NCBI GenBank assembly: GCA_016215325.1
Contig: JACRJV010000003.1
Coordinates: 36,191-100,190 of the forward strand
Length of the DNA: 64,000 bases
Direction: 5' to 3'
DNA from: Candidatus Uhrbacteria bacterium
GTDB taxonomy: Bacteria > Patescibacteriota > Patescibacteriia > JACRJV01
Numbering within the stretch: the first letter of the stretch is position 1; every line of letters begins with the position of its first letter. The notes beneath the pieces were generated by a model, which saw only the letters and a program-made list of their open reading frames with translations, had not been told where the DNA came from and did not search any database. Shown one piece after another: positions 1-64,000 of this stretch. The position numbers and the translations under genes were made by a program.

Positions 1-84
1 TTGAACACGAGAGAACCAAAAAAAGTGTTCAAAAATAAAAATGGGAGAATCCATACGGCCTCTGCCAATGCAAAACGACCCATT

Positions 85-858
85 CTAGATCATGAGTTGC
101 CCGCCATTGATCACTATGTTGATTCCATTGAGATACGAAGTGTCTTCTGAACACAGAAACGCCGCAGCTGCGGCAACGTCGTTTGGTTCTGCGATCCGAT
201 GTAACGGGTTCTGTTGTGAAGAGAGTTCGATCAATTTCGATGGCACTTCTGAAAGTAAATCAGTCTTTACCATGCCCGGAGATATCATATTGACCGTGCA
301 CCGATATCGAGAAAGCTCAACGGACATTATCTTGGCAAATCCCATCAGGGCGTACTTTGCCGTGATGTAAGCCGCAAGGCCCCTGGGCGGCTTGCCGATG
401 CAATATTCGGTAAGAATAATAACAAAACGCGTTGGATTGCCCGCCACAAATTGCGACTGTAACGCCTGTACGATCTGCCAAATGCCCTGGACCTGTACTG
501 CGATATGAGATTCAAAATCTCGCCAAGCCGACTCAAGCAGCGGGGTATGCACGATGGGGAGGGTTGGCCCATACACCACCGCATCCAACTGAGGATGCTC
601 CACGCGAATCAACCTCATTGCTGCCTTAACACCTGATCCATCCAATAAATCTAGCGGGTAGAAAGCGACAGCCTTCCCACGGAGTTCGTCCCGTAGCGCT
701 TCCATTCGATCACTAGCATGTGCATATGTTGCACACACATAAAAACCTTCATCAAGCAGGCGCTTCACGATCGCACTCCCAATACCCCCACTTCCACCAA
801 TAATAAGTGCTGTTTTTTGTGGCACAAAATTACTCCGATACTCTTGCATTAGCCTCAC
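85..858 (-). CDS. Short-chain dehydrogenase/reductase (3-oxoacyl-ACP reductase-like)
   Basis: Rossmann motif IIGGSGGIGSAI and catalytic YxxxK (YITAK); length 257 aa typical of the SDR/FabG family. Confidence 0.8.
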   Translation of the reverse strand: MRLMQEYRSNFVPQKTALIIGGSGGIGSAIVKRLLDEGFYVCATYAHASDRMEALRDELRGKAVAFYPLDLLDGSGVKAAMRLIRVEHPQLDAVVYGPTLPIVHTPLLESAWRDFESHIAVQVQGIWQIVQALQSQFVAGNPTRFVIILTEYCIGKPPRGLAAYITAKYALMGFAKIMSVELSRYRCTVNMISPGMVKTDLLSEVPSKLIELSSQQNPLHRIAEPNDVAAAAAFLCSEDTSYLNGINIVINGGQLMI

Positions 859-1252
859 CGTCCACCATCACCTCATCCCCTTTTACTATTTCGGTCTTCA
901 TCGTGATGAGATGGACACTATCATGTTTTGCAATCACGGACCCGCGTACGATCACCGTATCATCGCAAAACATCGGCTTTCGAAATTCCAGGGTTTGACG
1001 CATGTATACCGCATTCCTTCCTGGACAATGCATCCCAATCAATGTTGAAAAAAGACTCGCCGCGAGCATGCCATGGACAATAGTATTACCAAACTGGCTT
1101 TTTGCGCCAAAGAAAGGATCTGTGTGGAGTGGATTGAAATCACCGGTGAACTTTGCAAATTGCATCACCATTTCGTTGGTAATGGTGCGCTCAAATTCAT
1201 ACACTGCACCAACCACAATATCCTCGTATCGCAATTGCGCTGCAGAATGCAT
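830..1252 (-). CDS. MaoC-like (R)-specific enoyl/hydroxyacyl dehydratase (hot-dog fold)
   Basis: 140 aa; FTGDFNPLHTD and HGML motifs characteristic of the MaoC/PhaJ hot-dog family. Confidence 0.7.
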   Translation of the reverse strand: MHSAAQLRYEDIVVGAVYEFERTITNEMVMQFAKFTGDFNPLHTDPFFGAKSQFGNTIVHGMLAASLFSTLIGMHCPGRNAVYMRQTLEFRKPMFCDDTVIVRGSVIAKHDSVHLITMKTEIVKGDEVMVDGEANARVSE

Positions 1253-1264
1253 AAGCCATGTGAT

Positions 1265-1513
1265 TCAAAGGTCGATCCCATGCTTGCGCAATGATGCTTT
1301 AATATCTCCCACATTTTTTACCGCGACAACCTCATCCATCGTAAAATTAACGTTGAACTGCGTTTCGAGCTCGGAGACGAGCATCAGTCCGTTATAGGAA
1401 TCCCAACGAGGTACGGTATCCGGACTTGTCTGATCTGTAACCTCCTGAGCTGAGATGCCGAGTATTTTTGAAAGAATAGAGTGCAATGTATTTATGTTGT
1501 CGTTTGCGCCCAT
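1265..1513 (-). CDS. Acyl carrier protein (stand-alone ACP)
   Basis: ~80 aa; phosphopantetheine-attachment-like WDSYNGLML segment (DS motif); sits between FkbH-like gene and MaoC dehydratase. Start trimmed to internal M. Confidence 0.6.
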   Translation of the reverse strand: MGANDNINTLHSILSKILGISAQEVTDQTSPDTVPRWDSYNGLMLVSELETQFNVNFTMDEVVAVKNVGDIKASLRKHGIDL

Positions 1514-3240
1514 ACTGTTGGGGTCTCTCCAGTGAGAACAGTAATACAATCAGGATACGGATACGATTGAACCCTCACATCGTACTCCCAACGCTGACCA
1601 CTGTCAACGCTTTCAGTACAGACGAAACCATTCTTTTTGTAAAAATCTTTCGCGGGGGAATTCTTCTTGGTGGGAATAAATTCGCCCACGATGGTTCGTA
1701 CGCCACTCGTCCGCGCCTGCTCTATGATATAGACGAGGAGCGCCTCTTCAATACGCCGACCAATGACACGGCAACTGAGCAGGAAGGTATCAATACGCCA
1801 CGACTTTCGCCCTGTTTCCACAATCGCCGCACCAATCGTCCCATGCTCCCCAAACTTATCACTTGCTTTAATAGAAACAATAAGGTGTGCCCCATCTTGG
1901 CTAAACCGCCGTATTTCGTCTTCGCTATAGCGCCGCGTCGTCATGTTGAATTGATTCGTTTTTTGTGTCAGCTGGGCAATCCGAGGGATTGTCATAGTGG
2001 TTGCCAGTTCAATGACGACCGTTATCTGGAGTCCGAGTAAATATTCCGTTATATCCGTCGCCGAGACCTCGAACGCTTTTCGCTGTCGCTGCTGCACATA
2101 CATTAGCCCCCGCTCCCAATCTTCTTCCGTCAACTGCAGGACGTTAAACACGTCGAGCTCTTGGAGCGTCTTGACATACAATGAGGGGTCGTTGGGGAGG
2201 TCGACCACCATTACTTCTGGTAAATATTCTTTCATCATCGTGCGATTGACCGGGTCATCATCAATAAACACCATACTATCAAGACCAATCCCGATCTCTT
2301 TGGCAAGCGAGCGCATATTCGCGACCTTATCCTCCCAATTGATCCGCATTGCCGCGAAATGTTGTTCCCGAAGTACCATATACGAGTGCTGCGAAAAAAC
2401 TTTTGCAACCTCATCAAAATTATTTTTACTATTCACTGCAAGGATCACGCCACGATGGTACAAGGCGAGTAGTGATTTTTGGAACTCCCAAAATGGGCGA
2501 CCCCCCGGAGTAGGCCCTACGGTAATCCCTTCTATCCCATCTTCGCCAAGGATCCCGCCCCATACCGTGTTGTCAAGATCAAGCACAACACATTTTTTAG
2601 TCTGACGGAGCATTGGTTTTATATAAGCCGTGTAGGCTCGCGCAAGCTCTGGCAGGTGGCGAGTATGAAGTTTGATATCTCCAAGATAATACATCTTAGA
2701 GTCAAGGATATGCCGTTTGCCAATGTTCGCACAAAATGCATCATAATCAAACAAGAACACCCGAAAATCGTCCTTGAACGACTCGCGCAGTTTCGCATTC
2801 AGCAGCTCTATCGATTCCTTAAAGCCAAATGGTTGTTTATGCTCCAGGATCCCCAACGGTGAATACACAGGGACTTCAAAATTATGTAACAACACTGTTG
2901 CAGAAGAATATCGCTTTATCGCTTCCACTAGCGAACTAATTTCTTGTATCTTATTCTCGGCCCATTGCCGCCGATCGCTATCTGACATGACATATGGGTG
3001 AAAATAGTAATCACCGAGAATCGACCGCGTATCAAGAAAAAGAATGACGAGTAGTGGCTCGAAGGCGTATAGACGGCTCTGTGGATCAAGGATTTCTTGT
3101 CCATACTGATTGTAACCACCCAAGTAGGTACGGTACGGAAGTCCACTCTCCTGGCATGCAAGACGGACCGCCTCTTCAACGCCACGGGCAGTAAAGCTCG
3201 AAAGAATCGCGATCGTGAACGCTTGTTCATGTTCGGTCAT
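1492..3240 (-). CDS. FkbH-like HAD-IIIC protein (glyceryl-ACP loading type) with N-terminal extension
   Basis: HAD motif VVLDLDNTVWGG, FkbH hallmark TQKTNQFNMTTRRY, GNAT-like C-terminal subdomain; 582 aa. Confidence 0.7.
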   Translation of the reverse strand: MTEHEQAFTIAILSSFTARGVEEAVRLACQESGLPYRTYLGGYNQYGQEILDPQSRLYAFEPLLVILFLDTRSILGDYYFHPYVMSDSDRRQWAENKIQEISSLVEAIKRYSSATVLLHNFEVPVYSPLGILEHKQPFGFKESIELLNAKLRESFKDDFRVFLFDYDAFCANIGKRHILDSKMYYLGDIKLHTRHLPELARAYTAYIKPMLRQTKKCVVLDLDNTVWGGILGEDGIEGITVGPTPGGRPFWEFQKSLLALYHRGVILAVNSKNNFDEVAKVFSQHSYMVLREQHFAAMRINWEDKVANMRSLAKEIGIGLDSMVFIDDDPVNRTMMKEYLPEVMVVDLPNDPSLYVKTLQELDVFNVLQLTEEDWERGLMYVQQRQRKAFEVSATDITEYLLGLQITVVIELATTMTIPRIAQLTQKTNQFNMTTRRYSEDEIRRFSQDGAHLIVSIKASDKFGEHGTIGAAIVETGRKSWRIDTFLLSCRVIGRRIEEALLVYIIEQARTSGVRTIVGEFIPTKKNSPAKDFYKKNGFVCTESVDSGQRWEYDVRVQSYPYPDCITVLTGETPTVWAQTTT

Positions 3241-3595
3241 ACAGAATCGTTACAAATGCAATCGCATATTCTTTGCTATGCGAAAGACTCACTGAAATCT
3301 GAAGGCTCTTTTGTTTTTTTGGCAATCGCATAAACGGTACCCCCTTCTCGTTGTTGCAAATCTCGATCGTGCAATACCCAACGGCATGGATTCCTATACT
3401 AGCAAGCGCTTTTACAGCGGCCTCTTTCCCACAAAACCGTACGGCTAAATGTTGGGCGGGATCTTTTTTCGAAAAACAATAATTGAGCTCTCGGATCGTA
3501 AAAATCCGTTCCAAAAAATGACGATCGTGCGTCCGACGGAGATGGCGAAACCGCGATATGGCTTCAATGTCAACCCCTATGCCAATACATTCCAT
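3227..3595 (-). CDS. acpS: Holo-ACP synthase (4'-phosphopantetheinyl transferase, AcpS type)
   Basis: IGIGVDIEAISRF and KEAAVKALA motifs; ~120 aa from internal start MECIGIG. Confidence 0.75.
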   Translation of the reverse strand: MECIGIGVDIEAISRFRHLRRTHDRHFLERIFTIRELNYCFSKKDPAQHLAVRFCGKEAAVKALASIGIHAVGYCTIEICNNEKGVPFMRLPKKQKSLQISVSLSHSKEYAIAFVTILYDRT

Positions 3596-3737
3596 GCGAA
3601 TAAATGAGAATCTAGACAGTTTGTTGTAGACACCGATACATAGAGAATATCGTACCACCCCCTGCTACTCGAGTCAAAAGCCAACTTGCACTCAATATAC
3701 CGCCCGAACACGCTCTCAAATTTCGATTCGCCATCGC

Positions 3738-3768
3738 TTGACAGTACACACCTCTGCTTTCATACTAT
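3738..3768 (+). promoter_or_regulatory. Candidate sigma70-like promoter for the plus-strand methyltransferase gene
   Basis: TTGACA (3738-3743), 19-nt spacer, TACTAT (3763-3768) in the divergent intergenic region; GGGGGG SD-like run ~10 nt before the GTG start. Confidence 0.3.
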
Positions 3769-3822
3769 GGAATACACGCGCTAGTCCGTTCCCGACCAGA
3801 CACTAGGGGGGTAGCGCCACCC

Positions 3823-4623
3823 GTGAACCATCCAAGAATCTTAATTAATCCATCGACTTTCCCTATGGAAATCCTCGATAGTCGGTATATAAAAAATACT
3901 CCGCAAGAAGAGCTTCAACGGAGAAAAGACTTCTTTACGTTATATAAAGATTGTCCGATACCAGACAATGAAATCCTCTATAACCTCGGGTTGTTTACTA
4001 ACCGGCAGACGCTCTCACGAATCTTATACATGAACGAATTGTACAAAAAAATTATCGAGGTGCATGGCGTTGTTATGGAATTTGGAGTGCGGTGGGGACA
4101 AAATCTTGCGTTGTTCGAATCGTTTCGCGGAATGTATGAGCCATACAACTTCAACCGTACACTCGTCGGGTTCGATACCTGGGAGGGATTCTCCTCGGTA
4201 GACCCAAAAGATGGAACTTCTGACATTGTCGCGACCGGTTCATTTTCTGTCACAAAGGGATATGAAGAATATCTAAACAAAGTTCTGGATTATCATGAAC
4301 ATGAAAGTCCTCTTTCCCATATCAAAAAATATCGTCTCGTCAAAGGGGATGCATCGGTGACGATCGACGAATATTTAAATGAGCACCCGGAGACAATTGT
4401 CGCGCTTGCCTATTTCGACTTTGATATTTATGCGCCGACGAAAAAATGTCTCGCGGCGATACGGGAGCGCCTCACAAAAGGAAGTATTGTTGCTTTTGAC
4501 GAACTGAATTGGCCAGGATTCCCGGGGGAGACGACGGCCCTGAAAGAAGTGTTCGCGCTCAATCGATACCATATTCGGCGCACTCCCTACAATCCCCATT
4601 ATGCGTACATCGTAATCGATTGA
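3823..4623 (+). CDS. TylF/MycF-like class I SAM-dependent O-methyltransferase
   Basis: VMEFGVRWGQN and D.D.Y..T...L......GSIVAFDE pattern resembling macrocin O-methyltransferase family; only plus-strand gene in the island. Confidence 0.5.
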   Translation: MNHPRILINPSTFPMEILDSRYIKNTPQEELQRRKDFFTLYKDCPIPDNEILYNLGLFTNRQTLSRILYMNELYKKIIEVHGVVMEFGVRWGQNLALFESFRGMYEPYNFNRTLVGFDTWEGFSSVDPKDGTSDIVATGSFSVTKGYEEYLNKVLDYHEHESPLSHIKKYRLVKGDASVTIDEYLNEHPETIVALAYFDFDIYAPTKKCLAAIRERLTKGSIVAFDELNWPGFPGETTALKEVFALNRYHIRRTPYNPHYAYIVID

Positions 4624-4640
4624 TCACACAACGAGAGATG

Positions 4641-5774
4641 TCAGAAATCATCGAGTGCAGAAAACAAAACGTCGACAGGGATCATGCGTTCCCACGGCGA
4701 ATCCTCCGGGATTTCTAATACCATTCTGGTCTCCTGAACCTCATATCCAAAAAGTGCAGCAGTGAGTACCCTTGAAACGCTCTGTGGGGTTACCCCCCGT
4801 AAAAGGCGTTCGTTAATAATCACCCCACGTTGCGCTAATTGCCGTCTCACGCATTCCATCAGGGGAGAATCATGATCAGTCGGATTAAGAATTTTTAAAA
4901 GATTCCCTCCATAGTGGGGGTGGCGGGTGAACGAAGAATAGGCGTGCCCCCGTAACATTCGAAGAGCAGGGTGTTCCTGTGGGAGACTCAGTCCGCGTAA
5001 TGCCGCCTCGAACACCGGAGAGGATTGTGAAAAAAAGACCGATGGATACCAGAGCTTGTAGTCAGGCAAAAGTGCAGCTTCGATAATTGTCCCAGCGGGT
5101 TCCGCTACGACATATCCAACAGGCAGAGAAGTAAAAGTATCAATACAAAGATATGCATCGAACCGTGCGGTGAATGAAGAATTCTTTATTTTTGACATCC
5201 AAAGTTCTTTTGGCCGTTCGAGGAATACCGAGAAGTATTGATTGATACTTCGATGCATCCGCTCAAGAAACGGGACATCACTATCCTTAATGCATCGAAA
5301 CTGAATTGACGTTGCTTGAGGATGGGGTGGATTAAGAAGACGAATGTTCTTCTCAACAGGGGTCCCCCAGAATCCATGCCGAACAAAGAAATGATCAACT
5401 GCTCGACGAGCAAAAATCAAACAAAAATCCAGTCCTCTGTTGCTCATCTCACTTAAAACAGATTGCGTCATAGAGTGGAAGACGGCCCCGCCCCTACGAT
5501 ACCGAGGTTCAACCACAATGGCTGCTATCCCCCCGACACTAAATTCTTGCCCAAAGACCATGAGGCGACGAGTCACGGTTCTTACTGCGCCGACGAGAGA
5601 ATCTCCTTCTTTGAGTATAAATAAATTTTTTTTATTCAGCGTCGAATCGTAAATGCGTGTCACATCAAAGACTTCCTTCGCGTGAAAATAAGAAGGTCCA
5701 TACGCTTTGTATAGGAGCTCATACGCCTCCTGCTCATCTTTCTTGCTACGCACCACACGCACCAGACCGACCAT
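4641..5774 (-). CDS. GNAT-family N-acetyltransferase, two-domain (Eis-like length)
   Basis: GNAT motif A region VVEPRYRRGGAVFHSM...GLDFCLIF; 377 aa. Confidence 0.5.
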   Translation of the reverse strand: MVGLVRVVRSKKDEQEAYELLYKAYGPSYFHAKEVFDVTRIYDSTLNKKNLFILKEGDSLVGAVRTVTRRLMVFGQEFSVGGIAAIVVEPRYRRGGAVFHSMTQSVLSEMSNRGLDFCLIFARRAVDHFFVRHGFWGTPVEKNIRLLNPPHPQATSIQFRCIKDSDVPFLERMHRSINQYFSVFLERPKELWMSKIKNSSFTARFDAYLCIDTFTSLPVGYVVAEPAGTIIEAALLPDYKLWYPSVFFSQSSPVFEAALRGLSLPQEHPALRMLRGHAYSSFTRHPHYGGNLLKILNPTDHDSPLMECVRRQLAQRGVIINERLLRGVTPQSVSRVLTAALFGYEVQETRMVLEIPEDSPWERMIPVDVLFSALDDF

Positions 5775-5813
5775 AGTATTACAAAGATGTTATTTCAAAC
5801 AACATTTATCCAT

Positions 5814-6884
5814 TTAGTGTGCACGGGATCGAATGATCGCACAGATCCGTCGGACGATCGTCTCCGTCCATTGTGCATGGCAACCAACCGCAAGCGAGAG
5901 ACGATAGTCGGGCTCAACCATATTACGGTTCCAGTCAAAATGCAACAGTGGAACTACAACGCGACAATCCTCCCAAATACTGCGTGACCACTCTTTAAGT
6001 TCGTTTTGACTCCCCTGGATAGGGATTGCGAAGGGGACGATATCTGAATCATCACAATGTGGAACGCGGTGGGGCAACATTTCTTGCGCAATCCACCAAA
6101 GGGTTCTTCGTCGCTGTCCTTCGCAAAGAAGTTCTTTCGTTGTTTGCGGAAGCGATCCCGCAGAACAATCTGGGAAGGGTATAAGTTCTGGAAGATATCC
6201 ATAAACCCCCTCGATATCATAACTCACATCCCCTATACTGTCCTCTTTTTTGTGCTTTCGATGGTATTGCCTGAGAATACGATGCGCTTTTTCGACCCAT
6301 ACACGTTGAACACCCTGATCCTGCCTTGAGGCGGTTGTCCAGGACTTCCATATCGCAGAGTTCCTGCTCACAATACCACCCCCCATCGCACAAGGAAACA
6401 ATTTAGAGAGGCTCACCACAGAAAGATCACCCCAACCCATAAGATACTCCCCTCTATATTGAGAAAAGAGAGTATTCGCCATGTTATTGATAATAATCCA
6501 TTTTTTTTTCTTTGCCAGTGCTTCGATACGATCAATGCGTTGTGGGAATCCAAATTGATGGTACACGAGAATGGCTCTTGTGCGTTTGGATGGGATGCGT
6601 GCCGGAAATGCAGTGCGTGCAAGGGCAGAAAGCACACAGTGCCCTAAAAATGGCGGGACGTAGGTCTCGTCATTCCGCTGGAACCCCAGTGCGCGTAAAC
6701 CAAAAACCATGGCAGCGCGAGCGCAAGAAAATGGATACAGGTCAACTCCCGTAGCGCTACGATATCCAGAAAGAAAAGACTGGAGAGTGCCAAATCCGCG
6801 TTTATATCCCGGATAGAGTGTAATCATACATCCACTATGCAAGTAGTTTCTCCCCAGCGAAGACGATAACAATCTTCCCTCCAA
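5814..6884 (-). CDS. DegT/DnrJ/EryC1-like (fold-type I PLP) protein, possibly degenerate
   Basis: Collinear with DegT core: KTRAILVYHQFGFP...SLSKLFPCAMGGGIV (Lys present, PLP Asp replaced by Asn). Confidence 0.4.
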   Translation of the reverse strand: MEGRLLSSSLGRNYLHSGCMITLYPGYKRGFGTLQSFLSGYRSATGVDLYPFSCARAAMVFGLRALGFQRNDETYVPPFLGHCVLSALARTAFPARIPSKRTRAILVYHQFGFPQRIDRIEALAKKKKWIIINNMANTLFSQYRGEYLMGWGDLSVVSLSKLFPCAMGGGIVSRNSAIWKSWTTASRQDQGVQRVWVEKAHRILRQYHRKHKKEDSIGDVSYDIEGVYGYLPELIPFPDCSAGSLPQTTKELLCEGQRRRTLWWIAQEMLPHRVPHCDDSDIVPFAIPIQGSQNELKEWSRSIWEDCRVVVPLLHFDWNRNMVEPDYRLSLAVGCHAQWTETIVRRICAIIRSRAH

Positions 6885-7848
6885 AACCTAATTTGAAAAA
6901 CTCGATGTTCCGCTCCTTATCGCTTCCCCCGTTCACCAATCCAAACTCAAAGTAGGAGCATCCTCGCCGTCGTGCCTCTTGAATTCCCGTCCAAAGACCA
7001 AGATGCCCAATACCGGAGCGAGAAGGATAGTCCGGATGCGTCGCCGCTGAGGCATAAAAGGCATGCTTGTTAAAATAATAAAACAGATATGCCCCGACGG
7101 TCTTTCCGGCATCTCGTACCAACACGAGATACGCCTGGCCGTGCTCAATCATCCGATACATGACATAAAAAGTCTCTTTTGGACGCGTCTCTCTCCCTGC
7201 GGCTAACGCATGGAGTATGTGATATTCTTCACATTGATCAATGGTATAATTTGTTGCGTCTATCACAACGGTCTCATACGTCCGTTGAGCTCGGTTGATG
7301 AGAGGCTTATACGATGAGCGCATATGCGCCCATATTCTCTGTTCTTCCCCGTCACATCGAAGCACGAGACCGTGAAGCGTCTTCGGACGATACCCAAACT
7401 CTTCAAGATTATTGTAAAAAAGATTGCCCTGCATTATTGTAGAGCAATCCATCAGAATACGGTGATGCTGTGCGCTGTGCGCTCGCGCAAGTACTGCGAT
7501 CCGATCAAATACTACTTGCCGCACCAAACGTCCCCGTTTCGTCTCCGGTTCATCTACAAAAACCGGGGCACGTAAATGCCAACTCTCTAAAAAGCTGTAA
7601 CTTCGAATCTCTTCCTCAGCAGTCAACCAAAGTGGGACAATCGCAACGGCATCCTTTTCGGCAACATCGACCACAACAAACGAGTCTTCTCTCAAAAGAC
7701 GTGCTCCAAGCACAAGCCGTTCGTATGCCCTCACCAAAGGGGTATAGAATGGCGATACACTTGAACGCTCCAATACTTCATTCCAATATGCTTCAAATTT
7801 CGTGTCAGAAGAATCGATACAGTTTAACATATCTGCCCGTGCACGCAC
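6835..7848 (-). CDS. FemAB-like / BioF2-like (Acetyltransf_6) acyl- or aminoacyl-transferase
   Basis: C-terminal YFEFGLVNGG...FFKLGFGG matches the FemAB-like GNAT-fold family terminal signature FKxxFGG. Confidence 0.55.
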   Translation of the reverse strand: MRARADMLNCIDSSDTKFEAYWNEVLERSSVSPFYTPLVRAYERLVLGARLLREDSFVVVDVAEKDAVAIVPLWLTAEEEIRSYSFLESWHLRAPVFVDEPETKRGRLVRQVVFDRIAVLARAHSAQHHRILMDCSTIMQGNLFYNNLEEFGYRPKTLHGLVLRCDGEEQRIWAHMRSSYKPLINRAQRTYETVVIDATNYTIDQCEEYHILHALAAGRETRPKETFYVMYRMIEHGQAYLVLVRDAGKTVGAYLFYYFNKHAFYASAATHPDYPSRSGIGHLGLWTGIQEARRRGCSYFEFGLVNGGSDKERNIEFFKLGFGGKIVIVFAGEKLLA

Positions 7849-7864
7849 CGTAGTATCTTACTGA

Positions 7865-9907
7865 TCATACAAATCTCATTTTTGCAATTCCTCCACTCAC
7901 CCGCTGGAGCGTCGCGATGTACGAGCTCAATTCATTTTCGGCAATAAGATGCCCCTGACCATCAGCAACCCCAATAACTTTGGTGGGGTGACTGATTGAA
8001 TCAACAACAATATCGCCCTTTTTCCCGAGCACCCCACCGGCGATAACATCCACCCCCTCTATAACTCCTCTGCCCATAATCCTCTGGACAAGTTCCTCTG
8101 TCTCTAGTGCATTAATAATTTCACCGGATAGGCCCGCGCGCATATCAACTCGGTAAACCGGGGTCCCTTTCTCATGACATTTCTCGATGGTATCGGAGTG
8201 AAGACTTCCCGGGCCGGCATCAATAACCATTCCACCCACCGCGAGATGATCAAGTATCGTGACATCGACGGTGGCCTCGAAATGCGTCAGCCCGACCAGG
8301 AGGTCCGTCGGTTCCCTGAGTTCTGAAGAAGTCGTAACACAGCGTACTCGAAACCCGCGATCCTCCAATTTCGATTGAAGTTTTGTCGCCGCTCGAAGAT
8401 TCCCCACAATCGCAATATTGATCCCCTCCGCCTCTGGGCAAAGTTGGCTTATCAAGGAGTCCACCGCACTGACCAACGCATCATAATCCTTGTAGGTGAG
8501 TATCTTACTTTTCGTAACTACTGTCTTGACACTGCGCACCATACCCATCAATGGCCCGTGAGAATGATCAACATCGACCATGATGTAATCCACAAGACCA
8601 TCAATACTCTTGGCGATCTCTACAGCTTGCGCTACGCTCGCAACTTCCGCATTCCCAATCACGTACACCGCATTCTGACGAATGAACGGAAAGCTGGCAC
8701 TCTGTTTCTTTTGATCTAATGTTCCCGCAATAGTAAAGACACCCAACTTCCCAGTTTTCTTTGCAAGCGATAAAATTTCTAGAGCAATACTTTTTGCAAG
8801 ACCGGCAATTCCCTCCCCCGCATGGGCGTTCACAAGTTCTTTAAAATCAAAATTAACATTCCAAGCCACTGACGTGGACGATGCTTCCTGCTTCATATGT
8901 TCAAGTTCCTGAGCAACCTTTTCTGCTAATTCATCGGTGACACTTACACGGTTGACTTCACTAATCTTTACGACCAGCTCTCGCGGGTCTAGGTGATATT
9001 TTTGAGCTACTCGATAAACAATCATTAAAAAACTCGAATGAAACTGAGCATACCCTAACGTCGCGCTTAAGGAATCAATACCTTTTTCGCCACTGCCCAT
9101 CATTGGTCGAATAATCTTATCTCCTAAATCCATGATATTGAAAAGATTAACCCCCGTGACGTACCCCATTTTCTCTAGGAGGACAACCAAGATCTCCGTT
9201 TGGGCATTGCCAACACTGCGACCCATTCCTTGGAGTGTCCCATCCACAAATGTTGCGCCCGCTCTCACTGCGCTGATCGTATTTGCAACAGCGAGCAGTA
9301 AATTATTGTGGCCATGAAATCCTACAGCAACGCCGATCTCATTTCGGATACGCGAAACGTAGGTCATAACTTCATCCGGCATCATACCTCCTGCGGAATC
9401 AACCACACTCACCACATCCGCTCCGAAATGCGCCGCTAACCCAGCCTTCTCCAGAAAAGCATCAATGGGGAGTGCATACGATTTCATGAGATTGGAGGAA
9501 ACCAACATCCCGAGCTCTTTTGCTCGTTTGATAAATGGCTCCGCCTGTTCCACTTCTGTCACGTTCGTGCCGATCCTCACAAACCCCATACCGTACTTGG
9601 CCCCGAGTTCGAGATCCTCAATGCGTCCAATGCCAGGGATACAAAACATCCCAAACTTTGCTTTCCGTAAGACCGCAGCGGCGGCCATCAAATATTGTTC
9701 ATCCGTCGCTGCCGCTACCCCATACCGTGGGGAACCGTTGAATCCTACCCCGTGTCCGATTTCGATAAATTCTACCCCGCAGCGCTCCAAACTACTTGCG
9801 ACCAGCGCCGTATCTTCTGGAGTAAATTGGTAGTCAATAGCGTAACTTCCATCCCGAAGAGTACACTCGAGAATATTGATTTTCTTGCTCGGCATGACCT
9901 CGCTCAT
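7865..9907 (-). CDS. HMGL-like (DRE-TIM) aldolase, 4-hydroxy-2-oxovalerate aldolase-like, fused to C-terminal Rossmann-like domain
   Basis: N-terminus ILECTLRDGSYAIDYQFT (DmpG/HMGL signature) and metal-binding HGHNN; C-terminal 300 aa has NIAIVGNLRA...VIDAGPG nucleotide-binding-like segments. Confidence 0.6.
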   Translation of the reverse strand: MSEVMPSKKINILECTLRDGSYAIDYQFTPEDTALVASSLERCGVEFIEIGHGVGFNGSPRYGVAAATDEQYLMAAAAVLRKAKFGMFCIPGIGRIEDLELGAKYGMGFVRIGTNVTEVEQAEPFIKRAKELGMLVSSNLMKSYALPIDAFLEKAGLAAHFGADVVSVVDSAGGMMPDEVMTYVSRIRNEIGVAVGFHGHNNLLLAVANTISAVRAGATFVDGTLQGMGRSVGNAQTEILVVLLEKMGYVTGVNLFNIMDLGDKIIRPMMGSGEKGIDSLSATLGYAQFHSSFLMIVYRVAQKYHLDPRELVVKISEVNRVSVTDELAEKVAQELEHMKQEASSTSVAWNVNFDFKELVNAHAGEGIAGLAKSIALEILSLAKKTGKLGVFTIAGTLDQKKQSASFPFIRQNAVYVIGNAEVASVAQAVEIAKSIDGLVDYIMVDVDHSHGPLMGMVRSVKTVVTKSKILTYKDYDALVSAVDSLISQLCPEAEGINIAIVGNLRAATKLQSKLEDRGFRVRCVTTSSELREPTDLLVGLTHFEATVDVTILDHLAVGGMVIDAGPGSLHSDTIEKCHEKGTPVYRVDMRAGLSGEIINALETEELVQRIMGRGVIEGVDVIAGGVLGKKGDIVVDSISHPTKVIGVADGQGHLIAENELSSYIATLQRVSGGIAKMRFV

Positions 9908-9914
9908 ACAATGT

Positions 9915-11009
9915 TTAAGTTACGGAACGTAACACTGCTTGTACGGTCCTGTTGATATCCTTCCGTGTGTAACGAGGATCAACCCATATGTTAAACATAT
10001 GATCCCCAACATACTCCGAATGCTTGAGTTTCTCGGGATGGACTTGGTAGAAACGATGGACGGGCGGATACCAATTGCTCACCTCTACGCCGCGCTTTCG
10101 TATCGCTTGCGCAATCTCATATTGTCGGTTTCCTCGCACGAGAAAACTGTATCGCCAATACACGCCTTGACCAACATACAGAGGATGGGTAATCGCCTCG
10201 TGATTGAGATGCGCTCGATAATGCGCAGCATATTCGTTTCGTTTTTTCACAATTGCGGGAAGGAGGGGGAGACAGCTATAGATCCGCTCAACCAACGTTG
10301 GACTCACATCACGAAACAAGAAAAGGTTTCGGAAAATCCAAGGAAACGAAGAATACAGAAAAGACAATTCGTTCCTTTCCCGTATCAGGGGAGCAAGGGT
10401 ATAGTACACCCGGCGATAGATGGTTTCAAGCTGATGATAATCATTTGCCTTCTGTGGAAGACGGCGCGCCAACGCGCGTATACGATCGAAGGACTCCTCG
10501 CTATCAAATAGGACGGCGCCCCCCCCGCCCGCGTCAAGAATCTTCGTGTGGCCAAAACTCAAAATAGAAAAATCGCCAAACGAACCCAATGGACTTCCGT
10601 TATAACTCCCCCCGAGTGCTTGTGCGACATCTTCGATGAGTGGCACGCGATACGAACGTGTCAACTCTCGTATACGATCGATATCCGTTGGATGTCCATA
10701 CAGATGCGGTAGCAGCACTGCTCGAACGGCTTTTTGTGTTTTTAACGCTCTTTCAAGAGCGACGGGGTCAAGATTAAAGTCGCGAAGTCGGACATCGCAA
10801 AATTCTGGCGTGAATCCTGCATACACAATAGCATTGACAACACTCGGACAAATAATCGCAGGGATTATGACGCATCCTTGTTCCGAGCCAAGAGATTGGA
10901 GTGCTAAAAAAATCGCCACAGTCCCGCGGCTTGTCACGATACAGTATCTCCGCCGGTGCATTTCTGCCAATCGCAGTTCAAGAGCGCGTTTGTGGAACAT
11001 TGGGGGCAT
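9915..11009 (-). CDS. DegT/DnrJ/EryC1/StrS family sugar aminotransferase
   Basis: IEDVAQALGGSY...SFGHTKILDAGGGGAV (PLP-Lys motif); start trimmed to internal Met to remove overlap with upstream gene. Confidence 0.8.
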   Translation of the reverse strand: MPPMFHKRALELRLAEMHRRRYCIVTSRGTVAIFLALQSLGSEQGCVIIPAIICPSVVNAIVYAGFTPEFCDVRLRDFNLDPVALERALKTQKAVRAVLLPHLYGHPTDIDRIRELTRSYRVPLIEDVAQALGGSYNGSPLGSFGDFSILSFGHTKILDAGGGGAVLFDSEESFDRIRALARRLPQKANDYHQLETIYRRVYYTLAPLIRERNELSFLYSSFPWIFRNLFLFRDVSPTLVERIYSCLPLLPAIVKKRNEYAAHYRAHLNHEAITHPLYVGQGVYWRYSFLVRGNRQYEIAQAIRKRGVEVSNWYPPVHRFYQVHPEKLKHSEYVGDHMFNIWVDPRYTRKDINRTVQAVLRSVT

Positions 11010-11919
11010 ATGAAATGTTCTTTTCTTGCACAAGCCGAGCGATATCGGCAATAGTGATGTATTGGAGCTCCCTCCCCTGTACTCGGGCTTCTTGTGAAAT
11101 AAAAACAATATTGGCTATTGCCTCCTTACAATCGAACGAAATGAGAGGATGTTTTGTACCTCGCTCCAACAACTCGGAGGGATGGACGATCGCGACCAAC
11201 AACTCTTCCTGTTGAATGCTCTGGACAATTGATTCTTTTACAATTGCATTGCGATAAGACAAATTGAGGTATCGAAACAAACCGCTGCGGTCATAACTCG
11301 CCTTCGTATAAATCATCGACATCGGTACCTCGAGAATCGGATGTGCGGGAGCGCTAGGGATTCTGTAATCGTGAAGTGACGGGAAATACGGTTCGCTTGG
11401 CGTTCCGGTCCAGTCTAATGTTCTTTCTCGATCATGACGAACTCTGCCCGGCAAGGCGGTAGAATCGACCCGGAGTCCCCACCCCGCGAGTGCGGCCATT
11501 AAAGAATTGCTGTGGAACGCATTGCCGACTCGCACAGAAGCGCAATGAACTTCTTGCTCTTGGAGCGCTTGGAATGATGCCTGAAGTTCATCCAACTCAG
11601 TGACATGAGGGTGCCAACCAATCTCATCACCGCACTGCGCGCGACCACGAAGAAACGTCTTGAATCGCTCAAATAGATAGAGCGATGTGCCATAGATCCG
11701 GTAGAGCCCCGTATCAGAACGCACAAACCAAGTAAATCTCGGCCGCCGACCTCTGGAATCTTCAAGACGCGCAGTATCCACTGCGGTAAGTAACGATGGA
11801 ATCCCCTGCTCAACCCCACGCCACGAAATATTCAGCGCGGGTCCAAATATTGAAGTGTCAAAATTATCGGGATCGAGATCAATGGTGATGGCAACATAGA
11901 GAGGTGATTCAGCCATATC
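10978..11919 (-). CDS. Polysaccharide deacetylase (CE4/NodB-like) family protein
   Basis: VAITIDLDPDNF N-terminal motif and His-rich segments (GWHPHV) typical of CE4 deacetylases; start trimmed to MAESPLY. Confidence 0.5.
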   Translation of the reverse strand, partial: DMAESPLYVAITIDLDPDNFDTSIFGPALNISWRGVEQGIPSLLTAVDTARLEDSRGRRPRFTWFVRSDTGLYRIYGTSLYLFERFKTFLRGRAQCGDEIGWHPHVTELDELQASFQALQEQEVHCASVRVGNAFHSNSLMAALAGWGLRVDSTALPGRVRHDRERTLDWTGTPSEPYFPSLHDYRIPSAPAHPILEVPMSMIYTKASYDRSGLFRYLNLSYRNAIVKESIVQSIQQEELLVAIVHPSELLERGTKHPLISFDCKEAIANIVFISQEARVQGRELQYITIADIARLVQEKNISYAPNVPQTRS

Positions 11920-12547
11920 ATTTTTTCCCCCAGCCTTGAAAATCTTTGTACAAATAAACGGCAAATTCAAAAAGGGGGTAATCGTGTCGGAGTGCCACCC
12001 TTTTTGTCAAGCTCTTACAAAAAGAAAAAATCTCTTCAGGACTATAATAATGCAAATGTGGTTCCTTAAAATCAACATACTTCGTCAGCATATCGATGAC
12101 GACCCCTTTCCGGCAAAGCGCATAACTGCGAGTGAGCACATCTCGCAGAACCTTCTCATTATCATTATACGCGAGCGCATTATTAAACGTTTGTGAAGAA
12201 ACGATGTAATCAAACGTACCAGGGACAGTGTCAGTCTGAATATCTGCAACAAGAAATGTCAGGTCAGGGAATTGTTCCTGGCAGATGTTTATAAATTGCG
12301 GACAAATGTCAATACCGGTGTATTGAACGTGAAGGCCCTGATCTTTGAGGTACGTATAGAAATCCGCGAATCCACACCCAATATCCAAGATCGATTGATC
12401 CTCAAGGTTGCCAACGTCGGCGAGCACCTTGAATCGCATTTGTTGGCGTTCGCGATTACCAGATGCTAAGGCCCTGACATCAACTCCATACGCCTCTAAG
12501 CGAACCTTATACCGTTCGATGATCCGCTGTTTATCTCTTGCATCCAT
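11918..12547 (-). CDS. Class I SAM-dependent methyltransferase
   Basis: SAM-binding motif ILDIGCGFADF followed by acidic loop YTGIDI; 209 aa. Confidence 0.7.
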   Translation of the reverse strand: MDARDKQRIIERYKVRLEAYGVDVRALASGNRERQQMRFKVLADVGNLEDQSILDIGCGFADFYTYLKDQGLHVQYTGIDICPQFINICQEQFPDLTFLVADIQTDTVPGTFDYIVSSQTFNNALAYNDNEKVLRDVLTRSYALCRKGVVIDMLTKYVDFKEPHLHYYSPEEIFSFCKSLTKRVALRHDYPLFEFAVYLYKDFQGWGKK

Positions 12548-12559
12548 ACTCCACTCACG

Positions 12560-13750
12560 CTATCCAAGTTCGATAACGACTGCTTGTTCGGCTTGGGCCA
12601 AACGAGCCTCGGCCTCTTCTGCGTTTTCGGCCATCGAAATGATGTGCCCGATGCGATCGGCACCAGAAGTTAATGTTCGCACGGGATCTCCGGGTTTCAC
12701 ATAGATCTCCATTTCATAGATTCCCTCCATCGCTCGTGCTGTTTCAACACCAGTGATGGCATGGATGCGCCCGCTAGACGGGGAGGCAAAGAATTTTATC
12801 GATGAAGCCAGTTGCTTCGTGGGGATGAGATCGGGCGGTAGGCCCAACGAAGCTTTAATCGTCGCTTGGATGAGATCAATACCAGAAATCATTGGGAGTA
12901 TGTCAGTAAAAACCTTGAACCCGGGGCCTCGCGCCGCTAGTTCAACTGGAACGGGTCCGTCTTTTGTCATCATGAGCTCCATATGCACTGGCCCAGTAGT
13001 AATTCCCACTGCAGTAATCGCATGCTTTGCCACAGCGATAATACGCTGTTGAACGAGAGAAGGATACCGCGATGGGAAGGTTACTTGAATATCTAAAAGG
13101 TAGGGTGGAGGTGTTCTTTTTTTATCAGAAAGACCAATGATACGAATCGTTCCCCGATCGACGAATGCCTCCACGCTCACTTCTATACCCTCCATAAAAT
13201 CTTCCACAACGACTTTCTTTTTCTGAGAATACCCAATGGCACATTCGTATGCTTCTTTCAACTCCATTTCATGGGTCACTTTTCGTACGCCCCGGCTGCC
13301 TGCACTATCCGCAGGCTTAACAACCACCGGCAGTCCGATTTTATCAACAACAGCAAGTAAGGTGGAAAAGTCTAAAACAGGGTATGATGTCGGGGAAGGT
13401 ACCCCGTGGGCCACAAATGCCTGACGCATGAGTGCTTTATCGGTACACCGCTCAGCGACTGACACCGGAATCCCGGGTAATTGGAGTGCTTCGGCAATCG
13501 CCGCAACCGTTTTTACCGTAACGTCGGAGGCAACTGTAACCACCCCGTCAATGGAACAGGAACGCGCTATCTCCAGATTTTGTTCAATATCCTTTACATC
13601 CACAACAAATGCTCTATCCGCATATCGTAACCCCGGCGCCTCTGCGCTCCCATCTGTTGCCACGACCGCGAGTCCCATCTTTTTTGCGGTCTGAATCCCC
13701 TTCAACTGGAAAGGGCCGGCGCCGATGCACAGAAGTGTTTTGGTGTTCAT
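12560..13750 (-). CDS. ATP-grasp domain ligase (carboxylate-amine ligase type)
   Basis: PVVVKPADSAGSRGV and EEFMEGIEVSVEAF-like ATP-grasp core; 396 aa; embedded between pseG-like and methyltransferase. Confidence 0.7.
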   Translation of the reverse strand: MNTKTLLCIGAGPFQLKGIQTAKKMGLAVVATDGSAEAPGLRYADRAFVVDVKDIEQNLEIARSCSIDGVVTVASDVTVKTVAAIAEALQLPGIPVSVAERCTDKALMRQAFVAHGVPSPTSYPVLDFSTLLAVVDKIGLPVVVKPADSAGSRGVRKVTHEMELKEAYECAIGYSQKKKVVVEDFMEGIEVSVEAFVDRGTIRIIGLSDKKRTPPPYLLDIQVTFPSRYPSLVQQRIIAVAKHAITAVGITTGPVHMELMMTKDGPVPVELAARGPGFKVFTDILPMISGIDLIQATIKASLGLPPDLIPTKQLASSIKFFASPSSGRIHAITGVETARAMEGIYEMEIYVKPGDPVRTLTSGADRIGHIISMAENAEEAEARLAQAEQAVVIELG

Positions 13751-14763
13751 ACTAATGATGCATGGCGTATGAGTTCCTTTCGGATAATCTCAAGCACGCG
13801 CTCTCTCCCGTGACCATCGACAAGTTGCTGTGCTCGATGACCCATGGCTTCGCGATCGTGCCAATGCTTAATAAGCCTCTGGACGCGTTGTACATGATTC
13901 CCCTGCGTTGTCTGCCGCGATTCTAGCAGAAGTACCCCTCCCTTCTTCGCAATGCTTCTGGCAAGCAGGAGTTCCGCATTATTTTGAGGAATAATCACAC
14001 ATGGACAACCGAGGGCCATTAATTCCGCCAAAGTGACTCCAGCTCCACAAAATGCGATATCGATGGAACCCATGAGCGCGCCCATCTCTTGAACATTCGT
14101 CTCGATTCTGTATCGATGGTTCTTCCCAAGCCGATATTCCACTCCTTTGCGAAATTTGGGTCCCACAATAACATACACGCTTACCGGAGGGTGTGCAAGA
14201 CGCTCAAGAATAGCAATGGATTTCTGCGTGTTATTGCGAGGGTCTGCACCGCCAAATGTCAATAACACCCGCCTGGCCATACCCTGAGAAAATGATTTTT
14301 GCTTCCGATACGACAGCACCTCGTCCCGCACAATAGAATACTCGAGCCCTTCATAAATTCTCCTAAACAAAACGCTTTGGCCCTTCTTTAGATTATGATT
14401 GTAAATGTTGATTGCCGCGCAGATGCGTGGATCTTGGTAGTAAAAATAATCAAGTGCGACTACCGGTGGGTGAGGAACGCCGTAGAATGACTCCATCATC
14501 CCCAGCGCATACGGCTTGTCATAGATAATCAGATTTGGGTAATAAGAAAGAATGGTCTGTCGGAGAGTACCCTGAACAATATTCCGCACACCCTCTTGCT
14601 GCAGTTTCCGATACACCTGCCTCGTTACCCCTGCTGCGTGAAAAATCACCTCATGGTTGAGTGCCAACGCACGATACAGACTGATATCGCGCACAATATG
14701 CCCCAAGCCTTGGAGGTGACTTCCGTAACTACTTATTAGAATAGTATAGTGTTGGTGTTTCAT
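13747..14763 (-). CDS. pseG: PseG-like UDP-sugar hydrolase (GT-B fold, MurG-like)
   Basis: ILISSYGSHLQGLGHIVRDISL matches the PseG N-terminal G-GH--RD motif; LLTFGGAD and C-terminal GAGVTLAEL collinear with C. jejuni PseG. Confidence 0.65.
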   Translation of the reverse strand: MKHQHYTILISSYGSHLQGLGHIVRDISLYRALALNHEVIFHAAGVTRQVYRKLQQEGVRNIVQGTLRQTILSYYPNLIIYDKPYALGMMESFYGVPHPPVVALDYFYYQDPRICAAINIYNHNLKKGQSVLFRRIYEGLEYSIVRDEVLSYRKQKSFSQGMARRVLLTFGGADPRNNTQKSIAILERLAHPPVSVYVIVGPKFRKGVEYRLGKNHRYRIETNVQEMGALMGSIDIAFCGAGVTLAELMALGCPCVIIPQNNAELLLARSIAKKGGVLLLESRQTTQGNHVQRVQRLIKHWHDREAMGHRAQQLVDGHGRERVLEIIRKELIRHASLV

Positions 14764-15818
14764 GCATCGAACGTATCCGTTGTCACCGGATCAAATGCTT
14801 CCATATTAACACGCGCCCGCTTCCCAATCACCCGATCGAGATCCTTCGGCAAAAGTCCAAGGGCAGGCCGCACGATGGAGAGCATTTCTCGCTTGATGAT
14901 GTCTCCTTTTTTAATGGCTCGATTAGTAAAGATACTCCTCCGCCCTCTCCTGTAATAGGTGAGTTCGCTTTCGGCAACGCATTTTTGTGGTCGACCAATT
15001 GCCTGTTCGACGTCCCGAATTCCGCGCACCATTGCCGCGAGCTCTGCCGGTTCAAGGGCGAACTTATGATCCGGTCCCGGAAGATTCCTATCCAGTGTAA
15101 AATGCTTTTCGTAAATACTCGCTCCTCGCGCAACCGCAGCGATAGGAATGGTGAGACCTATGGTGTGATCAGAATATCCGATCGGACACATGAACTGTTC
15201 ACGCATGACGTCCATGGCAGCCAGATGGAGATCATTCATCGGGGGAGGATATCCAACACCACAATGCAGGAGCGCATACTGTGTGTTGCCGGTTTGTTCC
15301 ACTGCTTCAACGGCATCCCGTATTTCTTCAATCGTCGCCATTCCTGTTGAAAGGATCAGCGGTTTTCCGGTCTGCGCCGTGTAGCGAATCAAGGGGAGGT
15401 GGGTAATCTCATACGACGCAATCTTATAAAATGGGGCGTCAATTGCCTCAAGTGCATCCACCGCGTCCTCATCGAAAGGAGTCGCCGCAAACATAATATC
15501 TCGCTGCTTCGCATACTCAGTAAGACGCGGTAACCATTCTCTCGGTAATTCGACCTTTCGATAGAGTTCATGGAGCGTTTTTCCATATCGTCCAAATGTG
15601 TCACTCCCAAGGTCGACGGTAGGATCCTGTGTAGCAGCGGCCATAGTGTCGGCAGAAAATACTTGAAATTTTACCACATCCGCTCCCGACTCTTTTGCCG
15701 CATCAATGAGTTGTAATGCTTGTTCAAAATTACGGTCATGGTTACTACCCGCTTCAGCAATTATAAAGCAGGGTGCGTTATCGCCAATGCGTCGCCCTTG
15801 TATTGTGAGTGCGTGCAT
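14760..15818 (-). CDS. pseI: Nonulosonic acid synthase (NeuB/PseI/LegI family) with SAF domain
   Basis: PCFIIAEAGSNHDRN signature, SAF C-terminal domain; 4-nt ATGA overlap with pseG-like gene. Confidence 0.85.
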   Translation of the reverse strand: MHALTIQGRRIGDNAPCFIIAEAGSNHDRNFEQALQLIDAAKESGADVVKFQVFSADTMAAATQDPTVDLGSDTFGRYGKTLHELYRKVELPREWLPRLTEYAKQRDIMFAATPFDEDAVDALEAIDAPFYKIASYEITHLPLIRYTAQTGKPLILSTGMATIEEIRDAVEAVEQTGNTQYALLHCGVGYPPPMNDLHLAAMDVMREQFMCPIGYSDHTIGLTIPIAAVARGASIYEKHFTLDRNLPGPDHKFALEPAELAAMVRGIRDVEQAIGRPQKCVAESELTYYRRGRRSIFTNRAIKKGDIIKREMLSIVRPALGLLPKDLDRVIGKRARVNMEAFDPVTTDTFDA

Positions 15819-15824
15819 AAGGTT

Positions 15825-16583
15825 TTACGATGAACCCTTCTCTGCGCTCAGTGACTTCAGGAGACCTTCATTACGAACAATATGACTGTTGGTTGCCATC
15901 ATCTCAGGATGTGCCGAAAGGTATTGCAGAACGTCTTCTCCTGTAAACTCCGGATGCCGCGGGTACAGGGCCTCAATAATTATTTTTACTACCTCAAAAT
16001 CCTCGGGCTCATCCACGGTAATCCGAAATCTGCTGTCATCGCTTCCATTGTCAAGGGTATGCTTACGAAAGAACTCAGAATGACGATGCAAATACAGTGT
16101 AGCATGCTCGCGCTCAGAAGGTTTTATCGCCTCTTTCCAAGCGCGCTCGAGTGCCGCCAATGTAAATATTTCACAATCAAGTCCTTCGGCAAATGTTGGA
16201 CCGCTATGAACAAAATCATACGCCCCATTCTGGAATGTCGTAACAAGCCGATCGACGATTTGAGGATCGATCAGTGGACAATCACCAGTAATCCGGACAA
16301 TTGGGTCAATCGAAAACCGCAAGGCAGTTTGATAATAGCGATCCAGCACATCCTGCTCTAATCCACGAAATACCGGAACGCGTTGCTGCGCGCAGAAATC
16401 CACAATTTGGTCATCCTCAACATTCGTCGTTGTCGCTACAATAATGCGATTAATTCCAGTTGCACGCCGGAGACGCTCAAGCTGATACTCAAGGAGGGGC
16501 CGACCAAGTACTGTTTTGAGTACTTTACCCGGAAGCCTTGTCGAAGTCATCCTCGCTTGGATAATTGCGCCGGTCGTGGCCAT
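15825..16583 (-). CDS. pseF: CMP-nonulosonic acid cytidylyltransferase (PseF/NeuA/SpsF family)
   Basis: N-terminal AIIQARMTSTRLPGKVL cytidylyltransferase motif; 252 aa. Confidence 0.8.
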   Translation of the reverse strand: MATTGAIIQARMTSTRLPGKVLKTVLGRPLLEYQLERLRRATGINRIIVATTTNVEDDQIVDFCAQQRVPVFRGLEQDVLDRYYQTALRFSIDPIVRITGDCPLIDPQIVDRLVTTFQNGAYDFVHSGPTFAEGLDCEIFTLAALERAWKEAIKPSEREHATLYLHRHSEFFRKHTLDNGSDDSRFRITVDEPEDFEVVKIIIEALYPRHPEFTGEDVLQYLSAHPEMMATNSHIVRNEGLLKSLSAEKGSS

Positions 16584-17512
16584 ACTAATGGATTTACTAT
16601 ACGTTCATTAATGTCCCGAAAGTGCTCACGTACATATCCGACAAGAGCCGGAGGGTATTCACGTTGCCAAGCCCGACAATTTGTCTCTACCTGGTCAAGG
16701 GTCTCAGCCCCAAACAAAATCTTTGCCTGTGGAAATGCCAGCTTCAAATAGCCAAACGCAAATTCCTGCCGCGTGAGCTCAAATATTCCTGCCGCCTCTT
16801 CAACAAGTTCGAGTGAAGGGCGAGCGAACGTCATTGTCTCAGGAAGTTGGCGCGAATCGATAAAGAGTAATCCTTGAAGAAATGCGCTTCGAATATAGAC
16901 CGTCGCGCTCTTTTTTTTCGCGAGCTCAAAAACCCCTGCACTCTCAAATCTCCTGTCTAAAATGTTGGTTGGAAGTTGAATTATGGTAAGCCCATCCAAC
17001 TCAAGTGCTCGGAGCGCTATGGAAGGAGTGTACACAGAAACCCCCACATAATCAACATAACCTTGAGAGACTAAATCCTTGAGTATTCTCCCCAACCCCT
17101 TCCCCCATAATCCAAGCAGTTCTTCGCGATGCAAAAGTACACCGTGGAGTTTCTTCACTCCAAGACGTACACACGACGCTTGGATCGCATCAGTAATTGC
17201 CCTCGCATCTAAGTAATCAAGGTTTGGATCGAGCTTTGTAATGAGCTTCGCCGTGCCCCCCGCGTTCAATACTCTAAGAGCTTCCCCTAAAACAGCTTCA
17301 CTCTCTCCATACCCCGGGGCAGTATCAAACTCGTCGATTCCGTGCTCCAAAGCAGTACGGACAATTTCTTCCGCTATCTCATGATTCGGCTGCCCATTTT
17401 TATTAGCGATGCCATAGGGCATACCAAGCTGCACTGTCCCAAGTACGAGTGCTGGAAGACTCTTTCTCGCGTTACTAGTCATATCATTATGCAAGACGCC
17501 GAAATCCTGCAT
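16547..17512 (-). CDS. Aldo/keto reductase
   Basis: LGTVQLGMPYG and DTAPGYGESE AKR motifs. Confidence 0.75.
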   Translation of the reverse strand: MQDFGVLHNDMTSNARKSLPALVLGTVQLGMPYGIANKNGQPNHEIAEEIVRTALEHGIDEFDTAPGYGESEAVLGEALRVLNAGGTAKLITKLDPNLDYLDARAITDAIQASCVRLGVKKLHGVLLHREELLGLWGKGLGRILKDLVSQGYVDYVGVSVYTPSIALRALELDGLTIIQLPTNILDRRFESAGVFELAKKKSATVYIRSAFLQGLLFIDSRQLPETMTFARPSLELVEEAAGIFELTRQEFAFGYLKLAFPQAKILFGAETLDQVETNCRAWQREYPPALVGYVREHFRDINERIVNPLVWPRPAQLSKRG

Positions 17513-18812
17513 TCGCAGGTTTACCGTTTAGCCTTTTTTCCACGTCTCCAGCACGAATTGCAACAGCGATTTCCCCAAACGCACGGTCCGTTGCCTCCAA
17601 ATACTTTACAACATGATCACTCGTATGTGCGTACATTGCATAGCAAAGATTGGATGCTAAAAATCCTTGCTCCAACATAAGCTGTACATATAATGCTTTG
17701 ATCGCCAGAGGATGTTCATGCTCAAAGTTGAAGTGACTTGCGGGATAAATACCGCCGACGTTGATTGTAAGGGCGTGACGCTGCGCAATCTGCTTCCAGC
17801 CCTCTTGTACCTGTTTCCCAATCTTAACCAAATGTTTACCTACATTCAACGTACGATGCTTCTGTATTGTGGCAAGCGCCGCCGTTGGCCCAACCCTCTC
17901 CGACCACATCGTGCTGCTCATAAACGTAAGTTCTGCAGCATCCATAAATTGCCCTTTCCCAATAACCGCAGCAATCGGATACCCATTCCCCATCGCCTTC
18001 GAGAACACCGCGATATCAGGAGTAAGTCCATACAAAAGATGGGCACCTCCGGAATTTAACCGGAACGCCGCGGACACTTCATCCACAACAAGGACAGCTC
18101 CTGCTTCATCCGCAAGCGCACGAACCCCCGGGAGAAATTCTGGCGTTGGGTCACTTCCTCGAATCGGTTCAATTACAATTGCCGCCAAATCCTTGCCGTG
18201 CTCTTTAATAATCGTTTTTAATATGTCAAGGCGGTTATAGGGGAACGGTACGACGGTGCCGCGAAGCCCTCGCGGCACTCCTCTTGGCTCTAACCCCGGA
18301 AGAAGAAGATCATTGAGTCCATCGGGTCGCTCAAGATTCACAGCAAGATACCAATCATTCCAACCATGGTACCCACAAACTGCCACAATATCACGACCAG
18401 TGAAGGCTCGTGCAATCCGAACCGCAATGGCCATCCCCTCCCCTCCTCCTCGCGCGAAACGCACCTTTTCTGCCCACGGATGAATCTCACAAAGCAAATC
18501 CGCGAGCTCGACTTCTTCAGGGCAATTCAGCGAGCTACTGGAGCCATTGTCTATAGCTGCTGTAACCGCGGCATTCACATCAGGATCGGCATACCCCAGC
18601 ACATTTGCACCAATCCCACCAATACTCATGTCAATGTACCGGTTGCCATCTAAGTCCCACACTTCCACCCCCTTCGCTCGCTGATAATACCCCGGCCATA
18701 CTCCAAGCGAAAACATGTCAGGACGCTTAGATAACAGCTGATTCATTCCTGGGATTCTACGTTTCGACGCTTCTTGCATTGCTAGACTTTTGGTGAGATT
18801 CATAAGCTTCAT
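17487..18812 (-). CDS. Class III aminotransferase, glutamate-1-semialdehyde aminomutase-like
   Basis: DLDGNRYIDMSIG, GGGEGMAIAVRIAR and VVDEV...FSKAMGNG (PLP-Lys) motifs; 441 aa. Confidence 0.75.
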   Translation of the reverse strand: MKLMNLTKSLAMQEASKRRIPGMNQLLSKRPDMFSLGVWPGYYQRAKGVEVWDLDGNRYIDMSIGGIGANVLGYADPDVNAAVTAAIDNGSSSSLNCPEEVELADLLCEIHPWAEKVRFARGGGEGMAIAVRIARAFTGRDIVAVCGYHGWNDWYLAVNLERPDGLNDLLLPGLEPRGVPRGLRGTVVPFPYNRLDILKTIIKEHGKDLAAIVIEPIRGSDPTPEFLPGVRALADEAGAVLVVDEVSAAFRLNSGGAHLLYGLTPDIAVFSKAMGNGYPIAAVIGKGQFMDAAELTFMSSTMWSERVGPTAALATIQKHRTLNVGKHLVKIGKQVQEGWKQIAQRHALTINVGGIYPASHFNFEHEHPLAIKALYVQLMLEQGFLASNLCYAMYAHTSDHVVKYLEATDRAFGEIAVAIRAGDVEKRLNGKPANAGFRRLA

Positions 18813-20941
18813 ATATGAGACCTAACGAGGGCGGTAATTTCGTCGATAACCCTGCCAACATCGCGATCTGTCATCAGCGGACTCAGCGGTATAGAGAGAC
18901 ACCGCCGATAATACTCTTCGGCACGAGGACAATCCCCCCAATGCGTCCCAAACTGCTGCTGATAAAAAGGTTGTGTATGGACAGGTATGTAGTGAACTTG
19001 GGTTTGGATTCCACGATTGTTTAGATGCACCATGCATTCCGCACGACTTCTTCCAATTTTTTCAAAATCGATTCCGAGGACATAGAGATGAAAAATACTT
19101 TCACAATCCGGTGACTCGAACGGTCTCTGAATGCATGGAAGGTCTTGAAAAGCGCTCTGGTATTGTCGGACAATGGCTCGTCTCCTTGTCTGAAATAATT
19201 CTAATTTAGCAATTTGCGAAATCCCCAACGCGCATTGGATATCGGTAAGACGGTAATTATAGCCAAGTTCTTGCTGTTCATAGTACCAAGGATTAACCAT
19301 ACCCTCCCCTGAGCCACTGAATCCCTGTTGAAGATACACAAACTCCTTGGGGTCATTGGTGATCCCATGGGACCGTAACTTCCGCACCATCCTATCCAAG
19401 ACCGGATCATTGGTAAGCACCGCTCCACCTTCTCCGGTTGTGATGTGTTTTACTGGATGAAAGCTCATCACTACCATATCAGAAAATCGACAGGAACCCA
19501 CCGGCGTACCCTTATACCGAGAACCGAACACATGGCAGGCATCTTCGATAATAACGATACGGTGCCGATACTTCGCCTCCGCTTCTTTCACAATCTGGGC
19601 AATTGATTCCATATCACAACTCTGCCCGGCAAAGTGGACTGGAATAACGGCCTTGGTGCGTTGCGTAATTTTGCGCGCAATCTCAGCTGGAGCGATATTA
19701 TACGTATGCGGATCGATATCCGCAAAGATAGGCCTCCCACCACAATACACAACACAGTTTGCCGAGGCGACAAAGGTGTTCGGAGAGGTGATCACTTCAT
19801 CTCCAGGTCCTATGCCCGCAGCACGACAAGCAAGATGTAACGCTGAGGTGCCGGAATTCACCGCCACTGCGTAGCGTGACTCTGTAACGTTAGATATCGC
19901 CTCTTCAAAATGCTTCACGCGAGGTCCTTGAGTAAGGTGAGTCGACTTCAATGCCACTGTCACCGCTTCAATGTCATCCCCATCGATAGTGTGTCTCCCA
20001 TACGAAAGATATTTAGAGGGCTGCCGTATCGTTCCCGAGTTACGAAGAATATCTGTTCTTTGGTAATCTTTATAAAAACGTTCAATGGAATCCTTGATTG
20101 TGGGCATCGGCGTTGCCAACGCGTGTTCTAACTTATCGACACATAGTGATAGATTATGGCCCCTTGTTGCCAAAAAAGTATGCTCACTTAAAGAGTGTTT
20201 GATCACTTGTGAGGGATCAAAGCCGAATGTTGTTGCAACGAGGCGGGCGAACTCATACTTCGAACATGAATCGTGTGTGCCAATATTGTAGATCCCTTGC
20301 AAATCAGCACGCAGGGCCCATTCAATCACTCGTGCAACGTCAACGGCATAGAGCGAAGAAAAAACCGCATCATAAAATCCAGAAACAATCTCTCCCCGTT
20401 GAAGACGATGGAGGATCCATTCCGCCAAACTCTCTTTACTGAGAATATTCCAGCCAAAAAAATTTGCCCTAAGAATCAAAGCTGCGCTGACTCGCTCACA
20501 TTCGCGCTCGCCAAAATACTTGGTGAGGCCATAATAATTCTGAGGCGCGACAGGATCCAATTCGGAGTAATCCCCCTTGGTGCCTTGATAGACAGCATCG
20601 GTTGATATGTACACGAGTTTCGTTGGGGTTCCTCTGATGGCCTCGACAACATGTTTCGTTGTGAGATGGTTCATCTGCTGGCAAAGAGCCGTCTCCCGTT
20701 CGCATTGATCGACATTGGTAAGGGACGCGCAGTGTATTACAACATCCGGTTGAATTTCACTCACGATTCGTCTCGCCTCTTGCTGCTCACTCAAGTCACA
20801 TTGAACTGTAGAGGCCCCCTCAATAATAAGAGGATGCTGCCAATACAACCCAATGATTTCAAACGTATCCTTTAAAAAAAGAGCGAGATTACTCCCGAGA
20901 AGTCCACTCACGCCGGTAATAAGGATGCGCTGACGGGCCAT
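18809..20941 (-). CDS. Bifunctional fusion: N-terminal RmlD-like NAD(P)-dependent sugar reductase + C-terminal PseC/DegT-like aminotransferase
   Basis: N-term ILITGVSGLLGSNL...YISTDAVY...YGLTKY (SDR extended YxxxK); C-term VIPVHFAGQSCDM...SFHPVKHITTGEGGAV (DegT PLP-Lys). Confidence 0.75.
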   Translation of the reverse strand: MARQRILITGVSGLLGSNLALFLKDTFEIIGLYWQHPLIIEGASTVQCDLSEQQEARRIVSEIQPDVVIHCASLTNVDQCERETALCQQMNHLTTKHVVEAIRGTPTKLVYISTDAVYQGTKGDYSELDPVAPQNYYGLTKYFGERECERVSAALILRANFFGWNILSKESLAEWILHRLQRGEIVSGFYDAVFSSLYAVDVARVIEWALRADLQGIYNIGTHDSCSKYEFARLVATTFGFDPSQVIKHSLSEHTFLATRGHNLSLCVDKLEHALATPMPTIKDSIERFYKDYQRTDILRNSGTIRQPSKYLSYGRHTIDGDDIEAVTVALKSTHLTQGPRVKHFEEAISNVTESRYAVAVNSGTSALHLACRAAGIGPGDEVITSPNTFVASANCVVYCGGRPIFADIDPHTYNIAPAEIARKITQRTKAVIPVHFAGQSCDMESIAQIVKEAEAKYRHRIVIIEDACHVFGSRYKGTPVGSCRFSDMVVMSFHPVKHITTGEGGAVLTNDPVLDRMVRKLRSHGITNDPKEFVYLQQGFSGSGEGMVNPWYYEQQELGYNYRLTDIQCALGISQIAKLELFQTRRRAIVRQYQSAFQDLPCIQRPFESPDCESIFHLYVLGIDFEKIGRSRAECMVHLNNRGIQTQVHYIPVHTQPFYQQQFGTHWGDCPRAEEYYRRCLSIPLSPLMTDRDVGRVIDEITALVRSHI

Positions 20942-20956
20942 ACCCCAGAGTGTTTA

Positions 20957-21991
20957 TCACTTTGGAACCTCATCCATCGACCATCGGATCTGCCCTTCTG
21001 CAATATCATGGGCAACCTGCGCGACGATCGAACGTAACTCTACAACACTCATCATCCAGGGGTTCGTTCCAGAATTATACTCAAAGTCCTCAGCACATTT
21101 TTGCACGTTTGGGTAGGAAAGGGCAGGGCTGGCGGCTGCATGCGGCTGGGCGATCACGTAGGAATGATCGAATTCCCAGGTGTGTCGAGCATCGTCCCGA
21201 CTAATGAGCAGCTCATGAATCTTTTCACCCGGACGAATGCCAACCACTTCTTGTCGACATTCCGGCGCCACCGCAGAAGCCAAATCGGTAATCTTCATTG
21301 ATGGAATTTTCGGTACAAAAATTTCTCCACCACGAGCGATCTCGAATACATTAAGAACAAAACGTACCCCTTGCTCAATAGTAATCCAAAAACGTGTCAT
21401 CTGCGGATCTGTGATGGGGAGCACACCTGTTTTGGATCGCTCTAAGAAAAATGGAATGACCGAACCACGGCTCCCGACCACATTACCGTATCGAACCACC
21501 GCGAAAATAGTTTCTTTCGACCCCCGATAAACATTCGCAGCAGTGAAGAGTTTATCTGAACAAAGTTTCGTTGCTCCATAGAGGTTGATAGGGTTACAGG
21601 CCTTATCAGTCGATAAAGCAACCACTTTTTTTACATTGGCAGTAAGCGCCGCCTCGATAATATTCATCGCTCCCAACACATTGGTTTTGATCGCTTCGGA
21701 GGGATTATATTCTGCCGCAGGTACCTGTTTGAGTGCCGCGGCATGAATAACATAATCAACCCCATCAAAGGCACGCAGGAGCCGTTCTTTGTCTCGGACA
21801 TCACCGATGAAATAACGAATACAGGGGTATTTCGATGTACTCCAACGTTGCGACATCTCGAATTGCTTTAACTCATCACGACTGAATACTATCAATCGCC
21901 TTGGTTTGTACTCTTGGAGTATCGCTTCGACCATCTTTTTCCCAAACGATCCTGTCCCCCCAGTAATGAGTACTGTTTTATCATTGAACAT
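20957..21991 (-). CDS. pseB: UDP-N-acetylglucosamine 4,6-dehydratase (inverting), PseB/FlaA1
   Basis: MFNDKTVLITGGTGSFGK N-terminus and overall collinearity with PseB/CapD short form. Confidence 0.9.
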   Translation of the reverse strand: MFNDKTVLITGGTGSFGKKMVEAILQEYKPRRLIVFSRDELKQFEMSQRWSTSKYPCIRYFIGDVRDKERLLRAFDGVDYVIHAAALKQVPAAEYNPSEAIKTNVLGAMNIIEAALTANVKKVVALSTDKACNPINLYGATKLCSDKLFTAANVYRGSKETIFAVVRYGNVVGSRGSVIPFFLERSKTGVLPITDPQMTRFWITIEQGVRFVLNVFEIARGGEIFVPKIPSMKITDLASAVAPECRQEVVGIRPGEKIHELLISRDDARHTWEFDHSYVIAQPHAAASPALSYPNVQKCAEDFEYNSGTNPWMMSVVELRSIVAQVAHDIAEGQIRWSMDEVPK

Positions 21992-22508
21992 AAGACGAAA
22001 TCGTTACTGTGGAACGAGGCGCATTGTCATGACCTCGAAACGCCCACCAACGATACATAAAAAAATTCCAACTAACCACGAATGGACCCGCAATAAGCTT
22101 TGCGATTATGTCATGGAAGCCCAAGAATTCAACACCGCTGTACAGAATCCCTTGAGCAATCGCAATACCACCAATGGTACTCATCACAAACTTCAGATAT
22201 TGAGCAGCACATCCACTCTGTTGTTGTTGGAACGCCCAATGTTTATTCCAAAAAAAACTCCACGTCACAACAATAGAAAATGAAATTCCGTTTGCTATCA
22301 AATAGTGCTCCTTCCAAAACATCCATCCACGAGTAAGCATCGAGTATATTGTAAAATCAATCAACGTATTCCCAACCCCGATAATGCCATACCGAATAAA
22401 GGAGTGAAACAAGGCAAGCACACGAACGTTGGTTTTAATTACGATAACAGATCGGCACCAAACGAACAACAACTCACAGTCGAAGGTACGAGACGTCCCG
22501 ACCCTCAA
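21981..22508 (-). CDS. GtrA-family membrane protein (polysaccharide synthesis/translocation associated)
   Basis: ~125-aa core with four predicted TM helices and RYGIIGVGNTLIDFTIY N-terminal GtrA pattern; true start probably a GTG/TTG downstream of the listed start (overlap with upstream gene). Confidence 0.5.
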   Translation of the reverse strand: MRVGTSRTFDCELLFVWCRSVIVIKTNVRVLALFHSFIRYGIIGVGNTLIDFTIYSMLTRGWMFWKEHYLIANGISFSIVVTWSFFWNKHWAFQQQQSGCAAQYLKFVMSTIGGIAIAQGILYSGVEFLGFHDIIAKLIAGPFVVSWNFFMYRWWAFRGHDNAPRSTVTISSYVQ

Positions 22509-23814
22509 ACAGTTGACCGCGAGAAAACACTCCCTTCACATCCATAAATACGCCGGGGTTATGCAGCAGGTATTCAAATTGCTGCGCATTCATTGAACGG
22601 AATACGCTGTGGGGCGAACACACCACCACGGCATCTGCTCGAGGGATATCGCGCAATTCCTGATAATACGAAATGGCACACGTCTCTCGGAGATCCTCGA
22701 TGGCAACAAGCGGATCGTAGCCACTGACCTTGACGCCGTACTCCTGCAATGCTCTTACGACGTCAAACGCTTTCGAGTTGCGAATATCGCGCACATCCTC
22801 TTTAAATGTAAGCCCCATGACCAGCACATGCGCATTTTGAATGGGTTTTCCCTGCTTAATAATCGCCTTCACTGTACGATCGGCCAAATGCTGCGCCATT
22901 GAATCATTAATATGCCGCCCGGCCAAAATCACCTGCGGGTCATAGCCTAGTTCTTGCGCTTTATGCGTTAAATAATACGGGTCAACCCCAATGCAATGCC
23001 CACCGACCAATCCGGGGGAATATTTATGGAAATTCCATTTGGTTCCGGCTGCATCAAGAACCTCACGCGTATCGATCCCAAGTTTCTCAAAAATCAACGA
23101 GCACTCATTGACGAGAGCAATGTTGAGGTCGCGTTGAATATTTTCAATCACTTTCGCCGCTTCCGCAGTTTTAATGTTGGATGCCCGGTGAACGCCATTG
23201 ACGCAAATGCGCCCATACACCATGGCAATTTTTTCAAGTGTTAGCGCATCCATCCCGGAAACAATTTTTACGATTTTATCAACGGTGTGTTCGTGATCAC
23301 CCGGATTGATGCGCTCCGGAGAGTACCCGATAAACCAATCCTTTCCGCACACCAACCCAGAACCCTTCTCAATAATCGGTACGCAGATATCTTCCGTGAC
23401 ACCCGGGTACACTGTCGATTCAAACACAACGATAGTCCCTGAACGGATATGGGCACCGATGGTTGTGGATACTTCAATCACCGGAGTTAAATCTGGTTGC
23501 TTTGCCTTTGTGATGGGTGTCGGCGGAGTCGCAATAATAAAATTCGCCCGCTCAAGTACTGCCGGGTCAGTGCTCAACTCAAGCATGCTCTCCGATAGCT
23601 GCTGCCGCGTTATCTCTCCGCCAGGATCATTACCGTCCTGAAGCGCCTTTACCCTTTTTTCGGAACGATTATACCCTATGACGGGCGCCCATTCGGTTCT
23701 GCCAAACGCCACTGCTAATGGCAAACCCACGTAACCCAAACCAACCACGGCTATCCGAGGTGTCCATGCAGGTTTTTCGATTTCGCTCTCAAGCCCGAGA
23801 GGAAGCATAGACAT
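22474..23814 (-). CDS. UDP-N-acetyl-D-hexosamine 6-dehydrogenase (WecC/WbpA/TviB nucleotide-sugar dehydrogenase family)
   Basis: IAVVGLGYVGLPLA NAD motif, catalytic GGHCIGVDP; 446 aa. Confidence 0.85.
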   Translation of the reverse strand: MSMLPLGLESEIEKPAWTPRIAVVGLGYVGLPLAVAFGRTEWAPVIGYNRSEKRVKALQDGNDPGGEITRQQLSESMLELSTDPAVLERANFIIATPPTPITKAKQPDLTPVIEVSTTIGAHIRSGTIVVFESTVYPGVTEDICVPIIEKGSGLVCGKDWFIGYSPERINPGDHEHTVDKIVKIVSGMDALTLEKIAMVYGRICVNGVHRASNIKTAEAAKVIENIQRDLNIALVNECSLIFEKLGIDTREVLDAAGTKWNFHKYSPGLVGGHCIGVDPYYLTHKAQELGYDPQVILAGRHINDSMAQHLADRTVKAIIKQGKPIQNAHVLVMGLTFKEDVRDIRNSKAFDVVRALQEYGVKVSGYDPLVAIEDLRETCAISYYQELRDIPRADAVVVCSPHSVFRSMNAQQFEYLLHNPGVFMDVKGVFSRGQLFEGRDVSYLRL

Positions 23815-23865
23815 CGTAGCAAGAGTAAAAGTAGTATAAACGAAGGCGTGACGACAAGCAAGGCC

Positions 23866-24834
23866 TCAATTCGACAATGCCGCTTGATAAGAGGATTGAT
23901 ACCATTCGATGAATCGGGGAATGCCTTCTTGGATTCTTGTCTTCGGCCCAAATCCTAAAAGCTCACGAGCCTTTGTAATATCTGCAGAGGTCGCTGGAAC
24001 GTCTCCTGGCTGGATGTCTTTATATATTTTTTTTGCCGTTTTTCCGACTTCGTTCTCGATGATGGTGATAAACTCCGTGAGTTGCTCGGTATGATTATTC
24101 CCAAGGTTGAGCACGTGGTATTCTCGGTCAGAGAGTTCTGTCGCGGCAACCGTGCCAAGGACAATATCATCGATATAGGTGAAATCTCGGCGCATGTCTC
24201 CCTTATTGTATACTTCAATAGGAGTGCCTTCGACAATCGCGCGTGTAAATTTGAATAACGCCATGTCTGGCCGACCCCATGGGCCATACACCGTAAAATA
24301 TCGCAAGCCAACGACAGGGAGGTGATAGAGATGGTGGTAGCTGTACGCCATGAGCTCGCACGCTTTTTTGGTTGCCGCATACGGCGAAATGGGGTGATCC
24401 ACTGGATCGTCTTCGGAGAACGGAAGCTTTTTATTATTCCCATACACCGAGGAACTGGACGCAAACACAAACCGTCCTACTCCACTGCGGACCGATAATT
24501 CAAGCATATTGGTCGTTCCACCGACATTCACTTCTTGGTATAACCGCGGATGTTCGAGTGACGCGCGCACCCCTGCGCGGGCCGCCAAGTGACACACCGC
24601 ATCAAAATGATACTGCCCAAAGACGCGCTCCAGCGCAGAGTAATCTCGAATATCTATACGATGGACTGGGATATCCAGCCCTTTGAGCAACACCTGAACC
24701 CGATCCTCTTTTAATTGCGGATCATAGTAATCGTTAAAGTCATCAACGATAACCACATGGTGCCCTCGCCGGCACAATTCCTTTGCCGTGTGGGAACCAA
24801 TAAACCCTGCTCCGCCGGTCACGAGGATGTTCAT
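23866..24834 (-). CDS. NAD-dependent epimerase, UDP-glucuronate 4-epimerase-like
   Basis: MNILVTGGAGFIGSH, YAATKKACE (YxxxK), collinear with Cap1J/UGA4E enzymes. Confidence 0.8.
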   Translation of the reverse strand: MNILVTGGAGFIGSHTAKELCRRGHHVVIVDDFNDYYDPQLKEDRVQVLLKGLDIPVHRIDIRDYSALERVFGQYHFDAVCHLAARAGVRASLEHPRLYQEVNVGGTTNMLELSVRSGVGRFVFASSSSVYGNNKKLPFSEDDPVDHPISPYAATKKACELMAYSYHHLYHLPVVGLRYFTVYGPWGRPDMALFKFTRAIVEGTPIEVYNKGDMRRDFTYIDDIVLGTVAATELSDREYHVLNLGNNHTEQLTEFITIIENEVGKTAKKIYKDIQPGDVPATSADITKARELLGFGPKTRIQEGIPRFIEWYQSSYQAALSN

Positions 24835-24836
24835 AG

Positions 24837-25625
24837 CTACTTAATCCTACCGCTCACTCTGTACCACACCATCCCCAACCTCTCATGGAGCCCTTGAGTT
24901 GATTGAGAAAAATATTCTATCTGCGGGAATAATGCCATGGGGGTTTGTCGTTTTCCTCGAGTGTAATAGTCAGTCGGTTCTGGGACGACATCAAGCTCTT
25001 GCGATTCCATGACGCGAACCGAACGAGGCATGTGGAATGCCGAGGTCACCAGAATAATCGAATACCCCTTTTTTGCTGGGATCCTCTTGCGCAGCCACTC
25101 TACAACGGCCTCGCCGCTTTCGGCGGTCGTCCGGGACCCGTCTTCAATAAAACACGAATCCCCAACCCCCGCAACAGCCGCGATTTCACAAGCGCGTCTT
25201 GCTTCGTACGAAGTTGTTTGGAAGGGGTCACCTGATCCCCCCGAATAGAGCATGGGAACGTTCCCGTTATACGATCGTGTAATCTCAATCCCCTTCCAGA
25301 GCCGGCGCCAACTGCTGCCGGAAAGCTCAACGATCTCATTGTTGCGGGGTACCGCCGCCCCGCCGGCCAACACCACAATCGCATCCACCGAATCCGCTGC
25401 CGGCAACGTTGAGGGAGCGGTATATTCATGTTCAAGACTTCCTAACAAAAGTTGTGCAGTGGGGCCGATGGACAAAAGATAATACACAAGAGCGGTGCAG
25501 AGCAAGAGGCGACTGCCCCATCGTCGGCCCTTGTGCACCCCCCACCATGCGGCCAGCATCCCCACCAACAGGAGTGTCGGGGGCAGGAAAAACGGCTTCA
25601 CGAGCTTCATGAGGAGGAATGCCAT
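24837..25625 (-). CDS. YdcF/ElyC/SanA-family (DUF218) membrane-anchored protein
   Basis: N-terminal TM helix then DAIVVLAGG...SAFHMPRS signature of DUF218. Confidence 0.6.
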   Translation of the reverse strand: MAFLLMKLVKPFFLPPTLLLVGMLAAWWGVHKGRRWGSRLLLCTALVYYLLSIGPTAQLLLGSLEHEYTAPSTLPAADSVDAIVVLAGGAAVPRNNEIVELSGSSWRRLWKGIEITRSYNGNVPMLYSGGSGDPFQTTSYEARRACEIAAVAGVGDSCFIEDGSRTTAESGEAVVEWLRKRIPAKKGYSIILVTSAFHMPRSVRVMESQELDVVPEPTDYYTRGKRQTPMALFPQIEYFSQSTQGLHERLGMVWYRVSGRIK

Positions 25626-25646
25626 ACCCAGTGGTCAACCACGATG

Positions 25647-26957
<1,311 letters not shown>

Positions 26958-26974
26958 CTACCATGCTATTAAGC

Positions 26975-27004
26975 AAAAAGAAAAGCGCTGCCCTCGGGTG
27001 ACCC
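26975..27004 (-). terminator. Rho-independent terminator-like hairpin downstream of ugd
   Basis: On minus strand GCTGCCC-(14 nt)-GGGCAGC followed by TTTTCTTTTTGC. Confidence 0.45.
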
Positions 27005-27184
27005 CCTGGGCAGCACGCGATTGAGATGAGTGTGATTAGTTCTCCTTCAGAGCCTGTCGTACATCCCCTTGGCCAGGATCTCCTCCTCGCGTAATCGGGT
27101 GCGTTGCTAAACAGGCGTACAAAAGATCGTCCTGATAAATCATGGCATTGCGTAGCGGCTGGGGAAGATGCGAACGCATAGGGC

Positions 27185-28477
27185 TCATGGCCGTCCGACG
27201 GAGTAATACTGGAACCCCATCTCCCGCATGTGCTGGGCGTCCAACATATTTCGGCCGTCAAAGACGATGGGGCTGATCATCCCCTGCTTGCACGCGGCCC
27301 ATGGCAAGCAGCGAAACTGCGGCCATTCGGTGAGCACCAGCACCGCGTGTGCTCCAGTAAAAACCTCCTCCGCTACCGGACAAACTTGTAACCGTGGAAT
27401 CTCCTGCATCGCTTTGTGCTCTGCCTGCGGATCATAGGCTACCACCCGCGCTCCTTGGTCATGGAGCCACCGGACAATATCAATCGAGGCGGATTGTCGA
27501 ATATCGTCGGTAAAGGGTTTGAAGGAAAGCCCCAGCACGCCGATGGTCTTGTCGCGTACTTCGCCCAAGGTTTTTTTAATCTTGCGGATAAATTGCCGGC
27601 GCTGCGCTTGATTGACTTCGATCACGGCTTTGAGGAGTTTAAATTCGTAATCATGCTCCAGAGCGATCGAATGGAGCGCCTGTGTGTCTTTGGGGAAACA
27701 CGACCCGCCATAACCAATGCCAGAGTGCAAAAATGCGCTGCCGATGCGAGGATCTAACCCCATCCCATACGCTACATCATCGACATTGGCGCCTACCTCA
27801 TCGCAAAGATTGGCGATTTCGTTGATAAACGAAATTTTGGTTGCCAAAAATGCATTCGAAGAATATTTAATAAGCTCGGCGCTGCGACGGTCTGTGACCA
27901 CGCGTTTGCCCGGCAACGGTCTGTGGAGCTCGAGTAGGGCCGAGCGCGCGCGAATGCTCTCGGTCCCAATGACAATACGATCGGGGTTGCGCAGATCGGC
28001 AAGCGCCGTCCCCTCCCGCAAAAACTCTGGGCAGGAAGCAACACTCATTGTTGATTGTTTGGACAGTCTTTTTTGAATAATCGCTTCGACTTTCTCCCCA
28101 GTGCCCACAGGCACTGTGCTCTTATTGACCACCACAGTATGATCTGCAAGCAATGGGGCAATCGTTTCGGCGACGGCAAACACTTGTGACAAATCCGCGC
28201 TGCCATCCTCTCGCGGAGGCGTGCCCACGCAGATCATCACAACAGAAGAGTCAGAGACCGCTCCCGCAAGGTCGGTCGTGGGCCGAAGAGTTCCCCGGTT
28301 AATCGTGTCTCGGACCGCTTCGGAAAGCCCCGGCTCATAGAAATCAACCTCTCCACGCTTGAGGGCTTCGAGCTTTTCGATGCTCCGACGCGCCAAATAC
28401 ACGGTGTGTCCGAGCTCGGCATACACCACTGCACTCGTGAGCCCCACGTATCCGGCGCCGATGATGGTAAGAGTCAT
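27185..28477 (-). CDS. ugd: UDP-glucose 6-dehydrogenase
   Basis: MTLTIIGAGYVGL NAD motif, catalytic GGSCFPKD, 430 aa. Confidence 0.9.
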   Translation of the reverse strand: MTLTIIGAGYVGLTSAVVYAELGHTVYLARRSIEKLEALKRGEVDFYEPGLSEAVRDTINRGTLRPTTDLAGAVSDSSVVMICVGTPPREDGSADLSQVFAVAETIAPLLADHTVVVNKSTVPVGTGEKVEAIIQKRLSKQSTMSVASCPEFLREGTALADLRNPDRIVIGTESIRARSALLELHRPLPGKRVVTDRRSAELIKYSSNAFLATKISFINEIANLCDEVGANVDDVAYGMGLDPRIGSAFLHSGIGYGGSCFPKDTQALHSIALEHDYEFKLLKAVIEVNQAQRRQFIRKIKKTLGEVRDKTIGVLGLSFKPFTDDIRQSASIDIVRWLHDQGARVVAYDPQAEHKAMQEIPRLQVCPVAEEVFTGAHAVLVLTEWPQFRCLPWAACKQGMISPIVFDGRNMLDAQHMREMGFQYYSVGRP

Positions 28478-28574
28478 ACTTAACGCAGCAAGATAAGTAA
28501 ATTAAGTAAAATAAGCCCCGTTTCGGTCGATGCTTGTCTCGCTTATCTTGATTAATTAACTCATCTTGCTAGAT
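28478..28574. repeat. Intergenic hairpin repeat, copy A (inverted orientation relative to B and C)
   Basis: AGCAAGATAAGTAAATTAAGTAAAATAAGC arms around loop CCCGTTTCGGTCGATGCTTGTCTC; core reverse-complementary to copies B and C. Confidence 0.6.
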
Positions 28575-29534
28575 TCAACGAATGAATACCCTGGCAATAA
28601 TCGGAATATACACCAACGCAAAGAGCGTACTTAAAAACACCGCAATCGCCGTCTTCTCCGGGTGGACTTTGAGCTCTGTGGCAAACGCCACCGCATTGGC
28701 CGCAAGGGGCACCACAGAGAGCAACATCATCACATTGAAGATCTCTTGAGTATAGGCATGAATAACAAGTTTGTCCAGAAGAATGACCAGTGTAATTAAC
28801 AGCGGCCAAGCCACAAATTTTGCCAAAAACGCGAGGGTGATAAACCTCATATCCACCGATGCCCAGCGGACAGTCGCAAGCCCCATCCCGACAATCATCA
28901 TCCCTAACAACGTATAAGCTCCCTTAAAATACCCGATAGCCGCCACAATATCCGGTCCCAACGGAATACGGAAAAAATTGAATAGCGCCCCCAACAAAAA
29001 CGCATACACGGTCGGCAGCCGCACCACGCGCCCGATACTCTGGGCGACCGTATGATGTCCGCGCGCGGTCACATAGAAACCCACTGTGTTTTCATAGAGG
29101 ATAATGCCGGTAATGCACAACACCGCAATGCTCAACGCTCCATTGCCAAACAGCACCAACACCATCGGCAACCCAAAGTAGCCGACATTGGCGGCTCCAG
29201 CAGAAAAGGCGAGAATATTTTTCGTGGGGTCATCCTGATAGAACGTCTTACCCAAAACAAAAAAAATTCCACAGAGTATGGAGGCAATCGCAAAAAAAAT
29301 CAGCGGCAAGCTAAAATAGGCGAGCGTCAAGGGCGCCGTCAGGACCCCGTAGAACACCACAACCGGAGCAATCGTATAAATGAGCAGCGACGCCAGAGTT
29401 TCTTTTTGCGCCCCAAGCTTGCGCGCCGCAACAAACCCCAGCACGATGATGGCATAGAGTGGCAGAATCTTGGAAATCAGCGTAAAAAAAACGATCATAC
29501 CGTCTCGAGGTATTCTGAAAGCGCTTCTTGCCAA
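28575..29534 (-). CDS. AEC-family (auxin efflux carrier-like) membrane transporter
   Basis: 319 aa, ~10 TM helices, overall resemblance to the PF03547 membrane transport family. Confidence 0.5.
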   Translation of the reverse strand: MARSAFRIPRDGMIVFFTLISKILPLYAIIVLGFVAARKLGAQKETLASLLIYTIAPVVVFYGVLTAPLTLAYFSLPLIFFAIASILCGIFFVLGKTFYQDDPTKNILAFSAGAANVGYFGLPMVLVLFGNGALSIAVLCITGIILYENTVGFYVTARGHHTVAQSIGRVVRLPTVYAFLLGALFNFFRIPLGPDIVAAIGYFKGAYTLLGMMIVGMGLATVRWASVDMRFITLAFLAKFVAWPLLITLVILLDKLVIHAYTQEIFNVMMLLSVVPLAANAVAFATELKVHPEKTAIAVFLSTLFALVYIPIIARVFIR

Positions 29535-30355
29535 CTGCGCAAGGGGGGCAATTTGGTTGTGCGCAGGATCGAAACCGCCGGGCGGCGGGCTTCGCGCTTG
29601 AGTGAATCAACGAGAGCACGTTCAATCATCGGCACAGCCTTGCCGCGCGCTTTAAGCCCTTCCGCAACCGTACAACCAAACTCATACCAATTGCACGATC
29701 CGTCGTTGGTGCGATGATAGATGCCGCCGGGGTATTTTTTTTCGATCATGTCCAACGATGCGCTCGCAAGGTCATCACTATACGTGGGGGAACTCACCTC
29801 TGCATCAATCAAACGGACTGTCTCGCCCTTCAACAGCCGCTCCACCACGATCTGAGGGAAACTGGGTTTTGAGCCTATCGAACTCCCGCGCGGCCCGAAC
29901 AGCCGGCTGGTGCGGATGCAATAATACCGGAGTCCCGCCTCGCCCATGAGCGCTTGCTCCCCTTCCCGTTTGGATTGACCGTAGGAGCTCAACGGATTGG
30001 GCTCGTCTTCTTCCGAATACCCATTCGGATTGTCACCATCAAAAACGTAGTCTGTGCTGTAGTGGACGAGGAGGATGTCGCGCACCTGGCAGGCGCGGGC
30101 AAGCAACGCCACCGCCCGGGCATTCAATCGCATTGCCGCGTCGCTCTCCTGTTCGGCCCGGTCCACCGCATTGTAGGCAGCGGTGTTGATCAAGACATCG
30201 GGCTTTGCGTGCTCGAGCGCCGACTCGATCGATTCGAGTATGGTAATGTCGCATTCGGCTTTCGAAAAAAACACCGCCGTATGATGCGGTGAGGATGCCA
30301 GTATTCGCTCAAAGGCGTTAGCAAGCGTTCCGCCAGCGCCGGTCAGCAATATCTT
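29495..30355 (-). CDS. rmlD: dTDP-4-dehydrorhamnose reductase
   Basis: MKILLTGAGG, YSTDYVFDG, YGQSK (YxxxK) RmlD signatures; start trimmed to MKILLTG. Confidence 0.85.
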   Translation of the reverse strand, partial: KILLTGAGGTLANAFERILASSPHHTAVFFSKAECDITILESIESALEHAKPDVLINTAAYNAVDRAEQESDAAMRLNARAVALLARACQVRDILLVHYSTDYVFDGDNPNGYSEEDEPNPLSSYGQSKREGEQALMGEAGLRYYCIRTSRLFGPRGSSIGSKPSFPQIVVERLLKGETVRLIDAEVSSPTYSDDLASASLDMIEKKYPGGIYHRTNDGSCNWYEFGCTVAEGLKARGKAVPMIERALVDSLKREARRPAVSILRTTKLPPLRSWQEALSEYLETV

Positions 30356-30458
30356 CATAGCTCGTAAGCAAGATAAGTAGATTAAGCGAGATAAGCTAGA
30401 CAAGCATCAACCCGAACGGGGCTTACTTTACTTAATTTACTTATCTCGCTTATCTTGC
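30356..30458. repeat. Intergenic hairpin repeat, copy B
   Basis: AAGCAAGATAAGTAGATTAAGCGAGATAAGC ... ACAAGCATCAACCCGAACGGGGCTTACTTTACTTAATTTACTTATCTCGCTTATCTTGCTT; nearly identical to copy C. Confidence 0.6.
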
Positions 30459-30914
30459 TTATCGATTCTGGATACTCCAATCAAACCCGATCTTCGGGTC
30501 GTCCCAGGCGATCCGGCCTTCATCAGGGTCCTTCGTGTTATAGGCCTCGGTGGTGTGGTAGAGCAACAACACCGGCTTGGTGCCGAGTACCTGGTAGCCA
30601 TGTGCAACGCCCTTGGGAATGCGGATCGCCAAGGGGTTTTCTTCGCCCGTCACGACGGTGTCGATTTGGCCGCTGGTGGGTGAATCCGACCGAGTATCGT
30701 ATAAGACAACGCGCGCCATGCCTTGCGCAATGTACCAAATATCGTCTTGCTTTTTGTGGAAATGGAACGCCTTAATCACGCCCGGATTAGTGATCGACGC
30801 CGAAGTCTGCTTAACATCCGCAAACACCGGTTCACCGGCCTTGATAATTTCGCGGAAATATCCGCGATCATCCACGTGGGTTTCGAGTTTTTTGATGACG
30901 ACTCCGTTGAGCAT
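30459..30914 (-). CDS. rmlC: dTDP-4-dehydrorhamnose 3,5-epimerase (short cupin form)
   Basis: 151 aa; RGYFREI, HFHKKQDD and VAHGYQVL motifs of RmlC. Confidence 0.85.
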   Translation of the reverse strand: MLNGVVIKKLETHVDDRGYFREIIKAGEPVFADVKQTSASITNPGVIKAFHFHKKQDDIWYIAQGMARVVLYDTRSDSPTSGQIDTVVTGEENPLAIRIPKGVAHGYQVLGTKPVLLLYHTTEAYNTKDPDEGRIAWDDPKIGFDWSIQNR

Positions 30915-31008
30915 AACGTGGTAAGATGAGTAAAATAAGCGAGATAAGCAAGATAAGCTACAAGCATCGACGGAATGGGGCTTACTTTACTTAATTTACT
31001 TATCTCGC
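30915..31008. repeat. Intergenic hairpin repeat, copy C
   Basis: AAGCGAGATAAGCAAGATAAGCTACAAGCATCGACGGAATGGGGCTTACTTTACTTAATTTACTTATCTCGCTTATCTTGCTT. Confidence 0.6.
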
Positions 31009-31935
31009 TTATCTTGCTTTTCGTTGTCGAAACCAAGCTACAGTTTTTTCGATCCCCTCTTCCAGGGCGACCTCTGGATTCCACCGCAATTGCTCCTTGG
31101 CTTTATGGGAATCAATCGCGCTCTTGCGCTGTTCGCCCTCTTTGGCCGGACCATGAGCAATGGAGGGTTTATACCCTGCCGCGCGAGCGACGAGTCGAGC
31201 AACAGTGTTGATAGAGCACTGTCGTCCGGTCCCAATGTTATAGATTCCATTTTTTTTACTCTTTACTGCTGCAATGTTTGCTCGCACGATATCATCCACA
31301 AACACAAAGTCGCGTGTTTGCCGCCCATCACCGTTAATAACGGGCCCACTACCCGTCAGCATCTTCTGCGCAAAGATAGCGATAACGCCTGCTTCACCGC
31401 TGCTATTCTGCCGCGGGCCATACACATTGGCATACCGCAAGGCAACCCATCGGCACCTGCTGCGAGCCCCAGTATAACGGAGATAATGCTCTCCGGCAAG
31501 CTTGCCGATCCCATAGGGTGATGCGGGGGATGGGGCAGCAGATTCTAATGTCGGAAGAGGAGTTCCGTCTCCATACACTGCGCCACCGCTGGACGCAAAC
31601 ACAATGTTCGTTACCCCGGCATGCTCACACGCTGCCAACAGCCGGATGGTCCCCAAAATATTCGTTTGCGCATCAAATACGGGATCCTGGACCGAACGCC
31701 GCACATCCATTTGTGCAGCATGATGGAATACTGCTTGGGGTTTAACGTCACGGACAATTTTTTCCAGTCGAGACGAACGGATGTCGAGCTTGTAGAACAT
31801 TGCCTGTGCATTAATGTTCCGCCGGGATCCCGTTGATAAATCGTCAACGATAACCACGCGATGCTCCTGTGCGATCAGCGCATCAACAATATGGGATCCG
31901 ATAAACCCGGCGCCGCCGGTGACTAATATATTCAT
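31009..31935 (-). CDS. NAD-dependent epimerase/dehydratase, UDP-glucose 4-epimerase-like
   Basis: MNILVTGGAGFIGSH, SGGAVYG, YGIGKLAGE (YxxxK); start trimmed to MNILVTGG. Confidence 0.8.
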   Translation of the reverse strand: MNILVTGGAGFIGSHIVDALIAQEHRVVIVDDLSTGSRRNINAQAMFYKLDIRSSRLEKIVRDVKPQAVFHHAAQMDVRRSVQDPVFDAQTNILGTIRLLAACEHAGVTNIVFASSGGAVYGDGTPLPTLESAAPSPASPYGIGKLAGEHYLRYTGARSRCRWVALRYANVYGPRQNSSGEAGVIAIFAQKMLTGSGPVINGDGRQTRDFVFVDDIVRANIAAVKSKKNGIYNIGTGRQCSINTVARLVARAAGYKPSIAHGPAKEGEQRKSAIDSHKAKEQLRWNPEVALEEGIEKTVAWFRQRKAR

Positions 31936-31940
31936 AATAT

Positions 31941-33045
31941 TTACAATTTTTCCGACTTCCGCCATCTCAGATACGCCTCCTCAAACGCCATCAAATCTCC
32001 GTCCAACACTTCATCTGGTTGCCGGCTTTCATATTCTGTCCGATGGTCCTTCACCAGTTTATACGGCTGCAGAACATACGACCGAATTTGGTTGCCCCAC
32101 TCCGCACTCACCAACTCACCGCGAATGGCATTGCGCTGCTTCAATTCTTCCTGCCGCTTTCGCTGAAGCAGCCGAGCCTTTAAAATACTCATGGCCGTTT
32201 CTTTATTTTGCAGCTGGCTGCGTTCATTCTGGCAGCTCACAGTGATCCCGGTGGGAAGATGCACAACGCGAACGGCGGAATATGTTGTTTGCACCGATTG
32301 CCCTCCATGACCGCCGGACAAAAACGTATCAATGCGCAAATCCTTGGGATCAATCTCAATGTTATCGACAGCTTCCAGTTCGGGCATTACTTCGACCATG
32401 GCAAATGAGGTATGCCGCATTTGTTCTGCGTCGAACGGGGAAATTCGGACCAAGCGATGAACGCCATGCTCGCCTTTGAGCCACCCGTACGCCGTCTGAC
32501 CGGTCACCGCAATCGTCACATTTTTAATCCCAGCAATGTCGCCGGGCGTTCGGTCGATTGTCCGCGCCGAATACTCTAACCTCCCGATAAATTTGGTCAT
32601 CATGCGCTCAAGCATTTGCGCCCAGTCCATGGCTTCGGTCCCCCCCGAGCCGGCATAAATCGTGACAATGGCGTTGCGATGATCATATTGCTCATCAAAG
32701 AAGAGGGCAAATTCCATGGTACCCAAATCTCCTTCTAGGCGGGCCGCATCGCTTTTGAGCTCGTCCAAGAGCGTGACATCGCGCTCTTTAGCATCCTCTT
32801 GGGCGATTTCCAGCGCGCCCAGAATGTCCCCATGGAGTCGTTCCCATCGCTCAATTTCTTTTGCAATTGCACTCGCGGTCTTTGAGATATTGCCAGCACG
32901 GGATGAATTAGCCCAAAAATCGGGTTCATTCATTTGCGTTTGCAGTCCGATTAATTGTTCCTTTTTCCCAGCAATGTCAAAGAAACCCCCCCAGGTCTTC
33001 TGCCCTGTGGAGGAGGAGAGTTAATTGTTTGATGATTTCATCCAT
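31941..33045 (-). CDS. prfB: Peptide chain release factor 2, with programmed +1 frameshift
   Basis: SPF tripeptide (RISPFDAE) and GGQ motif; upstream short frame MDEIIKQLTLLLHRAEDLGGFL ends at CTT TGA C preceded by GGGGGGG (minus strand; plus coords ~32974-32992), +1 frame continues DIAGKKEQLIGLQTQMNEP. Confidence 0.85.
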
Positions 33046-33059
33046 ACCACGTGTTCGTG

Positions 33060-34391
33060 CTACTGCTTAAACTCACCGAGTTCCACCTTCACTTCCATTA
33101 TGTTGTCACCCCGCATCACCTTGAAGGTTACACGATCGCCCGGCTGGAATTGGGCAATCATAGATCCCAACGGCGATTGCGTCGTGACATCCTTGCCGTT
33201 GACGGAGACGATGACATCCCCTTCTTTGAGTCCTGCTTTATCTGCCGGAGAACCCGGAACCACCGCCAGATCTTGACCCTCCGCACCGCGGCTAATGTAC
33301 GCGCCATGATCCACCGCTAAACGCTTTACCGCTGCAAAATCTTTATCAATCAGGAGATATCGCACGCCAACCCACGGTCGGACGATGCGGCCATACTTTT
33401 GGACGCTCTCCAACACCTGCTTGGCCAGATTGCTGGGGATGGCGAACCCAATAGACTGTCCGCCTTGATTGATCGCCGTGTTGATGCCGATCACTGCCCC
33501 GTCGAGCGTTAAGAGCGGCCCCCCGGAGTTCCCGGGGTTAATCGCGGCATCGGTCTGGAGCGCTTGCTCGATCACTTCACTGCCTCCGCCCAACTGCGAA
33601 CCGGCCACGATCCGCCGACCAAGTCCCGAGATCACCCCTTTCGTGACAGTGTTTTGGTATTGTGAAAGCGTATTGCCAATGGCAATCACGGTTTGACCAA
33701 TGCGGATAACGCCAGAATCCCCTAATGGCAGTGCCGGATACTTCCCCTCTGGCAAACGGGCAACGGCCAAATCGTTGATCGGATCGACCGCGACCACGGT
33801 AAGGTCTTTCGATTCCCCGGAAGAAAGAACCGCAATATATCGAGCGCTCTGGTCACCGATAACGTGTTTATTGGTCAATACCAGCCCATCCTCGGACACA
33901 ATAAACCCGGTGCCTCCGCCGACAATCCGCTCTTGATTAGGTGCATCATTTTCCGAACCAGGCTGTGGTTCTACTTCCTGGAAAAAGAATGGGCTGCCAA
34001 AGGGGCTAGTGAAGAAATCATTAAAGGGGGTAACCACAGTACGTCGTTCTGATCCCTTCTTCCGGATTTGTATGCTAATGACCGATGGACTCGCGCGGCT
34101 CACCACATCCTCTACCACCCGATCCGTGTCGCTGCTGACAATTGCCGGGGGTTTTTCTATTGTCGGGGTGGGAGCCGGAGCGGCACCCGGCGCCGGGGCC
34201 AACAAGGCTGAACCGGCCACCAAGCCACCAAAGACGCCACCGATAAAGCCAATCATGAGCGTGGAAAGTTGTTTTTTTGATTCGAACATACGTTCGAGTA
34301 AATCCAGTAAATCCGGTGAAGTCCGCTGGCCAATCAGCACCCTCCGCAAGACCCGGCCTATGGGCTGATCGGGTTCGCTGAATTTACTCAT
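33060..34391 (-). CDS. htrA: HtrA/DegP-family serine protease with PDZ domain
   Basis: Catalytic TNKHVI (His), D, GNSGGPL (Ser) and C-terminal PDZ; N-terminal TM anchor. Confidence 0.9.
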   Translation of the reverse strand: MSKFSEPDQPIGRVLRRVLIGQRTSPDLLDLLERMFESKKQLSTLMIGFIGGVFGGLVAGSALLAPAPGAAPAPTPTIEKPPAIVSSDTDRVVEDVVSRASPSVISIQIRKKGSERRTVVTPFNDFFTSPFGSPFFFQEVEPQPGSENDAPNQERIVGGGTGFIVSEDGLVLTNKHVIGDQSARYIAVLSSGESKDLTVVAVDPINDLAVARLPEGKYPALPLGDSGVIRIGQTVIAIGNTLSQYQNTVTKGVISGLGRRIVAGSQLGGGSEVIEQALQTDAAINPGNSGGPLLTLDGAVIGINTAINQGGQSIGFAIPSNLAKQVLESVQKYGRIVRPWVGVRYLLIDKDFAAVKRLAVDHGAYISRGAEGQDLAVVPGSPADKAGLKEGDVIVSVNGKDVTTQSPLGSMIAQFQPGDRVTFKVMRGDNIMEVKVELGEFKQ

Positions 34392-34676
34392 CTACGGTAT
34401 TAATCGATCGCACAGCAATCGGCATTCTTTTGCGCTGAATGAAGAAGATGCCGTTGACGAACCCGCGCTCGGCATCAATGATCGAATCGACTCCACAGCA
34501 GGCTTTAATGCCTGTACAATCGGAATGCTGAATACCACCACCAAAGCAATGGGTAATATGTTAAACACGATCACCCGAAACATCGTCCATTGCCGAGACC
34601 GGCGGAGGTCTTTCTGAATTTTGGAGAGCGACCCTTCTATTGCTTGGAGGCGTTGTTCGAGAACGTTGGATTCCAT
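34392..34676 (-). CDS. Hypothetical small membrane protein
   Basis: ORF with coiled-coil-like N-term and one TM helix (FNILPIALVVVFSIPIV); no family recognised. Confidence 0.3.
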   Translation of the reverse strand: MESNVLEQRLQAIEGSLSKIQKDLRRSRQWTMFRVIVFNILPIALVVVFSIPIVQALKPAVESIRSLMPSAGSSTASSSFSAKECRLLCDRLIP

Positions 34677-34782
34677 AACCTGCAAATAACACGAACACAA
34701 CGAATGGTTGATGCGAATACCGCAAATACGTGATATCGCATTCATGGTATTCGTATGGCAAATCGTGGTGTTCGTGTTTTAT

Positions 34783-35991
34783 TCATCGCCCGATTTTTTT
34801 CCGCAAAAAGGCAGGAATATCGAGTTCATCATCCGACGGGTCGATAGAGGGCACTGGGGAGGAAACAGAGGACGTTGGTCGAGAAGACGCGCTTTTCTGG
34901 CTCATCGAGACAGCGCTACTGCCCGCATTATTCGGTTGATGTTGCGACCGCGGGGGAACCGTTTCGGTGCGCAGCAACGAAGAGAAAATCGTTCGTTCCG
35001 CTTTTGGGCTTTCGGCTTTGCTGGCGGTGCTCAATGGCCCAAATCCGGTGGCTACGACGGTAATGCGAATGCGATCCTTATATTCGTCATCAATCACCGT
35101 GCCCCATATAATCTTCGCGTTTTTATCCGCTGCTTCGGTGATGAGTGTGGAGGCCTCATGCACTTCTTGCATGGTGAGATCTTTCCCGCCGGTAATGGTG
35201 AACAATAATCCCTTCGCCCCCTGGATCGAAACATCGAGCAGTGGGCTGGCAATGGCCGCCTGCGCCGCTTTGACGGCCCGCTTCTCCCCGGTACCCTCGC
35301 CAATCCCCATGAGTGCTGATCCCGCCTCCTTCATGATGGTTTTGACATCAGCAAAATCAACATTAATATTGCCTGAAATCGTGATCACTTCGGCAATGCC
35401 CTGAACCCCTTGCCGTAGCACCTCGTTGACGATCCCAAATGCTTCGAGCAAGGTGGTCTTTGCATCCGCCACCTGCAGCACCCGATCGTTGGGGATGGTG
35501 ATAACGGTGTCAACCTTACCAATGAGGTCCTGATGCCCGCGATCCGCGATGTTCGCGCGTTGCGCTCCTTCGAACGAAAATGGTTTGGTGACCACGCCCA
35601 CAGTGAGCGCTCCCAGATCGCGCGCAATATCAGCAACAATGGGTGCTGCCCCGGTACCCGTACCGCCGCCCAAGCCGCACGTCACAAATACCATGTCTGC
35701 GCCTTTCAGCGCATCGCGAATTTCATTTTGGTTTTCTTCGGCCGCCCGTCGGCCCACTTCGGGGTCCATTCCGGCTCCCAATCCCCTTGTCACTGTCTTG
35801 CCAATATGGATCTTACTTCCGGCGTTGGAACTTAACAACGCCTGGGCGTCGGTGTTGATTGCCACGAACTCCACGCCTTTTACCTTCGACTGGATCATCC
35901 AATTGATGGTGGAACCGCCACTTCCCCCGACACCAACAACTTTAATTCGCGCAAATTGTACGCCTTGTGTTTTAGAATCCATAGCAATCAT
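34783..35991 (-). CDS. ftsZ: Cell division GTPase FtsZ
   Basis: GVGGSGGSTIN and tubulin signature GGGTGTGAAP; disordered C-terminal tail ending DIPAFLRKK. Confidence 0.95.
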   Translation of the reverse strand: MIAMDSKTQGVQFARIKVVGVGGSGGSTINWMIQSKVKGVEFVAINTDAQALLSSNAGSKIHIGKTVTRGLGAGMDPEVGRRAAEENQNEIRDALKGADMVFVTCGLGGGTGTGAAPIVADIARDLGALTVGVVTKPFSFEGAQRANIADRGHQDLIGKVDTVITIPNDRVLQVADAKTTLLEAFGIVNEVLRQGVQGIAEVITISGNINVDFADVKTIMKEAGSALMGIGEGTGEKRAVKAAQAAIASPLLDVSIQGAKGLLFTITGGKDLTMQEVHEASTLITEAADKNAKIIWGTVIDDEYKDRIRITVVATGFGPLSTASKAESPKAERTIFSSLLRTETVPPRSQHQPNNAGSSAVSMSQKSASSRPTSSVSSPVPSIDPSDDELDIPAFLRKKIGR

Positions 35992-36012
35992 GTATTGACT
36001 TATTAGTTTACT

Positions 36013-36047
36013 CGTTTATTCGAGTTCGCTAAACGAGTAAATCAATA
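36013..36047. promoter_or_regulatory. Perfect 12-bp inverted repeat upstream of ftsZ
   Basis: TTTACTCGTTTA-(11 nt)-TAAACGAGTAAA, 22-56 nt upstream of the ftsZ start on the minus strand. Confidence 0.3.
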
Positions 36048-36190
36048 CACCAATAATCAGTAAATCAATGGATGCGTTGTCACTGTAACATAATTCACCA
36101 TTACAGGGCAACTCCTGAAAATTGCTTACATCAGAGCCGATTTCACGTTTTTACAGCGTCCGCCGAAACAACGATGTGCGCCCTCTCTCC

Positions 36191-37474
36191 CTACCACGGC
36201 AGCATGTCCCGTAACTTACCAATGAGCTCCATGGGTTTTTTTTGGAATGACCCGACCATCGTTGCAAGCCCCTTCCCCCACCCACCCGTGCTGCCCCCTT
36301 GTGCACGGCTGGACCATAACAACAACCCAAGCACTTGCGCCATTTCCAGTCCGCGCACATCTTCCGCCCCCTCGATCCCCGACGGCGGCATCATCGCGAG
36401 AGCAGCGGGGAGTTTGAGCACTCGTTTTGCAACATCCGCAATCCCATCCAAGAACGCCCCGCCGCCGCAGAGGATGGCGCCCCCTGGCAACATCCCGCTC
36501 CTGTCCATCTTCTTTAATTCCTTGTCGACCATTTCAAAAAGCTCCTCAACGCGGGCTTCAATAATTTCTGCGACAGACCGTTTAGAAAATGTCCCCGTGT
36601 TCTGCATGTCCCCAACGTCTTCCCAACTGACCTCGTCGCGTTTGGATGTCCGATCCACCAGTGCCGTCCCATGTTCTCGCTTAATCCGCTCTGCCACGTC
36701 CAACGATGTCCGCAAGCCAATCGCAATATCGCCGGTCACGTGGTTACTGCCCACCGGCAACACGGCGGCATGGAGGACGTTGCCATCTTCAAAAACGATC
36801 AATGAGGTGGTAGAAAATCCAATGTTGATCAGCACCGAACCCACATCCCGCGCTCGTTTGTCCAGCATTGCTTCTGCGCCAGCAAGCGCGCTAAATACCA
36901 CATCATCAATCTCGCACCCTGTCCGATACAGCGCCTTCGTCAAATTGCGCATATGGCTCGTGGGCGCATAAATGATTTCCGCATCCACCTCAAGACGGGT
37001 GCCCACCATCCCCACAGGGTCGATGACGCCCGCTTGCCCATCGACCGCAAACGTGCGTGGCAACACATGCAACATTTCATAATTCGGCGGAGTCGTAATT
37101 GTTTGTGCCGCCTCTACCACTCGGTCGACATCTTCTGATTTTATCTCTCCGTTGACTTTGGATACAGCAACAAGACCCCGCGAGCTTTGCATGAATAATT
37201 GTGGGAATCCAATGGTGATGTTCGCCCGAGTGAGGGGGACGCCAATTAATCGCTCCGCTTTCTCCAGAGCGCTGGATAATGTCGCAACCACATCATCGAC
37301 ATTCGAAACAACCCCTTTTTGCATCCCCTCGGTCGGATGCACAAGGCTGCCCAGAAGATGCAATCCTGCACTCTTCTGGTCGGATCCTTCAATCAGTTCG
37401 GCGATTGCAATTTTGATGGTAGAGGACCCGATATCGATCCCCGCGATGGTAAGCTGTGCCATAGATTTCCTCAA
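36191..37474 (-). CDS. ftsA: Cell division protein FtsA
   Basis: Actin-fold motifs GIDIGSSTIKIAI and LCGGGAFLDGI; 4-nt overlap with dgkA. Confidence 0.9.
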   Translation of the reverse strand: MRKSMAQLTIAGIDIGSSTIKIAIAELIEGSDQKSAGLHLLGSLVHPTEGMQKGVVSNVDDVVATLSSALEKAERLIGVPLTRANITIGFPQLFMQSSRGLVAVSKVNGEIKSEDVDRVVEAAQTITTPPNYEMLHVLPRTFAVDGQAGVIDPVGMVGTRLEVDAEIIYAPTSHMRNLTKALYRTGCEIDDVVFSALAGAEAMLDKRARDVGSVLINIGFSTTSLIVFEDGNVLHAAVLPVGSNHVTGDIAIGLRTSLDVAERIKREHGTALVDRTSKRDEVSWEDVGDMQNTGTFSKRSVAEIIEARVEELFEMVDKELKKMDRSGMLPGGAILCGGGAFLDGIADVAKRVLKLPAALAMMPPSGIEGAEDVRGLEMAQVLGLLLWSSRAQGGSTGGWGKGLATMVGSFQKKPMELIGKLRDMLPW

Positions 37475-37827
37475 TTATACCCTAGCACGGGATAAAACAA
37501 CAACATGCCAATGATCACAGCGGCAATGCTGCAAACCAGCACAGCAGCAGCGCTCACGTCTTTCAAAATCTGGACGGATTTTGAAAGACGCGGGTGCATG
37601 ACATCCGCCAACATCTCAATAGCTGTATTAATGAGCTCCGCAACAATCACCATTGCGATCGTGACGACTAAAAGCCCAATTTCCAACGCGCTCTTGCCTG
37701 CCAACAGAGCAACGATAAGGATGAGCCCAGCGACAATCGTGTGGATGCGAACGTTTGGCTGATTATGATACGCGGCAACTAAACCAGCAAGAGCATGCTT
37801 CAAGCTGTCACGAAAGGGACGAGGCAT
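37471..37827 (-). CDS. dgkA: Diacylglycerol/undecaprenol kinase DgkA family
   Basis: ~118 aa, three TM helices, NTAIEMLAD-type DgkA motif; ATG start at 37827 preferred over the listed TTG at 37839. Confidence 0.75.
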   Translation of the reverse strand: MPRPFRDSLKHALAGLVAAYHNQPNVRIHTIVAGLILIVALLAGKSALEIGLLVVTIAMVIVAELINTAIEMLADVMHPRLSKSVQILKDVSAAAVLVCSIAAVIIGMLLFYPVLGYN

Positions 37828-37905
37828 AATCAATTTCAAATTTTAGATTTGAGATTTTAGATTGTCTGTTGCAGTAATCCGCAATCGTCAACCTAAAATC
37901 TGCAA
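37828..37905. promoter_or_regulatory. Conserved intergenic motif copy 1 (upstream of dgkA)
   Basis: ATTTTAGATTTGAGATTTTAGATT...AATCCGCAATCGTCAACCTAAAATCTGCAAT; ~90% identical to a second copy at 51784-51866. Confidence 0.4.
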
Positions 37906-38301
37906 TTACTGGTACGGATTCCATCCCAATACCTTCTGCTCAAGCCTCTCCATCGTTCTCGCCTGCTGGCCACCGTGTTCATGATCATATCCAAGGATAT
38001 GCAGTGCGGCATGGACAATAAGGTGTTGCGTGCGCTGGATCATCTTCGGTCGAGGCACTTCTTGGGCGATCACCGCCGGACATACGATAATGTCGCCCAT
38101 CACTGTACGCTTATTCCCCCACCCGATGGACAGAACATTGGTCGGGCGATCAACCCCCCGATATGCGCGATTCAGTGCCCGCATCCGCTGCCGCCCGACT
38201 GCCGTAATGCTCAACCGAGCCGATCGCTTAAGCACGCGGTTTAAACCCGCCATAAGCTCCGCGACATCGAGCCCAGGACGTATACTCGTTAAAACGATCA
38301 C
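37906..38301 (-). CDS. ybeY: rRNA maturation endoribonuclease YbeY
   Basis: HLIVHAALHILGYDHEH zinc-binding motif. Confidence 0.85.
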   Translation of the reverse strand: MIVLTSIRPGLDVAELMAGLNRVLKRSARLSITAVGRQRMRALNRAYRGVDRPTNVLSIGWGNKRTVMGDIIVCPAVIAQEVPRPKMIQRTQHLIVHAALHILGYDHEHGGQQARTMERLEQKVLGWNPYQ

Positions 38302-38302
38302 A

Positions 38303-39520
38303 TTAAAAGTTCCAAAATGCTTTTATCGTCGGGATCTGGAAACTGGCAACCATCATGGCATACAGCTGTTTATACGAGGCAACGGTTTCGCCCGCGGCAT
38401 GGTATTGAATCGAAATAAACCACCGAGACCCACCGGAGGTCACGTCGAAGACAGTCAGCAGACCAGTAGGGCTCGTGATACCGGTAAGCCCTGACTTTGT
38501 GGAAACAGATTTGATTTGCGATGCCGACACGTCCGTGTGTTGCGAAAGATACCATTGCTGCGCAGTAACCGATTGGGTATTGACAACGGCGCTGACCGTC
38601 ACCGACGGACCCGTGGGAGACGTGAATACAATTTCATCGCCCGTGCTGGATGTAGACCGTGCCACCCAGGCCGATGGGTACAACAATTCATAGCCCACAC
38701 TCGGATGATGATATTTGTTGACAATGGTCGTCTCCCAAATCTTTTTGGATGAATCGGGACTGTTGGGGCTAAACAGATTTAAGACTTCTTTGCCGTCAGA
38801 AAACCCATCTTGATCCGTATCGGGATTACTAGGGTCCGTGCCAAATACGATTTCTTCCGAATCACTGAACGCGTCCGTGTCCGTATCGACGGCGGCGGTA
38901 AGCGGAGAATCCTTTGTGTCGGCTTGCACTGTTGGAGGGGTTGCTGTTGTATCGGTTGTTGTTCCCGTTGGAGTATTGGCGGCGCCTGTTGTCGTCCCAT
39001 TAGTTGCTGAATTCGTTCCTGCTGCAGACGCGCCCCCTGTCGCCGAACCGACTGGAGCAGTCCCCGTTGTCGAAGGATCTTGGCCAGAAGGCTTGACAGC
39101 GGTGGAGTCGGGAGCTGTTGATGGGGGGTTGCTCGCTGAGGTATCGGGAGGTGTTGGTGTCGGCGCCGAGTTAGATGGCGACGTCTTGGCGATCTCGGGC
39201 GTTGGTTCATTCGTTCCCAAACGATTCTGTACAAGCATGCTAATACCCACAATCGCCCCTCCAACGACAATCACGACGAGGGTGACGAGCCCGATTTTTT
39301 TCCATGGGAGACTTGCCTTGGGCGGAATGAAAAACTTGGATGGCATGACGGTGACATGTTCTTCCTGAATAAGCGGTGTGCCACCCGCCGGTTTTACAGA
39401 AGGCGCAGATGCGGGTTGAGCAGCGGGAGTTGCAGTGGGAGCAACCGGAGCAGGCGATGCCGGAGGAGCACCCGTGCCGCTGCCGACAGTGGGCAAGTTG
39501 GGTGGAGCAGAGTCGAACAT
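38303..39520 (-). CDS. Pro/Thr/Ala-rich membrane-anchored protein with C-terminal globular domain (hypothetical)
   Basis: Single TM (LVTLVVIVVGGAIVGISMLV), ~170-aa low-complexity P/T/A/S linker, acidic DxDxD motifs (DPSNPDTDQDGFSDGKE). Confidence 0.5.
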   Translation of the reverse strand: MFDSAPPNLPTVGSGTGAPPASPAPVAPTATPAAQPASAPSVKPAGGTPLIQEEHVTVMPSKFFIPPKASLPWKKIGLVTLVVIVVGGAIVGISMLVQNRLGTNEPTPEIAKTSPSNSAPTPTPPDTSASNPPSTAPDSTAVKPSGQDPSTTGTAPVGSATGGASAAGTNSATNGTTTGAANTPTGTTTDTTATPPTVQADTKDSPLTAAVDTDTDAFSDSEEIVFGTDPSNPDTDQDGFSDGKEVLNLFSPNSPDSSKKIWETTIVNKYHHPSVGYELLYPSAWVARSTSSTGDEIVFTSPTGPSVTVSAVVNTQSVTAQQWYLSQHTDVSASQIKSVSTKSGLTGITSPTGLLTVFDVTSGGSRWFISIQYHAAGETVASYKQLYAMMVASFQIPTIKAFWNF

Positions 39521-39586
39521 ACGCGTTAGGAATGAAGAGATAAGCCTGCCTGCCGGCAGGGAGATAACGAATGTTACGATTGAACA

Positions 39587-42500
39587 TTACGGTTTATTGA
39601 GGCGCAACAAATTGGCATTGCACCCATTTGCTCCAATAGATTTGGCAACATTCGAAGCAACACCGTTGACAAACGGGCCGGGAGTCAGTGCGCTAAACGG
39701 ATCCCCAATCTCCCGGTCGCGGCTAAACCCAGGACGACTGGACGGCCATACCTCAAAGAATGTTCCCAAATACCCATCGGCGATAGATGGTACGTTATTC
39801 GGGCCTTTTGCGCTATAGACATACGCGCGAGCATTGCCGGCACTGGGGCATTGGAAGTTTTTTGCTGCCTCATCCCAGCACGTTTGCGGGTCGTGCGGAC
39901 GATTGCATCCGACAAAGTAATTGAGTGGATCACTTGCGATCCGCGGCCCTCCATCAAGATTCTCTTTCAGGGTCTCCTGCCAGCTCGGCCACGTACTGTA
40001 GCTTAACCCACGAATGAACGTCCCGGCGGTGAGTTCGGGGAATTTGCTGTTTTGCGTGGCATAATTCTTGAGACGCACTTCCAAATCACGCAAGTCAGAA
40101 GCCCGCCGCACATCGCGTTTTAGCGCAGTGCGCACCCCAGGATCGTCAATATTAAGCGCGAACTTCCAACGATTGAGCAGCTGTGGGACAACGGATTGCA
40201 TTTCTTTGCGGGCATCCTTTGTGATCGAGAGCAGATACACGTTCGTAAAGAGCTGCTTATATCGTGAACGGGCAGTCATACCATCAGAACCGACAACTGT
40301 ATTATCAAGCACGTCATCATCGCGCAAGCGGGCCATTGTATAATACCACGTATCCCCTTCCTGGATACCATCCACGCAGTCTTCGCCCTCGGGCAATGTC
40401 GGTGCGTAGGTCCGTCGATTCTGGCAATCAATACTGCTGACGCTCGCGCGGTCGGCGCGAGGATTTACAACCGCGTTCGACTCCAAATACCAGCGAGCCG
40501 CGGAGAATTGTTGGCCATTTTGCATCACCGTGAGAGCAATCAAATCAGGCGCACCTGGTTCTCGGAAGTAGAATTGCTTCAATCGCTGGCTGGCAGGGGT
40601 TCGAAGCCGCGGCAATTCGACGCTTTGCAACCGAAGATCTGGCAACAACTTGGGCATTGCGTAGACTTTAATCGAGCTCAATATTCCGGATGCACCCTCA
40701 TTGTCTGCAATGCGATACCGCGGTTCGATGGATTGCGAAATGGGCGCCACCGGCACATTCAAGCCGCTCCCCTGCCGAAGCCATGTTACACTCACCGGCA
40801 TGACCATCGTCCTGGAGAGGGTCCCTTGGCCTACCGTCACCGTGATGTTGGCCGTACCGTTGCCAACAGAACTGATGGCGAGTTGCTCGCTCCCGAGCCC
40901 CGGCTCATCCTGTCCGGAGTGGATTCTGACAATGTTGTTGTTGCCGTCAGATGATGCCCAGGTATAGGTCAGTCCGGTCTTAATTTGTGTGCCATTTTGA
41001 TCGTAGCCCTCTACCTTAAATAAGTGTTGATTTCCCGCTGTCGCCGGATCATCGTCGTCGCTACAGCGATCGCCCACACACGAAAATGCATCACTGCGCA
41101 CTTCTTCCAACGGCACTCCATCGCGGCAGTACCCAATCGAGAACGATTGATATTGACCATTGATGCTCTGTTCCCCCGGAATCCGGCTGAAGTTACCGCT
41201 GCGCAAATGCATGGTCGCGTCATACTGATTAAAGAGGAAGCGATTGGCATAATCTCGAGTGTCGTCAAAGGGGAATGCCCCCACTTGCGATGGCCAGGGA
41301 TGCTCACAGGGGAAGACCTCAACATTAAGTGAGCGCGTTGCCGATGTCCCACCTTGCGCATAAACGCCATCGCCCTCCGCGGTAAATCGAATCGTCGATG
41401 TCCCAGCATCCCCATTTGCGGTGACATACACGCCGCTTAATCGATTGCTTGCATGGATCGAATTGGGCAAAACAGTCCATTGCGCAGATGTGCTTGGCTT
41501 TGGCTCGAGACGCTGATAGAAGCCCAATTGTTTGTTGAGCATATTGGCGGGCGTACCGCTCAAATCCGACAATGTGAGGAGGGTATCGAGCCGCGGATTT
41601 GAAGGGATCACCTCTGCGCGCACATCCAGCCATAACGGTTGTGTGCCTTCTTGATCGGCATAGGCTTGCAAAAGATAACGATGTTGAACACCCGTCCGCC
41701 CTTTGAGCCCATAATAGCAATTCTCCCACTGCGCGAACGGATCGGACGCGCTGTAATTGATGAGCCGGCTCATTGCCTGCCAGTAGTCCGCCGCTGCCGG
41801 GTCCGGACATACGGTATTTGCGGGCCCATCCATGTCATCAGGGCAGGTATCACGACCAGCGCACAAGAAACTGTCGCTATAGATATTAGTAAGTGGTAAC
41901 TCCTCGTCGGCCGTTGTTGCCCGCTGCAACCGCAGCTGGCGCAACATACCAAGGCTTTGCGGCGCGATAAGATCCAATCGCTTCACTTCGCCGCCAAGCC
42001 CTATGGTCAATGAATTATTCGTCTCGTCTGTTTCTTCCACGGATCGCAACCCATCAAGATCAAGGCGAACCGACCGATATGTTGCGAGTGATTGTGTCGG
42101 ATCCTGGAAGACAACATCCACCACCGCATCCGGATCGAGTGGAGAATCCAGCGGCGGGATCACTCCGGAGCCACCCGGAATGGGGGTTGCAAACGTTGAC
42201 TCTTTAAATATTCCATTTTCATACAATAAGGCGGCAAAATTCTGTGTCACCACCCCAGGCCCCAGGTTGATGGCCCGGAACTTCAGCTTCCATATCCCGC
42301 CTTCTTCAAACCGTTCAAAGGGGCTGGCGGTAAATGCCAAATCCGGAAGATTGCGACCCACAATAACCTGACGACCATTGTTTTCTTCGTCGGATTCTTG
42401 GATCATGTTGTCGCGATAGCTTGGATTCCCCCGTATCTGCGTGACAACATATTCAGAACTCGAATCTGGAAAAACTTCCGTATCCTGATCCAACGAATCC

Positions 42501-45500
42501 AGGACCACGCGCAATGCATTCGGTTGGTTCACATTAATATCAGATGGCAAGATAAATTGCAGCGTCAGTGTTGCGCCAGGATCCATCCGCTTCGGCTCTT
42601 GTCTTGGCCATGTATCGAGCCACAAGAGTTTGTTGTTCCAATAGATGCTCACCGGGAAATCCCGCATTGCAGCGATGGACCCTTGATTTTTTATGACCAC
42701 CTGTCCATAGTGCGTCCGCCGTATCATACCGGAACAAACGGGTAAATTTGCACTCGCGCCATCACAAGTCAACGCGCTTAACGATTCGATTGTAAGGTCG
42801 GGGAGCCGCGGCCCTTGATCAATCCCCGCATACGCCAAGGTGATCCAATTATTGACGGACGATCCGGCGCTACTGAATCCTGGCAGGCCCCATGCCGATA
42901 TTCCCAAATACCCTTCGGGATAGTTATGGGCGATGGCAATCTCCGGCAGTGAATTAACGCGGATCTGCGAATCCGCACGGTCGCCGTTTACTTCGAACGC
43001 AAGGTTCGTAAAGGATCCAATCCACCAGTCTAGCGCGGCCTCAATTTCATGGGCATCCCGTTGCTCGTCGCTCGTGGGCGTCGCGATATCGTAGACACGG
43101 ATACGGTACTGATGTTGTGCTTGCCCATCGCGCGCGTACTCGTCTCTGCCGCCAGTGGGGAACGGCCGATTCTGGGAATCGAAGATTTCAACCGACCGAA
43201 CCAATGGCAACGCAACCGTGACCCGCATGGTTTTGCGCGCCGAACGACCATTGATTTGCCGCGCGATCACGGTCACATCAAAGCTGCCGTTGTCTACCGG
43301 CGTTGCGAACAAATCATCCCCTTGATTGGTGCTCTGCCGTTGATGATTGCTTAACTGAACGCCCGCGACACCCGAAGAACCTTGTCCAACAGCCCACTCG
43401 AACGACGCATCGAGCCGACAATCACCATCGGCACTGCAGGCTTGCGCACTCCACCGATGTTGCACTCCCGGATCAGAACCCCGATCATCGGCGCAACGCG
43501 TCCCCCCACAGGCAAACGAGTCGCTCGTTGCCGGGGTATCAGGGCCAGGATCCACAATAATGTTGACATGATCGAGCAGTTTCGGTCCCGGACCAATTTC
43601 CATGGTCGCAGATGCGTTATTGGAAAGCTCGGAATCGCCCACAGCATTATAGGCAAGGATGCGGTAGTGATAGGGGACATCCTGTTGCACGGTCCGATCG
43701 CGGTAGTCTCGCTCCATGGGGTTGACAAATGTCGCCACCAGACAGAAGGCGCCGCTGCCAGAACCGGGAGTTGTCGGACAGGGATTGGTGGGCAGAGGTA
43801 ACTCCGGCTCATCAGCAATAACGGAATCATCCCTGTACAAGCGGAATCCGAGCACCCCCGGACCAGAAGGATGCGGTGACCATTCGAGCGCAATCGTCCC
43901 GTCATCCGCCCATGCGCTTAAATTTGGTCGGTACGGTTCTGTTCCGTCATGTTCGCAATCCGGACAAATTTTACCACTGGCCGGGTCGGATAATGGCGAG
44001 AGTCCCCACTCGTTATAGGCCAAGATGCGATAATGATAGAGGAGATTCGATCGCACAGCGTCATCGCCGTATCGTGTTTGACTGCGGTCAAATACGCCGA
44101 CCAAACAGAGTTGATCGCCAGCGGCCGAGCCTTGAGCGCCGCACGAGGTGGTCGGCAGCGTCGCGAGCTCATCGGGGATCGGCTGGCGGGATCGATACAA
44201 TCGATACTCGTCAAATGGGGCACCCTCGGTATTCGGCAGCCATCGCACTTCAACCGCCTGGCCGTCATCCGTGGCCGAAAGATCGTCCGGTTTAAACGGG
44301 GCCATCCCGATCACTGTGGCGCACTCTTCTATTGTCGCTTCCCCTTCGCCCATCGCATTATAGGCGGCAACCTGATAACACATCACGGACCCCGGGGCGA
44401 GCCCTTCGTCATCGATCACCGTCTCGCTTACTTGTCGTAAGAAAGCAAAACTCCCGCCGTTGCCGTTGCGGCGATAGATGCGGAATCCCAGAATTGCACC
44501 CGTGCCCGATGAGGCCGGAGCTTGCCATCGGATCGTCGCGTGCTCCACGAGTCCTTGGACGGTCAGTGTACGAGGGACTCCTGGCACTTCACCCACCGCC
44601 GTGGGGGTCGCACATTCTTCGCTCGCGGCAACGCCTTCGCCTTGCTGATTATGGGCGCTTACCGCATAGCAATAGACGCGGCCGTTGGCAAGCCCAGAGT
44701 CCTCCAGACGAAGATTCGTGAGCGTCGTCACATCCTTCAAATAGATCAGCGCTCCGTCGTTGCCTTCACGGCGATACACCGTGTACTTGCCAATCGCAGT
44801 CGTGCCGGCGCTTGCAGGCGCTTCCCATGTGAGGACGATGCGGCGATCCAATCCATCCGCAACAACATTCCGTGGCATTCCTGGAACCACCCCCGACGCC
44901 GTTGGAGTTGCGCACCGTTGGTCGGTGACCTCCCCTTCGCCGTGACCGTTCACCGCAGAAACGGCGTAACAATAGACAGTGCCGTTCTCCAGGTTCGCGT
45001 CGTCAAGCAAGAGCGCTGCCGCATTGTCAACATTTCTATAAAAAACCTGCTCTCCGGCATTGCCCACCTTGCGATACACCGTATACTGATCGATGGGAGA
45101 TGAACCGGCGGAAAGCGGTGGCTGCCATGTAATGCGGATGTTCTCATCCGCGGGAGCTGCCGCCAAGTTCCGAGGAATGCCCGGGACGCTATTGCAGGTC
45201 GTACACATGCTCGCGCTAGCGGGATTGGACAACGGCGAATCCCCGACACCATTATACGCCAGGATACGATAATGGTAGACAGTATCCGGCTTTACCGCAC
45301 CATCAACAGCGGTTTCGGCATCTTCCGCAATTGTTGCAGGAACCAAGCAGAACGCATCACTGGCAGTGCTCGCGTTTGCCCCGCAAGAATCGGTCGGCAA
45401 CGAGGTCGGCGCATCCGGGATTGCTTGGCGCGATCGATACAATCGGAACCCTGTCGGCCTCGCTCCCGCAGGACTCACAGACCACGAGAGCGTAAGCGCA

Positions 45501-48500
45501 GCGGCATTGAGCGGACTATTGGTTGCGGTTAAATCCTGGGGCGCAAACGGCGCACCACTGCCGCCGTCCTCGTATTGGCACGTTGCGTCGCATCCATCGC
45601 CATTATTGCGGTTGCCATCATCGCACTGCTCGCCGGGATTAATGGCATTGTTGCCACATAGCTGCGGGTTCTCTAACTCGCATTGTGCGCTGCATCCATC
45701 GCCATTGCTGGTATTGCCATCATCGCACTGCTCGCCGCTATCGATATCCCCGTTGCCGCACGAAGGTCCTGTGCCAATTGTTGCCTTGGCAAATGCATTA
45801 TTCGAGGACGGCGAGTCACCGGCATCGTTGAATGCGAGAATACGGTAGTGATAGATGGTCCCCACAACTACTGCTTGATCAGAGTAATCTTGTGCAGACT
45901 CCTCAAACCGCGACACAAAACAAAATGCAGCGCTTGCGGATGCAGAATCGGTGCCACAGGAAACAGTCGGCAGATTTTCCACTTCGTCCGGTATGGCCTG
46001 GGTGGAACGGTACAGTCGATACCCTTTGGGCGCAGCCCCGTTGGAATTGGATTGCCACACAAGGTGAACACTGCCCGCGCCCTCTGTCGCAGAAAGTACG
46101 GGCGGGAATGGACGCGTTCCATCCTTGCCGCAGGTGGGGCATGCCTTGGCGCTGGCAGGATTTGAGAGCGCCGAATCCCCATCCGCGCCAATCCCAAGAA
46201 TGCGATAATGATACAAAACGTTGGATGTAACGGCGCGGTCGCGATATTCGCGATCCCCTGCCGCAAGGGCACCACTGGCGAGACAGAATGCATCGCTGGC
46301 ATTTTCTTGGCTTGTTCCGCAAGAAACGGTTGGCAACGGCAATGCCGGCTCATCCGGGATTTGGGATCGGGATCGGTACAATCGATATCCGGTCGGCTGT
46401 GGGCCTTGGCTGTTGGGATCCCATTGGATAATGGTGGCGGTTACTCCATCGGTCGCGGTGAGCGTGGGCGGGAATGGTTCGGCGCCCGTGTGGCCACACG
46501 TCGAACAGGTTTTTGCGCTGCCCGCATTGGAAAGCGCGGAATCGCCCGCATCGTTATATCCCAAAATACGGTAGTGGTAGAGCGTATTGGGCTTAATTGC
46601 TCCATCATTGTAATGACGGATATTGCCTTCGAATTGACTCACTCGGCAGAATTCGTTATTAGCATTGCTCGCATTGTTCCCGCAAGAAACGGTCGGCAAC
46701 GATACAGGAGCGTCGAGTATAGGCTGAGTGGATCGATAGAGAGTGAACCCTATTGGCTGGGGCCCATACGGATTCGGGACCCAATCTACGGCGATCCGGC
46801 TGCTTCCATCCGTTGCTGCAAGGTCCGGTGGATATGGTACCGTTTCTTGCCCTTCGGTGCGCTGGCATGTATTCGTACAACCAACACCCGATTTTCCATT
46901 TTGTCCCCCGGCATCGCACTGCTCGCCCGGATCAACTCGATTGTTCCCACACAGCTTAGCGTCTTCTAATTGACACGAACCACTGCACCCATCCCCATCG
47001 CTAGTGTTGCCATCATCGCATTGTTCTCCTCGGGCAGATTGGACCGTCCCATCCCCGCATTCTTCCCCATAACATTGATCTCCAATCAAGACAGGACGCT
47101 CAAGTGGGCAATCAACTACGTTGCACACTTGGCAATCAGCTCCACCGCAATCAATGCCCGTCTCGTCGGCATCTTGGATGCCATTGGCGCAATGCCCTCC
47201 TCCCAGTCCTCCGCAAGAGCGGCAATCTGCCCCTCCGCAATCCACATTGGTCTCATCCGCATCCCTGCGCAAATTAGTACAGTGGCCGCCCACACAGGTG
47301 TTGGTGACTGGATCGCAGGTTTGCCCGTTTTGGCAATCGACATCGGATCGACATTGCGGTGGTCGGCATGACCCGTCGATACATTGCATGCCATACGGGC
47401 AATCCACATCAGTGGAACACAGCGGCACGCAAATGTTGAGCAGCGTGTTGCAGATTTCGCCATCGCGGCAATCATCGTTGCTATCGCAACCCGGGGGCCG
47501 GCATTGTCCAGAACGCAGATCACAAATAAATCCAGGGCGGCAATCGCTGTCTGCCCGACATTCTTGCCCATTATCCGCGCTCTGGCACCGACCGTTGACG
47601 CAGCGGCCGAACGGGCAATCGGCATCCACCGAGCATTGGAGATCTCGACTCGTTAATATATCAAACGGCAACCCATTGGAGGCGACCTCTGCTTGATCGG
47701 ACACTGTCTTCAACCCCCATGGGCACACGCCACGGAAGGTGACCCAACGGCATTCTTGTCGGATGTTGTAGTGGATCACGGTGCGCAATACGACGTCGTC
47801 GCTTTCGGCGGAATCTGGCACTCGCCATCGCACGCTTTCGGGCGTCCAGCTTTGATAGCGCGCATCGAGCCGACCAAGGGTAACCCCCCGAGCATCGGAA
47901 GCCTTACCAAAACGCACACCGCGCGCGACAATAGAATCACCCGTCAATCCATACGATGGGATCAGCCGACAGAGCCCAGGACCAATCGGATCTTGCGTCA
48001 GCGTGAACGCCCCGCTCTGTTGCGGTTTGGTGGTGAGCGCGCCCGCCGGGGTGGTCGGAGCGGTTGTCAACCGAACCAATCCATTTTTTGCGCCCTTGGG
48101 GATTTGGACAATAACCCAGCGATCAGACCACGCAGATCCCGCACACTCTTCCGGCAATATGGCTTGGGCGTCGTCCGTGGGATCTTTGGGGTCTCCTTCA
48201 AAAATCACTTTGCCCGGCACATATCCAAAATTTCCACCGATGATCGTCATCCACCCGCCCTCTGGGCCCCGGTCTGGACTCAAATGATCAATAAACGGGT
48301 CCATGGTAAATGTCACAGGGTTAGATTGGTTCTTGACGACCGTTGCAAGGACATACCCCGTACGCGACCGATTGGGCACCTCCACTTCTGCGCTCGCATC
48401 GGACCACGAACCATATTTCTCCACCGGAATGCCAATAAATTTTACAACGCTGTCTTGGCGCGTATCGCCCAAGTTGTCACCACGCAACGCAACCGGGTCG

Positions 48501-49894
48501 GTGACGGCTCCATGATCTGGATCAAGAGTGCAGACCGCTGGACGAATTGTAGTGTTGGAGGTAAAGGGCCGGACGTTGCTCGTCCCCGCGCTGGTTGTCA
48601 CCGTAACGGGATAGGATCCCAGCTTGAGCGTCGGCGGCGCTTGCGCAATGATTTCGTTATTGGACCATCGCGAACATCCTAAGCCCGCAGGAAGATCGCC
48701 AAACTTGACAATGCTGGTATCCTGCGAACGGCCAAAATTCTTCCCTGTGATCGTAACATAGGTATTTGCATAACTGGCAGCGATCCCGTTATCCGGCGTA
48801 ATGGCGGTGATGATGGGTTTGCCTTCCACGCAAATGCCGCCGACACAATATCGTGAAGCGCAGTCATAATTAAACCGGCATTCGGCCCCTAACGGAAGCC
48901 CGGGTGTTGGTGTAAATGTCCACGCATAGGTGCACGAAAGCGCCTTGGGCGGATCAAACGTGACGGTAATGGGGTCCAACATTGTCCCATTGCCATCCGT
49001 GTCATACAACCGCACCTGCAACTTGGCCGTTTGGCCGACTTTCTTGCCAATCGTACTCCAGGTGATGGTAAGCACGCCGTTGGCCGAAGGGTCGAATGCG
49101 CTCCATGCGACAGGAGAGCCGTCCGACAGCAACACCCCATGCGAAATCGCGCGATCATCCGTAGCGCCCACCAGCACGATCACTTGGTCATTGGCAGACA
49201 CATGGCTGCCGTCCCGCGGCGTTATCCACGAGCCCGTTGGTGCGATCGTATCGATCCCGGTGCCAATACTGATTTCGCGTTCACACGGGTGTTGATTGGA
49301 ACAACTCAAACTCGCCCCCGAACGATTGCGGATATCTGCCCCCTTAAGCGCAATGCCCACACGAGCGTTGTCCGAAAAGCACCCTTGCTTAGGGGAAGCC
49401 GCACAGGAGGCTGCGGGGTGAAACTCCATCCACGAAACCGCCGCATTCGCGTCCGTCGGAGCGAGCGCCCATGCGCCCGGCAGTAACGCATTGTTCACTG
49501 TGACACTGGCCAATGTACCAAAGTCACGCACACTTGCCTCATTCAGTGGCTGTGAAAAGAATAAACGAATTGCTGCATTGGACGGCGCTGCCGTTATGGC
49601 AGGCGTTATCGCCGACAAATAAAATGTTCCAACCGGCGGCAACACTGTTTGGGGCAGGATCGGCGTGACCGTTATCGTTGGTTGCGGTCGCGTGAGCCAC
49701 CAACCGAATGTAAGAGAAATTAACAGCCCCACCACTGTTATGGCTCCAGATACCGTCATTTTCCGTACTGAATTGACACCCGTCGGATCGATTGTTTCGC
49801 TGCTCTTCTCTCTCCACGCAACAACAAATGCGCCGGCGCCGACGAGCGTAGAAATAATCGCAAGAGATTCGATGAACCAAAGGAAGATTCTCAT
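39587..49894 (-). CDS. Giant (3435 aa) cell-surface protein: N-terminal anchor, IPT/TIG domains, Myxococcus-type Cys-rich repeats, Fn3-like repeat array, large beta-rich C-terminal region
   Basis: Uninterrupted 10.3-kb ORF; GEQCDDGNTSDGDGCSGSCQLE-type Cys-rich repeats (x4); >=8 repeats with YHYRIL(A/G)YN..GDS.LSN.ASA; three classical Fn3 units (TVYRK...YCYAVSA.N..GEG). Confidence 0.8.
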   Translation of the reverse strand: MRIFLWFIESLAIISTLVGAGAFVVAWREKSSETIDPTGVNSVRKMTVSGAITVVGLLISLTFGWWLTRPQPTITVTPILPQTVLPPVGTFYLSAITPAITAAPSNAAIRLFFSQPLNEASVRDFGTLASVTVNNALLPGAWALAPTDANAAVSWMEFHPAASCAASPKQGCFSDNARVGIALKGADIRNRSGASLSCSNQHPCEREISIGTGIDTIAPTGSWITPRDGSHVSANDQVIVLVGATDDRAISHGVLLSDGSPVAWSAFDPSANGVLTITWSTIGKKVGQTAKLQVRLYDTDGNGTMLDPITVTFDPPKALSCTYAWTFTPTPGLPLGAECRFNYDCASRYCVGGICVEGKPIITAITPDNGIAASYANTYVTITGKNFGRSQDTSIVKFGDLPAGLGCSRWSNNEIIAQAPPTLKLGSYPVTVTTSAGTSNVRPFTSNTTIRPAVCTLDPDHGAVTDPVALRGDNLGDTRQDSVVKFIGIPVEKYGSWSDASAEVEVPNRSRTGYVLATVVKNQSNPVTFTMDPFIDHLSPDRGPEGGWMTIIGGNFGYVPGKVIFEGDPKDPTDDAQAILPEECAGSAWSDRWVIVQIPKGAKNGLVRLTTAPTTPAGALTTKPQQSGAFTLTQDPIGPGLCRLIPSYGLTGDSIVARGVRFGKASDARGVTLGRLDARYQSWTPESVRWRVPDSAESDDVVLRTVIHYNIRQECRWVTFRGVCPWGLKTVSDQAEVASNGLPFDILTSRDLQCSVDADCPFGRCVNGRCQSADNGQECRADSDCRPGFICDLRSGQCRPPGCDSNDDCRDGEICNTLLNICVPLCSTDVDCPYGMQCIDGSCRPPQCRSDVDCQNGQTCDPVTNTCVGGHCTNLRRDADETNVDCGGADCRSCGGLGGGHCANGIQDADETGIDCGGADCQVCNVVDCPLERPVLIGDQCYGEECGDGTVQSARGEQCDDGNTSDGDGCSGSCQLEDAKLCGNNRVDPGEQCDAGGQNGKSGVGCTNTCQRTEGQETVPYPPDLAATDGSSRIAVDWVPNPYGPQPIGFTLYRSTQPILDAPVSLPTVSCGNNASNANNEFCRVSQFEGNIRHYNDGAIKPNTLYHYRILGYNDAGDSALSNAGSAKTCSTCGHTGAEPFPPTLTATDGVTATIIQWDPNSQGPQPTGYRLYRSRSQIPDEPALPLPTVSCGTSQENASDAFCLASGALAAGDREYRDRAVTSNVLYHYRILGIGADGDSALSNPASAKACPTCGKDGTRPFPPVLSATEGAGSVHLVWQSNSNGAAPKGYRLYRSTQAIPDEVENLPTVSCGTDSASASAAFCFVSRFEESAQDYSDQAVVVGTIYHYRILAFNDAGDSPSSNNAFAKATIGTGPSCGNGDIDSGEQCDDGNTSNGDGCSAQCELENPQLCGNNAINPGEQCDDGNRNNGDGCDATCQYEDGGSGAPFAPQDLTATNSPLNAAALTLSWSVSPAGARPTGFRLYRSRQAIPDAPTSLPTDSCGANASTASDAFCLVPATIAEDAETAVDGAVKPDTVYHYRILAYNGVGDSPLSNPASASMCTTCNSVPGIPRNLAAAPADENIRITWQPPLSAGSSPIDQYTVYRKVGNAGEQVFYRNVDNAAALLLDDANLENGTVYCYAVSAVNGHGEGEVTDQRCATPTASGVVPGMPRNVVADGLDRRIVLTWEAPASAGTTAIGKYTVYRREGNDGALIYLKDVTTLTNLRLEDSGLANGRVYCYAVSAHNQQGEGVAASEECATPTAVGEVPGVPRTLTVQGLVEHATIRWQAPASSGTGAILGFRIYRRNGNGGSFAFLRQVSETVIDDEGLAPGSVMCYQVAAYNAMGEGEATIEECATVIGMAPFKPDDLSATDDGQAVEVRWLPNTEGAPFDEYRLYRSRQPIPDELATLPTTSCGAQGSAAGDQLCLVGVFDRSQTRYGDDAVRSNLLYHYRILAYNEWGLSPLSDPASGKICPDCEHDGTEPYRPNLSAWADDGTIALEWSPHPSGPGVLGFRLYRDDSVIADEPELPLPTNPCPTTPGSGSGAFCLVATFVNPMERDYRDRTVQQDVPYHYRILAYNAVGDSELSNNASATMEIGPGPKLLDHVNIIVDPGPDTPATSDSFACGGTRCADDRGSDPGVQHRWSAQACSADGDCRLDASFEWAVGQGSSGVAGVQLSNHQRQSTNQGDDLFATPVDNGSFDVTVIARQINGRSARKTMRVTVALPLVRSVEIFDSQNRPFPTGGRDEYARDGQAQHQYRIRVYDIATPTSDEQRDAHEIEAALDWWIGSFTNLAFEVNGDRADSQIRVNSLPEIAIAHNYPEGYLGISAWGLPGFSSAGSSVNNWITLAYAGIDQGPRLPDLTIESLSALTCDGASANLPVCSGMIRRTHYGQVVIKNQGSIAAMRDFPVSIYWNNKLLWLDTWPRQEPKRMDPGATLTLQFILPSDINVNQPNALRVVLDSLDQDTEVFPDSSSEYVVTQIRGNPSYRDNMIQESDEENNGRQVIVGRNLPDLAFTASPFERFEEGGIWKLKFRAINLGPGVVTQNFAALLYENGIFKESTFATPIPGGSGVIPPLDSPLDPDAVVDVVFQDPTQSLATYRSVRLDLDGLRSVEETDETNNSLTIGLGGEVKRLDLIAPQSLGMLRQLRLQRATTADEELPLTNIYSDSFLCAGRDTCPDDMDGPANTVCPDPAAADYWQAMSRLINYSASDPFAQWENCYYGLKGRTGVQHRYLLQAYADQEGTQPLWLDVRAEVIPSNPRLDTLLTLSDLSGTPANMLNKQLGFYQRLEPKPSTSAQWTVLPNSIHASNRLSGVYVTANGDAGTSTIRFTAEGDGVYAQGGTSATRSLNVEVFPCEHPWPSQVGAFPFDDTRDYANRFLFNQYDATMHLRSGNFSRIPGEQSINGQYQSFSIGYCRDGVPLEEVRSDAFSCVGDRCSDDDDPATAGNQHLFKVEGYDQNGTQIKTGLTYTWASSDGNNNIVRIHSGQDEPGLGSEQLAISSVGNGTANITVTVGQGTLSRTMVMPVSVTWLRQGSGLNVPVAPISQSIEPRYRIADNEGASGILSSIKVYAMPKLLPDLRLQSVELPRLRTPASQRLKQFYFREPGAPDLIALTVMQNGQQFSAARWYLESNAVVNPRADRASVSSIDCQNRRTYAPTLPEGEDCVDGIQEGDTWYYTMARLRDDDVLDNTVVGSDGMTARSRYKQLFTNVYLLSITKDARKEMQSVVPQLLNRWKFALNIDDPGVRTALKRDVRRASDLRDLEVRLKNYATQNSKFPELTAGTFIRGLSYSTWPSWQETLKENLDGGPRIASDPLNYFVGCNRPHDPQTCWDEAAKNFQCPSAGNARAYVYSAKGPNNVPSIADGYLGTFFEVWPSSRPGFSRDREIGDPFSALTPGPFVNGVASNVAKSIGANGCNANLLRLNKP
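43597..46837 (-). repeat. Intragenic tandem array of ~130-150-aa Fn3-like repeat units inside the giant gene (approximate bounds)
   Basis: Recurrent motif PxGYRLYRS...P.(L)PT.SCG...AFC...YHYRILAYN..GDS.LSNPASA at regular spacing between aa ~1020 and ~2100. Confidence 0.55.
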
Positions 49895-49995
49895 GAATGA
49901 TCTAATAATTTATTCATTTCTTAGTTTATTGTGTCGCGCCCGATCAATACATTAATAAACCAATAAATGAGTAAACAATTAAACCAATAAATATG

Positions 49996-51471
49996 TTATG
50001 GTCCTTCGCATTGCGCAAAACAATTTTGGTAAATATCTTCAACATCGGATGAAATGAGCCCCTGCAGAACCGCTGCTGCCGCAAAAGGCGCATGGGTTAT
50101 CGATATGGTTGATTGCTGTGCGGTGAAGTTTGTCCCCACCCGCGCTCGCCACGCTCCATCGCCTCCGAGACGAACACTGCGGCGATCAACCGATCCCGCG
50201 CGCAGAATGGTCGAAAAACGAGCGTTCACCGGCGTGTTGGGATCAATGCCGCTAGAATCAGGGCTGGGCTGGACTTCCACGATCCGCGGAGTCGATTGGT
50301 TGAGTTGTTGCCCTGTTGAATAGGAGACTAATGCTTTTGATTGCGCTGGCAGGAGGTTGCCCTGAAAATCTCGCACACCAACACGGGGGTAACTATTGGG
50401 GTCGACAGCGCGCACCCACACGCTCACAGCGCCGACAAACGGGAAGCAGCGCACATCCCGCCGGCATTGATTTTGCCCACACCTTCCGGCCGGGAAGAAT
50501 TCCGTCAAGCGCTCACCCTCGGCGACCGTCCATTGGCCCTCTGATGCGGTCTTGCCGACCCGCACCTCCAACCCGCTTTCAAAACTCAAGGGGTCAATCA
50601 TCGTATTCCAGGCCAATTGAATGCCCGCGTTGGCGGCCACATTGGTCGACCCCGATCGAGGGAATGTTTCCCCAAGCATGGGAGGATTACGATTCTCCGA
50701 CTGGCCCACCGTAAACGACCATCGATAGACACCCTCGGCGCCAAACAATGGCTGGCCGTCTGCAGTGCGCAATCCTTTCAACTCAACAAATATCTTGGTC
50801 TCCCGTGCACCGGTACTCAAATTTTTCAGCGGGTCCAAGGCAAACACCGTGGCAGCGCTATTGGACCTGGCGCGCGCAGCGACCAACGGTCCGGGGCTGG
50901 CGATACTCCCCCCTTGCCAGATGCGGACAAAACGATCAGAAGCGAGATCATCTGCGAGATCCGATGTGGTTCGGTCGTCAATAATTGTTTTCCGATCCAT
51001 CGATTGATCAAACCACAAGTAAAGAGAAGAATTGGAAGGAATTGAACTTGCGTCTCGTTCAGGCCAATGCCGATCGATTGTCAATATCTTCACCGCGCCC
51101 ACGGACTGTGATCGTTCAATATTAGCGGGTGCGCTCGTGAGAGGCCGTGATACCCGCCAAAGCGCGGCAATCACTGTTGCCGCGATCATCACGGCGCTTG
51201 CAATAGACCAGATAATGACGGGTTGCATTGATCGCTGCTGTTCGACCCCGCTGCCGTCGACCGGCACCGCACGGTAGTAGCTCCACTCCTGCGCCGCTTT
51301 TATGATGCATCCCACCGCAATAATGCCAAAAACCATTGCCAATATAATAGCAATGGTTGGGCGCACATACACGGCCGTTTGTGCCAATACAGGCAACGGC
51401 ATCAGCAATGCGACAATTGCGATCACTCGAGTTCGAACGTTCACAGACGATCGTTGGTACAAAGGGGACAA
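49996..51471 (-). CDS. Hypothetical polytopic membrane protein with large extracytoplasmic domain
   Basis: 491 aa; three N-terminal TM segments then soluble domain; immediately upstream (same strand) of the giant surface protein gene. Confidence 0.45.
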   Translation of the reverse strand: MSPLYQRSSVNVRTRVIAIVALLMPLPVLAQTAVYVRPTIAIILAMVFGIIAVGCIIKAAQEWSYYRAVPVDGSGVEQQRSMQPVIIWSIASAVMIAATVIAALWRVSRPLTSAPANIERSQSVGAVKILTIDRHWPERDASSIPSNSSLYLWFDQSMDRKTIIDDRTTSDLADDLASDRFVRIWQGGSIASPGPLVAARARSNSAATVFALDPLKNLSTGARETKIFVELKGLRTADGQPLFGAEGVYRWSFTVGQSENRNPPMLGETFPRSGSTNVAANAGIQLAWNTMIDPLSFESGLEVRVGKTASEGQWTVAEGERLTEFFPAGRCGQNQCRRDVRCFPFVGAVSVWVRAVDPNSYPRVGVRDFQGNLLPAQSKALVSYSTGQQLNQSTPRIVEVQPSPDSSGIDPNTPVNARFSTILRAGSVDRRSVRLGGDGAWRARVGTNFTAQQSTISITHAPFAAAAVLQGLISSDVEDIYQNCFAQCEGP

Positions 51472-51525
51472 GCACCGATTGCACCACGCAAATCCGCACC
51501 ATCCGTAGTCGTGGTCGACAGTCGA

Positions 51526-51765
51526 TCAACGCGAAAATTTACGTTTCTTGGGTTCTGGCAATTTTCCAATCCGGGCCAGATATTCATTGTGGCTGACAAC
51601 ATCGTTCCGACGCAACGCTGACTCTCGCTGTTGTGCTTTGCTTTTTGGACTTTTGTAAAAACGGATCTTCCGCGCTTCGATCAACCGTCCGCTTTGGATG
51701 AGAACACGGTTAAACCGTCGCAAGAATCCTTCGAACGCTTCTCCTTTTTTTCGTTTGACGAGCAT
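51526..51765 (-). CDS. rpsU: 30S ribosomal protein S21
   Basis: Basic 79-aa protein LRRFNRVLIQSG...IEARKIRFY; perfect SD AAGGAGGTGA 7 nt upstream of ATG at 51765. Confidence 0.8.
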   Translation of the reverse strand: MLVKRKKGEAFEGFLRRFNRVLIQSGRLIEARKIRFYKSPKSKAQQRESALRRNDVVSHNEYLARIGKLPEPKKRKFSR

Positions 51766-51783
51766 ACTAATCACCTCCTTCAA

Positions 51784-51866
51784 AATTCATTGCAAATTTT
51801 ATATTTGAGATTTCAGATTATCCATTATTAATGAATCTGCAATCGGCAATCTAAAATCTGCAATAA
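51784..51866. promoter_or_regulatory. Conserved intergenic motif copy 2 (upstream of rpsU), contains TAAAAT -10-like box
   Basis: ATTTTATATTTGAGATTTCAGATT...AATCTGCAATCGGCAATCTAAAATCTGCAAT; shares ~75-nt core with copy 1. Confidence 0.4.
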
Positions 51867-52190
51867 TCAAACATTTCCAATGTTCCCGCTTAACAAATGA
51901 ATATGCAAATGATCAACGATTTGACCGGCTCCTCGGCCAGTGTTAATGACCGTTTTATATCCCGCTTCTACTAATCCCAACGTGCGCGCCACCATCTGCA
52001 CCGTCGATAAACCGGACTCTAGCAGTGCTTGATCCATTGCCTGTTCCAAGCTCTCGATGTGTGTTTTACTCACGAGCAACACGTGCGTCTTGGCTTTGGG
52101 ATGAATGTCATCAATGGCGATCCACATCTCATTTTGCCATCGAATCGTCGCCCCTAGGGATCCATCGATAATTCTACAAAAGATGCACAT
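51867..52190 (-). CDS. HIT-family (histidine triad) nucleotide hydrolase
   Basis: CIFCRI N-terminus and HLHIHLL triad motif. Confidence 0.85.
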   Translation of the reverse strand: MCIFCRIIDGSLGATIRWQNEMWIAIDDIHPKAKTHVLLVSKTHIESLEQAMDQALLESGLSTVQMVARTLGLVEAGYKTVINTGRGAGQIVDHLHIHLLSGNIGNV

Positions 52191-52211
52191 ATTGTATAGG
52201 CCGTAGAGATC

Positions 52212-53600
52212 CTATGGGACCGATTGTTGTCCCTCCAATTTCTTCCGCAACACTTCAACGACCTTTTTCCGATCAATAATTTCCTGAACTCCGCCCTCCA
52301 TGTCCCGAATAAGCAGCGTGCCATCTAATACTTCCTTCTGCCCGAGGATGACGGTATAGAGCACGCCCAGGCGATTCGCACGCTCTAACTGCCCTTTGAG
52401 CCCATCCTTCGAAAATTGTTCTGCCACCGCAATGCCATCATTGCGTAGTCGTTCAACGATCCCGAGACCTTGCCGGCGGGCCTGTTCCCCGAGCTGCGCA
52501 AAGAATATTTTAACCCCCTTGCCATTTGCGCTTTGTTCGCCAGCCGATTTCTCTTTGAGCGCATTCACGATGCGATCAACACCCAACGAGAACCCGACTG
52601 CTGGCGTCGGTCGACCACCCAACAATTCCACCAAGCCGTCATATCGCCCGCCTCCACCCAATGCATCTTGCCGACCTTCTTGGTTAGGCAGATACAGTTC
52701 AAATACAGTCTTCGTGTAATAGTCAAGACCGCGCACGAGCGATGGCGTGAGCTCGTAACTTATTTCCAACTCATCGCAATATTCAAGGACGCGAACAAAA
52801 TGTTCTTTGCATTCCGGACAGAGGCTGTCCACAATTTGGGGAGCCTCTTCTTTGAGCGGAGTGCATTGCTCTTCTTTGCAGTCCAACAGTCGCAGCGGGT
52901 TGCGCACAAGGCGACGTTTGCAGTCCTCGCACAAACGGGAACGACGACCGCGGTAGTAGGCAACCAATTGTTCAATATATTTTGGCCGACACACTGGGCA
53001 GCCGGTAGAGTTAATATTCATCGTGGGTATTAACCCGACCCGTCGCAAGATCGCCACGGCCGCCCCAGCCAGTTGAGCATCAATGACCGGATGTTGATCG
53101 CCGAGCGCTTCGCCGCCAATTTGGAAAAACTGTCGGTATCGTCCTGCTTGCGGACGGTCATGCCGGAACATCGGCCCCCAATACCAGACGCGAACCGGTT
53201 GGGGTAATGAGATCATCCCATGACGGATGTATGCACGCGCGACCGATGCGGTTGCTTCGGGCCGCAACGCCACACGCGCTCCACCGGGATCTTCAAATGC
53301 GTACATCTCCTTCTCAATAACATCCGTGACCTTTCCAATAGAGCGCTGGAACAAACTCACCTCTTCCAAAATCGGCGTTTCAATTCGATCGAATTCGCGA
53401 ACATCAAACTCTTGGACACTCGCATCATAGAGCCGTCGCCAAAACGCTTGCTCGGATGGGAGAACATCACGCATCCCGCGCACAAGCTGCGGACCGCCAC
53501 CCGTGGGAGCTGCCACAACAGCAGCATTGGCGGACGCCACCGCTGCAAACGGTGCTGTTGATACACGCTTTTGATGTTTAGGCGCCCGGTTTGAACTCAT
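52212..53600 (-). CDS. hisS: Histidyl-tRNA synthetase
   Basis: Class II aaRS motifs (FRHDRPQAGRYRQF, GGGGRYDGL), C-terminal anticodon-binding domain; Cys-rich insertion (CPVC...CEDCK...CPEC). Confidence 0.9.
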   Translation of the reverse strand: MSSNRAPKHQKRVSTAPFAAVASANAAVVAAPTGGGPQLVRGMRDVLPSEQAFWRRLYDASVQEFDVREFDRIETPILEEVSLFQRSIGKVTDVIEKEMYAFEDPGGARVALRPEATASVARAYIRHGMISLPQPVRVWYWGPMFRHDRPQAGRYRQFFQIGGEALGDQHPVIDAQLAGAAVAILRRVGLIPTMNINSTGCPVCRPKYIEQLVAYYRGRRSRLCEDCKRRLVRNPLRLLDCKEEQCTPLKEEAPQIVDSLCPECKEHFVRVLEYCDELEISYELTPSLVRGLDYYTKTVFELYLPNQEGRQDALGGGGRYDGLVELLGGRPTPAVGFSLGVDRIVNALKEKSAGEQSANGKGVKIFFAQLGEQARRQGLGIVERLRNDGIAVAEQFSKDGLKGQLERANRLGVLYTVILGQKEVLDGTLLIRDMEGGVQEIIDRKKVVEVLRKKLEGQQSVP

Positions 53601-54268
53601 AACGGATAGGACGGTGTAGTTACAATAGTAACGCGAGTAAACGGCCAGCCGCGGAAAAAGACCTTGCCCACGATCGCGGTGAATGGAATGGGGCCGAAGT
53701 CTTCCGAATCAAAACTAACATCGCGATTATCTCCCAAAACAAAAAATTGGTTTGACGAAAGCATGTAATCGGATTCATCTTGCGCAAAATATCCACGACC
53801 CGGTGCGATGTAGGGCTCTTGGAGGCGAACGCCCTGCGGGTACTCTTTGTTCTTGATAGTGACGCCATTATCGCTCAACACGACCGTTTCGCCGGGCAAC
53901 CCAATAACCCGCTTAATCAAATAATCGCCTCGGCTGTTGCCACACTGCGCGATCTCACATCGGAACACAATCGTCTCCCCTCGCAGCGGCATCCGACCAC
54001 CGGCCAGCGCCTTGTGACTAACAGGAGATCGCAATCCGTACGTGATTTCATCAATGAGCAAATAATCATTTTCAATATAGTTCGGGTACATTGATGCCCC
54101 TTGAACATAAAATGGCTGAACCAAGAACAACCGAATCGGGACAATCAGGGCGATGGAAATCAAAATAATTTTGACCAACTCCCAGATAAAATTCAATCCT
54201 TCCCGCATTGCGCCCTTTTGTCCGTCCATACCATGTCGATTATGTTCGTTTACGTCAATTGATTCCAC
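53597..54268 (-). CDS. lepB: Signal peptidase I
   Basis: GASMYP (Ser box), KRVIGLPGE (Lys box), GDNRDVSFDS box E. Confidence 0.85.
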   Translation of the reverse strand: MESIDVNEHNRHGMDGQKGAMREGLNFIWELVKIILISIALIVPIRLFLVQPFYVQGASMYPNYIENDYLLIDEITYGLRSPVSHKALAGGRMPLRGETIVFRCEIAQCGNSRGDYLIKRVIGLPGETVVLSDNGVTIKNKEYPQGVRLQEPYIAPGRGYFAQDESDYMLSSNQFFVLGDNRDVSFDSEDFGPIPFTAIVGKVFFRGWPFTRVTIVTTPSYPL

Positions 54269-54272
54269 CCAA

Positions 54273-54346
54273 TGGGTGCATCTGGACTCGAACCAGAGAC
54301 CTCTGTCGTGTGAGGACAGCGCTCTAACCAGCTGAGCTATGCACCC
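54273..54346 (-). tRNA. tRNA-Val (anticodon CAC)
   Basis: 74-nt cloverleaf: GGGTGCA acceptor, D-arm GCTC/GAGC, anticodon stem CTGTC/GACAG with loop CTCACAC, T-arm TCTGG-TTCGAGT-CCAGA; no encoded CCA. Confidence 0.8.
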
Positions 54347-54477
54347 GTACCAATCCTATCTTTAGTGGCACCGTCAATATCAAAAAGTCTCGTCGAGCAC
54401 TGGTTATCCACTCAACAGATCATCTAAAATATAACAGAACTCACCCCAAATAGCAAATCGATTTATCCCTTCTCATT

Positions 54478-54630
54478 GGACGCTCTGGTGCCCGATGGAA
54501 TTTAGCGAGGACTGTCTGATGCGAACCACGACTGGCGGCCGTTGATTGCGGTCGGTGCCGGTCGTGGTGGTACCGATCAACGATCGGGACGCAAGTTCCG
54601 CAGCAAATCCCATCGGGCACCAGAGCGTCC
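54478..54630 (+). other. 151-nt GC-rich structured element bounded by perfect 21-bp inverted repeats (candidate ncRNA or MITE-like element)
   Basis: GGACGCTCTGGTGCCCGATGG at 54478-54498 and its exact reverse complement at 54610-54630; internal nested stems (CGTTGAT/ATCAACG, ACCACGAC/GTCGTGGT, GGGAC-GCAA-GUUCC hairpin); G-U pairs favour plus-strand RNA. Confidence 0.35.
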
Positions 54631-54640
54631 CCATTTTCAC

Positions 54641-54669
54641 TTGAATCGTCACGTCAAACACCGTATAAT
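54641..54669 (+). promoter_or_regulatory. Near-consensus sigma70 promoter for the LCP gene
   Basis: TTGAAT (54641-54646), 17-nt spacer, TATAAT (54664-54669), ~50 nt upstream of the ATG at 54719. Confidence 0.5.
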
Positions 54670-54718
54670 AGCTCACAATGCCACACTGGAACAGTGATTG
54701 CCGTGTGGTTCATAAATT

Positions 54719-56152
54719 ATGCAACCAATTTCTCCGATAAATTTTCTCCATGAGCACCAGAATACGCAACGCAGCAGGACGCGGCGCCGCGCGGGCGTGT
54801 TGGCCGCTGTGGGCATCATTGCCGCGATCCTCTCTTCACCAACGCTGCGTCGCCCACTACTGCCCCCATCTGTCGAACGTGTTGTGGGATCGGTGGAGCA
54901 ATTTTCTATTTTCCACCTTGCTTCTAGCGCGGATCGGTTGCTGCAGGGCGAGCAAGAAGATCGCATTAATATTCTCTTATTGGGTGTCGGCGGCGAAAAT
55001 CATGACGGTGCGTGGCTGACCGACACGATTATGTTGGCTAGTTTGAAACCCAGCACAAAACAAGTCGCGCTTCTTTCACTGCCACGAGATATGGTGGTAC
55101 CCACGCAAAACGGACAATGGCGCAAAATCAACTCTGTCCACGCTGATGCGGAGCTGACCAGTCTGGGTGCGGGCCTTGGAGCGATCCAATCGACCACTGA
55201 GTCCATCACTGGACTCACCGTACCGTATGTTGTTCGCATTGACTTCCAAGGATTCACAAAGTTGATCGATGAGCTGGGTGGAATCGATATCAATGTAGAA
55301 CGGACAGTAGAGGACTACCATTACCCCATCCTGGGGGCAGAAGAAGATCCGATCTATGCCAACCGTTACGAACATCTTGTCATTCCCAAAGGATTTCAAC
55401 ACATGGATGGGGAACTCGCGCTCAAGTTTGTACGCAGCCGATATGCGCTGGGGGCCGAAGGATCGGATTTTTCGCGCTCCCGACGGCAACAGCAAGCACT
55501 CTCGGCAGTCAAGGAGAAGGTGTTGAGTGCCTCCACGCTCCTCTCGCCCCGCAAAGTGACGGCGATTTTAAATCTTTTGCAACAACATACTGCCACCACG
55601 TTCGAAGTATGGGAGATGCTGCGACTTCGACAATTAATCGACGGTGTGGATACGGGCAACATCGCGCTGACCGTATTGGACGACAGCCCATCTTCTCCCC
55701 TGGCCTCCAGCCGCGGCATCGATGGCGCCTACATCCTTGTCCCCAAAGGGGGGAATTTTGAACGCATCCAGCAAATGGCCCAGGTCATGTTCGAGGGCCG
55801 AGAATTGATCCGACCGGAATTTGGACAACAACCTTCCGCTTCCCCGACACGGCTGACCGGCGTCAAGATGAGCGTTGAGGTCCTCAATGGGACGACGCTG
55901 CCCGGATACGCGACCCGAATTGCCCAACTTCTCGAAACCAATGGCTTGAGCGTTAACTCTGTCGGCAATGCTCCCGTGCGCGATGCGACCGCAACGATAG
56001 TCTATATGAATGGTTCCACTCAAACTCTGGAAACAACGGCCAACCGTATCGCCCGATTGGTGGGGGGCGCTGTCAGTAGTGACATTCCACCATGGTTGCG
56101 GCAATATAAGAGTGCAAGCCCGATCGTCATTGTATTAGGACCGGAGCAGTAA
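54719..56152 (+). CDS. LytR/CpsA/Psr (LCP) family glycopolymer transferase with C-terminal LytR_C domain
   Basis: TM anchor, INILLLGVGGENHDGAWLTDTIMLASL and LSLPRD LCP motifs. Confidence 0.85.
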   Translation: MQPISPINFLHEHQNTQRSRTRRRAGVLAAVGIIAAILSSPTLRRPLLPPSVERVVGSVEQFSIFHLASSADRLLQGEQEDRINILLLGVGGENHDGAWLTDTIMLASLKPSTKQVALLSLPRDMVVPTQNGQWRKINSVHADAELTSLGAGLGAIQSTTESITGLTVPYVVRIDFQGFTKLIDELGGIDINVERTVEDYHYPILGAEEDPIYANRYEHLVIPKGFQHMDGELALKFVRSRYALGAEGSDFSRSRRQQQALSAVKEKVLSASTLLSPRKVTAILNLLQQHTATTFEVWEMLRLRQLIDGVDTGNIALTVLDDSPSSPLASSRGIDGAYILVPKGGNFERIQQMAQVMFEGRELIRPEFGQQPSASPTRLTGVKMSVEVLNGTTLPGYATRIAQLLETNGLSVNSVGNAPVRDATATIVYMNGSTQTLETTANRIARLVGGAVSSDIPPWLRQYKSASPIVIVLGPEQ

Positions 56153-56163
56153 AGTACCCCATT

Positions 56164-57558
56164 ATGTTGATTCGTTCCAAACCATTCGTCCGCCCATTGA
56201 TTGTTCTCGTCGGCAGAACAAATGTTGGCAAATCCACGCTCTATAATCGACTCACACAGCGTGGACAATCTATTGTCTCCGCCATCCCCGCTACAACGCG
56301 GGATATTTTATTCGGGACGTGCCATTGGCAAGGGCGGTTGGCAACAATTGTCGACACGGGCGGACTTTCGTATGCGCCAAATACAACAAGTCACTTCAAA
56401 CGTGCTCGCGAGCGCGAACGGATCGCAGATCCATTCTTGTCCGCTGTACAGACCAAGGTCTTAGACGTGATCGCCATAGCTGATCATGTCTGCTTAGTCG
56501 TCGATGCCATGGAGGGATTGACCGCTGCCGACCAACAATGGGCGCAATACCTCAAGGGACGCACTATACCCCTGACTGCAATTGTAAACAAAGCCGACCG
56601 TTTATCGGCCCGTTATAACGCAGCAGAATTTACCAAATTAGGCATCCCGAATTGTTTTGCTGTTTCCGGCACCAATGGCAGCGGCCTGGGTGATTTGCTC
56701 GATCATTTGCTCAACGCACCAACCGAGTCAATCGACGACCAACAAGCTCCATCGGTCGCGATTGTTGGCAAACCGAATGTCGGGAAATCAACATTATATA
56801 ACGCATTGATTGGACGCGATGAATCAATTGTTTCCCCGCTGCCGCACACCACTCGGGAACCTCACCGTCGGCGAGCATTGTTCGATGAATGGGAGGTCGA
56901 TATTATTGATACTGTTGGATTGAGGAAAAAATCAAAACAAGAATTCCATCTTGAAAAAATTGGCGCGCAAAAAACACTAGCCACCCTTACAACTGCTCAC
57001 GTGGTGCTCCTGGTGATCGATCCCTTTGACGAAGGAATCTCCAACCAGGACCAAGATCTCGGCCGGATGATCCAAGAGCGCAACCTTGCCACCATCATTG
57101 TCGTTAATAAATCGGACCATCGGCACGCAGCGCTTCACCCGTCGACCATAGAGCAAAAAATCCGCCGGCTCTTCCCCCACCTTTCCTTTGCGCCGCTGCT
57201 GCTTATCTCTGCACAGGAAAAGAAAGGTATTGGAGCGCTTGCCAACATGATCAAACGCGTCCACGCCAATTACACGCGAACGGTCGACGATGAAACGCTG
57301 GGCAACATTCTTTCCAGCCTTGTCCTCTTCCCCTCGGCATCAAAACAAAAACGCCCAAGCGGTATCCGCCTGAAGGCCGTGGGTGCCAATCCCCCCGAAT
57401 TCCTGTTGATGCAGCGCAAAAAAACCAAAACCCCCATTGCCATTATTAACATTATTGAAACCCGCTTGCGCCAACAACTAGACCTCTTGGGGACACCCAT
57501 CAAGATCCATGTTCGCCGACCCGTCGGCAGCCACCGTCACGAGAGAGGTCAAGAATAA
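56164..57558 (+). CDS. der: Ribosome-associated GTPase Der (EngA), tandem G domains + KH-like domain
   Basis: Two P-loops (GRTNVGKST, GKPNVGKST) with DTGG/DTVG motifs. Confidence 0.9.
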   Translation: MLIRSKPFVRPLIVLVGRTNVGKSTLYNRLTQRGQSIVSAIPATTRDILFGTCHWQGRLATIVDTGGLSYAPNTTSHFKRARERERIADPFLSAVQTKVLDVIAIADHVCLVVDAMEGLTAADQQWAQYLKGRTIPLTAIVNKADRLSARYNAAEFTKLGIPNCFAVSGTNGSGLGDLLDHLLNAPTESIDDQQAPSVAIVGKPNVGKSTLYNALIGRDESIVSPLPHTTREPHRRRALFDEWEVDIIDTVGLRKKSKQEFHLEKIGAQKTLATLTTAHVVLLVIDPFDEGISNQDQDLGRMIQERNLATIIVVNKSDHRHAALHPSTIEQKIRRLFPHLSFAPLLLISAQEKKGIGALANMIKRVHANYTRTVDDETLGNILSSLVLFPSASKQKRPSGIRLKAVGANPPEFLLMQRKKTKTPIAIINIIETRLRQQLDLLGTPIKIHVRRPVGSHRHERGQE

Positions 57559-57577
57559 CATACAACCTCAATTCTCT

Positions 57578-59143
57578 ATGATGAAACCTTTTTCAGTGCC
57601 TCGCGGCGTTGTCGATATGCTCACCGTTGCCTTTGGGAGCTTCTGTTTGATGGTGATTGAGCTCATTGCCGGGCGCATCATGGCGCCCACGCTGGGGGTT
57701 TCGATTTATACATGGACTAGCATCATCGCCGTCATCCTCGCCGGTATTACCCTTGGCAATGCAGCGGGAGGGATGGTCGCCGACCGTGCGGGATCGCGGT
57801 CAACCCTCGGCAAAATCTTTATTGTTTCGGGCCTCGCCACGCTCATGATTGTCTATACCGGTCGCACCATGGACCGATACTTTGCCGGCAGCATGGAATC
57901 TCTGCTATTTAGCACACTCTATTATTCCATCATGGTATTCCTTCCGCCTGCGTTTTTCTTAAGTTTTGTCACGCCAATGGTGGTTAAGCTCGCGCTCACC
58001 GACCTTGCAAAAACCGGTACAACGGTGGGACGGCTCTATGCGTCCAGTGCAGCAGGTTCGATCTTGGGTACGGTGATGACGGGATATTTTTTTATCGAAT
58101 GGTTCGGGACCACCGCGATTGCCAATGGCATTGCGCTGTCGCTGGTGGTTGTGGGGCTCCTCCACCTTGGCAATGTGCAATTGCTCAAAAGCCGGAGTTT
58201 CCCGCTCGTCCTGCTGTTGTTCCTCGGCTCATGGGCGCTCCCAAGCTCCTGCACCCGAGAAAGTCAGTATTATTGCATTATCATAAAACCATGGGAACTG
58301 CCGGGCGGTAGCACTGGCAGCATTGTTCGACTCGATCATCTTGTCTATAGCTTTCTCCTGCCGGATGATCGAACAGGGGTCGCAATGCTCGGCTATAGCT
58401 ACGAACGAGCATTCGCACAATTGGTGGCAATGGAGCAAACAACTGCGGATCCCTTCCGAGCATTTTATATTGGCGGCGGCGGATATGTCGGGCCACGCTA
58501 CTTTACTGCCGTCTATCCCAACAGCGACAACACTGTTTCAGAGATTGATCCCGTTGTGACCCAAGTGAACAAAGATTTGCTTTCTCTGCCCACAAGCGAG
58601 CGGCTACGCACAGTTAACCAAGATGCCCGAATAGCGTTGAAACAAATGTCCCCAGAAACAAAGTATGACTACATTTTTGGGGATGCGTTTAATGATTTCG
58701 CGGTTCCGTACCACTTGACGACCCGAGAATTTAACCAGTTGGTCAAAGCTCACCTTACCCCCGACGGCTGGTACGCACTGAACGTGATCGACGATCCACG
58801 TTCTGGACGATTTGTTTCTTCCATTGTGAAGACGTTGGAACAAGATTTCAGCAATGTCACTCTCATGCCAGATCCGAGTCAGGCGCCAATCAATCATCGC
58901 ACAACATTTGTGGTGCTTGCGTCGGATGCTGCGTTAGACCGCGAACGTTGGAACAAGGCGAAATTACCGGTCGAAATCCCAGACATGGTGGCCAACACCA
59001 CGACAGGGACGAGTTCAGAAACAATGATGCTTTCCGATCCCAAAGGGCTCAATGCGTGGATCGCTCAAAAAAACGCAATCGTGTTAACAGACAATTTCGT
59101 CCCGGTTGATACCATGGTGGCTCCGCTATTTACAAGGCGGTAA
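57578..59143 (+). CDS. Membrane-fused spermidine synthase-like (polyamine aminopropyltransferase family) protein
   Basis: N-terminal ~7-TM domain then SpeE-like SAM fold with IGGGGY and FDFxD-like motifs; start moved to MMKPFSV to clear der. Confidence 0.6.
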   Translation: MMKPFSVPRGVVDMLTVAFGSFCLMVIELIAGRIMAPTLGVSIYTWTSIIAVILAGITLGNAAGGMVADRAGSRSTLGKIFIVSGLATLMIVYTGRTMDRYFAGSMESLLFSTLYYSIMVFLPPAFFLSFVTPMVVKLALTDLAKTGTTVGRLYASSAAGSILGTVMTGYFFIEWFGTTAIANGIALSLVVVGLLHLGNVQLLKSRSFPLVLLLFLGSWALPSSCTRESQYYCIIIKPWELPGGSTGSIVRLDHLVYSFLLPDDRTGVAMLGYSYERAFAQLVAMEQTTADPFRAFYIGGGGYVGPRYFTAVYPNSDNTVSEIDPVVTQVNKDLLSLPTSERLRTVNQDARIALKQMSPETKYDYIFGDAFNDFAVPYHLTTREFNQLVKAHLTPDGWYALNVIDDPRSGRFVSSIVKTLEQDFSNVTLMPDPSQAPINHRTTFVVLASDAALDRERWNKAKLPVEIPDMVANTTTGTSSETMMLSDPKGLNAWIAQKNAIVLTDNFVPVDTMVAPLFTRR

Positions 59144-59154
59144 ATACTCTTTAT

Positions 59155-59739
59155 ATGCACGTTATCGTCGGTTTGGGCAACCCGGGGAAAGAATATGCAT
59201 TCACGCGCCACAACGTTGGCTGGTTGGCGCTCGACAAAATTTCTCATGACCGATGGAAATTGGATAAACGCGCGAACGCGGAAACGTTAAAAGTTTCGGT
59301 CGGAGATACGCCCGTTCTGTTGGTGAAGCCGCAAACCTTCATGAACAATTCCGGTGTGGCGGCACAATCAATAATAAATACCTACAGGCGACAAACTACA
59401 ATCGACAAGCTCGTCGTCATCCACGACGACATCGACCTCGCGCTCGGAACGATCCGTGTGAGCCACGGGAGTTCCTCGGGGGGGCACAAAGGAGTGCGAT
59501 CGATTATCAATCACTTGGACACAAGGAATTTTTGGAGAGTACGCATTGGAATCCGATCAATGCAAATATCAGATATCAGATATCAAATATCAGATCGGAT
59601 TGATACGCCTGATTTTGTGCTTAATAAATTTTCAAAAGAAGAACAGAGGTTTTTACCCAACATTTTAGAAAATGTCGTTACGATTGTTGAGGAGATGCTC
59701 ACGAAAAAACCTTCGGTAAAGACGGTACATGTCCGATAA
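59155..59739 (+). CDS. pth: Peptidyl-tRNA hydrolase (with in-frame repeat-encoded loop insertion)
   Basis: VIVGLGNPGKEYAFTRHNVGW signature; internal TATCAGA x4 heptamer tandem repeat at 59567-59594. Confidence 0.9.
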   Translation: MHVIVGLGNPGKEYAFTRHNVGWLALDKISHDRWKLDKRANAETLKVSVGDTPVLLVKPQTFMNNSGVAAQSIINTYRRQTTIDKLVVIHDDIDLALGTIRVSHGSSSGGHKGVRSIINHLDTRNFWRVRIGIRSMQISDIRYQISDRIDTPDFVLNKFSKEEQRFLPNILENVVTIVEEMLTKKPSVKTVHVR

Positions 59740-59742
59740 GGG

Positions 59743-59805
59743 TGTATACAAAAAAACTTCCGGCTGGATGGGTAGAAACCATAGCCGGGAGTTCTTTTGT
59801 ATACT
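59743..59805. terminator. Bidirectional terminator-like hairpin between convergent pth and hypothetical gene
   Basis: GTATACAAAAAAACTTCCGGC ... GCCGGGAGTTCTTTTGTATAC, ~21-bp stem (2 mismatches) with A/T runs at both bases. Confidence 0.5.
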
Positions 59806-59821
59806 AACCAAATGCCAGATG

Positions 59822-60460
59822 TTATTCCTTCGGTAAATATCTTCCGCGATTATCCTCCGATCCCGCTATGGCAACCCACTTCGCGATAATACCTAACAGC
59901 TTTTTCTGTCGCTCAATATAGGCGGCAAACTCTTTCTTGCGTTGATCAGAGGTCTTTTTATCTTTTGGTGCCCGGTAATCATCATCGTGATACCCTGCAG
60001 CAAGGGTATTCCGCGCTTTATCAACAGAGTTAATAAATTCCCGGAGTGCGCTCATGAAAAATTGATCACCCCCATGCTTTTTTGCTCCGGCAATGAATTC
60101 TTTGTTCATGTTTTCAATTCGTTCCATCAACTCTTGGGTTCTGGCTTCCCTCTGGTCAATCTCAGAAAAACCGAGACGCGCGCAGGCCTTATCGATATCA
60201 GAGCAGTAGCGATGGAGCCCAATGTCGCGAATATGACCAACTCCTTTTTCGACCGTCTTTAATTCTGCTGCGATAGCGGGCTGACGATCGAATGGGGTTT
60301 CGGGGTTCGATTGCGTCATTACTTCTGCATACGCATTCTGCATCGAAACCAAAGCACTAAATCCAACTATTATTTTGGCACTTTGGACCTTCTCCCGCAG
60401 CGCCTGCATAAAAGATTTTCCTTCATCATTCTCAACGCTGCCCGATTGTTCAAATTTCAT
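59822..60460 (-). CDS. Hypothetical protein (212 aa, charged, no recognised domain)
   Basis: Clean ORF with ATG start; no SD; internal hydrophobic segment AKIIVGFSALVSMQNAYA near N-terminus. Confidence 0.4.
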   Translation of the reverse strand: MKFEQSGSVENDEGKSFMQALREKVQSAKIIVGFSALVSMQNAYAEVMTQSNPETPFDRQPAIAAELKTVEKGVGHIRDIGLHRYCSDIDKACARLGFSEIDQREARTQELMERIENMNKEFIAGAKKHGGDQFFMSALREFINSVDKARNTLAAGYHDDDYRAPKDKKTSDQRKKEFAAYIERQKKLLGIIAKWVAIAGSEDNRGRYLPKE

Positions 60461-60619
60461 AATAAATAAAGATTAATGAAGATGACCTGGGGTTCGCCCC
60501 AGAGAGCTGGCCGACCGGTGGCAGGAACGTACCCAATGCTGGGACACTCCTACACTTGCGGGATAGGGCTAAGGAGGGGTTGCCCGCACCCTACCTTCGG
60601 ACAGCGCACTAAGGCGAAT

Positions 60620-60656
60620 AAGAAAAAAGCAAATTGTGCGCGCCGCTGCGCGCTCC
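60620..60656 (-). terminator. Rho-independent terminator downstream of secF
   Basis: Minus strand GCGCGC-AGCG-GCGCGC followed by ACAATTTGCTTTTTTCTTATT. Confidence 0.5.
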
Positions 60657-60683
60657 GAAATTTTACACTTTGCGCTTTGAGCT

Positions 60684-61616
60684 TTACATTTTTCGTCGTT
60701 GTTCCCACTCCTGCCACGCCACGAGCAATGGGCTGGCGATAAAAATGGAGCTGTAGGTCCCAAAGAATACGCCGATCAATAAGGTCAAAATAAAGTCTCG
60801 AATCGTTTCACCGCCAAAGAACAGTGTTGTCGCAAGAATAATCAATAACGTGACAGAGGTGTTGATGGAGCGAATAAACGTTTCGTTGACACTGCGGTTG
60901 ACCACCTCTGCAAACGCCAGGTTGCGATGCTTTAGTAAATTCTCCCGGGTTCGATCAAATACCACAATGGTATCATGGACCGAAAAGCCTAAGATGGTCA
61001 ACAAGGCAACAACCAGGAGGGCATTGGCCTCGTAGCCATAGAGGCGCCCCATGAGTGCAAACGCGCCCGTCGGAATGATTACGTCGTGCAACAACGCAAC
61101 AATCGTTGCCACGCCGTATTTCCAGCTCTTCACTGGGTACGAGACTTTACGGAATGACCAAGTGATGAGCAACACAATGCCGATGATCGCAAAGATGATC
61201 GCCCAAATCGTTTTGCGCCGGAGTTCGCTGCCAATAATAGGCCCGACCGTTTCAAACTGATCTTCTGTGACACGAGGGTTTTTGGGATCCTGCCCGGGGA
61301 ACGTTTTTTGAAGCGCGGGCAACACTTGATCATGTTCAGTGCTCGTCAGTGGCCGAGTGCGCAACGTAAACGAATTGTCCCCCACCGGGCTTATCGAGAT
61401 CGTATCAAGGTTTAATCCGCCCAGTGCATCATGGGTCGCTTGAACGTTGGGCCGCTCTCCGACGAAGCTCACTTCTATCGCGGTCCCGCCGGTAAAATCA
61501 ATACCAGGCTTCAGCCCCCACAGCAGCAACGCAATAATGCTGGCCACAACTAATGCCCCCGAAATCATGAAATAAATTTTTCGATGGGAAATGATGGGAA
61601 ACGTCATACCATTCAT
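60684..61616 (-). CDS. secF: Protein translocase subunit SecF
   Basis: GIDFTGG and 6-TM topology characteristic of SecF; directly downstream of secD. Confidence 0.9.
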   Translation of the reverse strand: MNGMTFPIISHRKIYFMISGALVVASIIALLLWGLKPGIDFTGGTAIEVSFVGERPNVQATHDALGGLNLDTISISPVGDNSFTLRTRPLTSTEHDQVLPALQKTFPGQDPKNPRVTEDQFETVGPIIGSELRRKTIWAIIFAIIGIVLLITWSFRKVSYPVKSWKYGVATIVALLHDVIIPTGAFALMGRLYGYEANALLVVALLTILGFSVHDTIVVFDRTRENLLKHRNLAFAEVVNRSVNETFIRSINTSVTLLIILATTLFFGGETIRDFILTLLIGVFFGTYSSIFIASPLLVAWQEWEQRRKM

Positions 61617-63761
61617 TTATTGGTTTATTGGTTTATTGACGCGGGCAAACATCCAATGGTGTCTTTGCACCCAGGGTAAAATCCATTTGAGCAGTGTCCG
61701 AGTGACCGTAATAGCGGAAAATAAACTTACGATAATGCCCAACGCCAAGGTAATAGCAAACCCTTTAATATTACTTGAGCTAAACGTATAGAGAATAACA
61801 CAGGTGATCAAACTCGATGCGTTTGAATCTCGGATCGAGGTCCAAGCGCGCCCAAACCCTTCGCGCAAGGCTTCAGTCAACGGTTTACCCCATCGCAATT
61901 CTTCTTTCATGCGCTCGAAAATCAGAATATTTGCATCAACGGCCATTCCGATAGACAGCAGCACACCTGCGATACCCGCAAATGTCAAGGTAATTCCCGC
62001 AATCTTAAATACACTCAACAATACTGCCGTGTAGAGGAGGAGGGCGCCACTGGCGAGCACGCCAGGCAATCGGTAGAGCAGAATCATAAACAGGATGATC
62101 GCGATCACACCGTATATCCCTGCTTTCAAACTCTTTGCGATAGATTCTGCCCCCAAGCTTGCTCCCACAATTTGCTGATTGAGCAAGTTGATTGGCACGG
62201 GCAATGCTCCGGCATTCAACCGTTGCGCCAATAATTTTGCTTCGGGCACAGTGAAGCTGCCCGTGATGACCGCTCGCCCCCCATCGATTTGCGATTGCAC
62301 CCGCGGAACACTAATGGGGCTGCCATCTAAAAAGATGGCGATGGGTTTGCCGATATTGCGCTTCGTGAGCTCGGAGAATAATTTCCCACCCTCATCATCA
62401 AATTGAATGCTCACTGTGGGCTCCCCGGTATTGGGGTCGAACTCTACTGCCGCTTTCTCTAACTGCTTCCCGCCGAGACCGGTATATTGGAAATCATCTT
62501 GTGGCCCTAAGATGTCTTCTTTCAAGGTCTTTCGTGTTGTGATGCGATACAAATGATACTCCGGCGTCTTCGAAGTCACCAAGCGTTCACCAGTTTTATA
62601 AATCAAATGGAACCCGAAGTCTGTTTCTACGGGCCCCACAATAGAGCCCACCGAGGCCTCAAAGGCGGCATCCTCAAACGGTTTGGTCATGGCGCCCACG
62701 CCAAAAAAATCTAAATCTCCACCGTTGGTCTTGGCGGTGGGATCCGTAGAGTTTTCTTTTGCTAAATCTGCAAAGTTGTCTTTAGTTGCCTTGGATTTGA
62801 GTTCTTCGATTTTTTTATCGGCTTCGGCACGGGTTGACTTGCTCTCACAGCGTTGCTTGCCTTCAAAGCAAACCAACAAGTGGCTCGCTCGCACTTCTTT
62901 GACTTTATTATTGACCGATTCGACCCGCACAACATTGTAAGCGTCAGCAGTTTCCACGACCCGCGGGAAGATGTATGGCGGTTTTTGCGGAGATGACTTT
63001 ATCGCTTTGACAAGATCGCCCAGTTGCGGATTGTCTTCTTTCACAAGACCTAAATCCCCCTTGGCGGTGACGACGCCGATCCCTTCGTTTTTGGCTTCAA
63101 ATACTGTTGTAAAATCGGCTCCGGGCTTGAGCGCCTCTTTGAGGATCTCATCGGCTCGCTTCTTGGCCTCTGCGTTTTTCTGTTCAATTTCTTTCTTCTG
63201 CTGCTCGGTAAGTTCTGTGGCGGGGTTCGGGTTCTGTTCTTTGAATTCGAGCAGCGGCGTCTCGCCAATGAGTTTAATAGCTTGATTAATATCTTGGATG
63301 CCAGCGAGCTCCACAATCACCCGCCAATGATCGCCGACTTTCGCCGTTTGGATCAATGGTTCCGCAACGCCAAAGGCATTCACGCGACGTTCGATCACGT
63401 CGCGCACGCCATCGAGTGCCGATGACTGTTCGTTGCCAGGGACCTTGGACACATCGGCCTCATAAACGAGCCGTGTCCCCCCCTTGAGATCCAACCCCAA
63501 ACGATATGGTGTGTCAGGGAACTTCTTCCAAGGCCATGCAATATTGTCGAGGACCCAATTCCCCTGTTGTGGCGCGGCGTAACCGGCAGAAAGAACGAAT
63601 AGCACCGCTAATGCGGCGACGGCCCACCAAATGCGGGCGCGAGGGGTATGGAAAAGGCTTGAAAATCCTTTGGAAGCGGAAGAGAATCGACTTGCCATAT
63701 TCACTTCACTAAGTTGCCAAACAATGGGACTAGTATACGCCGAAAATTGCGGCTGCGTCAA
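61617..63761 (-). CDS. secD: Protein translocase subunit SecD carrying an inserted parvulin-type PPIase domain
   Basis: SecD TM/P1 architecture plus internal segment VRASHLLV...GGDLDFFGVGAMTKPFEDAAFEASVGSIVGPVETDFGFHLI matching the PpiC/parvulin rotamase signature; 714 aa. Confidence 0.8.
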   Translation of the reverse strand: MTQPQFSAYTSPIVWQLSEVNMASRFSSASKGFSSLFHTPRARIWWAVAALAVLFVLSAGYAAPQQGNWVLDNIAWPWKKFPDTPYRLGLDLKGGTRLVYEADVSKVPGNEQSSALDGVRDVIERRVNAFGVAEPLIQTAKVGDHWRVIVELAGIQDINQAIKLIGETPLLEFKEQNPNPATELTEQQKKEIEQKNAEAKKRADEILKEALKPGADFTTVFEAKNEGIGVVTAKGDLGLVKEDNPQLGDLVKAIKSSPQKPPYIFPRVVETADAYNVVRVESVNNKVKEVRASHLLVCFEGKQRCESKSTRAEADKKIEELKSKATKDNFADLAKENSTDPTAKTNGGDLDFFGVGAMTKPFEDAAFEASVGSIVGPVETDFGFHLIYKTGERLVTSKTPEYHLYRITTRKTLKEDILGPQDDFQYTGLGGKQLEKAAVEFDPNTGEPTVSIQFDDEGGKLFSELTKRNIGKPIAIFLDGSPISVPRVQSQIDGGRAVITGSFTVPEAKLLAQRLNAGALPVPINLLNQQIVGASLGAESIAKSLKAGIYGVIAIILFMILLYRLPGVLASGALLLYTAVLLSVFKIAGITLTFAGIAGVLLSIGMAVDANILIFERMKEELRWGKPLTEALREGFGRAWTSIRDSNASSLITCVILYTFSSSNIKGFAITLALGIIVSLFSAITVTRTLLKWILPWVQRHHWMFARVNKPINQ

Positions 63762-63776
63762 CCGCTTATTCGTTGA

Positions 63777-64000
63777 TTAGTTGACAACGGTCTTGTGAGT
63801 ATCGAGGTATCGCTCAATCGTATCCAGCATCTTATGGTACCCGGCATCCGAAAGATTATATATAAAATCATCATGGAACCCTTTTTTTACATTCGTCCCC
63901 GCATCCAGTACTCGATATTTCCCCTTAAACGATTCTAACGAAATTCGCCCTCCTCCATTGACATATGCCGCGTCGTAAAAGCTTTGAAAAGCATCCTTGA
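63777..64000 (-). CDS. Partial CDS (C-terminal 73 codons, 5' end outside window), unassigned
   Basis: Open frame to window edge ending ...DTIERYLDTHKTVVN*, 15 nt upstream of secD start. Confidence 0.3.
   Translation of the reverse strand, partial: KDAFQSFYDAAYVNGGGRISLESFKGKYRVLDAGTNVKKGFHDDFIYNLSDAGYHKMLDTIERYLDTHKTVVN

What the first reader, a model, noticed from the sequence alone, without database searches (positions are those of the whole stretch)
28478..31008. Three copies of a ~95-bp hairpin-forming intergenic repeat punctuating the rmlC/rmlD/transporter/ugd genes
Every intergenic gap in this 2.5-kb stretch is filled by the same element. Its arms are built from AGATAAG-like heptamers (AAGCAAGATAAGTA.ATTAAG...ATAAGC) and flank a conserved loop core ACAAGCATC.AC..GAA.GGGGCTTAC. 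Copy A is inverted relative to B and C. The genes lack Shine-Dalgarno sites. The elements could be transcript-processing or stability hairpins, attenuators, REP-like sequences or a small MITE family.
Basis: seen in the sequence. Interest (0 to 1): 0.5.

Follow-up and report, generated by a model that had tools for sequence, protein, structure and literature searches.

The report
Foldback repeat family in CPR bacteria
The three hairpin repeats are real, and they are gene-less copies of a widespread, apparently undescribed family of selfish palindromic DNA elements that sit between genes in tiny-genome "candidate phyla radiation" bacteria and resemble the intervening sequences known from ribosomal RNA genes.

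Summary
Three copies of a roughly 95-nt imperfect palindrome fill the only three non-zero spacers of a co-directional sugar-nucleotide operon in a Candidatus Uhrbacteria (CPR/Patescibacteria) genome. The arms are tandem 9-nt units (AAGYRARNY), not heptamers.

The copies are not a local curiosity. One cross-family pattern found 99 metagenome loci carrying the same architecture, in Nomura-, Portnoy-, Buchanan- and Uhrbacteria. These elements lie between co-directional genes, a median of 6 nt upstream of the next ATG, and often supply the upstream gene's TAA. They occur in either orientation and never between convergent genes.

Occupancy of orthologous junctions differs between related genomes. 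A copy at a non-orthologous junction of a relative is 92-95% identical to the window copies, while third codon positions are only 55-61% identical.

Longer relatives carry a PF05635 "23S rRNA intervening-sequence protein" gene between the same kind of arms.

Best reading: these are ORF-less foldback or IVS-like selfish elements. I infer that they are co-transcribed, fold into long stems and are likely RNase III substrates. I found no evidence for attenuators, promoters, terminators or guide-RNA arrays, and no RNA-level covariation or strand bias.

Verdict: a new variant of a known kind, of moderate to high interest.

The parts
28478..28574 (-). Copy A. It fills the whole spacer between the transporter stop (TGA, 28575-28577) and the ugd start (ATG, 28475-28477). 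Family orientation (AAGCGAG arm first) is on the minus strand, so A is inverted relative to B and C.
   Evidence: nhmmer E = 2e-28; alignment A1; fold -33.3 kcal/mol, z = -3.9 on the minus strand.
28487..28516 (.). Copy A, arm 1 (AGCAAGATAAGTAAATTAAGTAAAATAAGC). It pairs with 28541-28570. The loop core is 28517-28540.
   Evidence: Inverted pair I2: 30 nt, 83% complementary, 24-nt loop.
28541..28570 (.). Copy A, arm 2.
   Evidence: pair I2.
30362..30463 (+). Copy B, between rmlC and rmlD. The outermost unit contains the rmlC stop codon (TAA, 30459-30461). The rmlD ATG (30359-30361) lies 6 nt beyond the stem.
   Evidence: nhmmer E = 5e-30; fold -44.0 kcal/mol, z = -5.7 on the minus strand; sequence read.
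30365..30396 (.). Copy B, purine arm on the + strand (AAGCAAGAT AAGTAGATT AAGCGAGAT AAGC). It pairs with 30421-30452. The loop is 30397-30420.
   Evidence: Inverted pair I1: 32 nt, 81% complementary; 9-mer phase.
30421..30463 (.). Copy B, pyrimidine arm on the + strand (GC TTACTTTAC TTAATTTAC TTATCTCGC TTATCTTGC TTATC). 41 nt of it are identical to copy C.
   Evidence: (family D1).
30915..31022 (+). Copy C, between the epimerase and rmlC. The epimerase stop (TAA, 31009-31011) and its last 3-4 codons lie inside the arm. The rmlC ATG is at 30912-30914.
   Evidence: nhmmer E = 5e-27; fold -37.0 kcal/mol, z = -6.0 on the minus strand; sequence read.
30929..30957 (.). Copy C, purine arm on the + strand. 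It pairs with 30990-31018. The loop is 30958-30989, which has one more 9-nt unit than copy B.
   Evidence: Inverted pair I4: 29 nt, 83% complementary; alignment A1.
30990..31022 (.). Copy C, pyrimidine arm on the + strand.
27185..28477 (-). ugd (UDP-glucose 6-dehydrogenase), the gene downstream of copy A.
   Evidence: Pfam PF03721, PF00984 and PF03720.
28575..29498 (-). AEC-family (Mem_trans) transporter. Its start overlaps the rmlD stop (ATGA). It is upstream of copy A.
   Evidence: Pfam PF03547; 100% identical to an NCBI protein named AEC family transporter [Candidatus Uhrbacteria bacterium].
29495..30361 (-). rmlD, downstream of copy B.
   Evidence: Pfam PF04321, E = 1e-72.
30459..30914 (-). 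rmlC, between copies C and B.
   Evidence: Pfam PF00908.
31009..31935 (-). NAD-dependent epimerase/dehydratase, upstream of copy C. Its start is 5 nt after the RF2 stop, and this junction carries no element here, whereas the relative L003 has one.
   Evidence: Pfam PF01370 and PF16363; junction comparison.

Best explanation
The three repeats are ORF-less members of a dispersed family of palindromic ('foldback') selfish elements of Patescibacteria (CPR).

Anatomy. Each element is two inverted arrays of tandem 9-nt units (AAGTAAATY, AAGCGAGNY or AAGCAAGAT and their complements) around a short loop. The family colonises intercistronic spacers in either orientation. Unit arrays change rapidly between related genomes.

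In relatives the same arms bracket a PF05635 '23S rRNA intervening-sequence protein' gene. The architecture (terminal inverted-repeat stem plus an optional S23p/IVP ORF) is therefore that of bacterial rRNA intervening sequences, placed here in mRNA spacers.

How it most likely works (inferred):
- The element is co-transcribed with the operon and folds back on itself into a 30-40-bp stem.
- This brings the upstream stop codon, which is often the element's own in-phase UAA, to within a few nucleotides of the downstream AUG.
- The 95-nt insertion therefore barely changes the effective stop-to-start distance in a genome that does not use Shine-Dalgarno sites.
- The long duplex is a likely RNase III substrate. 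Cleavage would excise the element or cut the polycistronic mRNA, as RNase III does for rRNA intervening sequences.

Shown here: family membership, dispersal, occupancy polymorphism, context rules and the IVP-carrying relatives.

Inferred, not shown: transcription through the element, RNase III cleavage, any effect on expression, and the mobility mechanism.
For: 1. Family and dispersal. One pattern built from features shared by the window and a relative found 99 metagenome loci and 0 viral contigs. Nearly all are palindromes of in-phase 9-mers. The hosts identified are Cand. Nomura-, Portnoy- and Buchananbacteria, and the window is Uhrbacteria. Density reaches 6 elements per 15 kb in L003.

2. 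Occupancy polymorphism. Relative L003 has the same gene order and 64-84% coding nt identity. It has elements at htrA-RF2 and RF2-epimerase, where the window has 14-nt and 5-nt spacers. It lacks one at transporter-ugd, where the window has copy A. L005 has a 1-nt spacer at that junction.

3. The element is more conserved than neutral sites. The window copies are 92-95% identical to the L003 copy at the non-orthologous YbeY-DAGK junction. Third codon positions are 55-61% identical, and the elements at the orthologous rmlC-rmlD junction are only 64-67% identical.

4. Both orientations occur. The split is 26:18 relative to gene direction, and 3:3 within the window's subfamily. Stability shows no sense-strand bias: sense is more stable in 19 of 44, Wilcoxon p = 0.26. 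No pair shows a compensatory change, 0 of 26. This is what copies of a DNA element predict.

5. Composition. Window copies are 36-39% GC against 51% for the window. Family-wide the medians are 31% against 42% for the host contigs.

6. IVP link. L151 5484-5855 matches PF05635 with E = 1e-37 and lies exactly between 9-mer arms. Six of seven independent Patescibacteria IVP loci are bracketed by inverted arrays of 7-, 8- or 9-nt units, and all seven lie between co-directional genes. L136 carries a decayed IVP remnant in its loop.

7. Literature. rRNA intervening sequences are selfish, have inverted-repeat stems, optionally encode S23p and are cut by RNase III (PMC4990558). PF05635 ORFs occur in insertions in CPR rRNA genes (PMC11270868).

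8. Context geometry. The downstream ATG lies a median of 6 nt after the arm. The upstream stop is TAA in 39 of 57 cases, most often the TAA of the first AAG|TAA unit.
Against: - No transposase, RAYT, RNase III or IVP gene lies in the 64-kb window.
- No target-site duplication can be read from the three filled-versus-empty comparisons, because the flanks are too diverged.
- Only three copies occur in 64 kb, all in one operon, so local spread or gene conversion cannot be separated from transposition in this genome.
- The source genome is not in the collections I could scan. A window-specific 21-mer found nothing genuine among GTDB species representatives.
- All three window copies fold better on the sense strand, by 2.4 to 9.1 kcal/mol, which hints at RNA-level selection locally.
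- The absence from convergent junctions (0 of 48 against 11% expected, p about 0.004-0.009) is not predicted by purely neutral insertion.
- Family consensus features are partly imposed by my search pattern.
- The IVP link rests on shared arm units, not on an IVP-bearing copy of the window's own subfamily.
- No transcript data were available.
Confidence: 0.65

Rival explanations
1. The hairpins are selected intercistronic RNA devices of the operon. They would set relative expression of neighbouring cistrons through RNase III or RNase E processing, 3'-end protection, or translational coupling. In the coupling version, a ribosome terminating at the UAA in the 5' arm melts the stem base and exposes the AUG just 3' of the stem.
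For: - Strict placement between co-directional genes, with the stop codon in or at the 5' arm and the ATG a median of 6 nt after the 3' arm.
- None of 48 elements lies at a convergent junction.
- All three window copies fold better on the sense strand.
- The genome lacks Shine-Dalgarno sites, so coupling would matter.
- Two junctions (epimerase-rmlC and rmlC-rmlD) are occupied in both the window and L003, though by different subfamilies.
Against: - No sense-strand bias across 44 junction elements.
- Both orientations occur.
- No compensatory substitutions.
- Presence or absence differs between close relatives at housekeeping junctions.
- Spacers in these compact genomes are so short when empty (1-14 nt) that any intergenic insertion must abut a stop and a start.
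- The same units also occur as one-armed, in-frame arrays inside coding regions.
Confidence: 0.2
2. The arrays are DNA or RNA binding sites for a sequence-specific protein, for example the pentameric four-helix-bundle IVP/bAvd-like protein or a nucleoid or replication factor. The 9-nt unit would be the recognition module, and the palindrome a by-product of paired site arrays.
For: - Specific units (AAGTAAATY, AAGCGAGNY) recur across several candidate phyla.
- The pyrimidine arm is nearly invariant in six copies from at least four contigs.
- One-armed arrays exist.
- IVP genes sit physically inside such arrays.
Against: - Unit conservation is partly imposed by the search pattern.
- IVP-flanking arrays use unrelated units of 7, 8 or 9 nt in different loci, which argues for structure or repetition rather than one recognition code.
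- A 9-bp period does not match the helical repeat.
- No binding data exist for PF05635 proteins of this type.
Confidence: 0.1
3. The repeats are a purely local tandem or segmental duplication within this one operon, with no wider family.
For: Only three copies occur in 64 kb, all within 2.5 kb. Copies B and C share a 41-nt identical arm.
Against: The same subfamily, including the loop core, lies at a different junction in another species (L003 1147-1232) and in L191 and L222. There are 99 family loci in metagenomes.
Confidence: 0.02
4. The repeats are guide-RNA or regulatory arrays (TIGR- or CRISPR-like), or sigma-70 promoters, or intrinsic terminators.
For: Short periodic units with a 9-nt module recall the 9-nt spacers of TIGR arrays, which are common in CPR (PMC12045711). 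TTGAYT-like hexamers recur in the pyrimidine arm.
Against: - There is no 36-nt unit of alternating edge and loop repeats, no UG...CCA boxes and no Nop-domain Tas gene in the window.
- There is no promoter-like or terminator-like match at the elements on the gene strand, and no U-tract.
- The elements are never found at convergent junctions.
- Rfam has no match.
Confidence: 0.03

Closest known systems
Bacterial rRNA intervening sequences (IVS) of 23S rRNA helices 9, 25 and 45, for example in Coxiella, Leptospira and Salmonella; PF05635/S23p-encoding IVSs
   Same: A terminal inverted-repeat stem of about 28-40 bp. AT-richer than the host. Sporadic, polymorphic distribution. ORF-less and ORF-bearing forms. 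The ORF-bearing relatives found here encode the same PF05635 family. IVSs are regarded as selfish and are excised by RNase III (PMC4990558). PF05635 ORFs occur in rRNA insertions of CPR (PMC11270868).
   Different: The elements here sit in spacers between protein-coding cistrons, not in rRNA helices. None of the loci checked with Rfam has one inside an rRNA gene. The arms are arrays of tandem 7-9-nt units. RNase III excision is not shown. The window copies carry no ORF.
Foldback (FB) transposons of Drosophila and other eukaryotes (recalled from my own knowledge, not tested)
   Same: Long inverted terminal repeats that are themselves built of short tandem units. Many copies consist of the inverted repeats alone, and a minority carry internal coding sequence. 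Unit number varies quickly.
   Different: Eukaryotic, kilobase-scale and associated with a transposase in the long forms. No homology is implied.
Bacterial MITEs co-transcribed with operons: Correia elements (Neisseria), ERIC/IRU, RUP, and REPINs/REP-BIME
   Same: About 100 nt, imperfect palindromes, intergenic, in both orientations and in many copies. From the literature I recall that Correia and ERIC hairpins are co-transcribed and cut by RNase III or RNase E and alter mRNA stability.
   Different: No sequence similarity (Rfam: nothing). No TA or other target-site duplication is visible. No conserved GTAG or RAYT, and no parent IS with a transposase. The arms are unit arrays. The hosts are CPR bacteria.
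Rickettsia palindromic elements (RPE) and mycobacterial MIRUs (recalled from my own knowledge)
   Same: RPEs insert in-frame in coding genes, and one-armed 9-mer arrays here are read in-frame as SKSSETSKSS in L194 and L197. MIRUs are intercistronic repeats whose ends overlap the flanking stop and start codons.
   Different: RPEs are 100-150-nt unique palindromes without unit arrays. MIRUs are direct 46-101-nt repeats that encode small ORFs, not hairpins.
TIGR arrays (TIGR-Tas, PMC12045711)
   Same: Common in CPR. Short periodic repeats with a 9-nt module. Some variants are stem-loop arrays.
   Different: [quoted passage not shown] None of these features is present here.

Membership tests
MITE (non-autonomous TIR element) | Short (<300 bp), non-coding, with terminal inverted repeats | tested here: met
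   95-108 nt; arms of 29-32 nt at 81-83% complementarity; no ORF.
MITE (non-autonomous TIR element) | Many dispersed copies, with insertion polymorphism between related genomes | tested here: met
   99 metagenome loci; up to 6 per 15 kb in L003; filled versus empty junctions in window, L003 and L005. Within the 64-kb window there are only 3 copies.
MITE (non-autonomous TIR element) | Target-site duplication flanking each copy | tested here: inconclusive
   No direct repeat is evident at A, B or C, or in three filled-versus-empty comparisons. The flanks are only about 70% identical, so exact boundaries cannot be set.
MITE (non-autonomous TIR element) | An autonomous parent IS that shares the TIRs and encodes a transposase | tested here: not met
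   No transposase in the window. The only longer forms found carry a PF05635 gene, not a transposase. Whole genomes were not searchable.
rRNA intervening sequence (IVS) | Located in a 23S or 16S rRNA helix | tested here: not met
   All window copies and 44 of the 48 family copies that have a called gene on both sides lie between co-directional protein genes. Rfam on 16 loci shows none inside an rRNA gene.
rRNA intervening sequence (IVS) | Terminal complementary sequences forming a long stem, with ORF-less and S23p/PF05635-bearing forms | tested here: met
   Stems. PF05635 ORF between 9-mer arms in L151 and L225, and between other unit arrays in L128, L231, L237 and L241. The window copies are the ORF-less form.
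rRNA intervening sequence (IVS) | Excision by RNase III without re-ligation | not testable with these tools
   Needs transcript end-mapping or an in vitro RNase III assay.
REP / REPIN | A 20-40-nt palindrome with a conserved 5' GTAG, mobilised by a RAYT (Y1 transposase) | tested here: not met
   No GTAG-type head in the consensus. No PF01797-type gene in the window (Pfam).
TIGR array | Alternating edge and loop repeats (8-12 nt) with 9-nt spacers, an about 36-nt period and box C/D (UG...CCA) motifs | tested here: not met
   The period is 9 nt, every unit begins with AAG, the arms are mutually complementary, and there are no UG...CCA boxes (compared with PMC12045711).
TIGR array | An adjacent Nop-domain Tas gene | tested here: not met
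   No Nop-domain hit in any of the scanned window ORFs. The 3435-aa ORF was not scanned.
Intrinsic terminator | A GC-rich hairpin followed by a U-tract, enriched at the 3' ends of transcription units | tested here: not met
   No terminator-like hit at the elements. The stems are AT-rich and lack a U-run. 0 of 48 elements lie at convergent junctions.
Known Rfam RNA family | A match at gathering score | tested here: not met
   The only hit in the window is a tRNA-Val.

The most novel reading that the evidence does not exclude
PF05635 ('23S rRNA intervening-sequence protein', bAvd-like) genes bracketed by inverted arrays of short tandem units would be the full-length form of a previously unrecognised class of prokaryotic foldback mobile element. 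This class would colonise both rRNA helices (the classical IVSs) and intercistronic mRNA spacers. It would be phenotypically tolerated because its RNA folds out of the way and is excised by RNase III. The IVP pentamer would be its mobility or maintenance factor and would recognise the unit arrays. The three window hairpins would be non-autonomous copies. This would give a function to a large orphan protein family and a mechanism for how IVSs spread.
Probability: 0.3. Interest if true: 0.8.

Novelty: new variant of a known kind. Interest (0 to 1): 0.6.

Why it matters
CPR/Patescibacteria have tiny, tightly packed genomes, and their repeat content has hardly been described. I found an abundant element family (up to one per 2.5 kb in some contigs) that lives exactly at cistron junctions, donates stop codons, leaks into coding regions as in-frame Ser/Lys/Glu-rich linkers, and differs between close relatives.

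This matters in four ways:
- Gene calling. Stops and starts lie inside the repeats.
- Assembly and binning. These are palindromic, AT-rich, variable arrays.
- Operon expression in organisms that appear not to use Shine-Dalgarno sites.
- The unresolved question of what rRNA intervening sequences and their PF05635 proteins are and how they move.

The third and fourth points are directly testable with existing groundwater metatranscriptomes and simple RNase III and EMSA assays.

Tried and rejected
- Window-specific 21-mer (GGGGCTTAYTTTACTTAATTT) against GTDB species representatives. The single hit is a chance match in a Bacteroidales terminator.
- Exact-protein look-ups for RmlC, RmlD and the transporter. 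These are not on record. ugd gives only a 4-kb Logan contig of the same organism.
- Broad periodic pattern (AAGYRARNY x3) on viral contigs. It is non-specific and is saturated by hits, many in giant-virus contigs, which I took to be coding repeats without inspecting them. I discarded loci L006-L125.
- TIGR-Tas arrays. I considered these because of the 9-nt module and the CPR host, and rejected them on anatomy and the lack of a Tas gene (Pfam calls).
- Sigma-70 promoter or intrinsic terminator. No matches above chance at the elements.
- RNA-level selection tests. The sense-versus-antisense MFE comparison over 44 junction elements is negative. RNAalifold on six subfamily copies shows 0 compensatory pairs.
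- Elements inside rRNA genes. None in the 16 loci scanned with Rfam.
- Phage carriage. The cross-family pattern finds 0 viral contigs.
- Target-site duplications. None is readable.
- Literature searches for CPR palindromic repeats or MITEs, and for intercistronic PF05635 elements. No description was found in the held library.


Full report
**1. The observation**

Three related sequences lie at window 28478-28574 (A), 30362-30463 (B) and 30915-31022 (C).

A profile built from them finds only these three in 64 kb. Their E-values are 5e-30 to 5e-27, and the next hit has E = 0.5. A 13-mer from the arms matches 14 times against 1.2 expected, and 0 of 100 shuffles reach that count.

A is inverted relative to B and C.

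All genes here are on the minus strand. By Pfam they are an NAD-dependent epimerase/dehydratase (31009-31935), rmlC (30459-30914), rmlD (29495-30361), an AEC transporter (28575-29498) and ugd (27185-28477). rmlD and the transporter overlap (ATGA), so the elements fill every non-zero spacer in this stretch.

On the gene strand each copy folds into a 30-40-bp stem: -33 to -44 kcal/mol, z = -3.9 to -6.0.

The arms are not heptamer-based. They are tandem 9-nt units in a fixed AAG phase: AAGCAAGAT, AAGCGAGAT, AAGTAAATT, AAGTAAAGT and their complements.

The TAA stops of rmlC and of the epimerase lie inside the outermost unit of the 5' arm. The next ATG follows the 3' arm by 3-9 nt.

Shine-Dalgarno motifs are indeed absent, but they are absent throughout the window.

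**2. Organism and orthologous loci**

The transporter is 100% identical to an NCBI protein of 'Candidatus Uhrbacteria bacterium'.

A relative, L003 (GCA_900217965.1), has a transporter 73% identical to the window's and the same gene order from ybeY to ugd. Its spacers carry analogous hairpins built from other 9-mers: AAGTAAATC, AAGCGAGGC, and GCTTGACTC repeated four times.

Junction occupancy differs between the two genomes:
- L003 has elements at htrA-RF2 and RF2-epimerase, where the window has only 14-nt and 5-nt spacers.
- Both genomes have elements at epimerase-rmlC and rmlC-rmlD, but of different subfamilies (64-67% identity at rmlC-rmlD).
- The window has copy A at transporter-ugd. L003 has an unrelated 222-nt GC-rich insert there, and L005 has a 1-nt spacer.

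L003's ybeY-DAGK junction carries a copy of the window's own subfamily, including the loop core. It is 92-95% identical to A, B and C. Coding DNA is 64-84% identical between the two genomes, and third codon positions are 55-61% identical.

At that same ybeY-DAGK junction the window has a different hairpin made of 7-nt units.

**3. A large family**

I built a pattern from features shared by the window and L003: AAGCGAGNYAAG, then 15-45 nt, then TTTACTNNATTTAC. It found 99 metagenome loci and no viral contig.

Nearly all hits are palindromes of in-phase 9-mers. That property was not demanded by the pattern.

Exact-protein look-ups place seven of these contigs in Cand. Nomura-, Portnoy- and Buchananbacteria. 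An eighth locus, L151, is Nomurabacteria.

A PWM of the unit gives 0-1 arm hits in each shuffled window, against 6 real arms. Applied to the loci, it detects further elements in the same contigs, up to six in 15 kb.

I compiled 85 unique two-armed elements:
- The median length is 89 nt.
- The median GC is 31%, against 42% for the host contigs.
- An ATG opening an ORF of at least 60 codons lies a median of 6 nt beyond the pyrimidine arm.
- The upstream stop is TAA in 39 of 57 cases, most often the TAA of the first AAG|TAA unit.

Of the 48 elements with both neighbours called, 44 lie between co-directional genes, 4 between divergent starts and none between convergent ends. Convergent junctions make up 11% of gene pairs in these loci (p about 0.004-0.009).

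Orientation relative to transcription is 26:18.

**4. Tests for RNA-level selection**

- The three window copies fold better on the sense strand. Across 44 junction elements there is no such bias: sense is more stable in 19, antisense in 25, Wilcoxon p = 0.26.
- In six aligned copies of the window's subfamily, none of 26 pairs shows a compensatory change. The pyrimidine arm is almost invariant, while the other arm accumulates mismatches and wobbles.
- No promoter-like or terminator-like site coincides with the elements on the gene strand.
- Rfam has no match.

These results fit copies of a DNA element better than a selected RNA motif.

**5. Dynamics of the arrays**

Near-orthologous contigs L163 and L186 have flanks I estimate at about 92% identical from the alignment. 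They carry elements at the same junction with different unit orders and 10 to 12 or more copies of CTTRATTTA.

One-armed arrays also occur inside genes, read in the one open frame. An example is ...SKSSETSKSSKSSETSKSSEAS... in an FtsK-like protein, L194.

**6. Link to intervening-sequence elements**

In L151 (identical to L214) the two 9-mer arms are about 370 nt apart. They bracket, codon to codon, a 123-aa ORF that matches PF05635 '23S rRNA intervening-sequence protein' with E = 1e-37 and is also bAvd-like. L136 holds a decayed remnant of such an ORF in its loop.

I then examined seven independent Patescibacteria PF05635 loci. In six of them the ORF is bracketed by inverted arrays of tandem short units:
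- AAG-type 9-mers in L151 and L225.
- CAG-type 9-mers in L231.
- TAAGCNNA 8-mers in L237 and L241.
- TAGGCNC 7-mers in L128.

The seventh locus, L240, has only a downstream hairpin. All seven ORFs lie between co-directional genes.

Published work describes rRNA IVSs as selfish elements bordered by inverted repeats. These form a stem cut by RNase III, and some encode this same protein family (PMC4990558). PF05635 ORFs have also been found in insertions in CPR 16S and 23S genes (PMC11270868).

I found no description of intercistronic versions or of unit-array arms in the held literature.

**7. Interpretation**

The window's three hairpins are ORF-less members of this foldback or IVS-like family.

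Shown here:
- Their anatomy.
- Family membership by shared units.
- Dispersal across lineages.
- Junction polymorphism.
- High cross-genome identity at non-orthologous sites.
- Orientation independence.
- IVP-bearing relatives.

Inferred: they are transcribed within the long minus-strand gene run, fold back, and are tolerated because the fold places the stop and the next start a few nucleotides apart. The 30-40-bp duplex is a likely RNase III substrate.

The avoidance of convergent junctions and the local sense-strand bias leave room for a real effect on expression of the downstream cistron. This is the main rival, which I put at about 0.2.

The mobility mechanism is unknown. I saw no transposase and no target-site duplication (Pfam).

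**8. Other candidates**

- TIGR arrays were rejected on anatomy and the lack of a Tas gene.
- A purely local duplication is refuted.
- Classical MITE membership fails on the parent-IS criterion and is inconclusive on target-site duplication.
- IVS membership fails on location, although the architecture is the same.
- Drosophila foldback transposons are the closest architectural analogue (my own knowledge).

**9. Verdict**

This is a real feature and a new variant of a known kind (palindromic selfish element, IVS-like). The mechanism is plausible but untested. Interest 0.6.

Noticed in passing
window 51526-51765 (minus), upstream 51772-51780: A small ORF matches ribosomal protein bS21 just under Pfam's cut-off (26.4 bits against 27; E = 6e-6). 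It is preceded by the only AAGGAGGT in the whole 64-kb window, 7 nt before its ATG, while essentially no other gene has a Shine-Dalgarno motif. From my own knowledge this parallels Bacteroidia, where the anti-SD is sequestered and rpsU alone keeps a strong SD for autoregulation.
   Followed up: partly
window about 32975-33000 (minus strand): The prfB (RF2) programmed +1 frameshift site CTT TGA C is preceded by GGGGGGG. It is conserved in L003, so the anti-SD is functional although SD-led initiation is not used.
   Followed up: partly
window 37840-37905 and 51787-51866: A second hairpin family is built of 7-nt units (GATTGCA GATTTTA GATTGCC ...). One copy sits at the ybeY-DAGK junction, where relative L003 has a 9-mer element of the window's own subfamily. 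The other sits in the spacer upstream of rpsU.
   Followed up: partly
window 49895-49995: A 101-nt AT-rich (26% GC) hairpin of about 8-nt units (TTTATTGG TTTAATTG TTTACTCA ...) lies immediately upstream of a 3435-aa giant ORF (39587-49894). It looks like a third unit-array family.
   Followed up: no
window 35993-36055: A hairpin in the ftsA-ftsZ spacer (26-nt arms, 81% complementary) contains TTGATTTACTCG, the terminal unit of L003's 9-mer family.
   Followed up: no
window 61617-61645 (minus strand): The secD-like gene ends in a mini-array, AATAAACC AATAAACC AATAA, whose last TAA is the stop codon and directly abuts the ATG of secF. This is a one-armed unit array that supplies a C-terminus and a stop.
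   Followed up: no
window 54478-54630: A GC-rich inverted repeat (26-nt arms, 96% complementary, 101-nt loop) lies in the 450-nt divergent region next to tRNA-Val (54273-54346). It is unrelated to the AT-rich families.
   Followed up: no
L194 4108-4206; L197 695-766 and 1607-1678; L186 around 3400: 9-mer unit arrays lie in-frame inside protein-coding genes, read as SKSSETSKSS..., SEASKASELS... and similar. L186 also has a 30-nt insertion, relative to L163, in the sequence flanking the element, and the insertion contains unit-like sequence. This resembles Rickettsia palindromic elements.
   Followed up: partly
L003 10925-11146 and L005 1-25: A different, GC-rich structured insert (222 nt, -98 kcal/mol) occupies the transporter-ugd junction in L003. 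It contains CCCTGCCTGCGGCAGGCAGG, and a near-identical motif begins contig L005. This suggests yet another repeat family in these genomes.
   Followed up: no
L237 2501-2854; L241 1501-1869; L240 1501-1869: PF05635 genes are inserted between the small and large subunit genes of a NiFe hydrogenase and inside sugar-nucleotide operons of other Patescibacteria. This shows that the ORF-bearing elements also target cistron junctions.
   Followed up: partly
L226 1-1815 and L229 1-1808: The gyrA-like gene next to an IVP element carries an intein with a LAGLIDADG domain, according to precomputed Pfam hits.
   Followed up: no

What the first reader, a model, noticed from the sequence alone, without database searches (positions are those of the whole stretch)
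39587..49894. 3435-aa giant surface protein with Myxococcus-type Cys-rich repeats and a long Fn3-like repeat array, flanked by two dedicated membrane proteins
A single 10.3-kb ORF encodes an N-terminal membrane anchor, four IPT/TIG-like domains, a Cys-dense region including four GEQCDDGN..GDGCS..C repeats, at least eight ~140-aa repeats each ending YHYRILAYN..GDS.LSNPASA, three classical Fn3 domains and a ~1300-aa non-repetitive beta-rich C-terminal region. It is co-transcribed with a polytopic membrane protein (49996-51471) upstream and a Pro/Thr-rich anchored protein (38303-39520) downstream, all on the ftsAZ strand. Such a protein could be an adhesin, an S-layer-like protein or a host-attachment protein, and a likely acceptor for the adjacent glycan. 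DNA-level repeat identity also makes this a probable assembly or variation hotspot.
Basis: seen in the sequence. Interest (0 to 1): 0.6.

Follow-up and report, generated by a model that had tools for sequence, protein, structure and literature searches.

The report
Giant membrane-anchored surface fibre, Uhrbacteria
A real, uninterrupted 3,435-residue gene in a tiny uncultured (Patescibacteria) bacterium encodes a membrane-anchored chain of about two dozen small domains, probably an attachment fibre, that ends in a widespread but undescribed two-part module with a pilin-like half.

Summary
The ORF at 39587-49894 (-) is real and intact. The window is a Candidatus Uhrbacteria MAG contig, and GenBank annotates only the C-terminal 1,873 aa of this gene.

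Confirmed:
- N-terminal anchor, which is a two-helix hairpin
- four TIG-like units
- four TIGR02232 Cys-rich repeats
- three classical Fn3 domains

Corrected:
- There are six ~120-aa Cys-loop Fn3-like repeats, not at least eight of ~140 aa.
- DNA repeats are 60-80% identical and the longest exact repeat is 24 nt, so this is not an assembly or variation hotspot.
- The upstream protein is a 2-TM hairpin plus Big_5 Ig-like domains, not a polytopic protein.
- The C-terminal third is not featureless. It holds a CARDB domain and a conserved ~340-aa terminal module.

New:
- The module's core matches more than 750 protein clusters, yet has no Pfam, NCBIfam or PDB sequence match.
- The cassette of 2TM-Big_5, giant and TM-TSP3-PsbP-like genes sits in the same place (HisRS-HIT-bS21 ... 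YbeY-DagK-FtsAZ) in two complete distant relatives, and its upstream half in a third, truncated one. The giant's length there is 2,008-3,435 aa.

Best reading: a conserved surface fibre or adhesin of the known class of large Cys-rich CPR surface proteins, with an uncharacterised tip module.

The parts
39587..49894 (-). Giant gene, 3,435 aa plus stop codon
   Evidence: Single ORF. No N bases. GenBank carries only aa 1563-3435 of it, as MBI5134731.1.
49691..49894 (-). aa 1-68: two-helix membrane hairpin (TM1 ~3-27, basic loop, TM2 ~46-68). Inferred topology is N-out/C-out.
   Evidence: Hydropathy. The same TM-basic loop-TM design occurs in orthologues P0006 and P0008 and in the upstream protein. 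The topology is inferred from the positive-inside rule.
48935..49687 (-). aa 70-320: Ig-like region. It is absent from orthologues P0006 and P0008.
   Evidence: Weak Big_7 match at aa 219-281. Matches P0093, P0082 and P0064. Missing in P0006 and P0008.
47765..48934 (-). aa 321-710: small Cys knot followed by four TIG/IPT-like domains
   Evidence: Pfam TIG E 3e-16. Internal similarity of aa 361-476 to 534-663. 43-44% identical to P0006 and P0008.
47069..47764 (-). aa 711-942: Cys-dense region. Contains the conserved CRxVTFRGxCPWG motif, ~6 short disulfide-knot units and two C..D.DET..DCGG..C..C units.
   Evidence: 10-16 Cys per 100 aa. Internal repeat aa 754-798 against 826-867. Conserved in orthologues.
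46850..47068 (-). aa 943-1015: first pair of TIGR02232 (Myxococcus-type) Cys-rich repeats
   Evidence: DUF4215 match.
45752..46834 (-). aa 1021-1381: Cys-loop Fn3-like repeats R1-R3, 120-122 aa each, ending YHYRIL
   Evidence: 45-54% aa identity. Match fn3 and Pur_ac_phosph_N only weakly.
45563..45769 (-). aa 1376-1444: second pair of TIGR02232 repeats. Part of a block duplication with aa 943-1080.
   Evidence: 52-59% identity for aa 943-1080 against 1376-1513.
45194..45541 (-). aa 1452-1567: Cys-loop Fn3-like repeat R4
44300..45187 (-). aa 1570-1865: three classical Fn3 domains
   Evidence: Pfam fn3 E 2e-39 and 5e-35. Internal identity 39-50%.
43580..44290 (-). aa 1869-2105: Cys-loop Fn3-like repeats R5-R6
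41990..43579 (-). aa 2106-2635: unassigned region followed by a CARDB domain (aa 2517-2630). It starts with the first 'D[SA]F.C.G..C.DD...QH' unit.
   Evidence: CARDB E 8e-8. No other Pfam match. aa 2118-2213 resembles aa 2928-3023.
40613..41989 (-). aa 2636-3094: unassigned region. It holds the conserved 'CE.PW ... YCRD' connector (CEHPW at about aa 2860-2870, position estimated rather than computed; YCRDG at aa 2922) and a ~140-aa insert (aa 2935-3075) shared only with fragment P0005.
   Evidence: No Pfam match. Motif positions. The same connector is seen in relatives. P0005 aligns over aa 2734-3389.
40163..40612 (-). aa 3095-3244: terminal module, lobe 1 (beta-hairpins plus helix; motif N..Q.S...WY)
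39590..40162 (-). aa 3245-3435: terminal module, lobe 2 (long helix plus small sheet; type IV pilin-like fold without the hydrophobic N-terminal helix) and a poorly conserved C-terminal tail
49996..51471 (-). Upstream partner: two-helix hairpin plus three Big_5-type Ig-like domains. The true start is probably ~30-35 codons inside the ORF.
   Evidence: Pfam Big_5 E 1e-11. Aligned with orthologues of 423-425 aa. Conserved immediately upstream of the giant gene in L001, L002 and L003.
38303..39520 (-). Downstream partner: Pro-rich N-terminus, one TM helix, Pro/Thr-rich linker, TSP3-type acidic repeats and a PsbP-like C-terminal domain
   Evidence: Orthologues in L001 and L002. hhalign of its C-terminal domain against module lobe 1 gives probability 65%, E 6e-5.
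49895..49995 (-). 101-nt AT-rich spacer with a ~16-nt periodic repeat in front of the giant gene. It is absent in relatives, where the two genes abut or overlap.
39545..39560 (-). Terminator-like hairpin in the 66-nt gap after the giant gene
   Evidence: The number of such sites in the region is no greater than in shuffled sequence.

Best explanation
The gene encodes a surface fibre of a Patescibacteria (Candidatus Uhrbacteria) cell.

Proposed build:
- A two-helix hairpin at the N-terminus holds the protein in the cytoplasmic membrane. Its basic loop faces inside and the rest of the chain lies outside.
- About two dozen small, mostly beta-sandwich and disulfide-rich domains follow: Ig-like, 4 TIG, Cys knots, 4 TIGR02232 repeats, 9 Fn3-type, CARDB and unassigned units. 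They form an extended, rigid stalk.
- If the stalk is fully extended it would reach tens of nanometres. This is an inference from typical domain sizes.
- The far end carries a conserved two-lobed module: a Mog1/PsbP-like lobe packed next to a type IV pilin-like head that lacks the hydrophobic assembly helix.

Proposed function: the module is the working end and binds a partner, which could be a host-cell surface, a matrix component or another envelope component.

The two conserved neighbours are probably co-anchored accessory subunits of the same surface structure. One is a hairpin-anchored Big_5 protein. The other is a TM-anchored TSP3/PsbP-like protein.

Shown: the ORF, the domain content, the conservation of the module, the conservation of the cassette, and the fold similarity.
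Inferred: topology, extension, adhesion, and the accessory role of the neighbours.
For: - ORF and domains.
- Organism: the neighbouring proteins match GenBank entries of a Candidatus Uhrbacteria bacterium contig exactly.
- Genetic code: the canonical prfB +1 frameshift site shows that UGA is a stop codon.
- Anchor: two hydrophobic segments with a basic loop, conserved in orthologues and in the upstream protein.
- Terminal module: an exhaustive HMMER search gives 1,099 hits, 750 of them at E<1e-10, nearly all to aa 3213-3364. In the 149 best representatives other than the window's own protein it lies just after an N-terminal signal or anchor (81), at the C-terminal end of N-anchored proteins, of which the intact ones are ~1,470-4,600 aa long (33), or in the middle of the protein (35).
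- Fold of the module.
- Relatives share the N-terminal TIG block and the module but have different middles.
- Cassette and gene order are conserved in L001 and L002, and the upstream half in the truncated L003, although FtsZ identity (L001, L002) is only 62-65%. The cassette proteins are 30-44% identical, so they evolve faster than the housekeeping genes.
- Literature: large Cys-rich extracellular proteins with Myxococcus-repeat similarity, and giant membrane proteins, have been proposed as attachment factors in CPR bacteria (PMC4736985; PMC8080830).
Against: - No known adhesive or carbohydrate-binding domain was detected, and no ligand can be named.
- In the two syntenic orthologues the module lies mid-protein and is followed by ~800 aa with TSP3 repeats. 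It is therefore not always the physical tip.
- The locus is conserved at depth among housekeeping and cell-division genes. That fits a core envelope component as well as it fits an adhesin.
- There are no expression, localisation or read-level data.
Confidence: 0.6

Rival explanations
1. The protein is a structural envelope component rather than an adhesin. The giant and its two neighbours would form a constitutive surface layer, spacer or sheath (S-layer-like) that shapes or protects the ultra-small cell. The conserved module would mediate self-assembly or wall contact.
For: - The cassette is conserved in the same chromosomal position across distant relatives. This is more typical of core envelope genes than of accessory adhesins.
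- The upstream partner is built from Big_5 domains, a type first described in an S-layer protein.
- The module occurs in hundreds of otherwise different proteins.
- Lobe 1 resembles envelope-biogenesis proteins such as DcrB and LpqN.
Against: - No SLH or other S-layer anchoring or lattice domain was found.
- The middle of the protein differs completely between orthologues, and length ranges from 2,008 to 3,435 aa. That is unusual for a lattice-forming protein.
- The membrane hairpin anchor argues for single tethered molecules.
Confidence: 0.2
2. The protein works with the type IV pilus system. The pilin-like head at the end of the giant would dock onto pilus filaments or pilus machinery, or would bind pilin helices through the Eag/DcrB-like lobe. 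This would couple a long fibre to pili, which are abundant in CPR bacteria.
For: - Lobe 2 has a type IV pilin or pseudopilin fold.
- T2SSG is the only Pfam family that recurs among homologues.
- The best structural neighbours of lobe 1 include PA0094 and SciW. From my own knowledge, these belong to the Eag family of chaperones that bind transmembrane helices.
Against: - There is no prepilin leader and no hydrophobic alpha1-N helix, so the domain cannot polymerise as a pilin.
- No pilus genes lie next to the giant gene or next to three short module-bearing genes examined.
- All fold scores are low.
Confidence: 0.1
3. The long ORF is an assembly artefact: a chimera or a collapsed repeat array. 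The real gene would be the 1,873-aa protein annotated in GenBank.
For: - GenBank annotates only aa 1563-3435.
- The genome is a metagenome-assembled one and no second copy of this sequence exists in the collections.
Against: - The upstream 1,562 codons are in frame and free of stops. They encode significant TIG, TIGR02232 and Fn3 domains and a membrane anchor.
- The N-terminal block is 43-44% identical to, and in the same order as, that of syntenic orthologues which also end with the module.
- Internal repeats are only 60-80% identical at the DNA level and the longest exact repeat is 24 nt, so there is no substrate for collapse.
- Accession numbering leaves no separate protein for the upstream 4.7 kb. 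This points to a mis-called start codon.
Confidence: 0.03
4. The protein is mainly a carrier for the nearby glycan, that is, a heavily glycosylated surface protein.
For: The window holds dTDP-rhamnose genes (29.5-32 kb), a nonulosonic-acid-type sugar cluster (about 15.8-24.8 kb) and an LCP-family gene (54.7-56.2 kb).
Against: - The sugar genes are separated from the cassette by unrelated housekeeping genes: AdoHcy hydrolase, RF2, HtrA, FtsZ/FtsA, DagK and YbeY.
- No glycosyltransferase lies within the cassette here or in the relatives.
- The LCP gene suggests that the glycans go to the cell wall.
Confidence: 0.15

Closest known systems
Large cysteine-rich extracellular proteins of CPR/Patescibacteria (described for Peribacteria, PMC4736985; giant membrane proteins of Vampirococcus, PMC8080830)
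   Same: Very large proteins with a signal or membrane anchor at the N-terminus, extracellular, Cys-rich, and with similarity to Myxococcus Cys-rich repeats. They have been proposed to act in attachment, and they belong to the same superphylum.
   Different: Those reports give no domain-level family. They do not describe the conserved terminal module, the hairpin anchor or the conserved three-gene cassette found here. The function is unproven in every case.
Fibrillar adhesins of bacteria (stalk of tandem Ig-like/Fn3 domains plus an anchor plus a binding domain)
   Same: A long stalk of tandem beta-sandwich domains (TIG, Fn3, CARDB), one anchored end and a distinct non-stalk module.
   Different: The polarity is reversed relative to the classical Gram-positive type: the membrane anchor is N-terminal and there is no LPXTG sorting signal. 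No recognised adhesive domain is present. The candidate binding module is of unknown function and lies mid-protein in some orthologues.
Type IV pilins and type II secretion pseudopilins (for example PilA1 of C. difficile, EpsG, PulG, TcpA)
   Same: Lobe 2 has the long helix packed on a small antiparallel sheet. It carries the typical R-D-x-x-R-x-x-D-L ... Y ... G-x-Y-P sequence pattern at the start of the head domain (recognised from my own knowledge of pilins).
   Different: There is no prepilin leader, no Glu5 and no hydrophobic alpha1-N helix. The domain sits after 3,200 residues of another protein, or after an ordinary signal peptide in the short homologues. It therefore cannot be a filament subunit.
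Mog1/PsbP-fold envelope proteins (DcrB, LpqN, MTC28, PsbP) and DUF1795/Eag-type proteins (PA0094, SciW)
   Different: There is no significant sequence similarity, Foldseek is not significant, and our protein carries extra Cys-containing insertions. The function of this fold varies widely between its members.
Myxococcus-type cysteine-rich acidic repeat proteins (TIGR02232 / DUF4215)
   Same: Four repeats score far above the curated threshold.
   Different: The repeats make up only about 4% of the protein. The repeat family has no assigned function.

Membership tests
TIGR02232 cysteine-rich acidic repeat (myxo_disulf_rpt) | Repeat HMM score above the curated cut-off | tested here: met
   110.9 bits against a cut-off of 20.8, four stretches. 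GEQCD motifs at aa 956, 990, 1387 and 1421.
Fibrillar adhesin | Stalk of tandem beta-sandwich 'stalk' domains | tested here: met
   fn3 E 2e-39, TIG E 3e-16, CARDB E 8e-8. Nine Fn3-type units found by self-comparison.
Fibrillar adhesin | Cell-surface anchor | tested here: inconclusive
   An N-terminal two-helix hydrophobic hairpin is predicted from hydropathy only. There is no C-terminal LPXTG-type signal: the protein ends ...NLLRLNKP.
Fibrillar adhesin | Recognised adhesive or ligand-binding domain | tested here: not met
   None found in Pfam or NCBIfam. The terminal module has no annotated relatives.
Fibrillar adhesin | Demonstrated binding to a surface or host | not testable with these tools
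   Requires experiment.
Type IV pilin / pseudopilin | Prepilin (class III) leader with a cleavage site, followed by the hydrophobic alpha1-N helix | tested here: not met
   The only hydrophobic segments in the giant are aa 1-68. The pilin-like helix begins at aa ~3252 and is amphipathic. Short homologues start with ordinary signal peptides.
Type IV pilin / pseudopilin | Head-domain fold: alpha1-C helix packed on an antiparallel sheet | tested here: met
Type IV pilin / pseudopilin | Sequence-family membership (Pfam T2SSG / N_methyl) | tested here: not met
   No match for the window protein. T2SSG matches at E 0.026-5 in 4 of 27 homologues, below the threshold.
Mog1/PsbP-like fold | Significant structural match to family members | tested here: inconclusive
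S-layer protein | S-layer anchoring or lattice domains (for example SLH) | tested here: not met
   None detected in the giant or its neighbours. Only Big_5 Ig-like domains were found, in the upstream protein.
S-layer protein | Forms a two-dimensional lattice and is highly abundant | not testable with these tools
   Requires cryo-EM and proteomics.
VirB2/TrbC-type T4SS pilin hairpin (PF18895) | Pfam match of the N-terminal two-helix hairpin | tested here: not met
   No match in aa 1-600 at E up to 1. A distant relative, P0064, does match at E 4e-10.
Type I-secreted RTX/Bap-type giant adhesin | RTX repeats or a C-terminal T1SS signal, and a retention module | tested here: not met
   No such domains in Pfam or NCBIfam.

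The most novel reading that the evidence does not exclude
The conserved cassette (hairpin-anchored Big_5 protein, giant, and TM-TSP3-PsbP-like protein) would build a Patescibacteria-specific surface organelle. Its two-lobed terminal module, a PsbP/Eag-like lobe plus a 'headless-helix' pilin fold, would be a new class of recognition or docking domain. It might capture partner-cell surface structures or pilin helices. The same module would be reused in hundreds of CPR surface proteins as the common working end of their host-attachment repertoire.
Probability: 0.25. Interest if true: 0.7.

Novelty: new variant of a known kind. Interest (0 to 1): 0.45.

Why it matters
How ultra-small, host-dependent Patescibacteria attach to and recognise their partners is largely unknown. 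Their giant surface proteins are usually left as 'hypothetical'.

This locus provides three concrete things:
- A corrected gene model. The public record lacks the anchor and the first 45% of the protein.
- A conserved three-gene cassette that can be traced across distant Uhrbacteria.
- A compact ~150-340-aa module that is widespread (more than 750 clusters at 50% identity), un-annotated and amenable to structure prediction.

The module could be expressed and tested for binding. If it is the binding end, it would give a handle for predicting host range and for comparing attachment systems across the radiation. If the protein turns out to be an ordinary structural envelope protein, the finding remains a useful annotation correction and little more.

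Tried and rejected
Searches and look-ups that failed or gave little:
- The full-length homology search timed out.
- The word-indexed search with the C-terminal 1,336 aa found only the protein itself. With the 362-aa tail it found nothing, not even the protein itself, so that negative is a tool limitation. The exhaustive HMMER search superseded both.
- Exact-sequence look-ups of the giant and of its GenBank version found no contig.
- A PDB sequence search with the C-terminal third and a profile search with the module gave nothing meaningful.
- The AFDB50 fold library was unavailable.
- Foldseek against the PDB was not significant.
- The scan of representative genomes returned only two loci, one of them a short contig labelled Gammaproteobacteria.
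- Literature searches for the module, for PF25832 and for pilin-like giant proteins in Patescibacteria found nothing specific.

Ideas considered and rejected:
- Recent DNA-level duplication or a variation hotspot.
- The upstream protein as a polytopic transporter.
- A true pilin subunit, because there is no leader and no hydrophobic helix.
- A pilus-gene neighbourhood for module proteins.
- The precomputed Pfam PF25832 on the GenBank protein being the module. Other module proteins carry no Pfam label, so PF25832 must lie elsewhere in aa 1563-3435. I could not identify it.

The similarity between the giant's N-terminus and the upstream protein is only marginal (BLASTP E 0.003). I treat it as a shared design, not as proven paralogy.
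Full report
**Observation.** The window holds a single uninterrupted ORF at 39587..49894 on the minus strand. It has 3,435 codons, an ATG start and no ambiguous bases. The neighbouring proteins are exact matches to GenBank proteins of one 109,379-bp contig of a 'Candidatus Uhrbacteria bacterium' MAG in the Patescibacteria/Parcubacteria group. These are the 405-aa protein (MBI5134730.1, locus tag HZA86_00615), FtsZ and HisRS.

The giant gene is present in GenBank only as MBI5134731.1, which has 1,873 aa. That sequence is exactly aa 1563-3435 of the ORF. The accession numbers between it and HisRS leave room for exactly three proteins. The window has three genes there: the Big_5 protein, bS21 and HIT. 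So the first 1,562 codons appear to be unannotated in the public record (inference).

Those codons are clearly coding. They carry the membrane anchor and significant TIG, TIGR02232 and Fn3 matches, and they align with orthologues. A canonical prfB +1 frameshift site (GGGGG..CTT TGA C) shows that UGA is read as a stop codon here, so translation with table 11 is appropriate.

**Domain anatomy**:

| aa range | Content |
|---|---|
| 1-68 | Two hydrophobic helices separated by a basic loop |
| 70-320 | Ig-like region (weak Big_7 match) |
| 321-710 | Small Cys knot and four TIG-like units |
| 711-942 | Very Cys-dense region of short knot-like units |
| 943-1015 and 1376-1444 | Two pairs of TIGR02232 repeats |
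| 1021-1381, 1452-1567, 1869-2105 | Six Fn3-like repeats of 120-122 aa, each with a Cys-containing loop, ending YHYRIL |
| 1570-1865 | Three classical Fn3 domains |
| 2106-3094 | Largely unassigned; holds one CARDB domain (2517-2630) and one internal repeat (2118-2213 against 2928-3023) |
| 3095-3435 | Terminal module |

The repeats are 45-54% identical at the protein level and 60-80% identical over at most 118 nt at the DNA level. The longest exact repeat is 24 nt, and Tandem Repeats Finder reports nothing of note inside the ORF. These are old duplications. Nothing here would drive assembly collapse or rapid copy-number variation.

**The terminal module.** An exhaustive HMMER search of 1.84 billion representatives with aa 2640-3435 gave 1,099 hits, 750 of them at E<1e-10. 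Nearly all of them matched only aa ~3213-3364. The list of the best 150 includes the window's own protein (P0001); the other 149 were analysed. Within these the module has three placements:
- 81 proteins carry it directly after an N-terminal signal peptide or anchor.
- 33 carry it at the C-terminal end of the protein. The complete ones are ~1,470-4,600 aa long with an N-terminal hydrophobic anchor, which is the plan seen here; the rest are shorter proteins or fragments.
- 35 carry it in the middle of the protein.

In the giants the module is preceded by a conserved 'CE.PW ... YCRD' connector. The module has no match in the Pfam copy used, in NCBIfam or in PDB sequences. Sixteen homologues from the annotated collection carry no Pfam label on it.

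An AlphaFold2 model built with 26 homologues (pLDDT 73, pTM 0.75) shows two lobes:

T2SSG is the only Pfam family that recurs, below threshold, among the homologues. The domain has no prepilin leader and no hydrophobic alpha1-N helix. It is a pilin-like fold, not a pilin.

**Context and relatives.** The two closest full-architecture relatives are P0006 (2,602 aa) and P0008 (2,008 aa). Both lie in the same gene order as in the window:

signal peptidase - HisRS - HIT - bS21 - [two-helix hairpin + Big_5 protein] - GIANT - [TM + TSP3 protein(s), the last with a PsbP-like end] - YbeY - DagK - FtsA - FtsZ - HtrA

A third locus shows the same upstream order before its contig ends. In those relatives the Big_5 gene overlaps the giant gene by 4 nt or is separated from it by 6 nt, which suggests an operon. 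In the window there is instead a 101-nt AT-rich spacer with a 16-nt periodic repeat upstream, and a terminator-like hairpin in the 66-nt gap downstream. Co-transcription is therefore plausible but not shown.

The genomes are distant. FtsZ is 62-65% identical and HisRS 53-55%. The cassette proteins are more diverged, at 30-44%. Relatives share the hairpin, the TIG block, the Cys knots and the module, but their middles differ: TSP3 repeats, FG-GAP and other domains. In P0006 and P0008 the module is followed by ~800 further residues.

The C-terminal domain of the downstream partner shares the 'N..L S...WY' motif with lobe 1 and aligns to it by hhalign at 65% probability, E 6e-5. This is suggestive only. 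The upstream protein is a hairpin-anchored chain of Big_5 domains, and its true start is probably ~30-35 codons inside the listed ORF. It is not a polytopic protein.

**Mechanism.** The best-supported reading is a surface fibre tethered by its N-terminus. The conserved basic loop between the two helices places the loop inside and the long C-terminal chain outside (positive-inside rule, inference). The extracellular-type and disulfide-rich domains would form a long stalk. The conserved two-lobed module is the most likely functional end.

Large Cys-rich extracellular proteins with Myxococcus-repeat similarity, and giant membrane proteins, have already been described in CPR bacteria and proposed as attachment factors (PMC4736985; PMC8080830). 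The general kind is therefore known.

What goes beyond those reports is the defined family plan (hairpin anchor ... module), the conserved three-gene cassette, and the un-annotated module with a pilin-like lobe. Adhesion itself, the ligand, and the role of the neighbours are inferred, not shown.

Rivals:
- **Constitutive envelope or S-layer-like structure.** Favoured by the deep conservation of the locus. Disfavoured by the variable middle and the lack of lattice or anchoring domains.
- **Link to type IV pili.** The fold is suggestive, but no pilus genes lie nearby.
- **Assembly artefact.** Very unlikely, for the reasons given above.
- **Acceptor for the nearby sugar pathways.** Untested. Those genes lie 15 kb or more away, beyond unrelated housekeeping genes.

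**Verdict.** It belongs to the known class of giant Cys-rich CPR surface proteins. Its anchor, its conserved cassette and above all its widespread, uncharacterised terminal module make it a new variant worth modest follow-up. Interest 0.45.

Noticed in passing
window 45206-49894 (aa 1-1562 of the giant): The GenBank record appears to start the gene at Met1563 (MBI5134731.1, 1,873 aa). That leaves 4.7 kb unannotated, including the membrane anchor, the TIG domains and the Cys-rich repeats. Consecutive accession numbers leave no protein for this stretch.
   Followed up: partly
window 32976-32990 (minus strand), upstream part of the RF2 gene 31941-33045: Canonical prfB programmed +1 frameshift site (GGGGG TTT CTT TGA C). 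The listed 330-aa RF2 ORF therefore lacks its first ~25 codons, which lie in another frame. The site also shows that UGA is a stop codon in this organism.
   Followed up: partly
window ~15800-24800: A cluster for a nonulosonic-acid-type (pseudaminic or legionaminic acid-like) or amino sugar. It has a PseB-like dehydratase, a fused RmlD-like/DegT aminotransferase, a class III aminotransferase, a CMP-type cytidylyltransferase, GtrA, a UDP-sugar dehydrogenase and an epimerase. GC content of window 1-24 kb is 0.46-0.50, against 0.51-0.58 for 24-58 kb, which may indicate a horizontally acquired block.
   Followed up: partly
window 49945-49991: An AT-rich spacer before the giant gene holds ~3 copies of a 16-nt unit (TTTATTGGTTTA-type on the coding strand). 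The spacer is absent in relatives, where the genes abut. It could be a lineage-specific promoter or operator.
   Followed up: no
window 51526-51783 (minus strand): A small gene for ribosomal protein bS21 lies between HIT and the Big_5 protein. It is conserved at the same place in L001, L002 and L003.
   Followed up: partly
L001 13930-14565; L002 11582-12268: Relatives carry an extra small TM + TSP3-repeat protein (211-228 aa) between the giant gene and the PsbP-like partner. It is missing in the window. Their giants also carry TSP3 repeats after the module, whereas the window's giant ends with the module.
   Followed up: partly
P0064 (4,605 aa), aa 44-111: A distant giant relative has an N-terminal hairpin that matches Pfam T4SS_pilin (PF18895, E 4e-10), plus FG-GAP, Big_5 and TIG domains and the same module near its C-terminus. 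This hints that the two-helix anchors of this family may derive from VirB2/TrbC-type pilins. The window protein itself does not match.
   Followed up: partly
L003 (contig CAZNTM010000048.1, 6,667 bp): A contig filed under an 'uncultured Gammaproteobacteria' MAG carries the Uhrbacteria-type order SPase-HisRS-HIT-bS21-Big_5 protein-giant, with 42% identity to the window's TIG block. It is probably mis-binned.
   Followed up: no
window 54719-56152 (plus strand): An LCP (LytR-CpsA-Psr) family protein with a LytR_C domain is divergently oriented from the signal-peptidase-HisRS block. It suggests that glycopolymers are attached to the wall, as in monoderm bacteria.
   Followed up: no
window 30459-30914: The 151-aa dTDP-4-dehydrorhamnose 3,5-epimerase-like ORF also matches Polysacc_synt_C (E 6e-13). 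This is an odd double match for so short a protein.
   Followed up: no

What the first reader, a model, noticed from the sequence alone, without database searches (positions are those of the whole stretch)
54478..54630. 151-nt GC-rich element with perfect 21-bp terminal inverted repeats between tRNA-Val and the LCP gene
GGACGCTCTGGTGCCCGATGG and its exact reverse complement bracket 109 nt that contain nested and interleaved complementary blocks (CGTTGAT/ATCAACG; ACCACGAC/GTCGTGGT; CGACUGGC/GCCGGUCG with a U-G pair; a GGGAC-GCAA-GUUCC GNRA hairpin). It lies upstream of, not within, the near-consensus LCP promoter (TTGAAT-17-TATAAT). So it is either an independent small structured RNA, a protein-binding cruciform, or a MITE-like mobile element. 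The G-U pairs favour plus-strand RNA.
Basis: seen in the sequence. Interest (0 to 1): 0.55.

Follow-up and report, generated by a model that had tools for sequence, protein, structure and literature searches.

The report
Copy of a widespread hairpin-repeat family
The 153-base palindrome between the tRNA-Val and LCP genes is real, and it is one copy of an apparently uncatalogued family of hairpin-forming repeats whose roughly 35-base bulged core also occurs in two related Uhrbacteria contigs, Ralstonia, Parabacteroides and phage-like contigs; so it is most likely a REP/MITE-like accessory DNA element rather than a gene special to this locus.

Summary
Window 54478-54630 (153 nt, not 151) has perfect 21-bp terminal inverted repeats, 26 bp with one mismatch, and folds far better than shuffles. 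It has no Rfam match and no second copy in the 64-kb window.

It is not an orphan. Just inside the arms lies a conserved core, 5'-CGAGGACUGUCUGA...AGUUCCGCAG-3'. The same core occurs in two syntenic Uhrbacteria contigs, but at different intergenic sites, and in four IMG/VR contigs. A looser version (CUGUCUGA-GC-GNA-GC-GAGUU) sits at the tip of long hairpins in Ralstonia megaplasmids, a Parabacteroides plasmid and other viral contigs.

Across copies the stems differ in sequence but keep pairing (9 compensatory pairs), while bulges and a GUCUGA loop stay fixed. A covariance model built only from the non-CPR copies finds the window element (31.5 bits, E about 1e-5).

Copies are present or absent at orthologous sites, often occur as inverted pairs, and sit nested inside other palindromes.

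Best reading: a REP/MITE-like palindromic repeat with a conserved centre and free arms, inserted between two divergent promoters. A functional RNA hairpin is the main rival. The mobilising or binding factor is unknown.

The parts
54478..54503 (+). 5' arm of the outer stem. 21 nt are perfect; the arm is 26 nt with one A-C mismatch at 54499/54609.
   Evidence: Inverted repeat I1. The arm occurs only here in the window. The arm sequence is unrelated to the outer stems of other family copies.
54504..54519 (+). 5' half of the conserved core: bulged A54504, GCG, unpaired A54508, GGA, CU, then the loop GUCUGA (54514-54519).
   Evidence: Exact match to CGAGGACTGTCTGA, shared with L003 and five IMG/VR copies; L001 has GUGUGA and L017b one substitution. 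Aligned to model positions by the covariance model R1.
54520..54593 (+). Variable apex of 74 nt. The closing helix is UGCG/CGCA. It contains hairpin A (54525-54568) and hairpin B (CCGATC-AAC-GATCGG, 54573-54587). In minimal family members this position holds only a short hairpin, usually capped C(GNA)G.
   Evidence: Folds, repeats I2 and I8, and the 74-nt local end in the R1 alignment. The apex is 8-16 nt in L003 and L017-L020 and about 100 nt in L001.
54594..54604 (+). 3' half of the conserved core: AG, bulged U54596, UCC, unpaired G54600, C, bulged A54602, GC.
   Evidence: Exact match to AGTTCCGCAG. The pairing register is supported by compensatory changes in other copies.
54605..54630 (+). 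3' arm of the outer stem.
   Evidence: Inverted repeat I1.
54473..54676 (-). Spurious 67-codon ORF that spans the element. A source names it 'hypothetical protein HZA86_00670'.
   Evidence: ORF list and translation. Its only database relative is itself, and it has no Pfam domain.
54428..54456 (-). tRNA-Val promoter (TTGCTA-17-TATATT), 22 nt to the left of the element. Context only, not part of the element.
   Evidence: Promoter scan. Both hexamer regions are conserved in the window, L001 and L003.
54641..54669 (+). LCP promoter (TTGAAT-17-TATAAT), starting 10 nt to the right of the element. Context only.
   Evidence: Promoter scan. Equivalent hexamers read by eye in L001 (TTGAAA-17-TATACT) and L003 (TTGTTA-17-TATAGT).
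54273..54346 (-). tRNA-Val (CAC). Context only.
   Evidence: ARAGORN and Rfam tRNA at 68.3 bits.

Best explanation
The element is one copy of a widespread family of palindromic repeats that is absent from Rfam and that I could not find named in the literature. It is REP/BIME- or MITE-like in the broad sense.

What defines the family is not its ends. It is a bulged core of about 35 nt near the tip of the hairpin: CG-A-GGA-CU-GUCUGA-[variable hairpin]-AG-U-UCC-G-C-A-G. The flanking stems are free to vary as long as they pair.

Shown:
- The shared core.
- Covariation in the helices.
- Presence/absence at orthologous sites.
- Inverted pairs and nesting inside other palindromes.

Inferred:
- The unit spreads or turns over at the DNA level, probably as a strand-specific single-stranded hairpin.
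- The fixed bulges and the GUCUGA loop are the recognition site for an unidentified trans-acting enzyme or protein.
- New material tends to appear at the apex of existing hairpins. That would explain the 74-nt apex here.

In this genome a copy landed in the 184-nt gap between the -35 boxes of the divergent tRNA-Val and LCP promoters. It accounts for 153 of those 184 nt. Its perfect 21-bp arms suggest a recent origin or arm-to-arm homogenisation. Any effect on the neighbouring genes is unproven. It could act as a spacer or supercoil sink, or as an RNase III target if transcribed.
For: 1. Family membership.
- The exact 14-nt and 10-nt core blocks of the window recur in L003 and in five copies on four IMG/VR contigs. 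L001 (GUGUGA) and a sixth IMG/VR copy, L017b, are near-exact.
- A 17-mer control scan of the same collection gave 8 hits. From that, a 23-base pattern with 31 gap lengths should give about 0.06 hits.
- Model R1, built only from the six IMG/VR copies, finds the window element at 31.5 bits (E = 6.8e-6 for the window alone, 2.5e-5 across 20 sources). It finds L003 at 37 bits.

2. Selected structure.
- 92% of cells are paired and 9 of 16 pairs show compensatory changes.
- 0 of 500 shuffles reach this. Slid controls give 30-48% paired.
- Outer stems are unrelated in sequence yet always pair.

3. Turnover.
- In three contigs with the same gene order, the core sits upstream of LCP (window), right after der (L003) and next to secF (L001).
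- The orthologous tRNA-Val/LCP spacers of L001 and L003 lack it.
- L001 carries a core remnant 30 nt upstream of its copy.
- The Ralstonia glgB-glgX spacer has three allelic states at about 98% flank identity.

4. Repeat behaviour.
- There are 2-5 places per Ralstonia megaplasmid in about 128 records.
- Inverted pairs occur in L019, L025 and L030. Two inverted copies bracket a DUF2971 gene in L017.

5. No gene signals.
- No promoter or terminator serves the element.
- There is no Rfam family.

6. Precedent.
- REP dimers inserted at the centre of longer palindromes are described (PMC3733652, section 7).
Against: - Only one copy is found in 64 kb. Seven further Patescibacteria LCP loci have none.
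- There is no target-site duplication. CATT occurs on both sides but is offset by one base.
- No transposase or RAYT was identified. The window's genes were not all screened.
- Exact conservation of unpaired bases across phyla could equally mean a functional RNA-protein site.
- All three Uhrbacteria copies lie within about 6 kb of the LCP-der genes. This would also fit a vertically inherited single-copy gene that shifted locally.
- The sense strand folds better in 9 of 9 copies. Most non-CPR copies lie in sense orientation downstream of a co-directional ORF, as expected for an RNA element. The ORF calls there are my own.
- With filters off, R1 reported no window hit at E <= 1. I attribute this to the 74-nt insert, but did not prove it.
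- The source genome was not in the species-representative collection, so its genome-wide copy number is unknown.
Confidence: 0.55

Rival explanations
1. It is a functional RNA hairpin. The + strand is transcribed, either as a small RNA or as part of a longer transcript. The bulged core (A.G mismatch, bulged A and U, GUCUGA loop) is bound by a conserved protein or ribonuclease. The long duplex is cut by RNase III or blocks 3' exonucleases. This would work like intercistronic processing or stabiliser hairpins of phage and REP-containing mRNAs.
For: - Covariation with fixed unpaired bases.
- The sense strand is more stable than the antisense strand in 9 of 9 copies. For the window interior, z is -3.5 against -1.5.
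- Many copies lie in sense orientation just downstream of a co-directional gene: L003, L017b, L020, L026, L027, L029 and L030.
- In L003 the outer stem overlaps the der stop codon.
Against: - The window and L001 copies are not downstream of a co-directional gene.
- No promoter precedes the window copy, and it lies upstream of the LCP promoter.
- It is not retained at orthologous positions.
- The apical caps are mostly C(GNA)G triloops. As GCGNAGC this is the hallmark of very stable DNA mini-hairpins (PMC13037366). That such triloops are not favoured RNA loops is my own knowledge.
- A perfect 21-bp duplex is unusual for a long-conserved RNA.
- Inverted pairs put half the copies antisense to any one transcript.
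Confidence: 0.27
2. It is a DNA-level regulatory structure. The inverted repeat extrudes as a cruciform in the negatively supercoiled DNA between two divergent promoters. It either insulates them from each other or serves as a protein-binding site.
For: - It lies exactly between the -35 boxes of two divergent promoters.
- The relative L001 has a different perfect 18-bp hairpin at the same spot, abutting the LCP -35.
- The perfect arms also fold well with DNA parameters.
Against: - L003 has no hairpin at the equivalent position.
- Other family copies sit in quite different contexts: between co-directional or convergent genes, and in phage contigs.
- Nothing links the core to a DNA-binding regulator.
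- A 101-nt non-palindromic centre disfavours cruciform extrusion (general knowledge, not tested).
Confidence: 0.1
3. It is an inert chance palindrome or an assembly artefact with no relatives.
For: The arm sequence itself has no true homologue in GTDB species representatives, JGI metagenomes or IMG/VR. The few matches there lie in coding sequence or occur at the number expected by chance.
Against: - An identical sequence is in a separately stored Logan contig of run SRR12113407, which may derive from the same reads.
- The arms are far beyond chance.
- The core is shared with many other loci and is detected by an independent model.
Confidence: 0.03

Closest known systems
REP / BIME elements (GTAG- and CGTC-tagged repetitive extragenic palindromes; PMC3733652, PMC2817692)
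   Same: - Short GC-rich intergenic hairpins.
- Units often lie close together in opposite orientation.
- They lie mostly downstream of genes.
- Their stems vary within families.
- Several enterobacterial REP sequences carry GCGNAGC-like apexes (PMC2817692, Table 1).
- Some REP dimers sit at the centre of longer palindromes (PMC3733652, section 7).
   Different: - There is no unpaired GTAG or CGTC tag.
- The conserved unit is a bulged core of about 35 nt, not the whole 20-40 bp palindrome.
- The same core is found across phyla: CPR, Proteobacteria (looser form), and the looser form in Bacteroidota.
- Copy number is low where it could be counted (1 per 64 kb here; 2-5 per 2-Mb Ralstonia replicon by BLAST).
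- No RAYT gene was seen. The window was not screened for one.
Bacterial MITEs such as Correia/NEMIS, ERIC and RUP (listed in PMC3733652; details are my own knowledge)
   Same: - 100-200 bp non-coding elements with terminal inverted repeats.
- They fold into long hairpins.
- They show insertion polymorphism between strains.
- They are often called as spurious ORFs.
   Different: MITE termini are conserved among copies and flanked by target-site duplications. Here the termini are unrelated between copies, the centre is conserved, and no duplication is evident.
IS200/IS605-type end hairpins and derived palindrome-associated elements, recognised as single-stranded DNA by Y1 HUH transposases (own knowledge)
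   Same: What it may work like: a strand-specific hairpin with conserved extrahelical bases, no terminal inverted repeat requirement and no target duplication.
   Different: No tnpA or tnpB was seen next to the copies whose neighbouring ORFs were scanned. No conserved cleavage tetranucleotide was identified. Membership was not tested.
d(GCGNAGC) mini-hairpin (PMC13037366)
   Same: The apical cap of several short copies is GC-GNA-GC, or a C(GNA)G triloop on a longer stem: L018, L025, L026-L030 and L032, and C(GCA)G or C(GUA)G in L017a, L019b and L020.
   Different: It is a structural motif, not an element family. The window copy has replaced this cap with a 74-nt two-hairpin apex.
Phage T7-type intercistronic RNase III processing hairpins (own knowledge)
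   Same: Intergenic hairpins of two or more helical turns with internal loops, in sense orientation within phage operons. This is the working model for the RNA rival.
   Different: RNase III sites do not need conserved loop sequences. No cleavage data exist here.

Membership tests
Hairpin-repeat family defined here by its bulged core | 5' block CGAGGACUGUNUGA and 3' block AGUUCCGCAG on the same strand, separated by a hairpin | tested here: met
   Exact at window 54506-54519 and 54594-54603. The same blocks occur in L003, L017a, L018, L019 (two copies) and L020. L017b has one substitution in each block.
Hairpin-repeat family defined here by its bulged core | Significant score against a covariance model built without any CPR sequence | tested here: met
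   R1 built from six IMG/VR copies gives 31.5 bits and E = 6.8e-6 over the full model length, and it is the only hit in the window. Caveat: no hit at E <= 1 with filters off.
Hairpin-repeat family defined here by its bulged core | Core flanked by complementary stems whose sequence is free | tested here: met
   The window has a 26-bp outer stem unrelated to those of the other copies. Family helices show 9 compensatory pairs.
REP (GTAG/CGTC-tagged, PMC3733652) | Unpaired GTAG or CGTC tag at one end of a 20-40 bp palindrome | tested here: not met
   No GTAG at either end. The CGTC at 54626-54629 is base-paired inside the stem. The element is 153 nt.
REP (GTAG/CGTC-tagged, PMC3733652) | High copy number in the host genome | tested here: inconclusive
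   One copy in the 64-kb window.
REP (GTAG/CGTC-tagged, PMC3733652) | Associated RAYT transposase gene | not tested
   Only ORFs near the element were scanned with Pfam. None is a transposase.
MITE | Terminal inverted repeats conserved among copies | tested here: not met
   The arm 21-mer and 17-mer give only chance or coding hits in three collections. Outer stems differ completely between copies.
MITE | Target-site duplication flanking the element | tested here: not met
   The flanks read ...CTCATT | element | CCATTTTC... Only an offset CATT is shared.
Any Rfam RNA family (SRP, 6S, ribozymes, riboswitches and others) | Score at or near the family threshold | tested here: not met
   No hit at gathering thresholds, nor at E <= 10 on 54350-54760. 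None for related loci at gathering thresholds. In E-value mode the Ralstonia locus gave only sub-threshold matches to generic hairpin (microRNA) models.
Independent small-RNA gene | Own promoter upstream and terminator downstream, with conserved position in relatives | tested here: not met
   The scan found no promoter serving the element on either strand and no terminator. The element is absent from the orthologous spacers of L001 and L003. Expression itself is not testable here.
Integron attC site | R''/R' boxes (RYYYAAC ... GTTRRRY) at the base of an imperfect hairpin | tested here: not met
   The ends are GGACGCT... and ...AGCGTCC, with no GTTRRRY.
IS200/IS605-derived element | Neighbouring or genomic tnpA (Y1) gene and conserved cleavage motif next to the hairpin | not tested
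   No whole genome was available. None of the ten neighbouring ORFs scanned on the IMG/VR contigs is a transposase.

The most novel reading that the evidence does not exclude
The bulged core (A.G mismatch, bulged A, bulged U, GUCUGA loop, GNA-capped tip) is the recognition module of a still unknown, very broadly distributed system. That system acts on strand-specific DNA or RNA hairpins and inserts or grows sequence at hairpin apexes. It would be a new class of hairpin-targeting mobile or self-propagating element, shared by CPR bacteria, Proteobacteria, Bacteroidota and their phages, and distinct from the REP/RAYT, MITE and IS200/IS605 systems.
Probability: 0.2. Interest if true: 0.8.

Novelty: new variant of a known kind. 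Interest (0 to 1): 0.5.

Why it matters
- It replaces a doubtful annotation. The hypothetical protein HZA86_00670 covers a structured non-coding element.
- Candidate-phyla-radiation genomes are small and streamlined, yet this one carries a palindromic repeat whose core is near-identical to one in Proteobacteria-like phage contigs. A looser form occurs in Ralstonia and a Bacteroidota plasmid.
- A hairpin with covarying stems and fixed bulges across phyla, absent from Rfam, is a concrete target for finding its partner protein or enzyme.
- It also bears on how palindromes nest and grow inside each other. The three allelic states at one Ralstonia locus offer a tractable natural experiment.

Tried and rejected
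- Arm searches. The exact 21-mer arm in GTDB species representatives hit only an open reading frame shared by two Actinomycetota MAGs, whose product I did not identify. An arm plus interior pattern in JGI metagenomes hit only one coding sequence present on two contigs. A 17-mer in IMG/VR gave 8 hits, about the chance number by my estimate, and I did not inspect them.
- Whole-element BLAST against phages and plasmids gave only chance-level pieces. Low-stringency BLAST against the rest of the window gave nothing.
- Rfam at gathering and E-value thresholds gave nothing.
- SRP RNA, 6S RNA, hammerhead, hairpin ribozyme, group II domain V, a canonical kink-turn and retron msr were considered by eye and rejected, because their defining motifs are absent.
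- Replication origin: GC skew stays negative across the window with no switch at 54 kb.
- The 67-aa ORF has no homologue but itself.
- E. coli genomes gave only 19-nt chance matches inside a type I restriction-modification subunit M gene. The GenBank phage collection lacks the core.
- Larger-apex patterns in IMG/VR gave no hits.
- Eleven further Patescibacteria LCP loci have no copy.
- Literature searches by sequence string and by concept found no paper naming this core.
- The Ensifer BLAST hit looks like coding-sequence chance: the sequence reads like a GC-rich gene, but the record carries no annotation there.

Full report
**1. The observation**

Window 54478-54630 is a 153-nt GC-rich segment (about 60% G+C against about 42% in the flanks).
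- It has perfect 21-bp terminal inverted repeats. These extend to 26 nt per arm with one mismatch.
- With up to three mismatches, the arm occurs only as these two arms in the window. The chance expectation is 0.01.
- The whole element folds at -97.6 kcal/mol on the + strand and -89.1 on the - strand. Both are about 9 SD below shuffles.
- Without the arms, the interior is still unusually structured on the + strand (z = -3.5, 0/200 shuffles) but not on the - strand (z = -1.5, 16/200).

**2. Context**

A source names the LCP protein as from Candidatus Uhrbacteria, a candidate-phyla-radiation lineage.
- The local order is HIT, HisRS, signal peptidase and tRNA-Val on the - strand, then the element, then LCP and der on the + strand.
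- The element lies between two divergent promoters: tRNA-Val (TTGCTA-17-TATATT, 54456-54428) and LCP (TTGAAT-17-TATAAT, 54641-54669).
- Counterparts of both promoters can be seen in two syntenic relatives.
- The scan found no promoter or terminator serving the element itself.
- GC skew does not switch here, so it is not an origin.
- A 67-codon ORF across the element carries the source name hypothetical protein HZA86_00670. Its only relative is itself.

**3. First searches: negative**

- Rfam gave nothing, even at E <= 10.
- There is no second copy in the window.
- The arm sequence has no real homologue in GTDB representatives, JGI metagenomes, IMG/VR, phages or plasmids.
- The two syntenic relatives lack the element in the tRNA-Val/LCP spacer. 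These are L001 (LCP 72% identical) and L003 (49%).
- L001 has instead a different perfect 18-bp hairpin that abuts the LCP -35. L003 has none.

**4. The lead**

L001 carries, next to secF, a 190-nt element with 26-nt arms and nested hairpins. L003 carries a 101-nt hairpin directly after der.
- All three share, just inside unrelated arms, the blocks CGAGGACUGU(C/G)UGA and AGUUCC...GCAG.
- I scanned IMG/VR with CGAGGACTGTNTGA-N{5,35}-AGTTCCGCAG. This gave five matches on four contigs. A sixth, slightly variant copy turned up later.
- A 17-mer control gave 8 hits in the same collection, so about 0.06 hits were expected.
- The inner part, CUGUCUGA-GC-GNA-GC-GAGUU, lies at the tip of long hairpins in several other places, directly flanked by complementary but unrelated sequences:
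  - about 128 Ralstonia megaplasmid records, with 2-5 places each;
  - a Parabacteroides plasmid;
  - further IMG/VR contigs with AT-rich flanks.
- None of these loci has an Rfam family.
- The core is absent from E. coli and from the GenBank phage set.

**5. Structure**

I aligned seven short copies.
- The best-supported structure has a five-pair lower helix interrupted by a bulged A.
- Above it come an A.G mismatch, GGA/UCC, a bulged U and CU/AG.
- Next is the loop GUCUGA opposite a single G.
- The tip is a variable hairpin.
- This structure is 92% paired, with 9 of 16 pairs showing compensatory changes. No shuffle out of 500 reaches this, and slid controls give 30-48% paired.
- The minimum-free-energy register (GGACU/AGUUC) is contradicted by the variants.
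- The window copy fits this structure base for base and continues into its 26-bp outer stem. Only the G opposite the loop is missing.
- Model R1, built solely from the six IMG/VR copies, finds the window element at 31.5 bits (E = 6.8e-6) as the only hit in 64 kb. It finds L003 at 37 bits and the Ralstonia copies more weakly.
- Caveat: with filters off the window hit was not reported. I attribute this to the 74-nt apex insert. The same limitation probably hides the L001 copy.

**6. Behaviour of the family**

- Copies occupy different intergenic sites in contigs with the same gene order (section 4).
- L001 has a decayed core fragment beside its copy.
- Copies often come as inverted pairs (L019, L025, L030). 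In L017 two inverted copies bracket a DUF2971 gene.
- The Ralstonia glgB-glgX spacer has three allelic states at about 98% flank identity:
  - a simple GC hairpin;
  - the same site with a longer perfect palindrome;
  - that palindrome's apex hairpin duplicated around a 440-nt, internally palindromic insert with two core hairpins.
- The two Ralstonia copies differ by paired changes in both arms.
- In L003 the outer stem includes the last codon and stop codon of der.
- Apical caps are mostly C(GNA)G triloops. As GCGNAGC this is the signature of very stable DNA mini-hairpins (PMC13037366).
- REP dimers sitting at the centre of longer palindromes are already described (PMC3733652, section 7). Several enterobacterial REP sequences have similar apexes (PMC2817692, Table 1).

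**7. Interpretation**

The most economical reading is a REP/MITE-like palindromic repeat whose conserved, recognised part is the bulged centre rather than the ends.
- One copy lies between two divergent promoters here. It has an expanded apex and young or homogenised arms.
- I put this at about 0.55.
- The main rival, at about 0.27, is a functional sense-strand RNA hairpin acting in processing, stability or protein binding.
- In favour of the rival:
  - the sense strand folds better in 9 of 9 copies;
  - most non-CPR copies lie in sense orientation behind a co-directional gene;
  - unpaired bases are strictly conserved.
- Against the rival:
  - the window and L001 copies have no upstream co-directional gene or promoter;
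  - inverted pairs are common;
  - the loops are of the DNA-hairpin type.
- A cruciform or insulator role is possible at this particular site but does not explain the family.
- What mobilises or binds the core is unknown.

**8. Novelty**

Hairpin repeats of this general kind are well known. This family has a cross-phylum core, free arms and nesting at hairpin apexes. I could not find it in Rfam or in the searched literature.

I remember, unverified, seeing its reverse complement as spurious ORF peptides of the '..NSLRSDSP..' type in Burkholderiales and Xanthomonadales genomes. It may therefore be familiar to annotators without having a name.

Noticed in passing
window 60488-60612 (- strand), and L001 10440-10560: A GC-rich non-coding block of about 125 nt is conserved between the window and L001. 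It lies between the secF terminator and the next - strand gene.
- It folds as a long closing stem with two inner hairpins.
- Two sequences alone show 3 compensatory pairs.
- It has no Rfam hit, even at E <= 1.
- It may be an unrecognised structured RNA or a 5' leader.
- In L001 the hairpin-repeat copy sits directly beside it.
   Followed up: partly
window 30365-30463 and 30929-31022; also 28480-28559: Two near-identical palindromic arrays of about 100 nt, built from 9-nt units (AAGATAAGC and its complement), bracket a small - strand ORF. L003 7172-7683 has analogous arrays of a different unit, AGTAAATCCAG. Their function is unknown.
   Followed up: partly
L001 3063-3105: A perfect 18-bp hairpin (CAACCCGCCTAAGTTTTG-ttattcg-CAAAACTTAGGCGGGTTG) fills the whole gap between the tRNA-Val and LCP -35 boxes. 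This is the site orthologous to the window element, but the hairpin lacks the family core.
   Followed up: partly
L001 10213-10224: An isolated AGCGAGGACTGT lies 30 nt upstream of the L001 element. It looks like a remnant of a second or older copy of the core's 5' block.
   Followed up: no
window 54404-54441: A segment around and downstream of the tRNA-Val -10 (TTATCCACTCAACAGATCAT...TAAAATATAAC on the + strand) is highly conserved in the window and L001, and more loosely in L003. It implies a conserved pre-tRNA leader of about 75 nt.
   Followed up: no
L025 1000-1760, against L034 and L035 (Ralstonia glgB-glgX spacer): One locus has three allelic states in Ralstonia strains: a simple hairpin, a longer perfect palindrome, and a 440-nt nested palindromic insert with two core hairpins. 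This is a natural series for working out how these palindromes grow or collapse.
   Followed up: partly
L017 8950-10400: On an IMG/VR contig, a DUF2971 gene beside a CI-like repressor gene is bracketed by two inverted composite copies of the element. Each has a downstream GGTTACTTTCTTT...AAAGAAAGTAACC hairpin. The arrangement resembles a cassette or moron with structured ends.
   Followed up: partly
L031 (Acinetobacter baumannii plasmid NZ_CP072307.1, 5453-6520): Several GAGCG-NAG-CGA(G/A) mini-hairpin units, each inside its own short stem, lie in the unannotated region next to a relB/yafQ toxin-antitoxin pair. They lack the CUGUCUGA part.
   Followed up: no
window 39587-49894 (- strand): A single ORF of 3435 codons, not characterised here.
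   Followed up: no
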